A stretch of 63,640 nt of DNA, counting the filler, from Chrysochromulina tobinii (lineage: Eukaryota): the NCBI GenBank assembly GCA_001275005.1. It is 6 parts of 6 records of this genome, joined end to end, with 100 filler letters (N's around TTAATTAATTAA, not from the genome) between each part and the next. Parts side by side here need not be neighbours in the genome. Positions count along the whole stretch, not along the records: positions 32,697 to 41,185 come from JWZX01000471.1; 5 more parts are not named here. The stretch is one strand, 5' to 3'. Positions 1-63,640 of this stretch are shown here, one piece after another. The stretch's first letter is position 1. Every line of letters begins with the position of its first letter. The notes below the pieces were generated by a model. It worked only from the letters and a program-made list of their open reading frames with translations, made no database searches and had not been told where the DNA came from. The position numbers and the translations under genes are program-made.

Positions 1-125
1 CCACAGCCGCCACCGCCACCGCCACCGCCACCGCCACCGCCACCGCCACCGCCGCCGCCGCCGCCGGCACTGCCGCCGCCGCCGCCGGCACCACCGCAGC
101 CGCCGGCACCGCCGCCGCCGCCGGA
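1..125 (+). repeat. (GCCACC)n/(GCC)n coding microsatellite (Ala/Thr tract)
   Basis: Directly visible. Confidence 0.9.
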
Positions 126-2222
126 GCCCCTTCGCTTCCATCGGCCGCCGCGACAGCAGCGCTCTTGCAAGCCATCGCATCCGCAGACGAGACAACCTTG
201 CAGGTTGCCATCGATGGAGCCTCGAGCAGCCACAGCTCGAGCAGCGTCGCCCAAGGTGACGGGGGCCCTGGAGCTCATCGGTGGTGGACGTCCGAGCTGC
301 ACGCAGCGCATGCGATGCTCGGCATGCTCCGCAAGGCCCAGGACGACCGGCGCCGGCTCGCCATCTATCAAAAGGAGCGCACCGCGGCGCTCGCGGCGCA
401 CCTGGTGCAGTCCACCGGGTGCCTCCCACGCACCATGCCGCTCGGCGCCGATAGGCTTGGACGGCGCTACTGGCATTTTGCCAACATGGATGACGGTCGC
501 GTGTGGGTGGAGCAGCGGCCGCGCGGGCACCCCCTCCTCGTCTCTGCGGGCGCGGGCGCTCAAGACGATTGGACTTGGGGCTTTTATTACGAGGTGTCGC
601 AGGTGCAAGCCCTTCTCGACCATCTCGACGCATCCGGTGCGGATGCGAAGCTGCGAGAGGCGCTTCGAGAGAGGCTGCCCTCCTTTCGCGCGCTGTGGGC
701 CGAAGAGGGCCACCCCGGTGGCGAGAGCGGCGACGAGGGCCAAGGGGCAAGGGGCAGCGAAATCGAGCCCTGGCTGAGCGCCGGGCACGAGATGATCGGG
801 CAGCGCGTGCTCCGGAGCTTTCCCCGCGTTGGCTCTGTTCTTGGCCGCGTGCACGCGGTGCTGCCTTTGGGCGCCGCGGACAATGATTCCGTCCTTTTCA
901 AGGTGGTGCATGCGGACGGCGACTCTGAGGAGCTCGATGCGGACGAGTTGAAGGAGGCGATCGAGGCATACGCAAGCGGCGGCAGCAAGGGCAGGGCACT
1001 GCAGCAGCCGCCGTACGCCAACGAGCAGAGTGCTGGGGGCGTCCAGAACCGGGGCATCACCGTGGGCGCGCTCGGGCTGCCTGGGTTGCGTGCAGAGCTC
1101 ATATCGGTCGAGAGTGAGCTGGGTCCGAACTTACGTCTGGCAGATGCCTCGTGGGCAGCCGTTACCATTGGAGGTGCTCCGAGCGGCGGCAAGGGTGGCA
1201 GCAAGGGCGGGGCCGCCAAGAGCGCTGAGGCCAAGAGCGCTGACGCTACGGTTGAGGACTCCAAGGGCGGCGGCGGTAAGGGCGGCGGCGGCATGGGCTT
1301 ACGTGCACGTTGGCTCAAGGCAGTCAAGGACGCCAAGTCGCCGCAAGAGCTTGCACCGCTGCTGCTCCAACTGGAGGCGATTGTGTACTCCCTGCAGCTG
1401 GCGCCCGACCTGCAAGAGCAGCGACTCTATCGCACGGAGGATGACAAGATTGGCATGCCCGCGCGCCGATTCTTACCCACAGCCACCGAGGGTGACTCCG
1501 TGAGCTTTCGCGCCTATGACGGGAAGATCACGGGCTGGTTACCTGCCGAGGGTGAAGACTGCGCGCTGTGGCATTTTGAAATGGAAGATGGCGACGATGA
1601 GGAGCTCGACCTTCAAGAGGTGGAGGAGGCGATCGAGGCCTTTGCCTCTGGGCGCAACGCGCCCAGCACAGCGCCAAACACAGCGCCAAACACAGCACAC
1701 AGCACAGCGCCGAGCACAGCGCCGAGCACAGCGCCCAGCGCGGCCACCGCCGTCAGCGCACGACTCGGCCCTTCAATCACGACCTTGCCTCAGATTGGCC
1801 CTTCAATCACGACCTTGCCTCAGATTGGCCCTTCAATCACGACCTTGCCTCAGACCTTCCCTGCTACTCTGGCAGCTCGCACGGCCGATAACGCCGAGCC
1901 AGGCGCGATCGGCGAGACACCGGCTGCGCAGCATGCCGCGGTACGAGTTGGCTCTGCCTCAGAGAACCGGAGGCTGTGGAGCACAGGCGATGCACGCGAT
2001 CGTTGGCACAAGGCCGTGCACAACGCCCGCAACAGCGCATCGCTCTCGGTGGCCATCCACGCGCTGCGTGTGCACAATGCGGCCTTCAGCAGGATGCTGG
2101 CGCCTGGCGCGACGCGTGACAAGAACATTGCCGAACTGCGCTTCGAAGTCGACTCGTACTACCACCCGCAGGCTTTCGAATATGTGCGCAAGAGCAAGCG
2201 GAAACGCGCACGCACGAAGTGA
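3..2222 (+). CDS. 5'-partial chromatin protein with WHIM2/WHIM3 (WSD)-like motifs and two Tudor-like domains
   Basis: The frame is open from the window start. PLGADRLGRRYWHF and WGFYYEVSQVQALLDHLD match the WSD/WHIM motifs of DDT-domain proteins. Two units end in VVHADGDSEELD / FEMEDGDDEELD (Tudor-like). Confidence 0.7.
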   Translation, partial: TAATATATATATATATAAAAAGTAAAAAGTTAAAGTAAAAGAPSLPSAAATAALLQAIASADETTLQVAIDGASSSHSSSSVAQGDGGPGAHRWWTSELHAAHAMLGMLRKAQDDRRRLAIYQKERTAALAAHLVQSTGCLPRTMPLGADRLGRRYWHFANMDDGRVWVEQRPRGHPLLVSAGAGAQDDWTWGFYYEVSQVQALLDHLDASGADAKLREALRERLPSFRALWAEEGHPGGESGDEGQGARGSEIEPWLSAGHEMIGQRVLRSFPRVGSVLGRVHAVLPLGAADNDSVLFKVVHADGDSEELDADELKEAIEAYASGGSKGRALQQPPYANEQSAGGVQNRGITVGALGLPGLRAELISVESELGPNLRLADASWAAVTIGGAPSGGKGGSKGGAAKSAEAKSADATVEDSKGGGGKGGGGMGLRARWLKAVKDAKSPQELAPLLLQLEAIVYSLQLAPDLQEQRLYRTEDDKIGMPARRFLPTATEGDSVSFRAYDGKITGWLPAEGEDCALWHFEMEDGDDEELDLQEVEEAIEAFASGRNAPSTAPNTAPNTAHSTAPSTAPSTAPSAATAVSARLGPSITTLPQIGPSITTLPQIGPSITTLPQTFPATLAARTADNAEPGAIGETPAAQHAAVRVGSASENRRLWSTGDARDRWHKAVHNARNSASLSVAIHALRVHNAAFSRMLAPGATRDKNIAELRFEVDSYYHPQAFEYVRKSKRKRARTK
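1767..1854 (+). repeat. 30-bp tandem repeat x3 (GPSITTLPQ[I/T])
   Basis: ggcccttcaatcacgaccttgcctcaga at 1767, 1797 and 1827. Confidence 0.95.
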
Positions 2223-2590
2223 GACTCGCACTGACATCAGTCATGAGATGCGCAAACGTTGCTCCAAGCTTCCAGTGTTCCTTTAAATTGGGAAGGATGC
2301 GCTCGATGCACGAGCGCCGCGCGACAGCCCTACGGCGAGGGAGCGGGTCGCAAGTGGAGTGTCCCCACTTCTATACATTCGCGCGGGCAGGCAGAATAAC
2401 GGTCATTCGGATCGAACTCCGCATGTCTCGGTTACTCAACCTGATAACCCCGCACCCTGTGTTTGTGTATCCATGCCAAGCCGGCTGCGCACTCTACGGT
2501 CACTGTCTCCACGTCTGCGAACTCTACGCTCACCGTGTAGCTCAATGAACTGCAATTCCAGTTTCAACACGCGACCAGGTTTTAAACCAC

Positions 2591-5065
2591 ATGCCAAGTT
2601 CACACTCCTCCTTCACACCTTGTCGTCCCTCTCAGGAGGCTGTTCCAACACTCTCGGGCTCAAGGGGAGCGCCCTCTCCCTCTCGTGGTCTGGAAGACAT
2701 GCACCGACCCGTGAGCGCTCCACTGTTGGCCTACGGGCTACCACTGGGCTCCAGACCACGGACTCCGCAAACGAGGCCTCGCACTCCGCATGCCTTGCCA
2801 GTGCGCAACCTCATGCTCATGTCGATACATCCTGCCGCCTCGGGTCCAAAGAGAACGCACACCCTGCACGCAGCAGGAGAGAAGCGCGCGGCGCGCTTTC
2901 GGGCTCCGAGCGAGCAGTGGGTGCGGCCCGCCTCACCGCATAGCTACGAAGAATCGACCTCCCCTAGCTACGACGATGCCGAGCATCGCCACCCGACCTC
3001 GAGTGCGGCATCCTCCGTCCTGATTGCACCGTTGGAGGTTCTGCTCGATCCGTTCGAGGATCCGCTCGTGTTCCGCCGCTGGCCAGTGCCCGTTGGAACC
3101 AACGGTGGAACGAGCGTGTTCCCCCTGCCGACGACGGCCGGCATCATCAAGCGGCAGCATGCGCACCTTGACGCAAGGCTCGCATACTACAAGAAAACCG
3201 ACGAAGAGAGTAATGGCTGGCAGACGATTCCGCAACCGCAGTCACCGTCGAAGATCTGGCCGAAGGTGCCCCCCTTCCCTCCGCCGCCGCGTCGTTCAGC
3301 GCTGCCGTTGGTCGAGGGCGAACAGGAGCCACAGAGCATCCCACTCAAATCCACCAACCGGCCGACCTCGGGCTGCGAAAGCTCGCGCCCGAGCAGCAGC
3401 GGCCGCCGTTCGTTACTGGAGCGCACTCTAGCCTCCGATCCGGTCGCGGCGGAGACGACGCCAGCAGATGATGTGGCGACGCCGGCGATGGAATCGCTCC
3501 GGCAGGCGCTTGTGGCGCAGCTTCAGCGCGTCATGGACCTCTTTCGCAAGCTCGACGCCAACGGCGACGGCAAGGTGAGCGTCCAGGAGTTCCAGGCTCC
3601 TCCTCGCCCAGCATGCAAGGGCTCACCACGGCGTCTGGTCCCTTCCCCACAGGTGAGCGCTCAGGAGTTTCAGGCTGTCCTCGGCCTCATCGCGCCACGC
3701 ACCACAGCCGAGCAGCCGGTGCCGGCCGCACCGGCTGCACCGGCCGCACCGGACGATGGTGCGCAGCAGGGCACGGTGGCGGCTTTGGGAGGTGACGAGG
3801 GCGTGGCGTCGGAAGGCGGGGAGGGCGCGCCGGCGGCGTTTGGTGCGGCGGATGTGGAAGCACTCTTCCACTTGCTTGATAGGGACAGCTCCGGCACGAT
3901 CGACTACCGCGAGCTGCATACGATGCTGCGGCAAGGCCTGCGCGTGAGCCTCGATGCCAAGCTCCGCGTGGGAGCTGCGGGCGAGATCGCGCTGGAGGCC
4001 AAGAATCGTATAGCGCTACGATCGGAGCCGACGCAGCCGAAGTCGCCCGAGGCACCGAAGTCGGCGCCTTTGCCGTACGGCCCCGGCTTTTCGCCCGCAC
4101 GACCACCGTCGGCGTCGATCACTCTCGAATCGGGGGTGACCTCGCCCGCGATTGTGGTGGACCTCGCCCCATCGGCCGCGCTAGACCTCGCCCCCTCCAC
4201 AGCGTCGCGCCCTTCCACAGCGTCATGGCTTCCCACAGCGTCGCGCCCTTCCACAGCGTCACGGCCTCCCCAACCCGGTGGCCCACCTTATAGCCAGCTG
4301 CCCAGTCGTCCGCCTTCGGGCGGCTTCTTGAGCGCACCGCGCACGTCCGCCTCGTTAGCGAGCTCGCGAAGGTACGATCCGAATGCGCAGCGACCGTCCC
4401 TACCGCGCCCAGCCTCCTTCCACATGCCCGGTCCGCGGGCGGGCTCGCCGCCACGCTCGACACAGCGCTCTCCGCCACGCGTGGTGGTCTCCCCGACACG
4501 CTCGGCCGAGTACGCCACCTCACCCGCGCGTGGGCTACCACTGAGCTCTGGAGGCTCGGGATGGCGACACTCGCCCCGGGGTTCAGAGCCGGACCTATCC
4601 GTCCAGATCGACCGGTTGACATTCATCCAGGCTACCCGCCCGCAGCCCATCCCGCCCACCGAGCACAAGGCGTGGTTCAATCACACGATCACCTGGAGCG
4701 CCTCGCGCGACGTCATGTCCGCTGAGCGGGGGGGAGCACACGGCGCTGGCACCGGCCTCTTCGCGGACGTCTCACTGGATGACCTCGGAGTCGTTCCCCT
4801 TCGACGTGACGCTCGCGAGGCGCAGCGCACGAAGCTGCTCAACATGACGGCCGTCAACACGCCCGGGCCAGCGCTCATCGCGGCCAGCGCGGCCATGCTG
4901 AGCGGCCGTGACGGCGCCGGCGGCGCAGAGGCATCCCCAGGCAGCAGCCGACGCGGCACGCGTCGCGTGGTCGCAACGAGATCGCGCGAGATCGGACGGT
5001 TTCAGAATCGCGTCAAGGTGCCCAGCGACTACGTGCCACTCGCAGGATCAGAGCCGATACTGTAG
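2591..5065 (+). CDS. Pro/Ser-rich EF-hand protein; probable intron 3575-3652
   Basis: EF loops DANGDGKVS..EF and DRDSSGTIDYREL. A 78-nt GTGAGC...CCCACAG segment interrupts the first EF hand. Confidence 0.75.
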   Translation: MPSSHSSFTPCRPSQEAVPTLSGSRGAPSPSRGLEDMHRPVSAPLLAYGLPLGSRPRTPQTRPRTPHALPVRNLMLMSIHPAASGPKRTHTLHAAGEKRAARFRAPSEQWVRPASPHSYEESTSPSYDDAEHRHPTSSAASSVLIAPLEVLLDPFEDPLVFRRWPVPVGTNGGTSVFPLPTTAGIIKRQHAHLDARLAYYKKTDEESNGWQTIPQPQSPSKIWPKVPPFPPPPRRSALPLVEGEQEPQSIPLKSTNRPTSGCESSRPSSSGRRSLLERTLASDPVAAETTPADDVATPAMESLRQALVAQLQRVMDLFRKLDANGDGKVSVQEFQAPPRPACKGSPRRLVPSPQVSAQEFQAVLGLIAPRTTAEQPVPAAPAAPAAPDDGAQQGTVAALGGDEGVASEGGEGAPAAFGAADVEALFHLLDRDSSGTIDYRELHTMLRQGLRVSLDAKLRVGAAGEIALEAKNRIALRSEPTQPKSPEAPKSAPLPYGPGFSPARPPSASITLESGVTSPAIVVDLAPSAALDLAPSTASRPSTASWLPTASRPSTASRPPQPGGPPYSQLPSRPPSGGFLSAPRTSASLASSRRYDPNAQRPSLPRPASFHMPGPRAGSPPRSTQRSPPRVVVSPTRSAEYATSPARGLPLSSGGSGWRHSPRGSEPDLSVQIDRLTFIQATRPQPIPPTEHKAWFNHTITWSASRDVMSAERGGAHGAGTGLFADVSLDDLGVVPLRRDAREAQRTKLLNMTAVNTPGPALIAASAAMLSGRDGAGGAEASPGSSRRGTRRVVATRSREIGRFQNRVKVPSDYVPLAGSEPIL

Positions 5066-5293
5066 TTTGACCGCAGAAAGTTACGCGACCGTTTTGAGCA
5101 ACTTTCGAGCCCGGCGTTCACGCCCCTTCGTAAGAATTCGAATTCATAGGAATTCATCGCGAGCGCCATGTGCTCCGACGACCGGCGACGACTATTTTTC
5201 TCCAGCCTCCCGTCCTGACCGAACGCTGACCGAACTGACCGAACGCCGTTTCCGCGGCCTTCACCATAAAGAAGGAATTCCTAACGATCGTCC

Positions 5294-5830
5294 ATGATGA
5301 GTCTCATCCGCCCGCTCGCACTCGCCGTCTTCACCCGTGCCGCCGCATCTACACCGTTGCCGTATCCGCGTGGTGCTGTCTCGTGTGTGCTGCGCCTGGC
5401 GACTGAACCACCACGTTACTTGCTTGTGCGACGAGGCAGACCACCAAACAAGGGAGCATGGTCGCTTCCAGGCGGGAAGCTCGAGCTCGGCGAATCGGCC
5501 ATCGCCGGCGCCGTGCGGGAGATTTCCGAGGAGACGAGCCTTCCGCCAGCTGCACTGAAAGTACACCCACGACCGATAACTGCAACGGATGCGATCGTGC
5601 CGAATGACGCGGGTGGTTTCCTCTACCACTATTGCATCGTGCAATGCTTCGCTTGGGTGGACGCAGAGTACGAGGACCGCGTGATGCCGGGCGACGATGC
5701 CGCCGCCGTGCGTTGGCACACCATGGAGGAGCTACGAGACCTCCCGGGAGAGATGGGAGCTAATGTTTGCGCGGTCGTCGAGATCTCCGAGGGCATGTGC
5801 GCCGCCGGCTTGATCGCGCCGCCGATGTGA
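5294..5830 (+). CDS. Nudix hydrolase
   Basis: Nudix box WSLPGGKLELGESAIAGAVREISEETSL. Confidence 0.92.
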   Translation: MMSLIRPLALAVFTRAAASTPLPYPRGAVSCVLRLATEPPRYLLVRRGRPPNKGAWSLPGGKLELGESAIAGAVREISEETSLPPAALKVHPRPITATDAIVPNDAGGFLYHYCIVQCFAWVDAEYEDRVMPGDDAAAVRWHTMEELRDLPGEMGANVCAVVEISEGMCAAGLIAPPM

Positions 5831-6062
5831 GTGATCTGGATCGGGGAGGAAGACTTCGGCACGAGACTAGGACTGTGTACGTAGTACGATGGATGTCTCT
5901 AGCGTGCGCTAGGTCCATGGGTCCGGTCTCCTAGGCAACCCTTTACGATATAGATTATACCTACAGTGCCGGTAGGAAACCACATGTACGTGCGCGCGCA
6001 CAGACGCCGGAGGTCATCGCACCCCTGCGAGGTGGCAGGTGCGAGCGTCCCGCCACACATGC

Positions 6063-7484
6063 TCACATCCTCGGCAGGCAGTCGAAGGTGACAGAATGCG
6101 CCATGGGGACGCCCGCCAGATGCTTCCCGCTCGGGACGCGAGGAAGTGTGCCTGTGGCAGGCTCCGCCCGGTCGATCGTGCTGGTCGAATGCACGGCATG
6201 ATCGTCGACTGAACCGCCGTGTGTGCCACCACGCTGCAGTAAGCGCGAGGGCAGCGGTGCCGTGTTGATGCGTACGAGTTCCTCAACAGTGCGAGCACTT
6301 AACGCGGCATAGTCGCCTTCTCCGTAGACGGTGAAGGAGCCAATGAGCTCGGGACCGCCGACCGTTTCGGGGTAGAGCTGTGCGGACCTCTCCGGCCGCA
6401 CGAGTGGCTTCGGGAAGACGTAGACGAAGCGCGGTGTGAAGAGTAGGTTATGAGGTTGATTGTCGGCCTGCATGGCGCGTATGGCCGCGTCGACGTGCAC
6501 GAGGGCAGAGCCCGTCGGGTACACATAGCAGAAGCCGGGAAAGCCCTGAGGGCTCAGAGTGCGACACCCAGGCAGCGGCGTGCCGTCGGGCTTCGCCATC
6601 ATGCCAACGGTCGGCCCCGAGACCAACGGAAACGCCGTGACGGGAGGGTGTTCGTCGATGAGGTGGCAGTGAAAGTGGTTGACCGACGCCGAGGCGCACC
6701 ACGAGTTGAAGTAGGCGCAGAAGGACGTTGCTTGAAGCAGCGACGTCAGCGACTTGAGGTGCGACATTGTCATCTGCTGGGCGACGAGTTCGCGGCAGAC
6801 CAAGAGCATGTGGCGCGGAAAGAGCGGGAACTTGTTCGAGAGGACGTCGTACTGGCCGTCAGGGAACTGGAGGCGAAGCACGCGTTCGCGCTCGTTTCGG
6901 ATCTTGGAGAAATTGAAGCCCTTCGCGTCAAACGGCGTGCACACGCGCAGCTGTGCCTCTGGCTTTTTGGGCTTCGTGTTTCGGCGTGCGTCCAACCTCT
7001 TTCGGAAGAAACCGACCTCCTCCTTCACCTCCTCATCGTCGCACGCATCGTACATGACCAGGCGGTCCTCGGGGACGGTGACGGCTTCGCTCTCTTCCAG
7101 CAGCTGACGGAACGAGTCGCGGAGGAGCGCATCGTTCGCCGCGACCGGCCTGAGTGACCAGTGGGAGAGATCGTTGTCATTGAGAACACGAGAGCCCAGC
7201 GAGCAAAGATCTTGGGAGGACCAGCTGTTCCGAGCCATCTTGACCCGAGGCACGTTGCATAGGTCGACAGACGAGTAGCAGTTCCGCCGAAGCCCGCCTG
7301 GGGTGGAGGCAATTTCACAAGGCAAAGAGAGGCCTTGGTCCTTGTTGGTGGCCACAGGTTGCACCTTTGATAGGATGTCGTCTTCGCTGGGTGATATGGG
7401 ACATGAGCCGGAAGCGTTCGAGGCAGCGTCGATCTTGCGCTTGAGCTGCGCGTCTAGATCGATGTCGTCTCGTTTGATATCCAT
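6063..7484 (-). CDS. GDP-D-glucose phosphorylase / VTC2-like HIT-superfamily nucleotidyltransferase
   Basis: NKFPLFPRHMLLV and FNSWCASASVNHFHCH (HxHxH). First ATG is at 7484; the frame stays open to 7649. Confidence 0.75.
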   Translation of the reverse strand: MDIKRDDIDLDAQLKRKIDAASNASGSCPISPSEDDILSKVQPVATNKDQGLSLPCEIASTPGGLRRNCYSSVDLCNVPRVKMARNSWSSQDLCSLGSRVLNDNDLSHWSLRPVAANDALLRDSFRQLLEESEAVTVPEDRLVMYDACDDEEVKEEVGFFRKRLDARRNTKPKKPEAQLRVCTPFDAKGFNFSKIRNERERVLRLQFPDGQYDVLSNKFPLFPRHMLLVCRELVAQQMTMSHLKSLTSLLQATSFCAYFNSWCASASVNHFHCHLIDEHPPVTAFPLVSGPTVGMMAKPDGTPLPGCRTLSPQGFPGFCYVYPTGSALVHVDAAIRAMQADNQPHNLLFTPRFVYVFPKPLVRPERSAQLYPETVGGPELIGSFTVYGEGDYAALSARTVEELVRINTAPLPSRLLQRGGTHGGSVDDHAVHSTSTIDRAEPATGTLPRVPSGKHLAGVPMAHSVTFDCLPRM

Positions 7485-7846
7485 AGCTTGCCCAGCACCT
7501 TCCGCACGCTCAAGCTCACAGATGTCAGCAGAGATCCACTGCTCGCCTTCGAGACACTTCCAGAGCTGGAAATGCCGCGGGGATTTTCGCTTCCACACTG
7601 GCGATTTCAGATCCGTCCAAAAAACAGTCAAAAAACAGTCTCTAAACACCTAACACTTTTTGACCGACGCATCCAAATTTACATAGCGGGATAATTTTTC
7701 CGCGAGATTCCTATGCGTGCTCTGTGAAGGCTATCAATCGGACTTAAGTGTGCGCTGCGCTCACCGGGCTGCCGTGTGATGAACCGCAATCACCAACCGA
7801 CGCGACCATTTATTCAATTTCAAAACAAACTCCTCACGAAGCCGTG

Positions 7847-8551
7847 ATGCAGCAGGCGTCGGTAGCGGAGCTCGAGGCGTCTGGCGCCGATCCGTTCGAC
7901 GCGCTGCTCAAGCTCGAGGATCACTTCCTCGCGTCGGGTTTTGCCGCAGGTGCGCAAGCGTCACAGTTCGCAGCACGATGTTGCGGCTGCTTACGGCGAT
8001 CTTTCCACGCGTGCGCAGGCCAGCTGCATGGTCGTGAAAAGGGTCAAGAGGCAGGCTGGGAGCTCGGATACCAGAAAGGCCACGAGCTCGGCCTTGAGCT
8101 TGGACAGTACCGAGGACGCGTCGACACGCTACTTGCCATTTCAGCTGCGCATACAGGCTTTGCATCCGCACGGTGCGCCAGTGTGCCGAATCATGGAAGC
8201 CGAGGCTTTACACGATTGGCTAGGCGGCGCCATGGGTCTCATGGTGCCCCTCGAGTCGCGGTGTCTCGCAGGATCCTAGCCACGCTCACACGGTTGCACA
8301 CGCTTCTTGCCACAATCAAGCTCGACGATCCACTCGATCAACGTTGTTTCGATGCGCTCGACGACGTGCGGGCAAGGATGCGGATGGTGGACGTGTGGCT
8401 CAAAGGGCGATCGAAGGCCGGCTCGGACGCCGACGCCGATGGTGGTGCGGCGTCTGCAGGGGCAGCAGTAGGTGGTGGTGGTGGTGGCTCGGGTGATTTA
8501 ACTGCAGGGCCATCAACACCGTTGGAGTTAACTGTGGATTTGAGCTTCTAG
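7847..8551 (+). CDS. LTO1/ORAOV1-like (Yae1_N, deca-GX3) protein; introns 7950-8018 and 8173-8271
   Basis: DPFDALLKLEDHF..GFAAG followed by a GX3G array (GREKGQEAGWELGYQKGHELGLELGQYRG). Two GTGCGC...CGCAG introns. Confidence 0.75.
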   Translation: MQQASVAELEASGADPFDALLKLEDHFLASGFAAGAQASQFAARCCGCLRRSFHACAGQLHGREKGQEAGWELGYQKGHELGLELGQYRGRVDTLLAISAAHTGFASARCASVPNHGSRGFTRLARRRHGSHGAPRVAVSRRILATLTRLHTLLATIKLDDPLDQRCFDALDDVRARMRMVDVWLKGRSKAGSDADADGGAASAGAAVGGGGGGSGDLTAGPSTPLELTVDLSF

Positions 8552-8871
8552 AGGAACTATTTGCCGTTGGCGCGGCCGTTGGAGTCAGCTGTCGAAATTC
8601 ACATCGTGTTGTTTCGAGTACTGAGCGACTTCATTTCTACACGTAGCCGCGCGCTCACATCATGCCTGTCCACCGTGGACTTACATGTAACCGTTTGTAC
8701 ACGGGTAGAATAGTAGAAGCGCTAGCCGGTAGAACCGGGCATAGAACCAAGAACGCGTAGGCCGAAGCGTCGGAATATTCAATATATGCGCTTAACGGTT
8801 GGCGGCCTGGAACGCAAACGCTCTCAGCGCGCAAGGGGCGGCGCTGTACCGTGTACGTCGCGCGCGTCCCG

Positions 8872-9801
8872 TTACTGCTGACTCTCACTCTGCTGCTGTA
8901 CCGCGTGTACCGGTGTCAATCTTCGACCGCCGACGTTCGAGGGCGGCGGAGGGGATGAATGGCTTAATGAATGGCCATAAGGAGGGTCCATCCTGCCGTA
9001 GAGGCTATTGGCGGGCGGGGTGTGTCGGTTGGCGCCGACTGGATCGCCGTTTCGCAGCATCACGAGCAGCTGATAGCCCTGCAAGCGAAGGGCGAGGTCT
9101 ATCCTTTTCTCCTGCCTCTTGCTCAAGTGCGCTCGCTCGAAGAGAATGAGCGGTGGGGGGGGCCTAGGGAAAGTGGACGCACCTCCTGGTCCCGCAAGGA
9201 TGGCCTCTTCCTGCCCTTCTGCGTCAACGACCAGGATGTCTATCTCGCGCGGACCACTCGCGTTGAGAGCTTGCTGCCAAAGCATCCCAAGCGTGAGCGC
9301 AGGAACACTCTCGTTCCGCCGTGGCGCTCGTCCTTGAGCCCCGATGTGGTTCTTGCTCATGATCACCTTGTTCATCTCGCCGGCCCCGAGACTCATCAGA
9401 GTGACACCAGGAGCGTCGGATATTGCCGCGCGCAGGGGGAGAACTTGAGGCCAGCGGGCGTAGTTCTTGCAGAGCTTCTTGAACACATAAGAGACGGGCT
9501 CGACAACTACGCCTCGCCAACCGCACATGGTGGCATATGACCATATCGGATCGCCGCCGACAGCGCAACCAAACGTGTTCTTCCCGCAGTTAGCGCCAAT
9601 CTGGACAAACGTGACATCCTCGAACCGCCGCCTGGGGATGACTTTCCTGATGTAGTCCTCCCACCGAATGAAAAGTGGAACTTGACGTGCTGGTGGGTCG
9701 CCAAACTGTAGCGGCCATGGCAGACGGCCCGAGGCGTTCAGGCAAGGGAATGCCATGACTGGAAGAGGTCTAGGCCCATCACTGGAAGAGGCGCAATTCA
9801 T
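8872..9801 (-). CDS. FkbM-family (Methyltransf_21) SAM methyltransferase
   Basis: FVQIGAN, GVVVEPV and IDILVVDAEGQE motifs; start codon uncertain. Confidence 0.8.
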   Translation of the reverse strand: MNCASSSDGPRPLPVMAFPCLNASGRLPWPLQFGDPPARQVPLFIRWEDYIRKVIPRRRFEDVTFVQIGANCGKNTFGCAVGGDPIWSYATMCGWRGVVVEPVSYVFKKLCKNYARWPQVLPLRAAISDAPGVTLMSLGAGEMNKVIMSKNHIGAQGRAPRRNESVPALTLGMLWQQALNASGPREIDILVVDAEGQEEAILAGPGGASTFPRPPPPLILFERAHLSKRQEKRIDLALRLQGYQLLVMLRNGDPVGANRHTPPANSLYGRMDPPYGHSLSHSSPPPPSNVGGRRLTPVHAVQQQSESQQ

Positions 9802-10037
9802 GGAGTGTGCAGCCTGGAGCCGCAGCAACCTTCAGGTAAATGTACACCATACGTGAAACAAAACAGTTGAAAGGCTCGGAAAGTTGTGTGTTGCATGCGA
9901 AGTACTGCGTGGTTCGGAAGTCCATCCCTCCATATGGATGTTTTTGGCAAAACCCCTTGTCTCGGTCAACTTCCTAATCGGACGGATCGGCACCACGTCG
10001 CCAAGTGCTCGGGCGGCAAAAGTTGGACCACGCGGTA

Positions 10038-10838
10038 ATGCCACTGCAGTTGGTCACCATCGAAGGCAACATCGGCACCGGCAAGACGACGATCGCACGG
10101 CTGGTGGCGAAGCACATCCCGGACTGTGCATTCTTCCCAGCGCCGGATCCCGAGAGCAACCCACACTGGTCTGCATTTCAAAAAGAGCCACACAAGCACG
10201 CACTGGCCATGCAGATTTGGTTCCTGCGCGCGCGCCTGCGTACGTACATCGAGGCCTTGCGCTACATGAATACCAAGCAAGAGAGCGTGATCCTCGATTT
10301 TTCGGTCTGGTCTGACATCATTTTCGGCACGTTGCACTTCCAACAAGGCCACTTGACAGCAGAGGAATTTTCGGTGTACCAAGAGCTCTCTCGAAAGATC
10401 GACGAGCTGGGTCTGCCCCCGCCGCACCTCACAATCGTGCTCCACGCCAATCCGACAGAGTGTGTGCGGCGCTGTGAAACCAGCTTGACGCGCTCGAATA
10501 CGCCTACCCTCGATACGCTGCATATGGTCGACGCGCTCATCAAACAGAGATGGCTGCGGGACAAGGAGAACGTGTTCACGCCACGCTGGCTCAAGGCCGA
10601 GCGCGTTGCGCCAGAGGCCCCCGGGCTCCCCGCCGCGCCGTCGCTGCTTGTGTTGGTGCGGGACTGGAGCGATCTCTCTCGCGTCAAGCTCGCCACGATC
10701 TCCGACGCGGTCTTTTGCACGGACCCGATGTCGTTCGACGCGTGGATTGGCCCCTGGAAGGCTGAGTCCGTGGATGCGCGGGTCGAGGCGCTGCTCCAGG
10801 ATGGGGGTGACTCAGTGAACCCAGCCGTGCTGGACTGA
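10038..10838 (+). CDS. Deoxynucleoside kinase family protein
   Basis: P-loop VTIEGNIGTGKTT, F..EP.KHALAMQIWFL and PPPHLTIVLHANP.EC.RR. Confidence 0.85.
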   Translation: MPLQLVTIEGNIGTGKTTIARLVAKHIPDCAFFPAPDPESNPHWSAFQKEPHKHALAMQIWFLRARLRTYIEALRYMNTKQESVILDFSVWSDIIFGTLHFQQGHLTAEEFSVYQELSRKIDELGLPPPHLTIVLHANPTECVRRCETSLTRSNTPTLDTLHMVDALIKQRWLRDKENVFTPRWLKAERVAPEAPGLPAAPSLLVLVRDWSDLSRVKLATISDAVFCTDPMSFDAWIGPWKAESVDARVEALLQDGGDSVNPAVLD

Positions 10839-11325
10839 TGGACTGAGTGTGAGGCCTCTCTCGGGCGTCGGCGGCAACATCACATCGTCAGTACATGACG
10901 GGACCGCGGCGAGCGGCGCCGGCGGACAGGCCTGAGCTCAACGACAATACTACAGTACCATTCCAAGGAGATAGAGTACAATTCCACGCGACGTTGTAAT
11001 TAGTGCTGTTTGGAAATTCTCTCACACTTTGAGTGTTAAATATGAACGAATTTTCAGTGTGCGAGATTGAGGAGCGAGAGCCCCGCAGCCCTTGTTGCAC
11101 TTGTATTTCTGACGCTCCGGTTCCTCGCCGGACCCTGGGGCGTCCGGAATAGCAGAGTTTATATCGCGATTTTTCCGCACCCTTCAGTCACGTCCGTGAA
11201 GGGCACCGTGTCTATGAACACAACACGCGTTCCACGTCGCGAGCATGAGAATGAAGTGACAGTGACGTGTGCGAGGTGTTGCCCTTCACGCATTTGAGTT
11301 TGGTTTGTGCGTGTTGGTGTGTTGT

Positions 11326-11355
11326 GACTTGACTTGACTTGACTTGACTTGACTT
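11326..11355 (+). repeat. (GACTT)6 microsatellite
   Basis: Directly visible upstream of the CoaE-HAD gene. Confidence 0.95.
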
Positions 11356-11476
11356 GGTGTGTTGTGAAAGGTTACGCGCTCGATCTCGCACCTCACCCTG
11401 TGTCCCCTGTGTGCACCTCGCTCGGCGCTCTGGGTGACGACAAAAGGGTAGAGATACTCACGAACCGCGAACGGCG

Positions 11477-12970
11477 ATGATGAGTCGCGCTGTGCCCGTC
11501 ATCGTCGGCCTCACGGGCAGTATAGGCATGGGCAAGAGCACCGCATCGGCGTGGTGCCGCAAGGTGGGCATTCCCGTGCACGATGCAGACGCATGCGTTC
11601 ATTCGCTGTATGGTCCGGGAGGTGCTGCGGTGCAGCCCGTCGGTGCAGCCTTCCCTGGAGTAGCGAGTGATGCTGGCATCGACCGCGCCGCCCTCTCTGC
11701 AGCGGTTGCGGCGGCTGGGCGCGAAACAGCGCTGAAGACGCTCGAGGGTATCGTCCACCCACTCGTCACCACTGACCGCGAGGCCTTCGTCGCCCAGGCG
11801 GCGGCAGATGGGGCATGGTGCGTGGTGCTTGACATACCGCTGCTGTTTGAAACGATGGATCCCGAGGCGCGCACAAAGGACTTCGATGCGCTTGTCGTCA
11901 TTTCCGCGCCGGCCGAGATCCAGAGAGCACGGGTGCTCGCACGGCCAGGGATGACTGAGGAGAAGTTTGCCTTCCTCCTCTCGAAGCAGGTGCCTGACGC
12001 GACAAAGCGTGCGGCGGCCGACTACGTCATCGAGACGGGCTTCGACTCGTACGCGCCCGCTCGCGCGCAGCTCGCCGCGTGCTTCCAGGCACTCGCGGCC
12101 AAGCACACGGAGCCATACACGCGATGGATGACGTCCGGGATGCCATTGCCGCCGCCGCGGCGGCTTCCGCCGCTTCCGCCGCCGCTGCTTCCGCCGCCAG
12201 CCACCAAGATCCGTGCCGTCACGATGGACTTGGACGACACGTGCTGGCCCACCTTCCCACCCATTTTGAAGGCCAGTGCTGCGCTCGAGTCGGACATGGC
12301 AGAGCTGCTGCCGCGCGCGGCTGCGGCGGGCTGTGGGGATAGGGGTGCCCTCAAGGCATCCATTACCGAGGTGCAGAAGGAGCAGCCGCTGTTGGTGCAC
12401 GATATGAGTGCGTTGCGACACGCGGCGCTGGCCAAGCAGGCCCGCACGCACGGAGACGACCCGGGCGCGCCCGTCGATGAGCTGATGCGTCGCTTCGTGC
12501 TCGCTCGCTCTGATGTGAAGGACTACTTCTTCTCGGACACGGCGGCGAGCCTGCAGGCGCTCCGGCGAGCGGGGCTCACGGTTGGCGCGTGCACCAATGG
12601 CAACTGCGATGTGCGCCTGCACGCCGAGGTCGTCGAGTTCTTTGACTTCACAGTCAGCGCGGGCGATGCAGGCGCAACGAAGCCCAGTGCGGCGCCGTTT
12701 TGGATGGCAGCACACGCTGCGGGCTGCCGGCCGAGTGAGATGGTACACGTAGGAGACGACGTGGTGACCGACCTCAAAGGGGCGCTCGACGCCGGCTTCC
12801 GGGCGGTGCTCGTGTCACGCGCCGATCTGCTGCCACGCAAGCCGCAGGAGCTTGAGGTTCTCGAGACGCTCGAGAAGGACCCCGCCCGCTGGAGAGAGGT
12901 GGCGTCGCTCGAGGAGATGGTGCAGGTTGTGCGAGAGTGGTGTGAAAAGACTGAAGTGGATGGCCCGTGA
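11477..12970 (+). CDS. coaE: Dephospho-CoA kinase fused to a HAD-superfamily (YigB-like) phosphatase
   Basis: N-terminal: [35 protein letters not shown]. Poly-Pro linker. C-terminal: [24 protein letters not shown]. Confidence 0.88.
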
Positions 12971-13496
12971 AACTGCAAAAACCGAAAGGAGTTCTTCAGT
13001 CTTCACCTCACGCTCCTTGGTGGCATATAATGGAGTGTTTGCGACTGGGCTCCTCGGGTTAACCCACCGGGGGAATGACCCCCCTACCGCTCGCAGTGTT
13101 GTGTCCCTCTCAGAGGGGGGGCTGCTGGGTTTCAGTGCTGGCGTAGGCTTGTAGCTTTTGTTAGAAAGTTTTGAATAGAGTACTGTTGATTAGTGATGAC
13201 GTCTTCTCGACTTGCGTACATTATAGCGTACATGTATGCACGCGCGCGCGAGCGCGAGCGCGCGCCTCGGCATGCGTGCTCAAAAAGACACCGGGGGAGT
13301 CGGGACACACACGTTTCACGCCTGCGTACCGATTGCCGATTTCAAGCGCCGCACGCTGGTGGGGTACTGAACGGACGTTTCACGCTTGCGTACCGGTACT
13401 GTACCGGTAGCCAAAGTTCCATGAGAGGAGAGGGCTCGTGTCGTTCAGGATTCCAGCGTGGAGCCGGCCTACGCTGGGTGGTGCGGTCCCGATCGG

Positions 13497-15191
13497 ATGG
13501 CTGCTACCAACGGCACCCCTACGATCGGCACGCTTGACCACCGGCACCCATACGCACAAACCTTCAGAGAGCTGAGAGGGTTGAGCCCGCGTGCCAACTC
13601 ACCGCGCGATCGCACGTGGTGTGAAACTCCGCTGTCATGGGACGCTCTGGCGTGGAAAACTATCCAACCACTTTCTGTGTGGGATACTATCGAACGCCAA
13701 GAACAGGAGGCCCTTCGCGAGCGCAAGCGTCAGCTGCGCGAGAAGCTGATTCCCATCGAGGGCAAGCCTGGCTTCTACCACCCGAACAGGCAGCACGCCC
13801 TGCGAGTGCGTCTGCAAGGCCACCGTGGTCAGTTCGTCGTCGAGCACTTCAAGCTGAGCGCGAGCAACGGCGTCAGCGTCATCGACCAGCTTAAGGAGGT
13901 GCTCGCAGTGAATCGCGTGCGTGTCATCGACCTGTTCAACTCATTCGACGCAAACTCGGACGGCATGTTGACGCGCCTTGAGCTCCATCGTGCGTTCGAG
14001 TTTATGGGCTACGGCGCCAACCCAGAGGCGGTGGACGAGCTCTTCGACAGCTGGGACGAGGACGGTTCGGGCGCCCTCTCATTTGGCGAGCTGAACCACC
14101 TGCTGCGCCAGACGGGTGGTGGCAGATCCCCGCAATCGCCACGCCGCACAGCCACCAGTATCCAGTCGCCGCTGGCGCTGGCGGGAGGTGCACCGGCTCC
14201 TGGACCGTCAGGCACGCCGAGCGCTCCCTCGACACCCCACGTGGCAAAGCAACTGCAACATGACCAGCGGGAAAGGCAGCGGGAGACATCCTTGCCTGAA
14301 CTTGAGCCGATTGCAGCCAAACCGAGCTCCTACCACGAACGCCATAGGGCTGAGGTTGGGGAGCAGATTGAAGGTAAGAAAGGCTTCAATCACCACAACT
14401 ACCTCCACTCGTTGCGCCATGAGGCACATGGAGCGCGAGGTCAGGCGCTCGACTCTACGGTCAAGCTCGACGCTACAGACTACGCGAGCGCGGCCGAGCA
14501 GCTCAAAGACCTCCTCCGCGTCAATCGCGTGCGCGTCATCGACCTATTCTCTTCGTGGGACGTGGACGGCAACGGCGTCATCAGCCGCTCCGAGTTCCAC
14601 CGCGCCTTCTCGTTCCTCGGCTATGCGGGCTCGCCGTCTGTCATCGACTACCTCTTCGCGTCCTTGGACACAAATCAATCAGGCACAATCGACTTTGCTG
14701 AGCTGAACGTGCAGCTAAGGGCGACGTTTCGGCCGCGAAAGCCGCACTCGCCGCGAGCAGGCCTCGTCTCCGAGCGGAGCGCCGAGCTGACAACATCCTC
14801 CGACTCGGCCACTCCATGCGCGCAGAGCCCCCTCTTGCCAACCGTCGGTTCGCTCGTTAGCGAAGATCTGGTCAAAGATCTGGGCCCGCTGCGGGCGATG
14901 CGGGCGCAGCTCGACGCGGAGCGGCGGCTGTGGGCGCGACGACGGCAGGAGAGTCTCTCTCGCTTGCAAAGCCTGCGCTGGCATAACGGCAAGAAAATGC
15001 CTGCTGGTTGTGCACCGCTACCGCCGCCGTACACGCCCCCCGATCCGACGCGGCCGTTCACTCCCGCGCCGCCGCAGGCGCCCTTTGCGCTGCCGCCCAC
15101 GGAAGCGATCATAGATGCGATTGTGCACGAGCGGCTCGAGGCGTCTCTTCGGGCACTCCAGACTAAATCGAAGCCAAGAGGCAAGTCTTGA
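13497..15191 (+). CDS. EF-hand protein with two internally repeated EF-pair modules
   Basis: The module IEGK.GF.H.N..H.LR...QLK..L.VNRVRVIDLF + two EF loops occurs twice. Confidence 0.8.
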   Translation: MAATNGTPTIGTLDHRHPYAQTFRELRGLSPRANSPRDRTWCETPLSWDALAWKTIQPLSVWDTIERQEQEALRERKRQLREKLIPIEGKPGFYHPNRQHALRVRLQGHRGQFVVEHFKLSASNGVSVIDQLKEVLAVNRVRVIDLFNSFDANSDGMLTRLELHRAFEFMGYGANPEAVDELFDSWDEDGSGALSFGELNHLLRQTGGGRSPQSPRRTATSIQSPLALAGGAPAPGPSGTPSAPSTPHVAKQLQHDQRERQRETSLPELEPIAAKPSSYHERHRAEVGEQIEGKKGFNHHNYLHSLRHEAHGARGQALDSTVKLDATDYASAAEQLKDLLRVNRVRVIDLFSSWDVDGNGVISRSEFHRAFSFLGYAGSPSVIDYLFASLDTNQSGTIDFAELNVQLRATFRPRKPHSPRAGLVSERSAELTTSSDSATPCAQSPLLPTVGSLVSEDLVKDLGPLRAMRAQLDAERRLWARRRQESLSRLQSLRWHNGKKMPAGCAPLPPPYTPPDPTRPFTPAPPQAPFALPPTEAIIDAIVHERLEASLRALQTKSKPRGKS

Positions 15192-15660
15192 TTTCGAATC
15201 TTGCTGAATGGGGAGCGTGCTGGGTGGCATACAGTGCGCTCGATGGCGTGCGGGTCGGACAGAGAGCATGTGGCGGAGGAGCGCAGGAGACGGATTGAAC
15301 AAAAACGGTAATCTGATGTTCCGGAGGGTCGGGAGGAGTTTGGTCGCAATGCGACACCCGCACCCTGACCCGGACCAAGCACCCCTAACCGCTTGTACCG
15401 GTCGGGTTTCACATGACCGGACGATCGAGTCGCAATCGCGAATTGGACCAATTCCTTCGTTCTCGTCCGGGATGGTAAACGCAACGAACGGGCTGCCGTG
15501 CGAAACCCGCCCGCAACCGGCGTTCAGTCCCCTAACGAGCTCACGTCCGAGAAATGTCTGTCATCTCCGCGTGCGACGCGATGTGTGCATGAAGCATCGC
15601 GCAGGCCAGCCGGGCAGCCCCGGGAGAGACACGGTGCGCGCGCCCCGCCTCGTGAGGCGT

Positions 15661-16818
15661 TCAGTCTGTAGGGATCTTAACACCAGTGACCGCAAGCTTG
15701 ATGAACTCGCTCTTCTGTACCTTACCGTCGCCATCGGCGTCGAACTTGTCAAGCAGTTCGTCGACGGTTCTGGAGCGGCTCAACGCATCGGCGTAGCTGG
15801 CAATGCGCGCGTAGATGGACTGGATGGCGGTGGTCGCCTGCTCGGTGAAGAGGGCCTGCAACTCAGCTAGGTCGAGCGTGCCGTCGCCGTCGGCGTCGAA
15901 CGTCTTCCAGAGCGCCTCCGCCTCCTCTTCCGTCACGCCAGTCGCGAGGTTGGCCAGCCCGGCCTTGAGGTTGGCCACCCGAAGCATCAGCATCTGCGAC
16001 GGCGGCGGAGCGGCGAGGGCAAGCCACGGTCAGCAGAAAGCGTGGCGGCGAGGGCATGCAATGGGTCAGGACGCGTGGCGGCAAGGGCATGCAACGGGTC
16101 AGCAGACGCGTGCGCGTTAGCTGCGCCTCACGTGGATCATCTCGAAGCCAGGCTCGCCGCGCCGCGCCGTCTTCAGCGCACGAGCCTCGTCCTGGACCTT
16201 GGTGCGCTTGGACGGCGGGCCTCTGCTGCTCCCGCCGCGCTCGTCAGGCGACATCGCGTCGATGTTGTCCAACCCTCGAATGGCGAGGTTCACAAACTCG
16301 ACTTTTTGTACACGGCCATCGCGGTTCTTATCGAGGGCCTTGAGTAACTCTTTCGCGCTGTCCTTCGGCTTGCTCATCTGCTTCGAGATGCGCTCCACCT
16401 TGTTCGAGAGCCGGCGGATGATGGCATTGCCGAGGTCGTGCACCAGCCGCCGCAGCTCGCTGCGGTCCATTACGCCGTTACCGTCGTGGTCGTACAACTC
16501 CCAAATCCGCGCGGCCTGCGCCTCGGTGACACCCTTGGTCAGATTGCCCACATGATTGATAACCGCGCCCGACGGGTACTCCACGCCCTCGATCGCATCT
16601 TTCAGGTCCAGCATCAGGTCACCCGAGTCTGCCACATCGCCTGCCAAAAGGCTTTGTGACAGGACGTCGAAGACGCTCTCTTCGAGCTGATTCTGCTTCG
16701 GGTCATACAGGTCCTGGCTGATCTGCTGGATCTCGCCAGCAGTGAGCGTGGTCGAGGAGGCCGCAGCGGCGTCCTCCGCAAGTCGCAAAGCTCGGCCCGT
16801 ATTCCATGGTGAAGCCAT
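15661..16818 (-). CDS. EF-hand calcium-binding protein, join(16132..16818,15661..15993)
   Basis: EF loops DHDGNGVMDRSE, DKNRDGRVQKVE, DADGDGTLDLAE and DADGDGKVQKSE. Phase-0 intron GTGAGG...TCGCAG at 15994-16131. Confidence 0.8.
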
Positions 16819-17026
16819 CCTGTGCGGGGGAAGCCCGCGAAGCCCCTGAAGGCGCGGGCTTGTCTCGTGAATTTGAAAAGGACGGGACGCCGTTTCCCCC
16901 CACGCCAAAATCGATCTAAATACCGGGGCACAGCGTCTAAGGTCTGACCAGTGTCAAGAACCTGACAAGGAAGCGGCCACGAGTTCGGGCGCGCTCTTCG
17001 TCTTTGTCTCAAACGACACCGGCTTC

Positions 17027-18754
17027 CTATTCGGTGAAGGCGGCCGTAGTGGGCGGCCTCGAGTTCCCGAGTAGCTCTGCGACCAGAACATGATCTGGCA
17101 CCAATCGCACGCCCTTGGCGGCCTTCATCGTCTCGCGTAGGGGTGGCTGTCGTGAGCCCAGGGGCGTATACGACGCCTTGCCATCGGCCTCACGCGCGGC
17201 TGCGACTGTTTTGAGCAGGTGCTCCTGCGCCGCTTTGATGGCGGCCGCTTCCAACTTGGCCAGCTCCTCGGGCTCGAGCGGCCCGTCCTCCTTCTTCGTC
17301 GTCGGCTGCGGCGGCTGGCGTTTCTTGGCAGGCGCCGGCGGGGGCTCGGGCTTCTGCCCAGGCAACAACCCCTTCTCGAGCTCCGAGACACTCAAGTAAT
17401 TGGGCTGCGGCTGCATCTTTGCGTGGTTGGGCTTCGACTTCTCGACTGGTTCGCCCAGCTCCCTGTAGAAAAAGTCGCTCACCGACGCCTTCGACTCGAG
17501 CGCCCCTTTGGAGTAGAAAAAGTCGCTCTTGGCGAACTTCTTCTCGAGCGTCGCAATCTCCGCCTGCGCGAGCTCGCGCTCCTTTTGCAGCACCACGCGC
17601 AGCGCATTGATCTTGCGCTGCTCCGGGTCGGGCTCCAACTCGAGCGCAAGGCGCCGACTACGCTCCGCCTTGCGGAACTTTGGCTGCAGGTGCTCGGGCC
17701 CTCGGCACAGGAGCTGCCTCGACTTCGTCCACTCCGCCCCAGGATCGTCTGCTCGGTACACAAAGGAGCGCTCGGGAGGAGCTGGAGCGGCCGCTGCGCT
17801 GCCGGCACCGCCGGGGCTGCCGACGGCCTTTGCACTGCTACTGCCTAAGGAGCCAGTGGAGGCTGCGCTCGTCAGCTTGGGCGCAGGGCGCATCTTGGGC
17901 GCCGTCTTGGGCGCCGCTGCTCGAGCTCCGCCCCCCGCTGCTGTGGCTGTGAACACTCCGCCCCCCGCTGCTGTGAACACTCCGCCCCCCGCTGCTGTGG
18001 CTGTGGCCGCTTTCGGCGGAGGTGGCGACTTGATGAGCGGCGGGTTATCGAAGATGATCGTATCTCCTCTCCCCAGGGCCGATTGCGATGCCGACGTGTC
18101 ACCGCTCGCCATGGTGGGCTGCGATGCCGATGGCACGAGCGAGCCGCTAGCGCGCAGCGCTGCCGCCGACGAGGGCCGCAACGGGCCAGCGGCGCTAAAA
18201 GAACGCCCGCGGGCGAGCTCCTGCGCGCTCTGCGCGCTCTGCGGCCGGCCAGGGCCGGGTTTGCCCGCCGCCGCTGACAACCTCGCAGTCGTGCACGTGA
18301 TAGGTTGCTGTCCATACATGCCCACTGGAGGCGGCAGCGCGCCCGGCTTCTGAAATGGCATGACTACCTTCAGATCAGACCGCTTACGCCATGGCACCGC
18401 ACCACGAGACCAGTAGTCGAGCGGCGGCTGCGAGGCCTCGGGCTCGACGTCCCAAGCCGTCTTCAGGGTGGCAGCAGTGGCGGCGGCTGGATCGAAGTCT
18501 GGGCCGTTGATTCCGGCGTCGTTGCTCGTAAAGTACAGCGGGACGATTGTCTCGAACTGCTGCATGAATCGATTGACGACGTACGGTACTCTTTTGTTGT
18601 CCAGCTCACGATTACGCGCACCGGCAAAGGAGACATTGATCAACTCATTGAGGACCTCTGTGGCCGCCTCGACAGTTTCAGGATCGGGCTCCTTCGGGCC
18701 CTCGGGCTCGGGCTCCACCGGCGGTGGTGGTGGCTCCACCTTCTTCGGCGGCAT
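17027..18754 (-). CDS. Hypothetical protein (MPPKK start; possible DUF4639/C2orf81-like ciliary protein)
   Basis: 575-aa ORF. WDVEPE..QPPLDYWSRGAVP motif; family assignment is tentative. Confidence 0.6.
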   Translation of the reverse strand: MPPKKVEPPPPPVEPEPEGPKEPDPETVEAATEVLNELINVSFAGARNRELDNKRVPYVVNRFMQQFETIVPLYFTSNDAGINGPDFDPAAATAATLKTAWDVEPEASQPPLDYWSRGAVPWRKRSDLKVVMPFQKPGALPPPVGMYGQQPITCTTARLSAAAGKPGPGRPQSAQSAQELARGRSFSAAGPLRPSSAAALRASGSLVPSASQPTMASGDTSASQSALGRGDTIIFDNPPLIKSPPPPKAATATAAGGGVFTAAGGGVFTATAAGGGARAAAPKTAPKMRPAPKLTSAASTGSLGSSSAKAVGSPGGAGSAAAAPAPPERSFVYRADDPGAEWTKSRQLLCRGPEHLQPKFRKAERSRRLALELEPDPEQRKINALRVVLQKERELAQAEIATLEKKFAKSDFFYSKGALESKASVSDFFYRELGEPVEKSKPNHAKMQPQPNYLSVSELEKGLLPGQKPEPPPAPAKKRQPPQPTTKKEDGPLEPEELAKLEAAAIKAAQEHLLKTVAAAREADGKASYTPLGSRQPPLRETMKAAKGVRLVPDHVLVAELLGNSRPPTTAAFTE

Positions 18755-18898
18755 AAACAGACCGTTTCGTAACGAGTGTGCTTGCCCTCGCTCGCAGGTT
18801 GTCGCAACGCGACACTCTGGATGGATCCGGACTTTTGTTTTTTGTCATGTCAGTTTCGGTTTCAAACTCCGCCGAAGCTACATGTACATGTACCGCTT

Positions 18899-18990
18899 CC
18901 GTTCAAAAACTCCGGGGGTCCCGGGACACAAAGGACGGGAAACACGGGCACAGAGGTTCCTACCCGGCTCCCACCGGTGTTTTTGAACGG
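18899..18990. mobile_element. MITE-like element with terminal inverted repeats
   Basis: CCGTTCAAAAAC(T)CCGG at the left end and CCGGTGTTTTTGAACGG at the right end. Related motifs occur at 13280-13310 and 55185-55285. Confidence 0.45.
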
Positions 18991-19170
18991 TGTTTACTGT
19001 TTTTGTACACACACCGCGACCCCCCGCAGCCATTGTGGCGGTATCAGTGCGTGTAAGACGTAATTCTACTTGACTAGGTCGAGGCAACACACAACGCACG
19101 AGGCTATGATCAATCTGACCACGGGACGTGACGACATGGCGCCTCTGGCGGCCGCGTGGCGCACCCTCTC

Positions 19171-19878
19171 CTAAGGCGGCTTAAGCTTGCTCGCGGCTTC
19201 GAGCATCTGCACTACCGAAGAATGCCCCTCGCGTGTGGCGACCTTGAGAGGCGTGAGGCCATGCTCTGACAACGCACTTGTGCTCGCCCCCGCGGCAATC
19301 AAGGCCTCGCACACCGCAACTCGCCCTCGTGCCGATGCCAGATGCAAAGGAGTGCGCTCCTCGTCGTCACGAGCATCCACATCCGCCTTTGCGGCGAGGA
19401 GGCGGCGAACGATGGTGGCGTGCCCGACGTATGCCGCAACGTGTAACGGCTGGCTACCTAGCTGGCCCTCAGAAACGAGCGAGGCGCCAGCAGACAGCAG
19501 GATGGCCACGATGCTTTCGTGTCCGCAGAAGGCTGCCACGTGCAGCGGAGTGGACTTTTCGTCGTCGAAGCAGTTCACGTCCACGCCTTCGCCAAGTAGC
19601 CGCTGCACTTCCTCGAGTTGCCCTTCCGTCACTGCCTCTAAGAAAGCTGCCTCCTTCCCATGTCTCGCCGCAGTGTAGCCAAAGCTCGCAAGGGATGGGA
19701 GGCTCATGCTGGCGAGGCCAACGCAACATCCGTAGATCCAGGCCAGCAGAAGGCGGACGGTGTATATTGGGTTTCGAAGCAGCGAGCGCCACCCAGCCGC
19801 AATGGACGCGAACAGGGAGTGCGCAGCACCCTCGATCTCCGACATGCCGCTCGTGAAGAGAACGAGTTTGGAACTCAT
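19171..19878 (-). CDS. Ankyrin-repeat protein
   Basis: TPLHVAAFCGH, QPLHVAAYVGH, TPLHLASARG and TPLKVA..GH. Confidence 0.9.
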   Translation of the reverse strand: MSSKLVLFTSGMSEIEGAAHSLFASIAAGWRSLLRNPIYTVRLLLAWIYGCCVGLASMSLPSLASFGYTAARHGKEAAFLEAVTEGQLEEVQRLLGEGVDVNCFDDEKSTPLHVAAFCGHESIVAILLSAGASLVSEGQLGSQPLHVAAYVGHATIVRRLLAAKADVDARDDEERTPLHLASARGRVAVCEALIAAGASTSALSEHGLTPLKVATREGHSSVVQMLEAASKLKPP

Positions 19879-20002
19879 CTCCCTACATTGTATGAACCGT
19901 TTGGGAGAGTGCGCTCGTAGCGTATGTGAGTGCACTCAAAACGCCTGCAACGACGCCCGCATTCACGTTCACGTCACTCTCCGCACAACGTCTGCTTCGC
20001 GA

Positions 20003-23000
20003 ATGGCTCAGTCCGAGGCGATGGCGCAGATGCAGCGTTGGCAAGGGCAAGCGGAGGACGTGTCAGAGTTCAAACGGAGGCAGGTCGACAGCCTGCGAGC
20101 CGAGCTGAACCGGCTGGAGCAGGAACAGAACGAGGTTGATCACCTGCGAGCCGAGCTAGGCCGGATGCAGTCATCAGATGACTACGCCGAGGTCGCAGCC
20201 CTCCCTGCAGACGAGCCCACCGCCGCCGCCGGCAATGATGACTGGCTTGCCGTGGGCAAGACGGTCTTTTTTGCCGAGCCTGACTTAACGACGGCGTTGA
20301 CGTACAAGCTGGTCAAGGATGGGGCCGCAGCAACCCAAGCAGCGACAGTCCACAGCAACCCAAGCTCACAGTCCACAAAGGCCTTCACGGCAAAGCCTGC
20401 GGACGCCTTCCACGGCGCCATGCGGTCACGCAGCGCGCAAGCTATCCTGGCCGATGGAGTCGGTCAAGTGCTGCAGATCGACGCGAACGCGAACGCGCCC
20501 TCGCAGCCGAAGCCGAAACGCCGTCCGTCGAGCGCTACGACATACAGCGCTACTGCCGCGACAAACAGCAGCACCGAAAAGCAACCCTTCGTCTCCTCCT
20601 TCCCGAAGGGCGAGCGGGCGCTCCCCACGTACGACGCCAGGCGCGACCCGCACTGCACACGCTACCACGAGCCGTCAGAGGATAGTTACCCGACGAACGA
20701 GGCAGCCATCGCGAGTGCCGCGAGGCTGCAAATGGCTCAGCTCAAGAGGAGTCGCGAGCAGTACTACCGGCGCTCGCAGGCGATGGCGCTCGCGCGGCAT
20801 GCGGCGGAGGCGGCGTACCACGACACGCTCGGCCACTCGACCATGGGATTCCACCCTGCCGGCTACGGCTTCCGACCTAATTTGGGAGTCGCGCCAACGC
20901 TTTCGCGACCCGACGCCACCAGCCTACGAGCGGATCGGGCAGGTAGCGTGGGCTCGCCGAAGAAGGCGTTGCCACAGGACGCGCGGAGCGGCGGCTCCGC
21001 GCGCCGCACGCAGCCGCCAGAGGTCATCCCGGAATGGCGGGGCGGACCGGCAGCGCCGCCGTCCAAATTAGGTCATGATCCCAAATTAGGTCATGATCTG
21101 GACCTGACCTCGTGGCAACGGACGACACGACGGACGGTAACGGACGGCGGCGGCGGACGGCACGGCAGCGCTCGCCGGAGCAGCCTGCTCGACCAGGTGG
21201 GCCTGGTGCCCTCAAAGTCGCAGTACCAGCAGCTGCTGCTGCAGAATGAGGAGCGCTACCGAAAAGAGCTGCTGCAGCTGGAGCTGCAGCCGCAGATGCA
21301 GCTGCATGCGCCCCGCGGCGAGTTTGCGGCGCTCGTACTCGCGAGCGGCAGCGACGGCGACGGTGGGGATGGCGCTGGGGAGACGGGCGCGCTGCACCGG
21401 TACCACACCGAGCGTCCGCGATGGGACTCGTCGACTCACGACCACAGCAGGGTGCTCGCCGACGCGCGCGCCACACGCGCTGCACAGAGAGCGGCGCAGC
21501 GTCGGCAGGCTGTCCAGGCACAGCGCCGCCGCGATCTGGCGATGGATGGGCCCGCCGCGTTCATCCATCCATCGCCAGTGACGACGACGGGCCGTGAGGC
21601 GGCCCACCAAGGTAGCAGCCGCGGGGTGGGCCGCCAGGGTAGCAGCCGCGGGGTAGCCCACCAAGGTAGCAGTGGTGGCAGTGGTAGCAGTGGTGGCAGG
21701 GGTAGCAGTGGTGGCACCGACGGCGGCGCGGCCAGCGGCCCCGGCGCTCGGAACGGCGCTCCCAAGGCGTCGCTTGCTCCGAGCGCCGTTCCGAGCGCGG
21801 CACCCGCGGCGGGTGGCGCCGCGCTGCTGAGCGTGCCGTATGGTACCCCCTTTGTGAGCCGCCTCGTCTTCCTCTTCGATCGGCAGCTGAGTGCGCGCAA
21901 CAGCAGTGGCGGCTCGGGCTCGGGCTTCGGCTCGGCACGACGGGCCACGGCGCCGGGTTCAAAGGAAGCGGTGGCCACCGAAGATTTCGTGCAGCAGTGG
22001 TCGAAGGAGCATATGGAGGTGCGCATGCAGATCGGCAAGTTCCGCTCCCCGCCGCTCAACGTGCTTGCGGAAGACACGCTGCCCTCGGGCGCCGAGCTGC
22101 AGCGCATGCAGCGCACGCTCGTGCACGAGGCGTCCTCCGAGGCAGGGCCGAAACCGCCTCCCACGAAGCTCGCGCGTGCTGAGGTGATCGCGATGCTGGA
22201 GTTTGAGCGCCAACGGTTGAGAGACATGCCGTATCAGGAAGCCGACGCGTACATTGAGGCGCGCGGCATCGAGGCTCTCGTTCGGGGCGACGTGGACGAA
22301 GGGATTCAAAGCCTCGCCACGTCAGCGGACGTGGCGGAGCAGCAGGCTCGACGAACCTTCGAGGATGCCGCCGAGAGCTACATCTGGGGCCCCGAGGTGC
22401 TTGAGCCGAACACGCGCCATCTCGAGCACCTCATCGACAACCTCAAGGCGGCCGGCCTCGAGCGGAGCGACGGCTCTGCCAGTGCTGACCTGCCTTGCAT
22501 GCCAGTGCTCACCACAGCGCGTTCGGGGAGCGGCGGCTCTGCCAGTGCCCGCAGCGCCAGCCAGGGCGGCAGCGCCGAGTTGATCGAGAATGGAACCGGT
22601 AGCTCGGGGGCTACCGGTCGAGAAGCATGCAGGCAGGCAGGCGGCGCGCGGGCGGCCGAGTACGCCTTCCTGAGCTCGGACGACTTTGGTGCATTCGCGT
22701 GCGTGGCTGAAGTCGAGTCGGTCGCGGCCGCCGCGACGGTCGGCGCGGCCTGGCGCGGCGCCGAGCTGCGACGCTTTGGGGTACCTCTCGTGCAGAGGCT
22801 GCTCGAAGCTGTCGCCTACGAGCCCCATGCGCCGCCCGCACTTGCCGCGGAGTCGGCCAGTCAGACGAGCGCCGCCTTCGTGGCCCTCGACGTCGCGATC
22901 GGCCGCTCGGCGGCGGCGATGCGCGCGCGCATCGTGGCGCTCTGGCAAGCGTGTGGGCTCGACACGGCAGCGCTGCAGGCGCTGCTGAAGCGGATGAGGC

Positions 23001-24343
23001 AGGCGGTCGCCACGTCCGAAGAGGAGACACTCACCGGCATGCGTGCGGCCCTTTCGGCGGCGCTCAAGCCGGCAGACATTGTGACGGCGATCACGCAGCT
23101 GCGTGCCGCGCTGCCCAACCTCGACGTCAAGGTGTATGAAGAGGCGATCCTCAAGTACGGTGGTGACCTCGAGGCTGCCAAGATCGCCATCCTCGCTGAC
23201 CCTTATTTGGGAGCCAAGCTGGCCGCGGCAGAGCCTACGACCACACCGCCCACTACGGCGCCCACTACGGCGCCCACTACGGCGCTGGCCGCGGCAGAGC
23301 CTACGCCCACGCTCACTACGGCGCCCATTGCAGAGTCTACGCCCACGCCCAGTACGGCGCCCATTGCGCCGTCCGTTGAGTGGCAGGCGCGCGCGCAGGT
23401 GGCCGCGACGAGCGGCGCCTATCCCGTCGTTGCCCATCGCGGCGCTGCGCGCGTCTTCGGAGCCGAGAATGCGCAGCTCGCCTCGCTGCTGCTCGCGCTG
23501 CGTCTGCACGCGGAGCGCACCCTACTCGTCGCATCGGCGATCGCGCATCGCGAGAGCCTCTGCCGGCACCTGCGGCTGGCCTGTGCACGGCTCGTGCCCA
23601 TGTATGCGGCGTATGCGCGCTCCTCGCGCCTCGACACCGTGCCAGGCACTGGCACCGTGGCGCCGGCAAAGGGCATGCTCGAGGGCCTCGAGGCAGAGGT
23701 GATGTCGAGCGTGTCCCTGCTGCGCCAGGCCACGGTCAAGGTGGTGGAGGCGGTGACCACGTGGCGCGCCGGCCTGAGCACGCCCGTACCCGTCCTCTGG
23801 CCCGTGGCGATCGCCGCTCGCATGACGCCCCATCACGCCGCGAACGACTCAGCCGCCAGCAACGTGCCGCGAGCGGTGATGTTGACGACGGCGATGACGA
23901 CGGCGATGAACACGGCGATGAACGCAGCGATGAGCGACAAGGGCGCCGGCGGCGGGCGCGCTAACGAGGGGAGCGTGCACGTGGCACGCCACGCCACCCC
24001 GACGCCGCCCCGCGCCGCGGTCACGAGCAACTACATGCGGCAGATGGCCACCGACCTCGACGGCCTCGCGGACGAGTCACCAGAGATTCGTCGACTGCTC
24101 AACTCGGCGCCCAGCCGGCTCGACAGCCGGCGGCTGTGGCGCGCACGCCAGACGATTGGACTCGAACCGCACGCGGAGCTCCGCTTTGAGCTTGCGGGGG
24201 CGCAGGCTGCGCTCAACTGGAAGCCCGTCTCAGCAACGGTGCTCATGGCCACTCAATGCGCCAAGGGCGACAGCGCGCCCGGCAGCATCGTCGAGGTGCT
24301 TCCCGAGGACGATCGCGCGCTGCTCGCGGCTTTGGTTGGGTGA
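20003..24343 (+). CDS. Large low-complexity hypothetical protein with N-terminal coiled coil
   Basis: ORF of more than 1400 codons; ATG at 20003 (MAQSEAM); several short internal tandem repeats. Confidence 0.65.
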   Translation: MAQSEAMAQMQRWQGQAEDVSEFKRRQVDSLRAELNRLEQEQNEVDHLRAELGRMQSSDDYAEVAALPADEPTAAAGNDDWLAVGKTVFFAEPDLTTALTYKLVKDGAAATQAATVHSNPSSQSTKAFTAKPADAFHGAMRSRSAQAILADGVGQVLQIDANANAPSQPKPKRRPSSATTYSATAATNSSTEKQPFVSSFPKGERALPTYDARRDPHCTRYHEPSEDSYPTNEAAIASAARLQMAQLKRSREQYYRRSQAMALARHAAEAAYHDTLGHSTMGFHPAGYGFRPNLGVAPTLSRPDATSLRADRAGSVGSPKKALPQDARSGGSARRTQPPEVIPEWRGGPAAPPSKLGHDPKLGHDLDLTSWQRTTRRTVTDGGGGRHGSARRSSLLDQVGLVPSKSQYQQLLLQNEERYRKELLQLELQPQMQLHAPRGEFAALVLASGSDGDGGDGAGETGALHRYHTERPRWDSSTHDHSRVLADARATRAAQRAAQRRQAVQAQRRRDLAMDGPAAFIHPSPVTTTGREAAHQGSSRGVGRQGSSRGVAHQGSSGGSGSSGGRGSSGGTDGGAASGPGARNGAPKASLAPSAVPSAAPAAGGAALLSVPYGTPFVSRLVFLFDRQLSARNSSGGSGSGFGSARRATAPGSKEAVATEDFVQQWSKEHMEVRMQIGKFRSPPLNVLAEDTLPSGAELQRMQRTLVHEASSEAGPKPPPTKLARAEVIAMLEFERQRLRDMPYQEADAYIEARGIEALVRGDVDEGIQSLATSADVAEQQARRTFEDAAESYIWGPEVLEPNTRHLEHLIDNLKAAGLERSDGSASADLPCMPVLTTARSGSGGSASARSASQGGSAELIENGTGSSGATGREACRQAGGARAAEYAFLSSDDFGAFACVAEVESVAAAATVGAAWRGAELRRFGVPLVQRLLEAVAYEPHAPPALAAESASQTSAAFVALDVAIGRSAAAMRARIVALWQACGLDTAALQALLKRMRQAVATSEEETLTGMRAALSAALKPADIVTAITQLRAALPNLDVKVYEEAILKYGGDLEAAKIAILADPYLGAKLAAAEPTTTPPTTAPTTAPTTALAAAEPTPTLTTAPIAESTPTPSTAPIAPSVEWQARAQVAATSGAYPVVAHRGAARVFGAENAQLASLLLALRLHAERTLLVASAIAHRESLCRHLRLACARLVPMYAAYARSSRLDTVPGTGTVAPAKGMLEGLEAEVMSSVSLLRQATVKVVEAVTTWRAGLSTPVPVLWPVAIAARMTPHHAANDSAASNVPRAVMLTTAMTTAMNTAMNAAMSDKGAGGGRANEGSVHVARHATPTPPRAAVTSNYMRQMATDLDGLADESPEIRRLLNSAPSRLDSRRLWRARQTIGLEPHAELRFELAGAQAALNWKPVSATVLMATQCAKGDSAPGSIVEVLPEDDRALLAALVG

Positions 24344-24420
24344 GGAGGTAGAGGGTGTTTGTCAGATTCTCCGGGATTGTCGGTCTTGTCATGAGATATT
24401 TCTGAGCAGTGAACTTTTAG

Positions 24421-25681
24421 ATGGAGAGTAGTCGCACGCCCTACGTGCATGCATTCCTCGTGTCCTGCGTCCGCAATCGTGGAAAACCGTGCCTCTGTCA
24501 GAAGAATCGTGAGACGAGAGCTGACGCGCAGTGCCGCCTCGCTGACATGCTCTTCACCGGGAGTGGCGCACCCAAGGACGAGGAGGAGGCGCGGCGGCTG
24601 CTTGGCCTCGCGGCCGCGCAGGGGGATGCTGACGCGCAGTGCCGCCTCGCTGACATGCTATTCGAAGGGCGTGGCGGACCCAAGGACGAGGAGGAGGCGC
24701 GGCGGCTGCTTGGCCTCGCGGCCGCGCAGGGGGATGCTGACGCGCAGCACTCGCTCGCTCGCATGCTCTACGATAGGGGTGGTGGACCCAAGGATGAGGT
24801 GGAGGCGCGGCGGCTGCTTGGCCTCGCGGCCGCGCAGGGGCATGCTGACGCGCAGAACTGCCTCGCTCACATGCTCTACGAAGGGCTCGGCGGACCCAAG
24901 GATGAGGTGGAGGAGCGGCGGCTGCGTGGCCTCGCGGCCGCGCAGGGGCACGCTGAAGCGCAGTTCTCCCTCGGGGTCATGCTCCACGATGGGCTCGGCG
25001 GACCCAAGGACGAGGTGGAGGCGCGGCGGCTGCTTGGCCTCGCGGCCGCGCAGGGGCACGCTCAAGCGCAGTGCGGCCTCGCTAGCATGCTCTACACAGG
25101 GCGCGGCGGACCCAAGGATGAGGTGGAGGCGCGACGGCTGCTTGGCCTCGCAGCCGCTCAGGGGCACGCTCAAGCGCGGTTCCGCCTCGCTCGCATGCTC
25201 TGCACAGGGCACGGCGGACCCAAGGACGAGGTGGAGGCGAGGCGGCTGCTTGGCCTCGCGGCCGTGCAGGGGGATGCTGACGCGCAGTGCGGTCTTGCTG
25301 GAATGCTCTACTCAGGGCGTGGCGGACCCAAGGACGAGGTGGAGGAGCGGCGGCTGCTTGGCCTCGCGGCCGCGCAGGGGCATGCTATCGCGCAAAACCG
25401 CCTCGCTGACATGCTCGTCTTAGGGCTCGGCGGACCCAAGGATAAGGTGGAGGCGCGGCGGCTGCTTGGCCTCGCGGCCGCGCAGGGGCATGCTGAAGCG
25501 CAGAACCGCCTCGCTGACCCGCTCTACTTTGGGCTCGGCGGACCCAAGGACAAGGTGGAAGCGCGGCAGCCGCGTGTGACCAAAGCGCGCCAGGGTGCAT
25601 CCGAGAACGCTACGGCTCAGGTCGAGGACGCTGCTGCGCTGGCGGCCGCGGCAGCGCGCGCGGATGCGGCAATGGCAGCGC
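24421..25681 (+). CDS. Sel1-repeat protein (about 9.7 x 36 aa), 3'-truncated by the contig end
   Basis: 108-bp near-identical units from 24520: A.AQ..LA.ML..G.GGPKDEVEARRLLGLAAAQG. Confidence 0.85.
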
Positions 25682-25781
25682 NNNNNNNNNNNNNNNNNNN
25701 NNNNNNNNNNNNNNNNNNNNNNNNNTTAATTAATTAANNNNNNNNNNNNNNNNNNNNNNNNNNNNNNNNNNNNNNNNNNNN
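25682..25781. other. Artificial contig spacer N44-TTAATTAATTAA-N44
   Basis: Identical 100-nt linker with stops in all six frames, seen five times in the window. Confidence 0.98.
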
Positions 25782-27329
25782 TTCGTGTCGTATGTCGCGC
25801 AGGAAGACTCGTTGCTGGGCGTGTTCACGGTGAGTGAGACACTGAGGATGGCGCTTCGGTTCCGCTACGGCTACAACATGAAGAGCGAGGCAGAGCTCAA
25901 GAGCCTCGAGAGTCACGCCCTGAAGTTGGTTGGCCTCACCTCGGCCGCGGGCACCAAGGTCGGCGACATTTTCCGCAAGGGCCTCTCCGGTGGGCAGAAG
26001 CGGCGGCTTTCGCTCGCCGTGGAGCTAGTCAAGGCGCCGAAGGTGATGGTGCTCGACGAGCCGACGAGCGGGCTCGACTCGGCCTCGGCCTTTGGCATCA
26101 TGTCCTCCCTGACCGCGCTCGCCAAGCTCGGCCACACCGTCATTGCTACCATCCACCAGCCGTCGTCGGACGTGTGGACTCTCTTCGATAAGCTGCTGCT
26201 GCTCTCCGAAGGGCGCACGCTCTTCTTTGGCGAGTCGAGGGCGGCTGTCGGTTACTTTGGCGCGCTCGGCCACCAGTGCCCCGAGCTCTCGAACCCCGCC
26301 GACTTTTTCCTCGCGCTGATCAACACCGACTTCCCACTCCATGCGTGCGACCTCGGCTACCTGCAGAGGGCGTACGGCAAGGGCGCGCCCGCCGCCGCCG
26401 GCAGCGCGTACGCCGGGCTGCTGCCGCACGAGGTGGCGCTGGCGAAGCGGCAAAAAAAGCACGTCGACCTCGACGTGCTCCACGCTGGCAAGGCCTGTGG
26501 CTTCCTTGCTGACTGTGTGACCCTCTCGAAGCGCAACCTCCTCAACAATCTACGCAACCCGGGTATCTTCTGGGTACGCTTCGCCATGTACACGATGCTC
26601 TCGCTGATGATCGGGCTCATGTACTTGGAGCTCGGAGACGACTTCTCGCCGTCGTCGGTCCTCTCACGCATCAACATCCTCTTCTTCGTCGCCGCCTTCC
26701 TTGTCTTCATGTCTGTCGCGGTGCTGCCCTTCTTCATCATCGAGCGCGCGACCTTCCTGCGCGAGCGCGGCAATGGCTCATACTCGGTGGGCGCGTTCGT
26801 GCTCTCGAACGTGTCGATGGCGCTGCCCGGTATCTTCGTGATCGCACTTGCCTCGACGGCGCTCATCGTCCCCCTCGCCAAGCTCAACGGCTTCGGCATC
26901 TACCTTGCCGCGCTCACCGCGGCGCTCTTCACCGCCGAGGGATTCATGAGTCTGACCGGCGCTCTCGTGCCGCATTACATCATCGGGATTGCGCTCGGCG
27001 CGGGCGTCTTCGGCTTTTTCATGCTAGTTGAGGGCTTCTTCATCGTCAAGGACGACATCCCGCCGTGGTTCATCTGGGTGCACTACTTGGCCTTCCACAC
27101 ATACATCTTCCGCGCCTTCATGGCCAACGAGTTCGAGCCGATCGCCTCCTTTGACGAGCTACCGGGCGGCGCGCCCGCTCAGTTCAGTAGCGGGCGTGCG
27201 GTGCTCGAGTTCTATTCGATGGCCGACGTGGCCATTGGGCGCGACATTGGCATCGTCGTCGCCTTTGGCTTCTTCTTCTACGCCATGTACGCCGTCGTCC
27301 TTCAGCTCTTCCACACGGGGAAGCGCTGA
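25782..27329 (+). CDS. ABCG (White-type) half transporter, 5'-partial
   Basis: Q-loop YVAQED, signature LSGGQKRR, Walker B VLDEPTSGLD, H-loop TIHQP, CP..SNPADF and a C-terminal TM domain. Confidence 0.95.
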   Translation, partial: FVSYVAQEDSLLGVFTVSETLRMALRFRYGYNMKSEAELKSLESHALKLVGLTSAAGTKVGDIFRKGLSGGQKRRLSLAVELVKAPKVMVLDEPTSGLDSASAFGIMSSLTALAKLGHTVIATIHQPSSDVWTLFDKLLLLSEGRTLFFGESRAAVGYFGALGHQCPELSNPADFFLALINTDFPLHACDLGYLQRAYGKGAPAAAGSAYAGLLPHEVALAKRQKKHVDLDVLHAGKACGFLADCVTLSKRNLLNNLRNPGIFWVRFAMYTMLSLMIGLMYLELGDDFSPSSVLSRINILFFVAAFLVFMSVAVLPFFIIERATFLRERGNGSYSVGAFVLSNVSMALPGIFVIALASTALIVPLAKLNGFGIYLAALTAALFTAEGFMSLTGALVPHYIIGIALGAGVFGFFMLVEGFFIVKDDIPPWFIWVHYLAFHTYIFRAFMANEFEPIASFDELPGGAPAQFSSGRAVLEFYSMADVAIGRDIGIVVAFGFFFYAMYAVVLQLFHTGKR

Positions 27330-27499
27330 TGGCAGACGAGGGCACGAGCCGACGCCGCGAGGTGCACTCTACCATCCTGCGTTCCCGCCCGGATGAGTCC
27401 CGACGAGCCCTGAATTACGTGCATGGGACTCGAACATGGACGCACAGCCAGGCGAGGGGGGCGGAGTGCGTGGTCCGTTGGCATTGCGCAGGGAAGCAC

Positions 27500-27880
27500 A
27501 GCAGGGGGGGAGCGGAGTTCAGTCCATGGCCCAGCCTCGATGGAATTCGAGCTTTGAGGCACGGCACACGAGCTCCGGTACGAGAGAGCGCGGCCAAGTC
27601 CCACATGCCTCATGCGACACATGGGACATGCGCCAGCTGTGTGTGGGGCGTGACCTGGGGTTTGTGCGAGGTGCAGCTGTCGAAGAGCCTTCGAGGCCGA
27701 ACAGCAGGGGGGGAGCGGAGTTCAGGAGTCCATGGCCCAGCCTCGATGGAATTCGAGCTTTGAGGCATGGCACACGAGGGACGAGGCTCCGGTACGAGAG
27801 AGCGCGGCCAAGTCCCACATGCCTCATGCGACACATGGGACATGCGCCAGCCGGTGTGTGGGGCGGGGCGTGACCTGGGG
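27500..27880. repeat. Non-coding direct repeat (about 160-175 bp x2)
   Basis: 27500-27660 is repeated at 27704-27880 (..GTCCATGGCCCAGCCTCGATGGAATTCGAGC..CCAAGTCCCACATGCCTCATGCGACACATGGG..). Confidence 0.9.
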
Positions 27881-28696
27881 TGTTGTTAGGAGGGTTATGT
27901 CGTTATGACTTATGCGGCGTGCAGCTGAGCCAATTACACCGCGATCAAGCAACCGTGCTGAAAGTGCAGACCGTCGTCGAGTTTAAATCGGGCGGCCGTC
28001 TTATATACATTATATACAAGGATTAGGATTATATTAGGATATCTTGATTCTTGTATAGAACGTCGCTTGTATCGTAAGAATCCCCGCAATCCCGTAGCAC
28101 CCGCGCAGTCGGAGCGTTCGCTCACTCAACATACTCAACATCTCAACACATGACACGTTACTGTCCGGTCGCGACCCCACACCGACAACCCAGGGATCAA
28201 TAAAACGCTCGCCACTGCCGCACTGGGCCTGAGGTCGCGCGGCGGCGACAGCCGACACTCGGTCTCTCCAGTCGAGTCGCCCGTGGCCCGCGTCCGAATC
28301 GGGATTCTTAAACCGCGGCCCTACTACGGCAATAAGCTAACTAAGTTCGGTTGTGTGCAGCTGAGCTCGAGCTGTGGTGGGCGCGCGCGTCCAGCACGTG
28401 GCCGCGCGGACGACCGTCGACGAGCGCTAGCCGGACGACCTAGTAGGCACCTAGGGTCCTAGGCGCGTCCGAGGTGTGCACCCGCCGTCCTGCCCGCAGT
28501 AACACTTTGGTATGAAGACATGTGTGTTCTCCGAATTCTCCGAATGTGTGAACCAGAGTCCACACGAAATGATGTGTCAATGTATGATGTCGACTAGATG
28601 TCGACATGTATGTAGTATGAATGGGCGGTGTCCGATTGACGTTCAAACACACTCTCGAGCCATCGCGCTCAGGCGGTCCGACTCGACACGACGCGC

Positions 28697-30054
28697 TCAG
28701 GCCGCCTGCTCAACCAGCAAGGAGCGCTTGGCGCGCGGCTTGATGACTGGCGGTTCATACTGGACCGCGCCGGAAGAGGCCATGTGGAATCGGATCTGCG
28801 TGCCGGTCGAATTCACCTGTGAAATCAGGGTGTGAAATAGGGGGCTCAGTCGCGGAAGGGACAGCAGCCACACGTGGATGAGGAGGTGAGCGAGAGCGGG
28901 GCAGAGAGGGGGCAGCTCGCTGCCGTGCGTGGAGGCTGCGTCACCGAAAACGAGGCAAAGCCACCACCATCGCCCTGGTTCTTGCCCTTGTCCATACGGA
29001 ACCACGGCTCGCCCGGGTTGGCCTTGTTGTTGAGGTTGTCGGGCGAGTAGCAGCACTCCATACCTGCACCCGTGAGGACGAATGCCATGTGGTTGTCGAA
29101 GTAATAGCCTGAACAGTGGTCGTGGCCATTGATGTAGCCCGACGCCTTGTACTGGGACATCAGAGGAAGCACGTGCTTGATGATCTCGTCGGTGGGGCCG
29201 TGCTCACACTGCGAGTAGACAGGGAAGTGGCCGACGACCCACAGGTAGTCAGCCGTCGAGGACTTGAGCGTCTCCTCGAGCCACTGGAGCTGCGTGCCCA
29301 AGTGCGCCTGCATAGGGTGCGACTCGTTCTTGTGGATCATGCCGGTCACGTGGTCCTTGTAGGCCATGCCGGCGATCGTGACGGTGTCGATCATGACGAC
29401 CTGCGTCGTCACGTTGTTGACCGTGTGCGACTTGGTGTACCAAAAATCATCGTACTTCCACCGGCTCGAGTGCTTCGAGTACGCGATCTGCGCGGTCACG
29501 TTGCCGCTGTGGTCGTGGTTGCCTGCGATCGCGTAGAAGGGGGTGTTGAGCTCAGGATTTGAGATGTCGAAGACGTTCTCAAATGTGTCGCGGAAGCGCG
29601 TCGAGTGCTCATTCTTGATTCCATCTTCATCTGCCCAGGCGCAACGCGATCGCAGGACCATTGGTTAGCTCATGCGGAGAGTCCTGCAACGGGGCAGATC
29701 CCAGAGGTTTGAGCCGGCCCACGCACAAAAGTTGTCGCCCACGAGCAACACAAATTCTGGCTTGCTCGCGCCGAGGCTATGGGCCGCCTTGATCATGCCG
29801 GCGGCATTGTTTTTTTCCACTCCGGTCGTGGGCTGGGAGTCACTGCTCCCACCCCAGTCACCGAGAGAGTAGAAGTAGTAGGAGCCGCCGTGCACACCGC
29901 CGCACACTGCATCATAATCGTGGCAGCAATCGTGGTGAGCTTCGCATTCGTCGTTGCACCAGCAGCTCTGCGCCTTGCTACCGCAGTGACCCGCGCAAGA
30001 ATCGTCAGCGGCGTGGGCTGCGGCGACGAGGAGCACCGCGGAGATGAAGCGCAT
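28697..30054 (-). CDS. Secreted purple (tartrate-resistant type 5-like) acid phosphatase with N-terminal somatomedin-B domain, join(29727..30054,28945..29630,28697..28816)
   Basis: Signal peptide followed by SCAGHCG..CWCNDEC..HHDCCHDY..VC. Metal motifs DWG, GDNFY (restored by splicing), GNHD, VVGH and GHDH. Confidence 0.9.
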
Positions 30055-30270
30055 GACGATTCGCTCTGTTGAGGAATTACCGCCGGGAGTTCACAGTGAC
30101 GTTTTCTTCACGGATCTCACGCTCCCTCGTTGCACAGTCTCGGTGCTGCAACTTGGGAGGTGGTTGGCACATTTTACTGTGGATTTTACAGAACTGATGG
30201 CTTCTGCACTGCAGGAGGAATCTGCGCCTCCTGTGCGTGGCCGGCGTCGGTCAAGGGGCGCTGAAGATTC

Positions 30271-31122
30271 ATGAAGCTCGTGGTCGCCAGCCTTGCAGTG
30301 ACCATCGCAAGCAGGGCAGGTCACATCCAGCATGCTTCGCCAATCTGCCGTGCACCACGTTGCATGCCACCACTTGCAATAGCACCACTTGTTGCGCCTC
30401 TCTCCGACACCATATGGAGGATGTCTCCTCCGGTGAGAGTCGATGGAGACACCCTCCGGACGTGGACCATCACGGACGAGGGCACCGAGCGAGTGCAGCT
30501 ATCGATCCGGAGCGCTGGCAGGCCCGTTGAGGCCAAGGTGGAGCTCTGGCAATCGCCCTCGTTCATTCCAGTTACGTTCACCTACTGCTTCGACAGTGGC
30601 AGTGACTCGCCTCTACATACCATCATAGAGACGCCAGGACTCCGCAAGACTATCGCGGTCTACAATACCGAGTGCGGGCACTGTCCCTTTGAAGCCAGCG
30701 TGGCGCACACCGGCCTAGGAGCGGCGTACGAGGCCGTCGCCCACCATCAGCCCGAGCTGGTCCAAGGTGGCAAGACCACGTCCTACACTTTCGGGCCCGA
30801 GGTGGAGAGCGTCCAAGTCCTATTGAAGACGGATGGACGCAACATGAAGGCCTTGATCGAGGTTTTGCAGGGGCCCGGCTTAGGTGGGCCAGAGAATGAA
30901 CAGACAATCGAGGTCGATGTGACCAGTGGGCTCGAGCATCCCTTCTACGTCGTCATACAGACCCCCGCGGGTCCCGGGCTTGCAAACACCCTGCGCATCA
31001 TCAATCTCAATCCCGTCGAACTCCCGTTTTACGCCTACATTCTCCCGTACACAGTTGTACTAAGTAGTAGCAGTGGCGACACCGAGATCGTAATGGGGCA
31101 TGAAGGGAGCTGGGCGGTATGA
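30271..31122 (+). CDS. Hypothetical algal protein with signal/transit-like N-terminus and a two-fold internal repeat
   Basis: V.G.T...W/Y....VQ......GR...A..E..Q.P occurs twice. Confidence 0.7.
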   Translation: MKLVVASLAVTIASRAGHIQHASPICRAPRCMPPLAIAPLVAPLSDTIWRMSPPVRVDGDTLRTWTITDEGTERVQLSIRSAGRPVEAKVELWQSPSFIPVTFTYCFDSGSDSPLHTIIETPGLRKTIAVYNTECGHCPFEASVAHTGLGAAYEAVAHHQPELVQGGKTTSYTFGPEVESVQVLLKTDGRNMKALIEVLQGPGLGGPENEQTIEVDVTSGLEHPFYVVIQTPAGPGLANTLRIINLNPVELPFYAYILPYTVVLSSSSGDTEIVMGHEGSWAV

Positions 31123-31249
31123 TTAATGAAAAGCGTCGAACCGAAGATCTATTCACAGTTGTGGTCTCAGATCAGCTTGCGCGGCAACATGCTCGTGGAT
31201 CGTCGTGGACTCGCCACTTGGACTTGCACGGCTTTTTCATAACCGCGAT

Positions 31250-32596
31250 CAAGAGTGCCTCGCGCGCTATAGAACCATGCCTTGCTGCTGCGAGCCTCGC
31301 CGTGGCGTGCCTTGCGCTACTCTACCTACCACACTGGTTCGGCGCTCAGTTCCAAGATGGTCCGTCATTGCACCCGCCGGGGCGCTCTCTCGTTCCTCTT
31401 CCCTCTCGACTTGTGCAGGCATTTCCTCGTCGCTGAACCATGCTGGGCAAGATCCAGCGGGGGCTCTTCGGGCGCCATGTGCAGAATGGGGTCCTCCCGG
31501 CGCTGCCCGGTAAGCCGCTCTCGTTCAGACGTACTGATGGCTCAGTGATCGGTGGGTCCATCTACCCCATGGCAGCGGGCTTGTGCCACCATCTTCTCGG
31601 CAACGCAGAATCGCTCGATTTCGAATCGGGGCCGTCGACGATTGAGCTCGGCGCTGGGACGGGTGCGGTAGGCGTATTCGCCGCAGCCCTTGGCGGCCGG
31701 TGCGTCCTGACAGACAAGAAAATCGCCCGAGCCGCCGCGCAGCCCGTCTCGTATTCGGCTGATGGTCTTATGGACGTGCTGCCAGGGAGCACGAACGTGC
31801 TGCTCGAGCTGCTGCAGGGCAACGTGGACGACAATCAGCGCAGCGCAGCCCATCCGATGCGTGTGATGCCTCTGGATTGGATGGATCCCACCGCTGTGAG
31901 CGACGTGGCAGAGGCGTCTCCCAACGGCCGCGGCTTCGAGCTCGTTCTCGGATCGGACATCAGTTATGAGCATGCTTCGCATGGGGCCCTTGCGGCCGCC
32001 ATCGAGCGGCTCCTTCGACGGCCAACGAGCGAGCGCGAGGGCGGCCTCGCCCTCATCGCACACGAGACGCGTCTGACGGACAGCCATGGAACTGACATTC
32101 AACTGGAGAGTTTTGTGCGGGCCGCGGCGCATTGCAGGCTCCGGGTGGTGCTCGCGACGCTGCCTAGGGTGCCCGAGGGCTCCACCGGAACGCTTCTTAC
32201 GCTCTCGCATGCCGGCGACCTTGGTTAAAAGAAACCCTGCTCTGGTTCACAGCACACTCAAGCGTGTGTATCCTGAGCGGGCTGTAACAGTTCCGTAGCA
32301 TCGGTTGACGCGTCTGTCGTGTCGTGTTAATTAACTTTCACACAGGAGTTCACGCCGAAACACAAAGTCGAACGAAGGCCGTGTGGGATTGCCGAATTGA
32401 GGCCCGTCGTCGTCGCTGTCAGCGCGACGCGCGCGCCTGCGCTGCGCGCGCCCGCCCGCGACCAAGAGTTACTCGCGCCCTATAGCACTATGTCTTACTG
32501 CTGCGAGACTCGCCGTGGCGTGCCTTGCGCTACTCTACCTACCACACTGGTTCGGCGCTCAGTTCCAAGATGGTCCGTCATTGCACCCGCCGGGGC
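31250..32596 (+). repeat. 134-bp direct repeat at 31250-31383 and 32463-32596 flanking the methyltransferase
   Basis: Near-identical copies; the second copy ends exactly at the contig break. Confidence 0.9.
31440..32228 (+). CDS. METTL21-like (Methyltransf_16) SAM-dependent methyltransferase; 5' end uncertain
   Basis: IELGAGTGAVG, VLTD, LDW and LVLGSDISY. Confidence 0.8.
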   Translation: MLGKIQRGLFGRHVQNGVLPALPGKPLSFRRTDGSVIGGSIYPMAAGLCHHLLGNAESLDFESGPSTIELGAGTGAVGVFAAALGGRCVLTDKKIARAAAQPVSYSADGLMDVLPGSTNVLLELLQGNVDDNQRSAAHPMRVMPLDWMDPTAVSDVAEASPNGRGFELVLGSDISYEHASHGALAAAIERLLRRPTSEREGGLALIAHETRLTDSHGTDIQLESFVRAAAHCRLRVVLATLPRVPEGSTGTLLTLSHAGDLG

Positions 32597-32696
32597 NNNN
32601 NNNNNNNNNNNNNNNNNNNNNNNNNNNNNNNNNNNNNNNNTTAATTAATTAANNNNNNNNNNNNNNNNNNNNNNNNNNNNNNNNNNNNNNNNNNNN
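32597..32696. other. Artificial contig spacer
   Basis: N44-TTAATTAATTAA-N44. Confidence 0.98.
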
Positions 32697-35600
32697 GGCG
32701 GCGAGGGCGAGGGCGGCGGTGGCGAGGGCGGCGGTGGCGACGGCGACGGTGGGGGTGGCGACGGTGGCGACGGCGGCGGCGGGGAGGGCGATGGCGGAGG
32801 CGGTGAGGGAGAGGGCGGCGGCGGCGACGGCGGCGGTGGGAAGGGCGATGGCGGAGGCGGCAGCGAAGGTGGTGGGGGTGCTGGGCAAGTTGAGACTGTG
32901 CCAGAGACGCCGGTGAGGGTCGTTGACCAGGAGCAGACGGTGCCTGCATTGACATAGACATTGGGCCCCTGGGTGGGAAGTAGGGGATGCGAGATCACAA
33001 AGGAGGACACAAAAGCAAGGCATCCCTTGGGGCGATGGGAATGCCCTTGGGGCGATGGGAACTTTTGAGCGTGAGCACGCACTGATACAGCTGTGTTGCC
33101 AGTGATGGTGCACGATGAGATGGCCACTGTGCCAGAATAGACATAGACACCACCACCCTGCAAGCAATGAGCGAAACCTGAGTCTCCCATGGGGGCGATG
33201 GGAAACTTTGAACATGAGCACGCACATAGTCAGCTCTATTCCCACTGATCAAGGAAGACGTTATCGTGACCGTGCCAGAATAGACGTAGACACCACCTCC
33301 CTGCAAACAACAAGCAATTTTGTGAGTTTCCCATGGGGGCGATGGGAACTTTCGAACATGAGCGTGCACACATTTGCAACTGTGTTCCCACTGATGGTGC
33401 TAGATGAGATGGTCACTGAGGGTGAACGCTCTGTGTTCCCACAGATGGTGCAACCCCCTACATTGACACCGCCGCCCTGCAAACAACGAGCAAAACGTGA
33501 GTTTCCCATGGGGGCGATGGGAACTTTTCAAGGAATGCGGCACGTACATACTGTAGTTGACCGAAGCGTTCGCAGTTGTGCAAGCGTGAGTCGAGGCAAG
33601 CGCGTCAGCAATTCTCCCATTGGGGCGATGGGAACTTTTGAAGTTTCAGGCTAGCACGTACTCCATCCTGGTAGTTCGAGGCAGCACCCATCATAAAAGA
33701 TGAGAATCGAAATGGACATGTCAACAAGGCATTTTCCCATCGGGGCGATGGGAACTTGCAGTACGCACCCCCTGTGGTTGACAGCAGTTGTACATCAAGC
33801 GTGAGTCAGGGCAAGCATGTCAGCAATTCTCCCATCGGGGCGATGGGAAATGTTGAAGATGAGCGCGCACATCGCCAGCTGTGTTGGAGTAGATCTGGGA
33901 GTTATTCACAATTGACACTGTGCCAGAATACATGACATGGACACCACCGCCCTGCAAACAACGAGCAAAACGTGAGTCTCCCATAGGGGCGATGGGAACT
34001 TTCAAGTTCTCTGCGGTAGTTGAACGTACCCCCTGTAGTTGACCAAAGCATGAGCAGTTGTGCAAGCGTGAGTCAGGGCAAGCACGTCAGCAATTTTCCC
34101 ATCAGGGCATTGGGAAACTTTAGGTCTCTGCCGCACGTACGCCACAGTTATAGCACTGCGCAAGCGAGAGTAGAGGCAAGCGCGTCAGCAATGTTCCAAT
34201 CGGGACGATGGGAAACATTTCCCATGGGGCGATGGGAACTTTTCAAGGTCTATGCGGCACGTACATACTGGAGTTGACCGGAGCGTTCGCAGTTGTGCAA
34301 GCGTGAGTCGGGGCAAGCACGTCAGCAACTTTCCCATCGGGGCGATGGGAACTTTTGAGCACGAGCACGTACATAGTTAGCTTGGTTCCCACTGATGGTG
34401 CACGATGAGATGGTCACTGTGCCTCCCCCGACATAGACACCGCCGCCCTGCAAACAACAAGCAGAGAACAAACGTGAGTCTCCCACATCGGGGCGAACTT
34501 TTGAGCGTGAGCGCGCACATTGCTAGCTTTATTCCCATAGATCGAGGAAGACGTTATCGTGACCGTGCCGGAAGAGACATGCACACCGCCTCCCTGTAAG
34601 CACAAGTGCAAAACATATGTGAAAATCCCATCGCGCATCGGGGCGATGGGAACTTTTCAAGGAATGCGGCACGTACAAACTGTAGTTGACCGAAGCGTTC
34701 GCAGTTGTGCAAGCGTGAGTCAAGGCAAGCGCGTCAGCAATTCTCCCATCGGGGCGATGGGAACTTTTGAGCATGAGCACGCACATTTCTAGCTTGATTG
34801 GAATACACTTGGGAGTTGACGATTGAGACAGTGCCGGTTAAGACAAAGACACCGCCGCCCTGCAAAACAACGCGCAAATCGTGAGTCTCCCATGGGGGCT
34901 ATGGGATTCTCGAAGGTCTCTGAGGCACGTACGCAACACTGCGCAAGCGAGTCGAGGCAAGCGCGTCAGCAATCTTCCCATTGGGGCAGCAATCTTCCCA
35001 TTGGGGCGATGGCGATTTGCAAGCAAGGCTGGCACGTACCCCTCCCTGGTAGAACAAGATTTGATCCCAATTGAACGGCGAGAGTCGAATCGCATGTCAG
35101 CTGGGAAATTTGCAAGGTATCTGTGGCACGTACATTCTGTAGTTGACCAAAGCGTTCGCAATTGTGCAAGCGTGAGTCGGGGCAAGCATGTCAGCCATTT
35201 TCCCATTGGGGCGATGGGAAGTTTTGAACATGAGCACGCACATCTTCAGCAGCTGTGTTGGAGTAGATCTGGGAGTTCACGATTGACACTGAGCCTCCAT
35301 AGACAACAACACCGCCGCCCTGCAAACAACGAGCAAAATGTCAGTCTCCCATCGGGGCGATGTGGGAACTTTTCAAGGTCTCCATGGCACACACCCACTG
35401 AACATGTAGTTGACCGAAGCGTTTGCAGTTGTGCAAGCGTGAGTCGGGGCAAGCACGTCAGCAACTTTCCCATAGGGGCGATGGGAAACATTGAAGGTCT
35501 CTGGCAGTCTCTGCGGCACATACAGCCTGTAGTTGACCGGAGCGTCGGCCGCAGTTGTGTGCAAGCGTGAGTCGAGGCGAGCACGTCAGCCATTTTCCCA

Positions 35601-37016
35601 TCAGGGCGATGGGAACTTTTGAGCGTGAGCGCGCGCGCGCACATAGTCTGCTGTATTCCCGTAGATCGAGGAAGACGTTATCGTGACCATGCCAGAATAG
35701 ACGTAGACACCGCCTCCCTGCAAACAACAAGCAATTGTGAGTTTCCATGGGAGCGATGGGAACTTTGAGCATGAGCGCGCACATTTGGAGCTTGGTTCCC
35801 ACTGATGGTGCACGATGAGATGACCACAGATGTGCCACCCTGGACATAGACACCGCCGCCCTGCAAACAACGAGCAACACGTCAGTCTCCAATGAGGGTG
35901 ATGGGGAATCTACAGGTCTCTGCGGCTGCCACGTACATCTACAGGTCTCTGTACGTACCCCCTGGTGATGTTGAGCCCAATCAGTTGCACGACGACGCCC
36001 AACGAGCCCGGGTTGATGTACAGCACGCGGCGCGGACTCGAAGAGCTGGCTTGTGCATCCAGCACGACCGAGCCTGCCACCGCCGCCTCGAGGACGACGC
36101 TCCTGGTGATGCTGAGCTCGGCATTGAGGAAGTAGGTGCCGGGGGCAAGGACAATGCGGTCGACGGCGGTGTTGGCGAGTGCACTGGTCAGGCCTGCGCT
36201 GGTGCTCACCGCGGTCTGCAGCTCACGGCGGTGGCTGGGCACAAGCTGCATGGAGTACAGCCCGGGAATGTCGCTGGCTTCGGTGCAGGGCAGCACGGTG
36301 CACGGGAGCGGCGGAAGCGGCAATATGGGCAACGAGGGAGGCGGCTGGGACTGCATCCGAACGTGTGGAGGCGTTGGAATTGGTAATGGCGGCATGGGTG
36401 GGGGCGGTGCCGAGGACCAATGCGGAGGGCCAGAGTCTGGAGGGTACAAGGATAGCGTGGATGGAAGCACAGATAGGGGTGGAGTTAGGCGTGGCAGCGG
36501 CCGTGTCGGGGATGGAAGCGGCGTTGATGGGGATCGCGGGAACGGAGGGGCCGCAACGGGGCTGCTGCCTGCAGAGGTGCTGAGTGCGCTGGTCGGGCTG
36601 GGGGCGACGTCGGCCTGGGCCTGCTGCGCACGACGGTGGTTGAGCTGCGCTGCGTGCATCCCGACAGCAAGAGCGCGATGGCTCGTTTCGGCGACGGTTG
36701 AGACCACCACGCCCGGGGGATCAGGCGGGCACGTGCCGCACGCGACCGGGCAATTGGTCCACGCCAAGGAATAGGAGGCACACGCGGAGGGCTGTGCTTC
36801 AAAGTAGGAGCATGGTAGGGGTGCGCCGGTCGCGTCCAAGGCGCCGCTGTTCACATCATCGGCGCATAAGTGAGTGGGCGGCGGCGGCCGCGGTGGCTGC
36901 ATTTGCGCGGACTCTGCCCGATGCGCAGCACCAGTCCCATCGCCATCAATCAGTGCCGTCGTCGCCATGGCGCTCACCCCGGGGACGATGAGGGCGAGGA
37001 AGGCCAATATGACCCA
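32697..37016 (-). CDS. Multi-exon parallel beta-helix (Pmp/pectin-lyase-like) surface protein with ShK-like Cys module and Pro-rich stalk; 3'-partial, 5' end uncertain
   Basis: The large exon ends at 35937. Repeat exons: 35783-35860, 35643-35717, 35242-35319, 34785-34859, 34519-34593, 34373-34447, 33871-33951, 33372-33476, 33226-33300, 33083-33157; each encodes GGGV.V..G.V.I....I..N.A.. The terminal exon starts at 32968 (GPNVYV...CPAPPPPS..). All junctions are CAG|exon|GT, phase 0. Confidence 0.85.
33020..35910 (-). repeat. Family of homologous introns centred on the hairpin TTCCCATCG-CCC-CGATGGGAA, enclosing 12 putative micro-exons
   Basis: The motif, or a degenerate copy, is present in 22 of the 23 introns; a perfect 9-bp stem is at 34331-34351. 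Confidence 0.85.
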
Positions 37017-38049
37017 CTCGTTACGGGAGGAGCGATTGTTCTTCGACCAAATCACAATGTGCGTGTTCCGGCCGGACCGTTCCTGCTCCGAGCAAACTGC
37101 ATGGACGAGCAGCCCGCCGAGCCTGAGCAGCAAGAGCGCGCCGTCGAGGCACTTTACCCACCGTAAAGGCGCACCGTTCCTTTTCGCCCCTTCATCGACG
37201 GGGACGCCCGCAGTGTCCTCGTATGGGAACGAGTACTTGACGTCGGCGTTCCAGAGCTTGCTCTCGATGAAGAGCTCCTCAATTGCGATCTCAAAGACCT
37301 GGCGCACGCCCTCGCGCAGCCCGTTGTCGGCCGTCATCGAGTTACGCCCGGCGCAAGTGCATGCAGCACCGTGGTAGATGGCGCACGGGTCGATGGTGGA
37401 GTTGCCTGCCGGGTTGCGGTGGAGGTCAGTGCCGCCGACCGGGGTGGATAGGCACGGGCACAACACCATGTTCCGGCAATCAATCTTAGAGATGATGGAG
37501 AATGGATTCGAGCATATGTTTGGCGGTGGGTTGGGTGCCGGATGCACTGCTGGTGACCGTGGAGGCGGCGTTGGCATGGAGACGCGCGGTTGAGAAAGCA
37601 GTGGAGAAGGCGGTGAAGAGGGCGGTGGAGAAGGCGGTGTTGACAGCGGCGGTGGCGGTGGCGGCGGTGGCGACGGCGGCGGAGGCGACGGCGGATAGGC
37701 ACACGTTGCGAACTCTGACCCAGGGCCGCTGCCGTCGTCGCTGCACGAGCTACCGCCGTCGTTGAGGCAGTTGTTCATGCAGACCGTGGCAGGGGAATGT
37801 GGCGGGGGGGGCGGCGACGCGCTGCGCACGCCGCAGTCGCCGCAGTCGGTGCCGACCACGCACATCGGGAACTCGGAGCCGGGGCCAATGTCGTCGCAAT
37901 CGTTGCAATTGTTGTCGGAGAGGAGCACGCTGGTGTCCAAAGACAAGAAAGACGGCGGGGCGGACGAAGTTGCACCGAGGATGGGCTGACAGCCTCCCCG
38001 CAGGGGCATCTTATCCCCGTCAAAGGGTGTCGAGGTTGCGCCAAACTCC

Positions 38050-39645
38050 TCCGTGGCCGACTCGAGCTCGGCCTTGAGCTCGTGCACGGCCTTGAGCTCG
38101 TGCACGGCGACCTCGTCGAACAGCTTCTCGGCCTTCATCAGGCCAAACTTGGCCGCGGTCAGGGCGACCTCCTTGTAGGCCGCGCCGGGCTTCTGCGAGA
38201 GCGTCACGACGACATTGAGCGCCGGCAGCAGGGTGCACAGCGGCTCGACGCCGAAGCGCTCCGGGAAGCCCGAGGGCTGGCCCAGCATCGAGATCACGAG
38301 GAGATTGCGCCCCTTGATCTGCTCGTGCGCAAAGGCCATCGCGTACATCTTCTGGAGCTCCTTGGGGTACGCCCTGACGAGCGCGCCCACCGCCAGGTCG
38401 GTCGACATGTCGACGAACGTGCTCTCGACGTTGACGTAGCGCGTGAGGAGGGTACACGTGACGTCGATGGCGTTCTCGCGCAGGCCCTTGGCGTACTTGT
38501 CGATCTGCGCCGTCACGGGCGCGATGATGATGCGCACGTTGGCCTGCATCGACTCAAAGGGCGACTTGACGAACTTCCCCACGACGGCGCGCACCTTGGC
38601 CACCAGGTTGTCGTTAAGGTTGTCGGTCTCGGTCGAGTCCATGCCGTTCAAGTGCTCGGGGAGCGTGGCGGCGTACACCTTCTGCATCATCGCGTAGAGA
38701 TCCATCGGCATCTTCTGGCCGAGAGCGGACGCAGCATCCTTGATTTCCTCGATGGGCAAGCTAATCGACGCGAGCGCCGAGAGCATGGCCTGCACCGCGG
38801 GCTCGGCGTCGAGCACGTAGCCGTCCATCACGAGCTCGAGCGTCTTCTGCGCCTTGCGGAAGCGCTTGAGCGTGGCGGAGCTGGCGACCATCTCCTCACC
38901 GGTCGCGTACTCGAGGGTCCCGCTGAACGTGCCGATCTTCTTGACGCGGGGCGGGTCCGCGAGCGTGAGGGAGGCGAGCAAGTCGCCCTGGTTGATGATG
39001 GAGCCCGCGGGCTTCTCGTGCTTGATCACGTCGCCCTCGTGCTTGTTCGCGCCGCTCTCGGTCGCATTGAGCGTGATGATCATCTTCATCGCCTTGGCCT
39101 CCAGGAACGTCTCGCCCTTCTTGACGCTGGCGCCGTCCTCAACGGTGTTGCGAACGAGCTTGCCGGTGATGTCCGAGCGCGGGTCATACAGGGTCGGGAG
39201 GAGCACGGCCACGTCGTGGAGCACCATGCGCAGGCCGAGGGCCTCTTCCTTGGCGAAGACCTGGTGCGACTCAACGCCGCAGGCCACGTACATGGAGCCG
39301 TCGGCCAGCTCGCGGTAGCGCCCCTCGATCGACTGCGCTCCCATATTGAGGACCATCTTGTCTGGCGCCTTGGGCGTCACCCGGAACGAGTACTTGACGT
39401 CGGCGTACGTGATGTCAACCGGGATCGACTGATGCTCCTTCAGGGGCAGGGTCGAGAGCTGGCCCTTGCCGAGGTTGTCCTTGAAGTTGGCAATGCCGCC
39501 CTGGATCATCTGCTTGTAGGCGGGGAAGACGGCCGTGTTGATCACAGCCGAGGAGGGGACGATGGTGATCACGTCCGACTTATGGACGACAATGCCGTCG
39601 AGCCACGCGGTGTCGATGGTGATTGACTTGAAGGCATCCGTCTCG
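38050..39645 (-). pseudogene. Degenerate internal fragment of a eukaryotic acetyl-CoA carboxylase (biotin-carrier and central region)
   Basis: IDTAWLD, LADG, YDP.SDITGKLVR, EAKAMKMII (MKM at 39081-39089), GSIINQGDLLA.L.L.DP..VK and KY.KGLRE. Small deletions and duplications (VHELKAVHELKA); no complete BC or CT domain. Confidence 0.75.
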
Positions 39646-41185
39646 CCATATGAGGGCTTGCCTTGGGATGGCTGCGCGCAGGCACGAGGAACGTGTCTCA
39701 GCTGGGGCAGGGCGTTGGAGCTGCAGCGGGCTGCAGCGGGCTGGAGCGTGGCAGGCGGTAACGTGTGTGTGGTGTGTGCGGTGAAGTTGAAGGTGTAGCA
39801 GAGGTGCTGGGGATGCAGAGCACAACCCATGATGGATCTGTGCTCTCGCTGAGGTGGCGCTACACGGCGGGTGAGTGCAGGCAGGGGTACACGGCGGACG
39901 GGATGAGCATCGCGCCGACGCGCCACGCCGACAGCGCCGGCGCCTCGAGCATGATTGAGTCCGACTCCATCTCCGTCGTCAGCGACGCCGGCAGAGGCGA
40001 CAAGGCAAGTGCATGAGGAGGAGCATGCCCCGACGAGGCCGCGGTGGTGCTTGTTGTGGCGGCCATGGCATCGATGATCAGGCCGAAGCAGACGGCGCTG
40101 CAGGCTTCTCGCCGCCTGGCCATGCGGCAGAGCCCGCGGGCGTGACGACGGCCGGATCCTCGTGACCGAGCTGTCGACGTTGTGCCTGCCGGTCGTGGCG
40201 GAGATGTCGAGGGCGCGGTGGCCGTCGAGCCCGAGCGCTCGCAGCTGCAGCTGCCTGCACCGGGGGAGCAACGCGAAAGCCGTCAGCATAACTGGCGAGG
40301 TGGCGCGCTCGCTCGCACGTGCCGATGGCCAGCGCAAGTGGCGTCGCGCTGAGGCGGGCGCGGAGTCTGCGGAGTCGGGCAGGCGCAGGAGCGGACATCG
40401 CGCGCGCGCGGCCTCGTGCGCGCGCGCCTGCAGCATGCACACCGGCCTCGCGCGCGCAGCGGCAGGGCCGACCGAGGCTGCGCCGCATGCGTGGCGGCCG
40501 GCCGGGCTGGGGGGCACACCTGTGGATGGTGGGTTGGCATCCCTGGGCGATGAAGAGGTTGGTGACGAAGTATAACGACGTAGATCATGGGGTGGATCGT
40601 CTTGCCCGCATTCTAGTGCCCCGCGGCGCGTCCATTGTGATGTGTGCGCTCGGCGGGTGGTGTGCGTGCGGAGTTGAGTGTGGCGGGGCTATCGTGTTGA
40701 TCTTGCGTGGCGGCTGGGCGAAGAGGGCGGAACTTGGGGCGGAGATCGCACCTCGAACTGAAGCGGAGATTGAACCTCGAATTGCGTAGCGCCTTGGCCG
40801 GCGGCGGCCGAGGCGTTGTTGTCCTCATGAAGCTGGTAGGACGAACCAGGGGTCTCGCCGACCGCGGTGGGCGACGAGAAGGTCTTGTCTTGCGAGGGCT
40901 GCGCGAATGCACGAGAAACGTGTGAGCTGGGGCACGGGCGGTGGAGTGGAAGCGGGCTGCGAGTGGCAGGCGGTGACGTGAGTGTGTGGTGCGTGCAGTG
41001 TAGATGCAGGTGAGTGCTACACGGGTGAGTGTGGGCTGTCGTCGTGCGAGAGGCGGTGATGTGGTGGACCCGTGCCGAGAGGCGGCGCGGCGTGGAGGCC
41101 GTGGTGGTGCTTGCTGCGGAGATCATGGCGCCGATGACCAGGACGGAGTCGACGGGGCCGTTCTTGATGGTGAGCGGGTCGAGCA

Positions 41186-41285
41186 NNNNNNNNNNNNNNN
41201 NNNNNNNNNNNNNNNNNNNNNNNNNNNNNTTAATTAATTAANNNNNNNNNNNNNNNNNNNNNNNNNNNNNNNNNNNNNNNNNNNN
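41186..41285. other. Artificial contig spacer
   Basis: N44-TTAATTAATTAA-N44. Confidence 0.98.
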
Positions 41286-41588
41286 GGCTGCCAAGGTCTC
41301 CAGCGTGGAGCCCGGCGACGAGCCCGGCAACGACGAGGCGGGCCCAAGTTGAGTTACATGTAACCGAGAAGACTGAGATCGTGTCATCGAGGCCACGGAG
41401 TTGAGAGGTTGGCGCAAAGAACCGTCTTTGCGCCAGCTTTCTCCCGCACTCCCCCGAAACCCGCCCCCTCCCCCCCTCCCCCCTTTCCAAATTTGTCATG
41501 TTCCGAAAAAGCTCGCGTTCACACTTCTGCCTTTTTGCATCATGCTGGTCGGTACCTTGTGTGTCGATTCAACTGACCCTTTCTCAAC

Positions 41589-44500
41589 ATGTCTGGCCCC
41601 TGCTCTCCTACCCGCACGAGCTCCATGGCGGCGAGCGTGAGGAGGGCCGCGGACGAGGTCCATGGCGCCCAGGGCTCGAAGGGCTATTCGGGCTCGTGCG
41701 CGACGACCATACCGTCGCGCCTCATGCAGCAGGCGGCCGAGGCGGCCAAGCTCGGCGAGCAGGCGACCAAGCTCGGCAAGGAGACCGCCGTGCTGCGCGA
41801 GCGCGCCGACTCGCTGCAGGCGCAGTGCGAGGTGCTGGCCAAGAAGGCGGACGCCTCCGAGGTTGCCCGGTCCCAGGCGGTCGAGCAGCTGCGCGTCGCG
41901 CAGGCGGAGCGCGCCCTCGTCGACCAGACGGTCAGCCGGGCGGACAGCTTGGTGGCCGAGCTCCGCGCGGAGCGCTCGGTGCTCGCGGCGCGCGCGCACG
42001 AGGCCGAGGCGCTGTGCCGCGCGCTGCAGGCCCAAAAGTCCGCCGCCGAAGAGGCCCGCGCCCAGCTGAGCGAGCTGTACGCCGTCGCGCAGGCGGAGCG
42101 TCGGCTGCTCGACGACAAGCTCGAGCGTGCGCTCGCGCAGCTAGATGAGCTCAAGGCAGAGGCGGCCGCGAGGCGACAGGAGGCGGCGGCGCGGCACGAG
42201 TCGCTCGAGACGGCGCGCGACGAGGCTCGCTCCGAGCGCGCGACCCTCCAAGCCCAGTACGCCGTCTGCCAGGCGGAGCGCATGCACGTCGACGAGGCGA
42301 TGGCGACGGCGAGTCAGCAGGCGGCCAAGGATCTGGCCGCGCTCAAGGAGCAGCTCGCGGCCTTGGATGCGCGCTGCTTGGCGTCGGTCGCCGAGGCGCG
42401 TAAAGAGCAGGCGGCGGTCGAATCTCGTTTGGAGGAGGTGGGCTCCTGATGACGCCCTCTGATTGCCCTTGATTGCGGTCGAATCTCGTTTGGAGGAGGT
42501 GGGCTCCTGATGACGCCCTCTGATTGCCCTTGATTGCGGTCGAATCTCGTTTGGAGGAGGTGGGCTCCTGATGACGCCCTCTGATTGCCCTTGATTGCGG
42601 TCGAATCTCGTTTGGAGGAGGTGGGCCACGGATGGCCAATTTGGATTCCATGTGATTGCATCCCTCATCAGGTCTCCACGGATGGCCGATTCGGATTCCC
42701 ATCGAATGGCGCTGATGAGAGCGATGATTGCCTCCCTCATCAGGTCTCCAAGGAGCTCGCGGTCGCCCTCGCGGAGAAAGCGCTCTACCAGCAACTTACC
42801 GGTAGGCTGCAGCAGATGCAGCTCGAAGAACGCGCCGCGGCGAGCACCTCTCGCGCCAAGGCGGAGGCGGAGAAGGCCGATCTGGGCGCGCGCCTCGAGG
42901 CGCTCGAGACGGCGCTCGCTCTCGAGCGCGAGCGTGCAACCGTCGCGGAGGGCGAGGCCAAGCTGCTGCTGGAGAGAGCGTTGAGAGCTGAGGTGATGAT
43001 GCTTGATGACCGTTGATGACCGTTGATGACCGTTGATGACCGTTGATGACCGTTGATGACCGTTGATGACCGTTGATGAAAGTTGATGACCATCGATGGC
43101 CCTTGATGGCCATGTCCCTCCCTCTAAGTATCGCCTCGGATTGCCTCCCTCATCAGACGAGCATGCAAGCGGTCGCTCAGAAGTCCGTGGGGGAGGCTGC
43201 CACGTGGCAGGCGGAGCGGCGGCAGTGGGAAGAGATCAACCGGCAGCAGGAGGAGCAGCTGCATACCTTGCAGATCGAGCGGGCGACGCACCAGGGTCTC
43301 GAGGAGCGCTTTCGTGAGATGATGGGTCAGCGAGATGCAGCCGAGGTGAGCATGGCGATTCCCTCTGATTGAGATGATGGGTCAGCGAGATGCAGCCGAG
43401 GTGAGCATGGTGATTCCCTCTGATTGAGATGATGGGTCAGCGAGATGCAGCCGAGGTGAGCATGGTCGATTCCCTCTGATTGCATGCGATTGCCTCCCTC
43501 ATCGGGCGAGATGCGAGCATACGCGACCTGCAAGAGCATGCAACATCCCGCTGATTGCCCCATAATTGCCCCATAATGGTCGCATAATTGCTCCATAATT
43601 GCACCATAATTGCCCTATAATTGCCCCTGGTCGCCCGAATCGCCTCCCTCATCAGGCGAGCATGCGCGACCTGCAAGAGCATGCGGCCTCAGTAGCCTCT
43701 CGCTCGCTTCTGCTTGAGGACCGAGCGAAGACGGCGGAGGCGGCGCTCGAGTTACTCAAGGCGGATTTGCAAGAGGTGATGACCTCGGATGACCTCGGAT
43801 GACCTCGTATGACCTCTGATGACCTCTGATGACCCCCCTCATCAGGTGAAGACCAAGGACCGCGAGCGAGAGGAACGTGTGAAAGAGTTCCAACGGCAGC
43901 GCGACGCGGTCCAGCGCGAGCGCGCGAGATTGCAGGTGATTGCCACTCAAGGGCGCCACTCTGATTGCCGCTCTGATTGCCACTTTGATTGCCGCTGACG
44001 ATCTCCCAAGGCTGAGGTCGCGTCGCCCCTCGAGATTGCGCGAGATTTCATCGAGAATGCAGGAACGATTGTCCACCGCCACGGCCTCTGAGTGCCCTGA
44101 TGAGCTCTAATTGCCTCTGATGGCCTCTGATTGCAGGAGCAATTGTCTACCGCCACAGCGGACGCACGCGCCGCCGGCGAGAGGGAGCATTCGCTCTACG
44201 TGCGCAATGCGGTGCTCGAGCAGCAGTTACAGACGGCATGCATGCAAGCCTCGGTCCCGACGCCGACGGAGCTTGAGGCCGCTCAACGACCTTCACCGGC
44301 CGCCAGCGCCACCGCCGCTGCCCTCGGCTCACCGCTTGCCCCTGGTCTGGTGGCGAGGATCAGCAATGCATTCGGCAGCACCCTCCCACCTTCTCTCACC
44401 CGCTCGCCCCCTGGCACCATATTAGGCAAGGACGGTGCCATGTTAGGCAACACCCTCCCCGCGTCTCTCACCCCCGGTAGGGCCCCCGGCAAGGCCATCG

Positions 44501-44664
44501 GCGGTGCCGGGGGGCTCGCAGACCCGGCGACGTGGATGGACTCGCTGCCGCCGGTCCCGCCCGGCACGGCGCCCGTAACGGTCGAGCAAGCCATGGATGG
44601 GATCAGTCTCGTCAATGAGCGCTGGCTCGCCGCCACGGCGCCCACGACGGCGCCTCGCACGTGA
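41589..44664 (+). CDS. Coiled-coil protein, join(41589..42437,42744..42992,43157..43345,43656..43775,43846..43935,44137..44664), about 674 aa
   Basis: Five AG|GT...CAG introns, all phase 0; splicing gives a continuous heptad-rich ORF. Confidence 0.75.
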
Positions 44665-45129
44665 TGATGAGCGTGATGATGAGCGACGCCCCGCGGCCAC
44701 GGCGCCCATGACGGCGCCTCGAACGTGATGATGACCTCAATGATAAGCGGCGCAAGCTTTGGTACTTTTGTGGGTTGGGCCAATCGATGGTTGTGGGGTC
44801 TGGTTCGCCGGGATCCTCATGGAACCTGGAGCGGCCAGGTGCATGCACGCTCAGGCTTCGAAGAGGTACACCAAGTCCCGGGGTTGAACACACCCGGGTC
44901 GCGGTCGCACAGTCCCCGTCCCGGGTTCGGGGTTGAAGGAAGAAGGAATTATCCCGAGTCTGCAAATCGAAACCAACGACGAACAACTTTCACTCTTAAC
45001 GTTTTCCCCACTGGGAAGTTGGTCCGGCCTACTTGGCAAAGCCGCACCGCGTCTCTCACTCTCGCTGCACATCCTGTTCACACTTGGTCTGCGCTGCGGG
45101 CTCGTGTTGTTCGCGAAGTCGGCTCTGAT

Positions 45130-47843
45130 ATGCTCATCGACCCGGGGCGAGGTGCTCGGCCGGGCCTCTTCGATGCAATGCAGGTCTGCAAGTCCTGCCG
45201 GAGCAAGGCGGGTGGCCGAACCGACACAGGCGGCGTCTTCTACTGCAACAGCTGTTGGAAGGGCTGGACGAATGTGGACGTCGAGCTCACTCTGACGGCC
45301 TCCGGAGGCACGGAAATTTCGGGTATCGGCCAGTTCGTCACGCTACTATGCGCGTGGATCCGGACCAGGGGCGAGCAGCGCGTGACTGCTGCGCAGCTCG
45401 GTGTGTTTTACGCCGCGCACCCGTCGGTGGACCGCTCTGTGCTCCCAGCGACCAAGAAGCTCGAGTACTTATGCGGCCACGCTGAGGCACGCGGGCGCCT
45501 CAAGTTTCAGCCTGACCCTAAGGCCTCCGGCGGCGGATGGCTCGAGATCGTACAGGTGGCACCAGCACCAGCGCCAGCTCATGGCGCAGAAGATGCTGTA
45601 GCAGCCCTGTCCAAGTACGTCGAGAGTTGCGGCGGCGAGATCTCAGCCGCTAGCGGCGTCGCTGATTTTTACAATTGGGCGATGCACGATGGCGACGCTT
45701 TCAAGGAGGCGCTTCGCTCGCTCGGCTTCAAGAAGGCGGAGGTCTTTGCGCGCCACGGGCTCTTGTTGGAGAGGCACGAGAGCGGCTCTGATTTGATCAA
45801 GCTCATCGACCCGGGGCGAGGTGCTCGGCCGGGCCTCTTTGATGCAGTGCAGGTCTGCAAGTCCTGCCGGAGCAAGGCGGGTGGCAGAACCGACACAGAC
45901 GGCGTCTTCTACTGCAACAGCTGTTGGAATGACTGGACGAAGGCCGCAGCTGAGAAGGCCGCAGCTGAGAAGGCCGCGGCGGAGAAGGCCGCAGCGGAGA
46001 AGGCCGCAGCTGAGAAGGCGGCGGCGGAGAAGGCCGCAGCTGAGAAGGCCGCAGCTGAGAAGGCGGCGGCGGAGAAGGCCGCAGCGAGAAGGCCGCAGCG
46101 GAGAAGGCCGCAGCTGAGAAGGCCGCGGCGGAGAAGGCCGCGGCTGAGAGGGTCGCGGCGGAGAGGGCCGCGGCTGAGAAGGCCGCAGCTGAGAAGGCGG
46201 CGGCAACCAAGAAGGCCGCCGACGAGAAGGCCGCAGCGGAGAAGGCCGCAGCTGAGAAGGCCGCGGCGGAGAAGGCCGCAGCGGAAAAGGCCGCAGCTGA
46301 GAAGGCGGCGGCGGAGAAGGCCGCAGCTGAGAAGGCCGCAGCGGAGAAGGCCGCAGCGGAGAAGGCCGCCGCTGAGAAGGCTGCAGCGGAGAAGGCGGCG
46401 GTGGAGAAGGCCGCAGCTGTGAAGGCGGCGGCGGCCAAGAAGGCCGCCGACGAGAAGGCCGCAGCCGCGAAGGCGCCGCCGCCGCCGCCTGGACTCAAGC
46501 TCGAGGGCGGCTCGCTGACTGGCGAAGCGGCCAAATACATCGGCACGTACCATCTCGACCGCAGCAAGCTTGTGAACGGCCGGCCCGCGTATCAGCACAC
46601 GAGTGACGCAACTCTCTGGATTGCGTTCGATGGAGATAGCTGGATGGGGCAGCCTGATTCAGAACTTGGTGAGGGGTGGGGCTACCTGTACCTACAAGAC
46701 TCAGCTGCAGCTTCGCCCGACGTGAGCGCTTATACATGGCAGGCGAGTGCAGGCGGTGCTTCTGCTTGGGTTGAGCAGCCGCAGCTCAAGTGCACCGCTT
46801 GGCCGCCGCCGCTTTCAGCCGCCGAGAAGGCCGCCGCTGAGAAGGCCGCCGCAGAGAAGGCCGCGGCTGAGAGGGCCGCGGCGGAGAAGGCCGCAGAGGA
46901 GAAGGCCGCAGAGGAGAAGGCCGCAGCGGTAAAGGTTCGTGTGGAGGAGAAGGCTCGTCGCGCGCTGGAGGAGGACGGCTTCGCCCTTCGGCCTATGCTC
47001 GTGTCAGATGCAAGCGTGCTACGCTCCCTCGAGGCGCTGCTCCAGACAGAGTACCCAGAGTGGCTTGGCAAGGGCAAGGACGTGTCGAAAAAGTACGGCC
47101 CGTATGACTCGCTGAAGCTTGCCTGCGCGTGGAAGGTCGACCATCCACGCAACCTGGACAAGTACACGGCCGGCGTGAAGCGCGTTCAGGAGGAGATGGA
47201 TCTGCTCAAGAAGAAGGGCAAGGATGTCGACAAGGTGCCAGGCCTGCCGGTGAGGACGGCTCGTGCAGCTGCAGAAGGCTTCACCATGAAGGCAGGCGCC
47301 AACGAGGCCATCCTCCTGCATGGCACCAGCCCGGATCGGCTGCTAGAGCTGCTGTCCACGGGCCTGAACGAGCGCTACTCGGGCACCAACGCGGGCACCG
47401 CCTTCGGCGACGGCGTCTACCTCGCTGAGGACGTTGGCAAGACGGATCAGTACGTCGGCGCCGACAGCGCGTACGACCCGAGCAATGAGCTGCACAAGCG
47501 GCTGTACGGCAGAACCGTGCGCCACCCTGGCGACGTCTTCTACGTTCTCGTGGTGCGCGCGGCCCTCGGCTACCCCGTGCGCACACAGCAGGTGGGCCAG
47601 ATGGCCACCTCGATGGACAATCTCACACCCATCTTCCCCATAGGCTATCGGGAGCTCTCGGAGGTGCATGGCGTCACGCCACCAATCGTCCACCACTCGC
47701 TGATCGCCGAGCTGGGCCCCGCGATCGCGCGCTACCGCGAGTTTGTTCTCTTCCACTCCGAGTACGTGCACATCGACTACCTCATTGCCTACCACCGCTG
47801 CAACGGCGGTCAGAAGCTGAGCACAGCGACGCACAATCCGTAA
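45130..47843 (+). CDS. PARP-like ADP-ribosyltransferase with duplicated CxxC..CxxC Zn module and (AAAEK)n linker; 1-nt frameshift near 46086
   Basis: [26 protein letters not shown] and YREFV.F....IDYLIAY (H-Y-E triad). ORFs 44725-46422 and 46401-47843 join if one G is restored in gcagcg[g]agaag. Confidence 0.8.
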
Positions 47844-48257
47844 AAGGCATAGCACATACCGGGCGTCGAGTTTGGATTTAGGGCGCGTGACGGACTGAAG
47901 AGTCTAGAGTGATGATTGAAGTGGTCCTCCCATTTGGATGATTGCTAATCTCGATTCTCGTTGCCCCCGCCGCCGCCGCGCCGTAAAGGCGGGAGTTGTG
48001 GAGAGGGATTTTACGTACTGGATTCACACACCGTAGCCCCAGTATATTACCTGATTTCAAAATAAGTGCAACGCCAGAGACGAGACGTAAGTTTGTACTG
48101 GTTGTCGCAAGAGTTCCGTAACCGTTCCCTGAACCCCCTTGCTGAGAGGACTCGGGGCAAGAGGACAAGCACGAATGCAGTCAACTAGCTTTCTAGAATA
48201 TCCTTTTTTGAATCTCTGAAGGAGAGAGTCCTTACATTGTATTAGCAAGTTCAAGTT

Positions 48258-48357
48258 NNNNNNNNNNNNNNNNNNNNNNNNNNNNNNNNNNNNNNNNNNN
48301 NTTAATTAATTAANNNNNNNNNNNNNNNNNNNNNNNNNNNNNNNNNNNNNNNNNNNN
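48258..48357. other. Artificial contig spacer
   Basis: N44-TTAATTAATTAA-N44. Confidence 0.98.
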
Positions 48358-48359
48358 CC

Positions 48360-49579
48360 TCTCGCCCGCCCTCTCGGGCCGCCGGCATCATCGCCGCCGC
48401 CGCCGCCGCTTTCGGCCCTCGCGCCGCCGTGCCCATGGTGGCCGTCACGCCCGTCGTGGCCGCAGCCGCGCCTGCCGCTCAAGTAGGCGCGCCTTGCGTT
48501 CAAGATGCCGCGTCCGGTGGCCTCCTCAGCACCGCGCCATTGCCGAGCACCGTGCACACTGGGTCCCTCATCGCACCTGAGTGCGCCGGAGGCAGCGGCG
48601 ACCAGGGCGAGTTGGAGGGCTTTGACGAGGGTCATGACGAGGGCCACTACGAGACTAGCTACGAGACTGGCTACAAGACCGGCTACGAGGCAGGCTACGA
48701 AGGCAACCGCGAGGGCGGCTACGAGGGCGGCTACGAGGCCGGCTACGAGGGCGGCTACGAGGCCGCCGGCGAGGCCGCCATCGCCGCCGCCCCAACCGCT
48801 GCCCCGACCTTATCGCCAGCGCCAGCGCCTTTTCGCCCATCTACGGCGATGTCCCGAGCTCCACGTGCCCCCTCCGCTCCACCCCGCCTCATCCACCGGC
48901 CCTCCTCTCTTGCGCACTCCGCCTCGCTGCCGCCCGCCCCTCGCGCCGCCGCCCCTCGCCCCTCGGGCTCATGGCCGCCGCCACCCTCCACGGTGCGTGA
49001 GGCGGCGGCAGCGGTTGGAAGGCGGAGCCGAGGCGGGCGCAGCAGCCGCGGCAGCCGCGGCGCCGCCTCCCTCTCGCCGCCGCCACGCTCGCCGCCCTCT
49101 CCGCCCTCGCCACCCAAGGCAGCGCTCAAGGCGGTGCTCAAGAGCAGAGCATCTCCACTCCCCACAGCATCTCCACTCCCCACAGCATCTCCACTCCCCA
49201 CAGCATCTCCACTCCCCACAGCATCACCACTCCCCAAGCCGCCGCCAGCCAGATCCGCACAGCTAACTCACGCCGCCGCAGCAAGTCCCACCGCCGTCGC
49301 CCTGCGCACGCCGCACCGCACCGCCTGTGGCGACTGCAGCGGCAGCCGCCGGAGTTGCAGCGGCGGCACGGTGAGCAGTGGCATGGCGTCTGTACCCTTC
49401 TCGCCTGCAGCCAACGCCTCGCGCGCCCACGCCGCCATCCTCACGGACCCGCCTGGCGCCTCTCCCGCTTCCGCCCCCTCCACCTCGCGCCACAGCTCCA
49501 TGAGCAGCTGCGGTTGCCCCCCTCCCGCCACACCATCCAGCCGACCACCCCCCCACGCCCTCCAGCCGCGCTTCCTACC

Positions 49580-49633
<54 letters not shown>

Positions 49634-51335
49634 AGCGTCCGAGGCCGCCGTCGAGACCAAGGCCACCACTGCCATAAACAGCGGCGGAGGGGCAGCGCGC
49701 ACCACACCACCTGCCCCTCTCAGCGCACCCCGCACCCTTCGCGTGTCGCTGCCCTCCGTGCTTCCCTTGCCCTTCGCCTCCCAAGCCGCCTCCTCATCGC
49801 CACCACCGCCGCCACTGCCGCCGCCGCCGCCGCCGCCGCCGCCGCCCTCGCTGCTGCCGTCGTCGTCGCCGCCACCGCCGCCCTCGCCACCGTGGCCACC
49901 ACAACGATCCATCGCCACTCCGGCCGCCGCGGCAGACTCTCCCTTGACCAGTACGGCGCGAGGCCAGTGCTCACCCCAGCCGCCTCTTTCCCACCCTCGC
50001 CCCGAGCAGCTAGCGCCCTCGCAGCACCCCACCTCGCAGCAATCCACCACGCAGCCTCGGACGCCGCCAGGCTGGACGCAGCCGGAGCTTCGCGCGGCGC
50101 CTCCGCCTCCGCCTGCGCCGATGCCCCCTCCTCCGCTCCAGCCTCGGCCACCGTCTTCGGCACTCGCGCCACCACCTACGCCGCCACCCCGTTCACCCTT
50201 GCCCTTGCCGTCGCAGCCATTTCCACCGTTCCCCACCGAGGCTGCATGCCTGCAGCCTCCGCATGGCACCGGTGCCAAAGTTGCCATGGCCGGCACGTCC
50301 GCTTTTGGCGCCATCACCGCCGCCGGCGCCGCCGCCGCGCCCGCCTCACTGAGCGAGATGCAGCAGTGGCGGCAGGAAGAGCAAGGCAATCCCCATCTGG
50401 GGCCGCCCGTGGCTGAGAGCGCGCCCGCGCCCATCGCCTTCGCCTCCTTCGCGCCCGCGCCCGAGGCGCGCGCGCGCTCACGACGAGAGGGACGTGTGCT
50501 CACGACGGCGGATCGCACGCTCCTCGCCGCCTCGCTGCTCGCGTGGCACCGGCTCGCACGCACAGGCTCCGCCCTTCAAGCCGCCTCGCACGTGACTGTC
50601 ATTGCTGCCCCCGCCACTGCGTCACGTCCTGTTGTCGCCGAGGCATCCGCGCTGGCGGCAAGAGCGATGGCGCCCGAAGGCACAGTGTGGGCAGCAGCTG
50701 AGGTGGCGTCGTCGTCGTCGTCGTCGTCATCGTCGTCATCGTCAGCGGCGGCGGCGTCGGAGGTGGAGACGTCGATGGCGTTGGAGGCGACGGCGTCGGA
50801 GGCACCAAAGGCGTCGGTGGCACCGGGGGCATCTGCGGCGTCGGTGGCGCCAGTACAGCACTCAGAAGGCATGCGGCCATCTCCGGTGGCCAATGTATTG
50901 GAGATGGCCCTCCGCCGTCCGTATTGGCAGGCTGTTGAGGTGCTTCGCCACCGCCGCTACCGCCGCTGCTTTCGTGCGTGGGTTGGGGAAATGGCCCTCC
51001 AACGGCGGCACTTGCAGGCAACTGAACTACTCCGCCACCGCCGACGCCGCCGCTGCTTCAGTGCGTGGGTGCGTGCCACAGCAGCTCGCGCGCGTGTGGG
51101 AGAGGGGGCAGTGGCTCCGGTGCCATCCGCGACCGCCCAACCGCGCCCGCGCCCGGGGGCGACCCACATCTACTGCCGGCGGCCGAGAGAGCCTGTGGTG
51201 CGCTCGACTTTCCGGACTATCGCCCCCGTGGCCGGGCGCGACCCGATCGCCCTCATCCGCTCCACTCTGCTCAACTGTGAGTGGTTGCACGTTGTAGACG
51301 GCCTTGCAGATAGAGGCTTGCGAGGTACTAGGTAA
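48360..51335 (+). CDS. 5'-partial Pro/Ala/Ser-rich hypothetical protein with a (GYEx)n tract
   Basis: Long ORF; GYEA/GYEG repeats at 48620-48765; 18-bp ASPLPT repeat at 49149-49235. Confidence 0.55.
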
Positions 51336-51812
51336 TCAAAGCCTTCATCCTTGTTCAGCGCACATGCGCGGAGCGGCGTCGGAGCGGAGTGAGTTTTAAC
51401 GCCCGACGATTGCCCGACCGGACCGAGCGAGTACTTTCAGTGCTCCGTACCGGCACGATACATTTCATCGCACACCCTGCTGCGTGCTGGCGCCCTTCCG
51501 GTTTTCACGTACTCTATGGTAATTGAGTATAGTTATACACCGGGCAAAGGCCAAAGCGCACCTCGTTCCTTCGGCCGGGCGTAGACTAATTACTAAACCC
51601 GTAAACCGTATCGACTCGATTGTTGAATAGTACCGTCATGAAGTACCGTACGTCTCAACGCACAACGGACCCTCTTGTCATTCGCTTCTGCGACAGTTCT
51701 GCGACAGCGGCAATGAAGACTCCTCCGCGAAGTTGCGACGAGTACGGAGGTCGCACGATCAACGCCCATGCAACATGCAGCTTCGTCACCTTCAGGGCAT
51801 GCGTGGCGTGCC

Positions 51813-54422
51813 TTACCACTTCCGCCCATCTCGTGGCGTCGACCACTGGCCTCCAGACTCCTGCCTGTGCCCGCCCCCTCGACCTCCGCCGCCTTTGCCA
51901 CCTGCCCCTCCGCGCGGCCAAGCGGAGCCTTCCGCGCTCCCGGCGAGCTCGGCAAGGCTGCGCCCGCCGCCGCTGCCACTCCGCGACCAAGACGGTCCGT
52001 CACTCCCGCCGCCCTCGCCCCCGCTCGAGGGCACGCTCGGGGAGTTGGCATCGGGTCTGGCTTCCGCAGCGAAGCGAGCGTTTCCTTCGGATGGCTTCGC
52101 AGCGGCGACGATGGCAGCAGCCGAGGCGGCAATTTCGGCGATGGCAGCGGCCCTCGTATCCGGCCCCGACCCGCAACGGCTGAATCGCTCACCACTGAAC
52201 CTCTCGTCACTGAGCCGCTCACTACGGCCTCCGCCGCCTCTAGCACCGTCACGTCCACCACCGGCATCGCCTCCGCCACTACCGCGGCGGGGACCATCGC
52301 CACCTTCGGTACCGCCACGTCGGCCACTGCCGCCGCCGCCGTCCCGCGACCACGACTGCCCATGACTACCGCCGCCCTTGCCCCCGCTCGAGGCTCTGGC
52401 ATCATCCCATGAGGGTCTGGCTTCCGCAGCGAAGCGAGCGTTTCCTTCGGATGGCTTCGCAGCGGCGACGATGGCAGCAGCCGAGGCGGCAATGTCGGCG
52501 ATGGCAGCGGCCCTCGTATCCGGTGCCGACCCGCCACGGCTGAATCGCTCACCACTGAGCCTCTCGTCACTGAGCCGCTCACTACGGCCTCCGCCGCCTC
52601 TAGCACCGTCACGTCCACCACCGGCTTCGCCTCCGCCACTACCGCGGCGGGGACCGTCGCCACCTTCGGTACCGCCACGTCGGCCGTCGCTTCCGTCGTC
52701 GCCACCGCCTCCGCCGCCGCCGCCGCCTCCGCCGGCGCCGCCGCCTCCGCCGCCGCCGCCGCTGCCGCTGCGTGTCTGCTGGCTGCTCTCAAAGGCGTGC
52801 TCTGCCTCGAGCCGCTGCTTACGCAGGTGGTCCGCCTGTGTCGTCCACACGTGCGCGAGCGATTCGCGCAGCTCTGTGTGCAGCGACGCCACCTCGGCGC
52901 TCCACTCTGACTGATGCCACGCGTCCCACGTGCACCCACCGCCGCCGCCACCCATCTTCTCACCCGCCTCTGCCACGGCCGCATCCGCCACGGGCGTCTC
53001 CGAGAGGAAGCGCACGGCAGCGGCGGCGGCGGCCGTCTCCAAGCCCGCGTACCCGCTCAGCCACACGTACATAGGATTGCGCCCCACCGCAAACGTGGGC
53101 GTCACGCGCACGCTCGCAAAGGCTGGCCGGAGGGCAAGCAGGAGGCGCATGAGGAGGGCCGTCTGGCCCAGCTGGTACGCAAAGTAGAGCGCGCCGCCCG
53201 GCCGGAGGGCGTGCAGCCCGAGCAGGAGTTCGTTGCGGTAGATTTCGAGGTGGTGCTCCATCGCCAACGTGTCCGACGCCTCACTCGGCTCCACGCGCTG
53301 CTGGCCGCGGTCGATGACCACGCCGCCATTGACAAAGTCGCAGACGGCGCGCCCGCCCACGAGGTCGAGCAGCCGGCGCCACTCGCCAGCCACGCTCACG
53401 TCCGAGTCGGCGTACGCGAGCCGCGGCGAAGCGAACTGCATGCCGAACCCCTCGTCCCCCGGCGCGAGCGAGAATGCAAAGCCGCTCCACCCGAGGTCGC
53501 CTACCAAGTATTCGCACATGCCGCCCGGCGCCGAGCCGACGTCGGCGAAAACACGCGGCCGCGACTCGTCGGCGGCGCGTCCAAAGAGCTCCGGCGCGAG
53601 CTTCGGCATCCACTCGCGGTAGAAGACGACGTACTTGCGCGTGCTCGGCACCATCCCGCGGTTGTTCACGCGGTCCACCTTGCTCGAGCCGCCGTGGCCA
53701 AAGGTGGCGTCCCGCTGGCGCCAGCGCCAGTCAACGGCCTCCGACTCCCAGCCTGCGCGCTTTTCCGCCTGCAGTACGTCCCACGACGCATCGTTCTTTG
53801 CGAGCACCGTTGACCAGCTCTCGAGCACATTCTTCCGACGCACCGCCTCGCCATCGAGCGTGTCGGTCGATACATCGTGTTCGCGTCCGGGAGGCCTGAC
53901 CGCTGGCGGTGGAGGCGGTGGGAGGGCCGCGGCCTCATCGTTACCGCTGCGGCCGCCGCCATAGTTGCCGTTGCTGCTGCCGCCCATACCACCACTCATC
54001 TGCCTCGGCGCACCGCCGTCGCGGTCGAAGTCACGTCCACGCCGAATGTAGCGGTCATCATCGTTGTAGTCGCGGTCCCAGCGGTCGCAGTCGCGGTCAC
54101 GGTCGCGGTCACGTCTACGATCGCGATCAAGATCATCGCGGCGGTCGTAGTCGCGTCCACGATCGCGATCATCGCGGCGGTCGTAGTCGCGTCCACGATC
54201 GCGATCATCGCGGCGGTCGTAGTCGCGTCCACGATCGCGATCATCGCGGCGATCGTAGTCGCGTCCACGATCGCGATCATCGCGGCGATCGTAGCCGCGG
54301 CTCCCGCCCCCGCGGTCGTCCGAACGGCGATCTTCGTAGCCGCCACGTCCACGGTCGCGTTCGTCGTAGCCGCCACCCTCGTGGTCATCGAAGCGCCGGC
54401 GCTTGTTTGGATCTGTGCTCAT
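51813..54422 (-). CDS. FtsJ/RrmJ-like (CMTR-related) 2'-O-methyltransferase with RD-rich N-terminus
   Basis: VFADVGSAPGGMCEYLV and LRPGGALY. (RDRGRDYDRRDD)n 36-bp repeats. ATG at 54422 (MSTDPNKRRR, NLS-like). Confidence 0.7.
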   Translation of the reverse strand: MSTDPNKRRRFDDHEGGGYDERDRGRGGYEDRRSDDRGGGSRGYDRRDDRDRGRDYDRRDDRDRGRDYDRRDDRDRGRDYDRRDDRDRGRDYDRRDDLDRDRRRDRDRDRDCDRWDRDYNDDDRYIRRGRDFDRDGGAPRQMSGGMGGSSNGNYGGGRSGNDEAAALPPPPPPAVRPPGREHDVSTDTLDGEAVRRKNVLESWSTVLAKNDASWDVLQAEKRAGWESEAVDWRWRQRDATFGHGGSSKVDRVNNRGMVPSTRKYVVFYREWMPKLAPELFGRAADESRPRVFADVGSAPGGMCEYLVGDLGWSGFAFSLAPGDEGFGMQFASPRLAYADSDVSVAGEWRRLLDLVGGRAVCDFVNGGVVIDRGQQRVEPSEASDTLAMEHHLEIYRNELLLGLHALRPGGALYFAYQLGQTALLMRLLLALRPAFASVRVTPTFAVGRNPMYVWLSGYAGLETAAAAAAVRFLSETPVADAAVAEAGEKMGGGGGGCTWDAWHQSEWSAEVASLHTELRESLAHVWTTQADHLRKQRLEAEHAFESSQQTRSGSGGGGGGGGAGGGGGGGGGGGDDGSDGRRGGTEGGDGPRRGSGGGEAGGGRDGARGGGGRSERLSDERLSGERFSRGGSAPDTRAAAIADIAASAAAIVAAAKPSEGNARFAAEARPSWDDARASSGGKGGGSHGQSWSRDGGGGSGRRGGTEGGDGPRRGSGGGDAGGGRDGARGGGGRSERLSDERFSGERFSRCGSGPDTRAAAIAEIAASAAAIVAAAKPSEGNARFAAEARPDANSPSVPSSGGEGGGSDGPSWSRSGSGGGRSLAELAGSAEGSAWPRGGAGGKGGGGRGGGHRQESGGQWSTPRDGRKW

Positions 54423-54531
54423 TGCGATGGAGTGGTCCTGTTCTTTGATGTGTGAAAGAGGTGTGAAAGGAAAAGGAAGGAGGAAGACGATACAATCATG
54501 GACACAATGTGATCCCCGCAAGATATGGGAT

Positions 54532-54618
54532 TTAGGGTTAGGGTTAGGGTTAGGGTTAGGGTTAGGGTTAGGGTTAGGGTTAGGGTTAGGGTTAGGGTTA
54601 GGGTTAGGGTTAGGGTTA
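54532..54618 (+). repeat. Telomeric (TTAGGG)n array at the contig end
   Basis: About 14.5 perfect TTAGGG units, G-strand oriented toward the contig end. Confidence 0.95.
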
Positions 54619-54718
54619 NNNNNNNNNNNNNNNNNNNNNNNNNNNNNNNNNNNNNNNNNNNNTTAATTAATTAANNNNNNNNNNNNNNNNNNNNNNNNNN
54701 NNNNNNNNNNNNNNNNNN
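54619..54718. other. Artificial contig spacer
   Basis: N44-TTAATTAATTAA-N44. Confidence 0.98.
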
Positions 54719-55678
54719 CGGGCTGATGTTGCTCTATTCTTAGCATTGCCGACGGCCCGTCGGCGTTGCAAGTTCCCCCGGCGGCTCCGCGTGCCGACGG
54801 TCGGACCTTCGAATATCGATGCGTATCAGTTCTGAGAGTGTTAACGTTCACGTAACCCCGTGTGAATTGGCTGTTAATACTCGGCCCCTACTCGGTTGTG
54901 AACGCAGTGCGTCACGTTGACGTCATAGGTGAGGTGTGGGTCCTTTAGGCATGCTATCGGAACCATACTTAGACCTGTTACATCCGTCGGAGATGAGACG
55001 AGATACCGGAGGGTCCGGAGGGGATTCTCACGGGAAGAGTCAAGAGTGTGTGAAGAGACCTTGTTGAGTCTAACCACGCTGTCCACGTGACGCCTGGGGC
55101 TCAACGGAGCCGATGCCTCCAAGGTCGCCCCTAGGCAGGTTCGTGCCGGCCGGTCGTCCTCTACCCGAGGAGGCCGATCGCAATACCGGTGTGTGTCCCG
55201 GCTCTTTTTACCGTTTCGTTTCAAAGACACCGGGGGGAGCCGGAACACACGATTCAAAAACACCGGGGGGAGCCGGGAGACACGCACACACGGGTAATCG
55301 AGAAACGGATAACAGCACGGCATCACACAGACGAAGCTTACAACCAAACCGACTCACCGACGCACGAGCACGAGCACGCCACGACCCCGATAATCACCAC
55401 GTCATCACCGCCAGATAAACATGCTGATTAACATGCTGATTAACATGCTGGCAGGCTGTGAGCCCTTGTTCATCTGGCACTTCACCCAATGCGCTGCTGG
55501 CCGCAAGAAGAGCGTCTGGGACGAGAGGAGGCGTCGTGAGCCGAACGCATGGCGCATCAAGAGGAAGAAGCTGAATGCTGATGCCAAGCCGGCACGTTTG
55601 CGCTCAGAGCCCCGCGCGCGCCCTCGCCCTGCCCGCACCCGTAGAGCCTTTACACTCCTCCGTGACCACACTAGTCCC

Positions 55679-58600
55679 TCAGAGCAGAACCAAGCTGTCC
55701 TCCTGCAGGAAGTAGCTCAGGAATAGGATGAGGGTGCGGTATCCGTGCCACCCGTTGGACCGCGCGAGCCGATCAAGGAGGATGCGCGATCGCGCGCAGT
55801 CTGGGAACGTGGCCGCGCTCTCGACGAGCGTCTCGGACTCGCGGTGGTCGATGTTGTACAGGTCGTTGAGCATGTTGCGCAGCGTGAGGTCGCCGGAGAC
55901 CATCACGTCGGCACGCCCCAGATGGTAGACCAGGCACTCGCCCGCCACCCACGGCCCGATGCCGTCAATCTCCATGAGCCGTCGTGCCGCGTCACGGTCC
56001 GACATGGTCGCGACGTCGGGTAGCCCATCGGGTCGGCGTGCGCGCTTCACGAGCTCGATGATGAACTTGCCCTTGCCGTTGCGATCGCCTTTCTTGGTGA
56101 GAGCGCCGAGCGAGTAGCGCACGCTGACCTTGCCGCCGGTGCCTTTAAGGTGCGCGCGGCACGCGTTCAGGAATCCTTGCGTGCCCTCGTTCTTGCCGCA
56201 CCCAACCTTGACGTACGCGTCGTCATCGGGAGCGCACAGGTGAGGCAGGCCCCACTTATCGCAGGCGTCGACGATGACGCCGACGAGCGCAGGCGGGAAC
56301 ATGAGACGGCTGGTGTTGGCCTCGAGCAGCAATCCACCCCCCTTTCCGTCGAGCAGCTCAGATGCGGTCGGCGCCTTGCCCTCCTCATAATCTCCGCTCT
56401 CGGCCATCTCGGTGGCAATAGCCTCGAGAGCTGCGCGGCGCTGCACGGCCGGCATCACCTCGATGAGCGTGCCCGCCTTGATGGCGAGTTTTCGAAGGAA
56501 GGCATTGCCCGCGTCAACGGAGATCATAGAGAAGGTGATGCCGTGCAGCAGGTAGTCAAAGAGGCGCACCTTGCTTGGGCGCTTCGCCGCGAAGCTCGCC
56601 ACCTGCATGTAGATCGCATTGACGCCCACACGCGTGATAATGCGCTCAAGCTTCGGGTCACTCGCGCAGAGCTGGCGCACGCCGGCCTCGACGGAGTTGC
56701 GCGTCAGCGTGATGGGCGGGCTCGCCGTCGAGAACTCCCACAGCTTATCCTTCTCGGGTGGCGTGAGGCACTCCGCCTTAACCTCCTCAGTCTTGAAGAG
56801 CCAACGGCGGACCGCGAGGCTCGCCTGGCCTTTGCGTGCCGCCGCCTTAGCCGCCGCGTACTGCTCGTGGCTCCGCCGGTTGCGCTTCGTCTTGTTGATC
56901 GTCTTGAGCTCGGGCTCAACGCCCGCCTCCTCCTCGGCGTCGTTGTCGTCAGCAGACGCCTTCCCTTTGCCCGTAGCCGCCTTGGCCGCCGCGCCCCTCT
57001 TGCCAGCACTACCACGGGCGCGCTTGCTCGCCGGCCCGTCCTCTCCTTCGTCCAAGTCGTCGCAGTCTTCCACGGCCACCGGCCTCTCCACTGCCTCCTC
57101 CTCGTCGTCGTCTTCCACGTCCATCACCTCTCCCGAAGAGCCGGCGCTGCCAGCCGGCACGTCCAAGCCGTGGCCCTGTAGCGCGTTGGCGTTCGTGAGC
57201 TCCTCGAGCGCCGAATGCCACGCGTCGCGCACCGCCCCGGCCTTGGGTCGGTGGGCGCCCCTCTTCTCGCCGCCACCGTGCACCGCGACCATTGCGGCGA
57301 GGTCGACCTGGAGCAGCGCCTCCTTATACTTGGTCGCCTTCGGAGCAAGGTACGTTCGGAAAAAGGAGCCCGCGAGCCGTATGTTTGCAGCCTCGGCCTC
57401 TTCGATAGTTGCCTGCGCAAAGACGATGACGAGCTTTAGCTCGCTCTGCGTTTGCCCTGGCCGGTCGACACGCCCCTTGATCTGCTCGAGGACGTCGCCA
57501 GGCGTTGGGCGGCACACGATTGCGTCTGCGTCGTGCTGCATATTGATGCCTTGCGCTTCGGAGCCAATAGTGGCGAGGATGACATCGAAGCCCGCGGCGC
57601 GCGTTTTCTCGTTGATTTCCGCCCACGACAGCGCGGTCAGGCCGCGCGCCCGCAGCACCGCACGGAAGCGCATTTTCTCGTCCTCGGTGTTGGCAAAGAC
57701 AACGGGGCGCCGCCCTTCGTCTCGAAGCCGCAGCACCTGCATCGCGATCGCCTCGGCGAGCGGCGAGGTGCGAGCTCCCTTGGCGCCTTCCCACAGCTCG
57801 CCCCGCAGCAGGTGCTTCAGGTCGGCATGCAGCTTCAGGCCCGACGGGTCGCCACGGTTGAGGCCGTCACGCTCCCACTGGCTAATGCGACGCCTGTACG
57901 TGGAATAGTCCGCCAGTGGCACGGAGCCTTCGGAGCTGTAGAAGAGCTTGCCGTTGGGCAGGGACACGTGGCCTGGCTCCATGAGCCATGAGCGATCGGT
58001 GATCGGCACTTCACACACAATGTGTTCATGCACGAGCGCGGGGAGGTACTCGACGGTACGCGGCAGCGGCGAGCGCAGCATGCGGACCATATAGAAGAGG
58101 TTGTGGAATTTGCTTCGAAAAAATGTGGCGCTCAGCAGCAGGCAGCCGCATCGGCTCACCTCGATCTGTCGCCATGCGGACGGGCATCGCTTGGCGGCGG
58201 CGTTCTGCACGGCGAGGCATTCGTCAATGACCACAAAGTCCCACGCGGCCTGGCGCACAAACGGCGACTTAGCGACGCGGTCCAGTGTCGAGATGACGAT
58301 GGTGTTGCCGTCGATGGGCGCACCAGTGTTGCCGTACGTCAGAGAGAAAAGTGTGCCGTCCGCGCGCTGCTCGACGACGTGGAAGCCTCCGCTGTGCTTT
58401 GCCAGCTCGAGCAGCCATTCCCGTAGCAGCGCTTCTTGCGGCAGCATGACTAACGAGCCGCGCCGTGCAATGCCGCTGTCATGCAGATGCTTCGCCACAC
58501 CCACAACTGTCGCGAGGGCGGTGAGGGTCTTGCCCGCCCCCACCGCGGAGGCATCCGCAAATCCGAGCTTGCCCTCTCGCACACCCGCGAGCACGCTGTC

Positions 58601-61600
58601 CACAGAGCGTTGCTGGTGCTCCCACAGCGTCGATGTGATCGTGGGTAATGGAAGGTACTCGGCCGATAGGTCGACATCGGCTGCAGATGAGTGCTTGGCG
58701 CCTCGATTGGCGCCATGCGGAGCCGCAAAGTCGCCGTCGTCGCGGCCGCCGCCCGCCGCCGCCTCCGAGACTGCTATGGCCGCTGCCGCCTGCGATGCGG
58801 CCGCCGCGCTGCTTCGACGAGGACGCCTCACCGCTGCTGCTGCTTCTTGCTCTTGCTCCTCCTTGACTGCTGCCGGGGCACAGGCGGCGGAGGTGGTGTA
58901 GGCGGCGGAAGCGGTGGAGACAGTGCAGGCAAGCGGCGAGGCAGATAGGCGCAGCACGAGGTCCGCCTTCTTGCCTTTCGTAGGAAGCCCGCGTGCAGTG
59001 AGCGCCGCCTTGAGCGATGGCAGGGAAAGCGCCTTGGCCTCCGTCTCCGCCATTGCAACCGGCACACGCGCATAGCCAGATGGCAAGGCACAGGCCGCCA
59101 GCGCGCCCTCGGCGGTGAGCGCCGCCATGGGCGCCGTGGTGAGCACCTCGGCGGGCGCCGTGGTGAGCACCTCGGCCCTGCCAAGCCTTTCGAGGCACGT
59201 GAGCATGTGATGGTAGCTTGCGCCACGCGGCACAACGCGCCATCGCAGCGCCCCGTCCTTGAACATCACTGCCGGGTAAAGAGCCTCCATGGCATACATG
59301 AGGCGCAGGATGGTGCCCTCGCTGAGGTCATTACCGGTTCCCGAGCCATCCGCGGCGACGGGGCCGATGACCACGTGGTCCAGGTCGCGAGTTGTGATCT
59401 TAAGGAGCACATCACGCCACACGCCGCTGCGCAGCACACCGCTTGCTGCGAGCTCTGCCCAGCCACCCCACACAGCGCCCTCATCGGCGCCGCCGCGCCG
59501 GGCGTTGGTCGCGATTGCATGCAGCTCCTCGAAGAGCTCTAGTCGGGAGCTCAGCCCGAGCTGCACCATCGCCGCCTTGCCGCCGTCTGCCTCGAAGTCG
59601 TCGTCGGCGACGTCCGCGGGCTTCGAGTGCGCGTAAAAGGCGCGTCGAAGCAGCAGAGCGAGCCTCATTGCTATGTTAGGGTCGTGTGCATCGTTAGGCG
59701 CCCTGGCCTCCGCTGCCGCCGGTGTGAGGGCTTTGATGGTCGTCGGCAAGTAGCATGAGCTCAGGACGGCGCGCGCGTCGAGCGGAGCCACGGCCGTGCC
59801 CGCGATCGCGAAGCGCCATCGCGGGCACTTTCCCTGTTCTTCATCCTCGAGGGTCGCCGTCAGGTAGCACGAGCGCTCGGCCGCATCCTCGTCGCCCGCA
59901 GCCGCCCCCAGGCTCCACTGCAGCCCACGCGGTGGGATGGGCAAACTGACGGTCTTCCCACCTTCCCACACCGCCGCCGCCGCCTTCACTGCCGCTCGGT
60001 ACAATTTCTGGTCGGCGATGGCCTGGGCGCGTCCCTCGTCATCCAATCCGTCCAGCGATCGGTTCCCAAGCACGTAGCCGAGGCGAGGGGCGGCCGCAGC
60101 GGCGCCGCTCGCGCCCGCTGTGCCGCCCGACGCCCCTTTCCCGCCCCCGCCCCCGCCCCCGCCGTGACCACTCACACCCGCCGCCTCCTCGATCGCCGCA
60201 TGGTCGGTGCGCTGTACGAGGAGAGGCGCGTCCGGGGTTCCGCAAAAGAGCACCGTGACGGACTCGGTTGTGTGCTCGTCCACCTTGACCTTGAGAGGCA
60301 TGGCACGTCCGAACGCGAGCACAAAAGCGGTGCGACCCTCGTGCGCGGACCGGGGGCGTCCGGCGCTCGAGCGCCGCCCGCGCGGTGCGCCGTCGACCAT
60401 GCCGTCTTGGGCGCCGTTTGGGGCGTCGCCAGTGGCGATGCGGCCTGGCGCCATCGCGTTTGCACTAGCCGATGAGTCGCGGCGGCGGGCCGGTGGCAAA
60501 GGCTGCGCTCCTGCGCCTTGCAAGGCTGCTGCGCTCGTGCGCAACAGCCACTGCTGCACCTCCTCCACAATCTCGATGATCTCGCGCTCCTTGTCACTCA
60601 TGCCTTCAAAGAGCTCGCGCGCCGAACTCAACTTGGAGAGCTCTGCCAACGTGTCCACCTGGCTCCCCTCCTCGCTGCGCCTCTTGCCCTTGCCCTTGTC
60701 TCCCACACAGTCATTGGCTGCCTTGCCAACGACGGCGCTCTGGTCGGTCTGCTTCTCGGTCGCCGTGCTCGCGATGGCGCCTGCCGTGCTTCCAGTTCCC
60801 GTATTTGCCTGCACACGCTCGAGAAGCATTCGCTGCTCATCACGCGGGTTGATCTCGGACGACAGCTTGCGCCATTGTCGACTGAGCATCGTCAGTCCGT
60901 GCTTGGACGCGCGCATAGGGGGCGATGAGAGCGCGGCCTGCAGCAACAGCAGTGAGGACGGCAGCAGGTGCGCGTCAAACGCGGCACGGCGAGTCTCATC
61001 GTCGAGGGCGAGCAGCCGCGCGTCCAAGCCGGCCGTGACGGCCGATAGCGCCGTTGTGGGCGACGCCCACGCATCGAGCAGTCTCGCTTCCTCGGTAACC
61101 ACCGGCGCGATAAGCCGCTCGTGCTGTAGCCAGACGGCATCGTACCCCGGCTGCTGAAGTGTCACGTACATAGCGCCATTCTCGCGATCGCCAGTGTACT
61201 TGCCCCAGTGCCCGAATGTGAAATTGAGTCCGAGTGCCGCGTGGAGCACGCGCAGCGTATTGCGTACCCGCCGTCCGAGGCGCTCGCCCTCCTCGCTCAC
61301 ACCCTCTGGACGGCGCCCAAGACGGCGCGTGTCCTCCTTGCCCACACCCTCTGGATGGCAGACGCTGTCAGTCGGCGTGTCGGCGTCCTCCAGCGATCTG
61401 GCGTCCTCGAGCTCGATGTGGCGGAGGGATGACACCGCCTCTCCCTTACGAGACTGGCGCATGAAGCCTACCCACTGGTTTGTGTCGCGCCCCTGAGCAC
61501 GCAGAGCGGCAGCAACGGCCTGACGCGCGAGGCGCGGCGGCATGATCCACTCAGGGTCAGCCAGCGCCACCACCCAGAGCGCGAGGAGGGAGTCGATGCC

Positions 61601-63277
61601 GAGGGCTCCTGCTGATGTGGCCGCCGGCATCGCCTCGGCGAGCATCGAGCTACACACTGCACGGAGGAAGGCGGCAGACGCACCGCGCGCCGGCCGAGCG
61701 CCGTCGCATGTACCACCGCTTGGTGGAAGGAGGAGCGCTCGGCAAGCCTCGAGAAGAGGTGCAGCGGAGCAGAGCACGCCTGCACGGCGGCGGATGGCTT
61801 TCTGCACAAGGCTCGCGGGCAGCCGGACGTGACGCGCTTCGTTCGAGAGACGCGGAAGCAGCGCCGTCGACAACGGTGCGTGCTGCCGTCGCTCGCCGTC
61901 GCCATCGTCGGCGCCGGCGCCGGCACGCGGCATTTCTGAGCTAGCGACGAGCGCCTGGGGAGGAGGAGGCGGGGGGACGGGGAGGAGGAGACGGGGTCGA
62001 CGAGCCACGCGGGAGCCGACAGGATCACCGCGGCGCCATCCCGGGAGCGCCCCTCGAGCAGCGCCCAGCGCGCGTCCGGCCGGTCCGTGGCCATCTCGAG
62101 CACTGCCTGCGTGAGCAGTCGCGTTGTCGCCACGGGTGCGCCGTCGTCGTTGTCGTCATCAGTGCACGTGATCACAGTCACGACCGCCTCGAACCCCTCA
62201 GCGACTACCAAGGCGCTACTTGATGGTGAGGCGGCCGAGGCGGGTTTCGTTAGGATCCCAGCCGCGAGCAGCCGACGGCGCATCGCGTCCCAGCCCATCC
62301 ACGCCTCATCTGCCGTGGTCGCCATCTCGTACATGCAGATGTCGCCATTGGTGTGCCCATGCAGCTCCTCCCCATTGGCAAAGGTTTGGTCAACTAGATG
62401 CGCGGGGCAGAGCGGCTGGCCTGTCTCGTCGACACCAATGCCTGCACTCACCACTAGGAGGCGGCACGGGAGCGGGTCCGAGGGGCGGCCGCCGCCGCTA
62501 GCATCTAGCTTGGCCACCCGCTCCAGCGCCCGCACCTCGAACCCTCCCCGGCCGCGCGCGAGGGCACCCTCTGGCAGGCCACGGGCAGCGACACTCTGTA
62601 CGCCGAGGGGGGCGACAGAGCCGATGGGCTTTGCGCGGCGCGAGAGCGGCGATCCTTTGCTCTTGGTGGCGCCCTTGCGCTTGGGCTTCTTCTCGTGCTC
62701 GTCCTTAACGTCCTCGTCCTCCTCGCTCGCGGAGATGGCCATCTCCGCGTCCTCGTCCTCCTCCTTGGGCGCCGACCCACCCTTGCCACCCATGCGCCCC
62801 TCCTCCTCGTCCTCTTCCTCCCCGACCTTGACCGACGACTCCGCCTGCCATGCCTTGACCGCCTGGGCTGCGGCGGCGCGATACGGCCTCTTAATGAGCG
62901 ACAGCTGGCTCTGGACCTCGACGTCCGCGGCCATGCGCTTCTTGCCGCCCTTGGCTGCGGTCACAGCGGGCACGGGAGACACCTCCGCGGGCTTGGGTGC
63001 CGGCGTTGCCGCCCGCTTTGACTTGCTTGAAGCGAGGGGCTCGTACACCTCCGATACAGGGGTCGTCAACTAATGATTTGGCGGCCTCGCCTTCAGCTGG
63101 CCATCGCACGATGTCTTCATCGATGTGCTCCTGCAGGTTGATGTTGAGCTTCTGCCCATCGTCAAAGCGAACAATATGAGAGCCGTTGGAGTTCAGCTTG
63201 CAGATGTTGCCCGCGAACCACGGCATGCCAGGATCGCCGCGGAACTGAATCTCGACGCGCTTGCCAATATGTTCCAT
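55679..63277 (-). CDS. Large multidomain protein: Tudor-like N-terminus, SAP domain, SNF2-like helicase, C-terminal AlkA-like HhH-GPD DNA glycosylase; frame breaks near 63070 and 61975
   Basis: SAP: LSLPSLKAALTARGLPTKGKKADLVLRL. Helicase: LWEHQ, GAGKT, VIDEC, LLLSAT, GINMQ, QIKGRVDRPGQ. Glycosylase: LCASDPKL, LMEIDGIGPWVA, GRADV..GDL.LR, W.GYRT. The 2109-aa ORF 55679-62008 is continuous; joining it to the upstream ORFs is inferred. Confidence 0.75.
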
Positions 63278-63640
63278 GGAAGAGAGAGCGCGGGGGGCGA
63301 CAAGAGAGGGCGTCCTCCGCGGGCTTGCGATCTTCCGCTCGGCCTCGCTCGTATTCTTACATGTACTTGTCAAGTCAAGTCAAGTCTCTTTCTCGTACGG
63401 GCTCAGAGTGCGTCTCACCGCACCTGCGATAGGCTTCCCGTAATAGGTTGTCTGTTGTTATTATGTAGTGACCCTTGGTAGTGACTTGATTTCTTGATCA
63501 ATCTTTGCTTCAAACCTTCAATACATGTAACCTGTGTTAGCAAGGCAGTGCGCCGGGTGACGTGGGGTTTGTTATCGAGTTTGGGGGGGGTTTGTTATCA
63601 GGATACGTATCCCATGTATCGCGCATGTATCGTGCATGTA

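Follow-up and report, generated by a model that had tools for sequence, protein, structure and literature searches.

Single-codon, phase-0 micro-exons probably write variable loops of a predicted beta-helix in Chrysochromulina, with likely diversification by cassette recombination in DNA

Single-codon exons are usually rare curiosities. A 63,640-nucleotide stretch of Chrysochromulina tobinii DNA, hereafter the window, contains a minus-strand gene in which a preliminary description listed twelve micro-exons between exons encoding beta-helix repeats, raising the questions of whether such pieces are spliced into mRNA, what they write in the protein and how they come to differ. We found single-codon exons by the hundred in one gene family, up to six of them consecutively. 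Our analysis indicates that phase-0 micro-exons are most probably spliced in to write variable loops of a predicted beta-helix, the loops being likely diversified by recombination of DNA cassettes from hairpin to hairpin.

On the minus strand, positions 32968-35936 resolved into 23 GT..AG introns (65-126 nt), 10 repeat exons (75-105 nt) and 12 micro-exons. The coordinates and letters of all 12 micro-exons agreed with the preliminary description, each preceded by a YAG acceptor and followed by a GT donor, and its claim that all 12 are stop-free, phase-0 pieces with lengths divisible by 3 also held for this gene. The repeat exons were likewise multiples of 3, every exon of the gene was in phase 0, and the joined frame contained no stops. 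In all 12 donor-to-donor segments, the sole YAG past base 40 sat 3, 6 or 15 bases before the next donor. As a control outside the gene, 29 donor-like sites had a YAG within 33 bases, at a distance divisible by 3 in 9 cases and at 3 bases in none, and a further 24 donor-like sites were without a YAG. A locus from another assembly (L037) showed no mismatches to the window over 6,847 overlapping bases, but since it may represent the same strain, this identity guards against assembly error only. The features, in order of transcription, are as follows.

35937..40688, minus: long open frame ending in E0 (beta-helix N-terminal cap, ...LIGLNITRG), with E0 homologues in Chrysochromulina tobinii/parva; open frame 35910-40688, 1,592 codons
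35936, minus: E0/R1 donor, placed by the reading frame
35783..35860, minus: repeat exon R1, 78 nt, one predicted beta-helix coil
35643..35717, minus: repeat exon R2, 75 nt
35524..35526, minus: micro-exon A
35395..35397, minus: micro-exon W, with a new YAG serving as acceptor
35242..35319, minus: repeat exon R3, 78 nt
35134..35136, minus: micro-exon N
35040..35045, minus: micro-exon GG
34933..34938, minus: micro-exon CC
34785..34859, minus: repeat exon R4, 75 nt
34677..34679, minus: micro-exon F, whose cassette shares 97% identity with that of Y at 33548 over 135 nt
34519..34593, minus: repeat exon R5, 75 nt
34373..34447, minus: repeat exon R6, 75 nt
34265..34267, minus: micro-exon Y
34141..34155, minus: micro-exon CYNCG, 15 nt
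34030..34032, minus: micro-exon G
33871..33951, minus: repeat exon R7, 81 nt
33769..33771, minus: micro-exon G
33662..33667, minus: micro-exon DG
33548..33550, minus: micro-exon Y
33372..33476, minus: repeat exon R8, 105 nt, with an internal partial duplication
33226..33300, minus: repeat exon R9, 75 nt
33083..33157, minus: repeat exon R10, 75 nt
32697..32968, minus: last visible exon, C-terminal cap and proline stalk, cut by a contig linker; the remainder of the gene lies outside the window
33030..35762, minus: shared central intron hairpin (TTCCCATC..GATGGGA type), a likely crossover point; 18 of 18 left-arm matches of the window fall inside the gene

Position 40688 bounds the E0-bearing open frame and need not be its true start. 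The E0/R1 donor choice is uncertain, as 35936 preserves the frame and 35958 would break it; this junction (35861-35958, minus strand) has two donor-like sites 22 bases apart and a 15-base direct repeat, the second site alone being in frame. At the corresponding position, P0006 is without an intron. In the W cassette (35395-35410, minus strand), the AG of the usual acceptor is mutated and a new YAG lies six bases on, again 3 nt from the donor.

Upstream, the 1,592-codon frame encodes fragments of acetyl-CoA carboxylase (ACC; BT, biotin-lipoyl and part of the central region) along with Cys- and Pro-rich stretches. With its C terminus missing and broken enzyme fragments in the upstream frame, the window copy may be non-functional. 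Paralogs carry ACC or M16 peptidase fragments at the same upstream place, as though captured fragments of genes moved along with the family. Five N-padded linkers join the contigs of the window (25682-25781, 32597-32696, 41186-41285, 48258-48357 and 54619-54718), so neighboring genes across linkers are unlinked.

With the E0 exon as query, 296 proteins matched, the named ones coming from C. tobinii and C. parva, and a metagenome scan in which the searched gap was left free from 0 to 30 bases recovered 100 loci. A strict donor was present in 94 of 113 distinct anchor contexts (91 at 3 bases and 3 at 6), and the remaining 19, read by eye, had variant donors at 3 (18) or 6 (1). We parsed the loci in two ways, both taking the first YAG as acceptor and both leaving some long segments unresolved. 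The first parser dropped 20 of 421 segments (17 for a weak donor, 3 with the donor before the acceptor) and found 230 of 231 short pieces in frame without a stop. The second, across about 100 metagenome loci, found 263 of 263 short pieces to be multiples of 3 with no stops, which bears out the length bias that the preliminary description had proposed as a check. Micro-exons fell into eight length classes (3, 6, 9, 15, 21, 24, 30 and 36), all divisible by 3.

We rejected naive (1/3)^n chance statistics because the cassettes are homologous and hence not independent, a caution already voiced in the preliminary description for duplicated copies. Codon usage was more informative. Among 186 single-codon cassettes, 34 codons were used, and NAG codons, which would rival the acceptor, were depleted, with CAG, AAG and TAG observed 0 times against 3.3, 5.5 and 11.1 expected. 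True stop avoidance was modest (0 TAA plus TGA against 3.6 expected). A stop test that included TAG (P 2e-7) was discounted as inflated, since TAG doubles as a rival acceptor. The eight length classes and the NAG depletion are better evidence of selection than raw in-frame counts. The residues written by the single-codon cassettes were led by G (22.5%), Y (11.5%), S (8.1%), N (8.1%) and C (7.3%), and micro-exons as a whole were rich in G, Y, S, N, C, D and W, in keeping with the residues typical of binding surfaces that had been proposed. Four loci (L001-L003 and L029) were left out of the modularity, codon and loop-codon counts.

The 95 parsed loci grouped into 45 clusters, which mix alleles and strains. 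Of 85 complete loops, 38 had no micro-exon, 30 had one and 17 had two to six; the 47 filled loops included 34 distinct ones. A search of a viral collection gave three pattern matches with gaps far from 3 or 6; L001 was without the hairpin, and P0125 was without a viral relative. Several minor features accompanied the parses. At L018 (4395-4402), a GC donor follows a micro-exon, and alleles L033 and L078 differ by a 3-base tandem acceptor that leads to QYG or YG. Database models of family genes (P0066, P0084 and P0103) read through or mis-splice the repeat region, which is a warning for annotation.

That these pieces are spliced exons follows from comparisons of sister genes. L029 equaled L005 at all 1,101 bases except for three exact GT..AG introns absent from L029, one of which separates two 3-nt exons in L005 that are joined in L029. 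Three further sequences, P0012, P0121 and P0014, aligned to L058 over four repeat exons, with 0-1 mismatch per exon, and contained its pieces Y, S, SY and GDVTAG(I/L) in the same order. These three retain the intron after repeat 4, 5 and 6, respectively, resembling a ladder of splicing intermediates, and the intron retained in P0012 translates to the last intron of L058. In RNA run X6, a contig compared by hand matched 36 of 36 letters across the end of E0 of L018, a 3-nt G codon exon and the next exon. The X6 contig is the only one of these copies known to be RNA; since the introns were removed exactly from L029 and from the P0012 trio, splicing at the predicted sites is indicated whether those copies are RNA or DNA. 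In these paralogs, the micro-exons therefore combine GT..AG flanks with presence in a spliced product, as spliceosomal micro-exons do.

Other RNA joints, read by hand, kept the frame; some were short, others had one to three added codons, and none was matched to a gene. The RNA runs contained only 0.05-0.10 of the query words, and six of the eight (all but X7 and X8) were examined. The claim that the pieces are real spliced exons was thereby substantiated for three sister genes; for the window allele, no spliced join appeared among the 24 listed of 176 joint rows, and its exact matches in run X4 were all unspliced. We consider it nearly certain that the micro-exons of the family are real, and their splicing-in at the window allele is presumed from its paralogs.

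The preliminary description went further in suggesting combinatorial diversification by exon skipping; if each cell skipped different micro-exons and coils, alternative splicing could give up to 2^12 loop sets from the window gene. Such combinatorial splicing would be tolerated by a gene in phase 0 throughout, and every intron carries the two arms of one shared hairpin, so that pairing between arms of separate introns might loop out the exons in between. Short and extended loops were both seen in RNA contigs, and both analogous systems discussed below use alternative splicing, as described in the available parts of PMC4350168 and PMC11378527. The short RNA joins need no skipping, however, because 38 of the 85 genomic loops have no micro-exon. 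Against skipping, every micro-exon spanned by the three matched spliced copies was included, and among intron-free proteins none of 40 loop pairs with near-identical flanking coils differed by a clean deletion (27 were the same, 8 were substituted and 5 differed in length plus substitutions). Contigs drop rare forms, so this absence of skipped forms weighs little against the idea, which so far finds no support in our data and which we consider unlikely.

The residues added by micro-exons had been placed in the loop between N-x-A and the next GGG of the beta-helix, a location supported by both the repeat sequence and the predicted fold. A single-sequence model of P0014 (mean pLDDT 59, pTM 0.66) placed three strands in each repeat and had low confidence along the loops written by micro-exons (115-128, 175-182 and 259-264), so that the modeling check suggested earlier yielded a predicted beta-helix with micro-exon residues in low-confidence loops. 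A wide structure search with this model retrieved right-handed beta-helices (best Z 23.4, rmsd 3.6, 271 aligned), and Foldseek gave no match at E<=0.001 and only weak beta-helix matches. Among five intron-free sequences, Pfam PMP-repeat or beta-helix families scored above cut-off for P0117, P0125, P0001 and the L016 domain, and none did for P0014. Repeat motif and predicted fold alike are those of a right-handed, PMP-like beta-helix, and with one exon per coil the loops would stack on one face.

Downstream of the ectodomain, L005 and L057 encode a membrane helix predicted by hydropathy and a kinase (Pfam E 3.5e-38; L005 2490-5063, plus strand). L031 (4839-6701, plus strand) combines a long proline stalk with a predicted membrane helix and an ADP-ribosyltransferase domain (ART, E 3.1e-19), and further stalks lie downstream in other paralogs. 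The same ectodomain is followed by different cytoplasmic tails, kinase or ART. The idea of a receptor thus gains from the predicted receptor-like layout of these paralogs; the window allele itself is cut at the contig end before any tail.

We then consider how the loops diversify. Among 315 introns, the 5' half was of the beta type after 200 of 209 micro-exons and of the alpha type after 98 of 106 repeat exons, and the 3' half was of type A before 112 of 115 repeat exons and of type B or C before 183 of 200 micro-exons. The 5' half thus tracks the upstream exon type and the 3' half the downstream type, in all combinations, the halves meeting at one shared hairpin. A strict hairpin pattern fit 203 of the 315 introns, and whole-intron folding was clearly better than shuffles (z below -2) in just 1 of 8 introns. 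Because half-intron types follow the neighboring exons, the unit of copying appears to run from hairpin to hairpin, although part of the pattern could stem from selection on splicing signals.

Different loci shared eleven near-identical blocks. We viewed 10 of their 22 boundaries by eye, and 7 were true switches, of which 5 coincided with the hairpin and 2 fell immediately ahead of the acceptor of a micro-exon; these boundaries come from metagenome assemblies, in which misjoins at repeats could shift some. L020 and L070, for example, share 267 nt from hairpin to hairpin with two mismatches, one of which turns YS into YL. Subject to the same assembly caveat, the mosaic blocks indicate that repeat exons have been reshuffled between loci. 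The observation that the codon varies within conserved flanks was also borne out: in a nearest-neighbor test of 16 pairs, micro-exon codons differed at 0.375 per site against a mean of 0.068 and a maximum of 0.175 in 30 intron triplets, a roughly fivefold excess over the flanking intron. Neighbors in this test were picked on held-out columns, as picking on the flanks gave bias. An L018-type locus parsed alike across several assemblies, giving no hint of rearrangement within a clone. Diversification of a receptor-like surface by cassettes at the DNA level is the likeliest mechanism, and we regard it as probable.

The route that we propose has six steps. One 75-105 nt exon corresponds to one coil of the predicted fold, and 0-6 micro-exons then extend the loop after N-x-A, an arrangement read directly from the genes. 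The spliceosome would use the sites flanking the 3-nt exons, as it does in the paralogs. Each intron would be a half-cassette joined at the shared hairpin to half of the next, as the mosaic patterns suggest, and unequal crossover or gene conversion at the hairpin may add, drop or swap a codon or a coil with the frame kept. The codon outpaces its flanks, a pattern that might arise from diversifying selection or from exchange directly at the splice boxes. Back-copying of spliced mRNA may sometimes merge cassettes, yielding longer exons or domains free of introns. Finally, judging from the predicted architecture, the products are likely surface receptors or adhesins that would bind changing ligands, for example viruses, prey or other cells.

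The similarity among the introns invites an explanation by mobile elements, in which an introner repeatedly inserted into the loops and cut them into codons, the diversity being incidental. As described in the available part of 10.1101/2022.06.06.494994, introners with 4-bp target duplications occur in a Chrysochromulina genome, and some introners have neither target duplications nor terminal inverted repeats. Paralog domains without introns also exist on long contigs (P0128, 30.7 kb; P0125, 37.9 kb), in line with this explanation. However, a 4-nt junction repeat was present in only 6 of 399 introns and terminal inverted repeats in 1 of 399. Hairpins numbered 376 within gene chains against 1 in 61,727 flank bases, and all 18 left-arm matches in the window lay inside the gene. 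Moreover, insertion of one element does not predict intron halves tied to the type of the neighboring exon.

Intron-free domains bear on the same issue. They occur in L016 (108-1160, minus strand), P0128, P0125, P0097 and P0116, several on contigs of 30-44 kb and often with the final intron kept; P0128 is 94% identical to the L016 domain and retains the same final intron. In L016 itself, the intron-free domain comes after one that bears introns. The nine-codon loop of the intron-free L016 domain uses codons typical of micro-exons (about 2000:1, calculated by hand), which favors loss over gain and suggests copying back from spliced mRNA, a route by which introns may have been lost. We hold an origin as an introner by-product to be very improbable. 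That the micro-exons are unused relics of tandem duplication, within long introns removed whole, is scarcely credible and, for the family, already largely refuted. In its favor, the cassettes are homologous to one another and no spliced join of the window allele is among the listed joint rows; against it, both splice sites are used exactly in three paralogs, the 263 in-frame pieces span eight length classes, NAG codons are depleted and the W cassette regained its acceptor at 3 nt.

Probable recombination of DNA cassettes has implications for recognition. Exon-cassette swapping in DNA likely gives a single-celled alga a highly diverse receptor repertoire, in which the single codon, the smallest possible module of exon shuffling, is the unit by which a predicted binding surface varies. 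More speculatively, and less likely than not, recognition could be anticipatory: receptor loops would be programmed codon by codon from interchangeable single-codon cassettes, the intron hairpin would be a dedicated signal for recombination or splice pairing, and a clone facing giant viruses or other enemies would produce new combinations within a few generations, whether through targeted recombination, through skipping or through both. The family is a concrete candidate for the means by which a unicellular alga diversifies its recognition, with testable parts in the hairpin, the cassettes and the kinase and ART tails, as well as a natural test case for how the spliceosome defines consecutive 3-nt exons. 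The question of how recognition is diversified is raised for brown algae in the available part of PMC3341825. A search of the literature on micro-exons and receptors in Chrysochromulina, haptophytes and algae, with subscription papers and supplements outside its scope, did not find the family described, nor did we find anything on it in the available part of the C. tobin genome paper (PMC4580454).

The family works like exon shuffling in brown-algal ROCO genes combined with schistosome micro-exon genes (MEGs), and it is a member of neither, since it lacks their defining domains or gene structure. With brown-algal ROCO (LRR) and NB-ARC-TPR genes, as described in the available parts of PMC3341825 and PMC11378527, it shares one solenoid repeat per phase-0 exon, reshuffling between loci and candidacy as algal receptors. 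In contrast to those genes, it encodes a beta-helix with a predicted membrane helix and not LRR-ROC-COR or NB-ARC-TPR; Pfam on 10 sequences found only beta-helix, PMP, kinase, ART and ACC domains plus a weak PRIMA1, with no LRR-ROC-COR or NB-ARC-TPR. It also has a second tier of 1-12 codon exons that writes the loops, and its short introns are homologous to each other and built modularly around a single hairpin. Opposite-strand spare exons, a feature of the brown-algal genes, were not noticed here in an unsystematic look.

With MEGs, the family shares runs of very small symmetrical exons and variable host- or environment-facing proteins. The available parts of PMC10526429 and PMC4350168 describe MEG exons as mostly 15 bp, making up most of the coding region, separated by introns of 0.1-5 kb and alternatively spliced. 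Here, the very small exons are likewise all multiples of 3 (263 of 263), but they are mostly 3 nt, form inserts in a folded scaffold, are flanked by introns of 65-150 nt (65-126 nt in the window gene) and were seen only to be included. Nor do they dominate the coding region: in the window gene, micro-exons total 57 nt and repeat exons 792 nt. Introners of Chrysochromulina sp. and other algae (10.1101/2022.06.06.494994, available part) resemble the present introns in being many and similar in sequence, and differ from them in the duplications, inverted repeats and exon-tied halves considered above, as well as in the confinement of the hairpin to one gene family among the sequences scanned.

GG(G/A)V..N-x-A repeats and fold are shared with Chlamydia PMP-repeat and other right-handed beta-helix proteins (PF02415, PF13229; pertactin-like, tailspike, lyase), whereas the present genes are eukaryotic and intron-split, with a proline stalk and, in some paralogs, kinase or ART tails. 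A fold in common with PMP proteins shows no function. Lamprey VLR cassette assembly, Dscam and integron attC are familiar cases of cassette-based diversification, attC being a palindrome between cassettes. The binding-surface cassettes are alike, and the inter-cassette palindrome here recalls attC; somatic assembly, mutually exclusive splicing and a dedicated recombinase, in contrast, are not part of the present picture. VLR is also mentioned in the available part of PMC3341825. Elsewhere in the window, other tandem arrays occur at 24412-25683 (108-nt units), 45907-47014 (15-nt), 42964-43131 (10-nt) and 48601-48792 (12-nt).

Follow-up and report, generated by a model that had tools for sequence, protein, structure and literature searches.

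We analyzed a window of 63,640 nucleotides of DNA from the freshwater alga Chrysochromulina tobinii (assembly GCA_001275005.1), in which one gene on the minus strand is divided into many short exons. The 3' part of its exon 1 (35937..36254; the gene starts further upstream) encodes a conserved N-terminal beta-helix cap (SHRRELQT...LNITRG). A cassette array follows (32969..35936) with 23 introns, all GT-AG, and 22 internal exons, all in phase 0, each a multiple of 3 in length and free of stops. The terminal exon (32699..32968) encodes a C-terminal cap (GPNVYV...CSW...TC) and a proline-rich stalk, and runs into an assembly gap at 32597-32696 that hides the tail of the window copy.

Ten of the internal exons encode beta-helix repeats and 12 are micro-exons, 8 of them a single codon. 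The repeat exons, all on the minus strand like the features below, measure 78 nt (35783..35860 and 35242..35319), 75 nt (35643..35717, 34785..34859, 34519..34593, 34373..34447, 33226..33300, and 33083..33157), 81 nt (33871..33951), or 105 nt (33372..33476), the last with an in-frame internal partial duplication. The one-codon exons encode Ala (35524..35526), Trp (35395..35397), Asn (35134..35136), Phe (34677-34679, in a cassette at 34650..34770), Tyr (34265..34267), Gly (34030..34032 and 33769..33771), and Tyr again (33548-33550, in a cassette at 33521..33641). The longer micro-exons are Gly-Gly (35040..35045), Asp-Gly (33662..33667), and, in two Cys-type cassettes, Cys-Cys (34933..34938) and the five-codon CYNCG (34141..34155).

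A palindrome is present in 21 of the 23 introns. Allowing up to 3 mismatches, its motif CCCATCGCCCCNATGGG has 29 matches in the window (1.1 expected): 23 on the minus strand within 33023-35905, 4 plus-strand self-complementary echoes, and 2 stray matches elsewhere. Numbered by the 17-mer's high coordinate, the minus-strand copies lie at 35905, 35760, 35613, 35485, 35364, 35218, 35013, 34905, 34761, 34650, 34349, 34236+34212, 34114, 33996, 33847, 33752, 33632, 33521, 33346, 33202, and 33059+33039. The intron at 35133-35046 has none, and the intron at 34518-34448 has lost the left arm, with a half-deleted copy near 34498. With G in place of N, the consensus folds into a hairpin of 21 nt whose 9-bp arms enclose a CCC loop, and the site can also be read as 7-bp arms with a 7-nt spacer or 9-bp arms with a 3-nt loop. 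An earlier note on this DNA had called the palindrome intron-central, but it lies off the geometric center, with 5' intron halves of 16-38 nt and 3' halves of 26-71 nt in the window. The same note had each intron's 5' half depend on the type of the exon before it and its 3' half on that of the exon after it; this pattern was confirmed, with more 3' half types than the two it distinguished (a 3-nt type, at least two 6-nt types, a Cys type, and a repeat type). As it also described, the Tyr and Phe cassettes differ at exactly 3 positions (33549, in the codon, 33593, and 33621), and their similarity ends past the flanking palindromes.

Among the loci fetched, the motif is limited to one gene family. 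Of 139 motif-bearing loci, 132 belong to a single Chrysochromulina gene family, and the other 7 hold single motif matches without any module; 120,936 non-array bases gave 3 distant matches, all family modules. The counts below leave out those 7 loci, L016 and L001 (duplicates of L019 and L045), and L067 and L109 (likely transcripts). Within the family, length is divisible by 3 in 184 of 193 repeat exons, and the palindrome is kept within 4 edits in 556 of 576 introns. Pfam Beta_helix or Chlam_PMP was found in 4 of 4 family proteins, and structure prediction gave a beta-helix with low-confidence loops. A fold search produced weak hits (best E 1e-3), mostly to beta-helix enzymes, tailspikes, and adhesins, and nothing at E 0.001 or better. 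The nearest matches outside Chrysochromulina are bacterial beta-helix repeat proteins. The GG[AG]V...N repeat and the fold are shared with right-handed parallel beta-helix proteins and Chlamydia Pmp (PF13229, PF02415), whereas the autotransporter barrel of Pmp was not seen here, and a eukaryotic stalk, transmembrane segment, and signaling tails were. Several members carry a transmembrane segment and tails of the TIR-kinase, kinase, or ADP-ribosyltransferase kind; for example, L040 has a transmembrane segment, TIR, and kinase, and L051 an ADP-ribosyltransferase. The family proteins are predicted to be surface receptors.

The one-codon exons are real, because the 195 family 3-nt exons contain 0 stops (16.4 expected) and exact joins occur in partly spliced contigs. 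These exons use 30 codons for 16 amino acids. Three introns of L107 are missing from L109, and one intron of L041 is missing from L067; the losses have precise GT..AG ends and occur on either side of 3-nt exons. Database proteins with spliced-looking loops have an amino acid composition that matches the micro-exons; we did not count them as splice evidence, and since exon-exon joins are found in DNA runs, they may derive from intronless paralogues. RNA runs X11-X14, which contain small shares of the stretch and represent relatives, offer a hint in the form of depth on exons and joints linking repeat exons with few letters between.

We consider it very improbable that the arrays reflect tandem exon duplication with alternative splicing, or a repeat assembly artifact, and no real DNA reshuffling. 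The array is not an artifact of assembly, because an independently assembled contig (L066) is identical to the window over 4,804 bp; together with single-copy-depth contigs that bridge several junctions, this largely refutes that option. A splicing account gains from the phase 0 of all exons, which would permit skipping, and from brown algal ROCO genes, for which alternative splicing has been proposed as a simpler source of diversity (accessible text of PMC11378527). It also gains from stability: cassette order was unchanged between independent assemblies of one culture (62 of 64 comparisons were colinear, and the other 2 were cut by locus edges). However, identical cassettes sit at unrelated positions of different loci, and type order within loci is random (89 repeat-repeat adjacencies versus 87.9 shuffled). 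Alternative splicing may contribute further diversity.

Single cassettes that are nearly identical turn up in unrelated surroundings. In the window, the Asp-Gly cassette recurs in L027 and L030 at 99-100% identity with other neighbors, and the Tyr cassette (33521..33641) at 99-100% in L030 and L128. Across the family, 71 cassette pairs are at least 95% identical, and their 142 flanks comprise 46 unknown, 42 of different type, 32 of the same type but dissimilar, and 22 similar. Among 50 shared tracts, 18 have both ends at palindromes; 14 of these 18 are exactly one cassette, 7 of the 18 join different loci of the culture set, and coupling between the two ends of a tract is not significant (Fisher p 0.11). 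The two half-introns around an exon are strongly coupled in type (414 of the 427 cassettes in four main classes, out of 483 parsed), the two halves that meet at a palindrome are not (137/86/73/52, covering 348 of 393 junctions), and linkage flips from the upstream to the downstream type between motif columns 6 and 12. At the level of variants, linkage across the palindrome is nonzero (p 0.003-0.056) and no weaker than across repeat exons. Orientation is fixed, with 1,122 forward and 5 reverse module matches.

Repeat regions are also rearranged between otherwise near-identical genes. L076 equals L041 up to the first palindrome and then continues with a different cassette of the same type, and L007 and L057, which share a 99% identical flank, differ at junctions that lie inside half-introns and exons. 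A third to half of breakpoints fall inside cassettes, as do 24 of 89 alignment ends. Imprecise scars include partial duplications, deletions, and one inversion ending right after the left arm. The idea of indel scars as site markers was not supported, with indels of at least 4 nt at 3.1 per kb at the palindrome versus 3.9-5.8.

Tract ends show a 13.2-fold (8.7-21.5) per-site excess at palindrome columns 1-11 (107 ends, with L054, another likely transcript, also omitted) and a 5.3-fold (2.5-9.3) excess where the continuation is of the same type (n = 61), both intervals being too narrow because events share ancestry. Simulated passive homology gave 2.0-6.3 and 0.1-2.2 for these excesses and a different-type share of 0.21-0.37 versus 0.43 observed, whereas a true 3- to 6-fold hotspot fits the observed statistics; the simulations place approximately 50-65% of exchanges at the palindrome and the remainder inside cassettes. 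The palindrome is thus supported as a breakpoint hotspot above shared homology alone. A first simulation, with breakpoints limited to 60 nt on either side, ran too high, returning 2.7 for a true value of 1 and 8.7 in 1 of 8 subsets. Mean linkage across modules, two hidden-Markov fits, and a survival test were none of them decisive: the fits (exit 0.28-0.34 per site at columns 1-11) were driven by short subfamily similarities and not relied on, and the survival of tracts made a weak contrast (0.26 across the palindrome versus 0.42 and 0.17 inside cassettes).

Exchange maps to about the GCCCC loop. In six of six settings, a cut at columns 7-11 scored 3.8-7.7 log units better than a uniform cut over the shared 22 nt, and also 5.2-11.5 log units better than a 5|12 stagger, the 7-bp staggered cut of a tyrosine recombinase; a cut anywhere in columns 5-12 came within 2.4 log units of the best, and the uniform-cut model wins at a fixed low noise level. 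The earlier proposal that the palindrome is the crossover point for cassettes is partly supported: the unit moves, the hotspot exceeds shared homology, and exchange lies in the loop, but crossovers also occur elsewhere.

Exchange could also have arisen with no dedicated enzyme, if the hairpin stalls replication or breaks, template switching or joining occurs at the one sequence common to every intron, and products with splicing and frame intact survive selection. Unlike cassettes do share homology only at the palindrome, where the passive simulation already places 31% of events, and both the scars and the many breakpoints inside cassettes suit such a process. The earlier note had proposed a search for a co-occurring recombinase or transposase, and Pfam scans of 88 open reading frames (ORFs) in the window and 78 of 148 flank ORFs detected no domain of a recombinase, integrase, or transposase. 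Still, we regard this account as somewhat unlikely: purely passive homology misses all three summary statistics, exchange is concentrated in the loop and not across the shared 22 nt, the DNA hairpin has little stability (-4.1 to -8.9 kcal/mol for 4 copies), loop and arms are conserved in sequence beyond pairing, and single cassettes common to different loci require two exchanges.

Alternatively, the palindrome could act mainly in the pre-mRNA, where its hairpin would set the position of the branch point and aid inclusion of 3-nt exons, with breakpoints gathering there since splicing signals stay with their exon. The palindrome does form a hairpin as RNA (-7.3 to -12.8 kcal/mol), a branch-point-like motif lies a median of 7-15 nt downstream in every cassette type, and nearly all family introns retain the palindrome. 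However, among 569 copies there was 1 compensatory change versus 4.3 expected, G-U and A-C pairs in the arms were balanced (49 versus 52), and the loop was as conserved as the arms (0.951 versus 0.943). The lack of compensatory changes and of a sense-strand G-U bias argues against a mainly RNA role, which we consider improbable. The palindrome is also no less frequent where both neighboring exons are long (52 junctions), and selection on splicing signals leaves unexplained the same-type excess and the neutral variants that switch in the loop. The pre-mRNA alternative raised earlier is thus weakened, although the hairpin may have a second role there, given the branch-point-like motif after it. 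An Rfam search of the palindrome returned nothing above the gathering score, and viral contigs had no exact motif match.

The explanation we favor, with moderate confidence, is that the gene and its relatives are arrays of palindrome-bounded DNA cassettes, which are likely copied and swapped after targeted cleavage of the loop, so that the loops of a predicted surface receptor would vary. Each cassette has a single in-frame exon between a 3' half-intron and a 5' half-intron; the exon supplies either a complete beta-helix rung or just a few codons, often only one. A putative enzyme (recombinase, transposase, or hairpin-nicking nuclease) would recognize the site and make a targeted cut in the palindrome loop, from which cassettes would be copied and swapped in DNA. 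Because cassette ends are half-sites and exons are in phase 0, exchange at the site would yield two working introns and keep the frame. Ordinary homologous recombination between like cassettes may account for the remaining third to half of breakpoints. Change would be slow relative to laboratory culture, and the proteins may sense outside ligands, such as viruses or prey. More tentatively, and as something possible rather than probable, this unicellular alga may have an integron-like diversity generator in its introns: a putative host or domesticated mobile-element enzyme would cut the loop and move cassettes as small as a single codon, both inside individual receptor genes and among dozens of them. 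Beta-helix immune or prey receptors would thereby have their ligand-binding loops composed residue by residue, and infection or sex might trigger the process.

Integrons similarly hold same-orientation cassettes bounded by a palindromic site and reordered by exchange there. The arrangement here shares the orientation and the bounding site but carries eukaryotic exons rather than genes, and its site is 21 nt and near-constant, whereas attC sites are long, variable hairpins with extrahelical bases; no linked IntI integrase or attI was found in the window or scanned flanks. In the tyrosine-recombinase sites loxP, FRT, and dif, inverted arms flank an asymmetric spacer, which determines direction; the arms here are only 7-9 bp. 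Lamprey VLR assembly likewise draws receptor diversity from copied repeat cassettes, but is somatic and joins exon-less LRR cassettes at short homologies. Schistosome micro-exon genes share spliced, symmetric, very short exons (here with the exact junctions of L109 and L067), and diversify by alternative splicing without a DNA site.

A cassette can also be read as a non-autonomous, MITE-like element with 9-bp inverted ends and CCC between units. The units here add exons within introns of one family, whereas MITE-derived introners add introns genome-wide, and the Chrysochromulina introner has a 4-bp target duplication and lacks inverted ends, according to the accessible text of 10.1101/2022.06.06.494994. 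The anatomy fits a MITE or introner, though the loci yielded no pair of empty and filled sites with a clean target duplication. Dispersed insertions in unrelated genes and in both orientations were not seen among the loci fetched, and cassettes are strictly oriented, unlike most cut-and-paste elements. Hairpins are where HUH enzymes cut, and C. tobinii is reported to have one putative Replitron protein (accessible text of PMC10288648).

A close parallel in form is with the Ectocarpus ROCO LRR and NB-ARC-TPR genes, candidate immune receptors with one repeat per in-frame exon and with intra- and intergenic reshuffling, for which the accessible text of PMC3341825 and PMC11378527 reports neither a recombinase nor a somatic product, and in which inverted LRR exons are common. 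Both systems have one structural repeat per in-phase exon (the 10 repeat exons here) and rearranged repeats between near-identical genes (L007/L057 and L041/L076). Here, in contrast, a defined palindromic exchange site lies in nearly every intron, one-codon exons form loops, the host is unicellular, inversions are almost absent, and beta-helix repeats with TIR, kinase, or ADP-ribosyltransferase tails take the place of LRR-ROC-COR or NB-ARC-TPR. None of the terms "palindrom," "inverted repeat," and "recombination signal" appears in the main text of PMC3341825 (2012). In our judgment, a cassette system with a focused exchange site is previously undescribed.

Vertebrates are the best-known case of programmed receptor diversification through DNA rearrangement. 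Such diversification has been proposed in brown algae, with no site or enzyme reported in the accessible text of PMC3341825 and PMC11378527. Narrowing a candidate exchange site to a few bases in a cultured alga makes the question directly testable. The arrangement also solves a known problem of exon shuffling, as an exchange point in the intron between exon-linked halves preserves splicing and frame in any order, and interchangeable one-codon exons are an extreme case for splicing biology. Even if an enzyme is absent, this would be a new form of repeat exon shuffling with an in-built hotspot.

The array gene (window 32,699-36,254, minus strand) has 23 GT-AG introns and 22 internal exons, every one of the latter stop-free and a multiple of three in length: ten repeat exons (75 to 105 nt, each a beta-helix rung), eight of 3 nt, three of 6 nt and one of 15 nt. 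C. tobin is probably haploid and averages about one intron per gene, according to passages in PMC4580454, so 23 introns are exceptional. A 21-nt inverted repeat, the palindrome, occurs in 21 of these introns, and the window holds 29 motif matches at up to 3 mismatches (1.1 expected). Direct comparison confirmed that the Tyr cassette (33521-33641) and the Phe cassette (34650-34770) differ at three positions. That this arrangement reflects an ordinary process or an artefact is very improbable. An independently assembled contig, L066, is identical to the window sequence over 4,804 bp, and contigs from four DNA runs cover the array, several crossing junctions at single-copy depth. The gene's own C-terminal tail falls in an assembly gap. 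About 100 bases 5' of a methyltransferase ORF (31280-31380) recur directly before that gap (32500-32596), possibly as a contig overlap.

An exact scan with a 20-nt motif recovered at least 139 loci, and an exact search of viral contigs with it gave 0 matches. The concern that the motif might be common in introns of unrelated genes was not borne out, as 132 of the 139 loci have the array gene's intron and exon modules and the other seven are lone, module-free matches. The N-terminal cap as query retrieved 228 relatives; those with names come from Chrysochromulina tobinii and C. parva. Merging duplicates left 68 representative loci (by our assignment, 28 apparently from the window's own culture and 40 others), which yielded 529 units: 314 micro-exon, 193 repeat and 22 unparsed.

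The micro-exons are genuine. A second parser found 450 of 475 exons to be multiples of three, and the 195 single-codon exons use 30 kinds of codon for 16 amino acids with 0 stops, against 16.4 expected from base composition. Locus L109 lacks three introns relative to L107, and L067 one relative to L041, all at exact GT..AG ends and including the junctions that flank 3-nt exons on either side; judged by sequence, L109 and L067 would most simply be partly spliced transcripts. Successive repeats are separated by 0 to 6 micro-exons, and 46 of the 60 non-empty loops are distinct. The codon differs in 17 of 35 near-identical (non-independent) pairs of 3-nt cassettes, changing the amino acid every time. 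Across loci this codon evolves far faster than the flanking introns, often by 2 or 3 bases, and therefore another exchange, on a finer scale, may operate around the micro-exon. DNA runs X1, X7 and X10 (mapped on window 32950-36050) contain exon-exon joins, and the L019 array has a 165-nt exon resembling two repeats fused via a short loop. Thus, intronless or partly intron-lost copies exist, a hint of cDNA-mediated recombination.

The cassette, from palindrome to palindrome, is a unit of movement. As the earlier note had proposed, intron halves are set by the adjoining exon types: the types of the two halves around one exon go together (414 of 427 cassettes in four main classes), and those of the two halves that meet at a palindrome are independent (junction counts 137, 86, 73 and 52). 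The order of cassette types within loci is random. Among 71 pairs of cassettes with an identity of 95% or more, just 22 of 96 known flanks run on into a similar half-intron. The window's Asp-Gly (exon 33662-33667) and Tyr cassettes reappear at 99-100% in other loci beside different neighbours; a contig holding the Asp-Gly cassette begins precisely at column 11 of the motif and has a depth roughly three times that of single-copy sequence. Both ends lie at palindromes in 18 of 50 shared tracts, 14 of these being one cassette long.

We consider it highly probable that reassortment occurs at the DNA level with the palindrome loop as its main exchange point. Motif columns 1-11 show a 13.2-fold excess in the density of near-identical tract ends (107 ends). 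For the 61 ends beyond which the two partners share one type, and which could have arisen by crossing at any position, the excess is 5.3-fold. A passive simulation on real loci, with uniform exchange and unlike cassettes joinable solely at the palindrome, gave 2.0-6.3 and 0.1-2.2, respectively, and a different-type share of 21-37% among the ends, where 43% was observed. A simulated 3- to 6-fold hotspot, with 50-65% of events at the palindrome, fits, all intervals being optimistic since events share ancestry; an earlier, truncated simulation gave estimates biased upward. Motif variants through column 8 go along with the cassette upstream, and variants from column 12 onward accompany the cassette downstream. 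In 30 strict pairs, the downstream palindrome shows 21 mismatches at column 12 and 0 over columns 4-8. When the noise level was fitted, all six of six settings favoured a cut at columns 7-11; when it was set to a fixed low value, a uniform cut did better than a focused one.

The palindrome as crossover point stands as a hotspot, but exchange also falls elsewhere: 24 of 89 alignment ends lie inside cassettes, and loci L007 and L057 differ at junctions internal to cassettes. Four further results speak against a special site: linkage across it is not zero, tract survival differed little between palindrome and cassette interiors, indels were not enriched at the palindrome, and coupling of a tract's two ends was not significant. 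At the end of the L019 array, the terminal intron carries a short inversion, with one end directly behind a palindrome's left arm and the other at a 5-nt microhomology.

Across 569 motif copies, we found 1 compensatory change (4.3 expected) and no G-U bias on the sense strand (49 versus 52), and the loop is conserved to the same degree as the arms. Together with the fixed cassette orientation (1,122 versus 5), this fits a directional DNA site. The same three measures argue against the pre-mRNA hairpin raised in the earlier note and make it unlikely that the palindrome is mainly a splicing element; a branch-point-like motif 7-15 nt downstream favours that role and leaves room for splicing as a second function of the DNA site. 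Cassette order did not vary among assemblies, being unchanged in 62 of 64 comparisons with the other two cut by locus edges; low-frequency shuffling could still occur, because contigs drop rare variants.

A scan of 88 ORFs in the window and of 78 of the 148 flank ORFs turned up no domain of a recombinase or transposase. Passages in PMC10288648 describe a putative Replitron HUH protein from C. tobinii, which as the exchange enzyme is a lead, not evidence. We lean towards targeted cutting of the palindrome by an enzyme; a fragile hairpin with sloppy repair and no dedicated enzyme is conceivable, if rather doubtful.

Four proteins of the family have Pfam matches to Beta_helix or Chlam_PMP. The single-sequence model of one family protein, P0116, predicts a parallel beta-helix (mean pLDDT 61, pTM 0.67), with low confidence at loops between rungs, and fold-search matches were weak. 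After a cap and proline stalk, locus L040 encodes a transmembrane segment with TIR and kinase domains (1530-3956, minus strand) and L051 an ADP-ribosyltransferase domain (5352-7568, plus strand); in L069, a PARP domain (846-2135, minus strand) lies 3' of the array on the same strand, putatively within the gene. The family's signalling tails appear exchangeable between TIR plus kinase, ADP-ribosyltransferase and, putatively, PARP. By eye, L013 and L016 have a hydrophobic segment and kinase-like motifs; L054 has a short tail. Given the beta-helix, these transmembrane or signalling tails, and the membrane TIR proteins induced by virus infection in another haptophyte (PMC12489294), the family proteins are predicted receptors.

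Upstream of family genes lie in-frame fragments of unrelated genes, namely acetyl-CoA carboxylase (window 37902-39701, minus strand; also L034 and L051) and insulinase, peptidase M16 (L007, L019 and L026), which suggests gene-fragment capture at these loci. Elsewhere, the window contains Sel1 repeats with Ig-like matches in a different frame (24413-25680), a tandem repeat of roughly 150 bases, seen from repetitive translations, after an ABC transporter gene (27330-27900), a strong match to PF25192, a diatom pyrenoid shell protein family (30265-31122, plus strand; E 5e-61), and a PARP domain with low-complexity and pentapeptide-like repeats (44683-47840).

In its working, the cassette array resembles an integron array. 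Integrons have a linked integrase, whereas the window and scanned flanks hold none. The array also works like the exon shuffling of Ectocarpus ROCO genes, as described in PMC3341825 and PMC11378527, but without inversions (5 versus 1,122) or LRR. With no inversions, no LRR and no linked integrase, it is outside both classes. The literature covered, with few subscription papers and no supplements, yielded no description of the family's gene structure, and we rate the defined intronic exchange site and the one-codon cassettes as new in its anatomy. If no enzyme is involved, the Chrysochromulina system would be a form of repeat exon shuffling.
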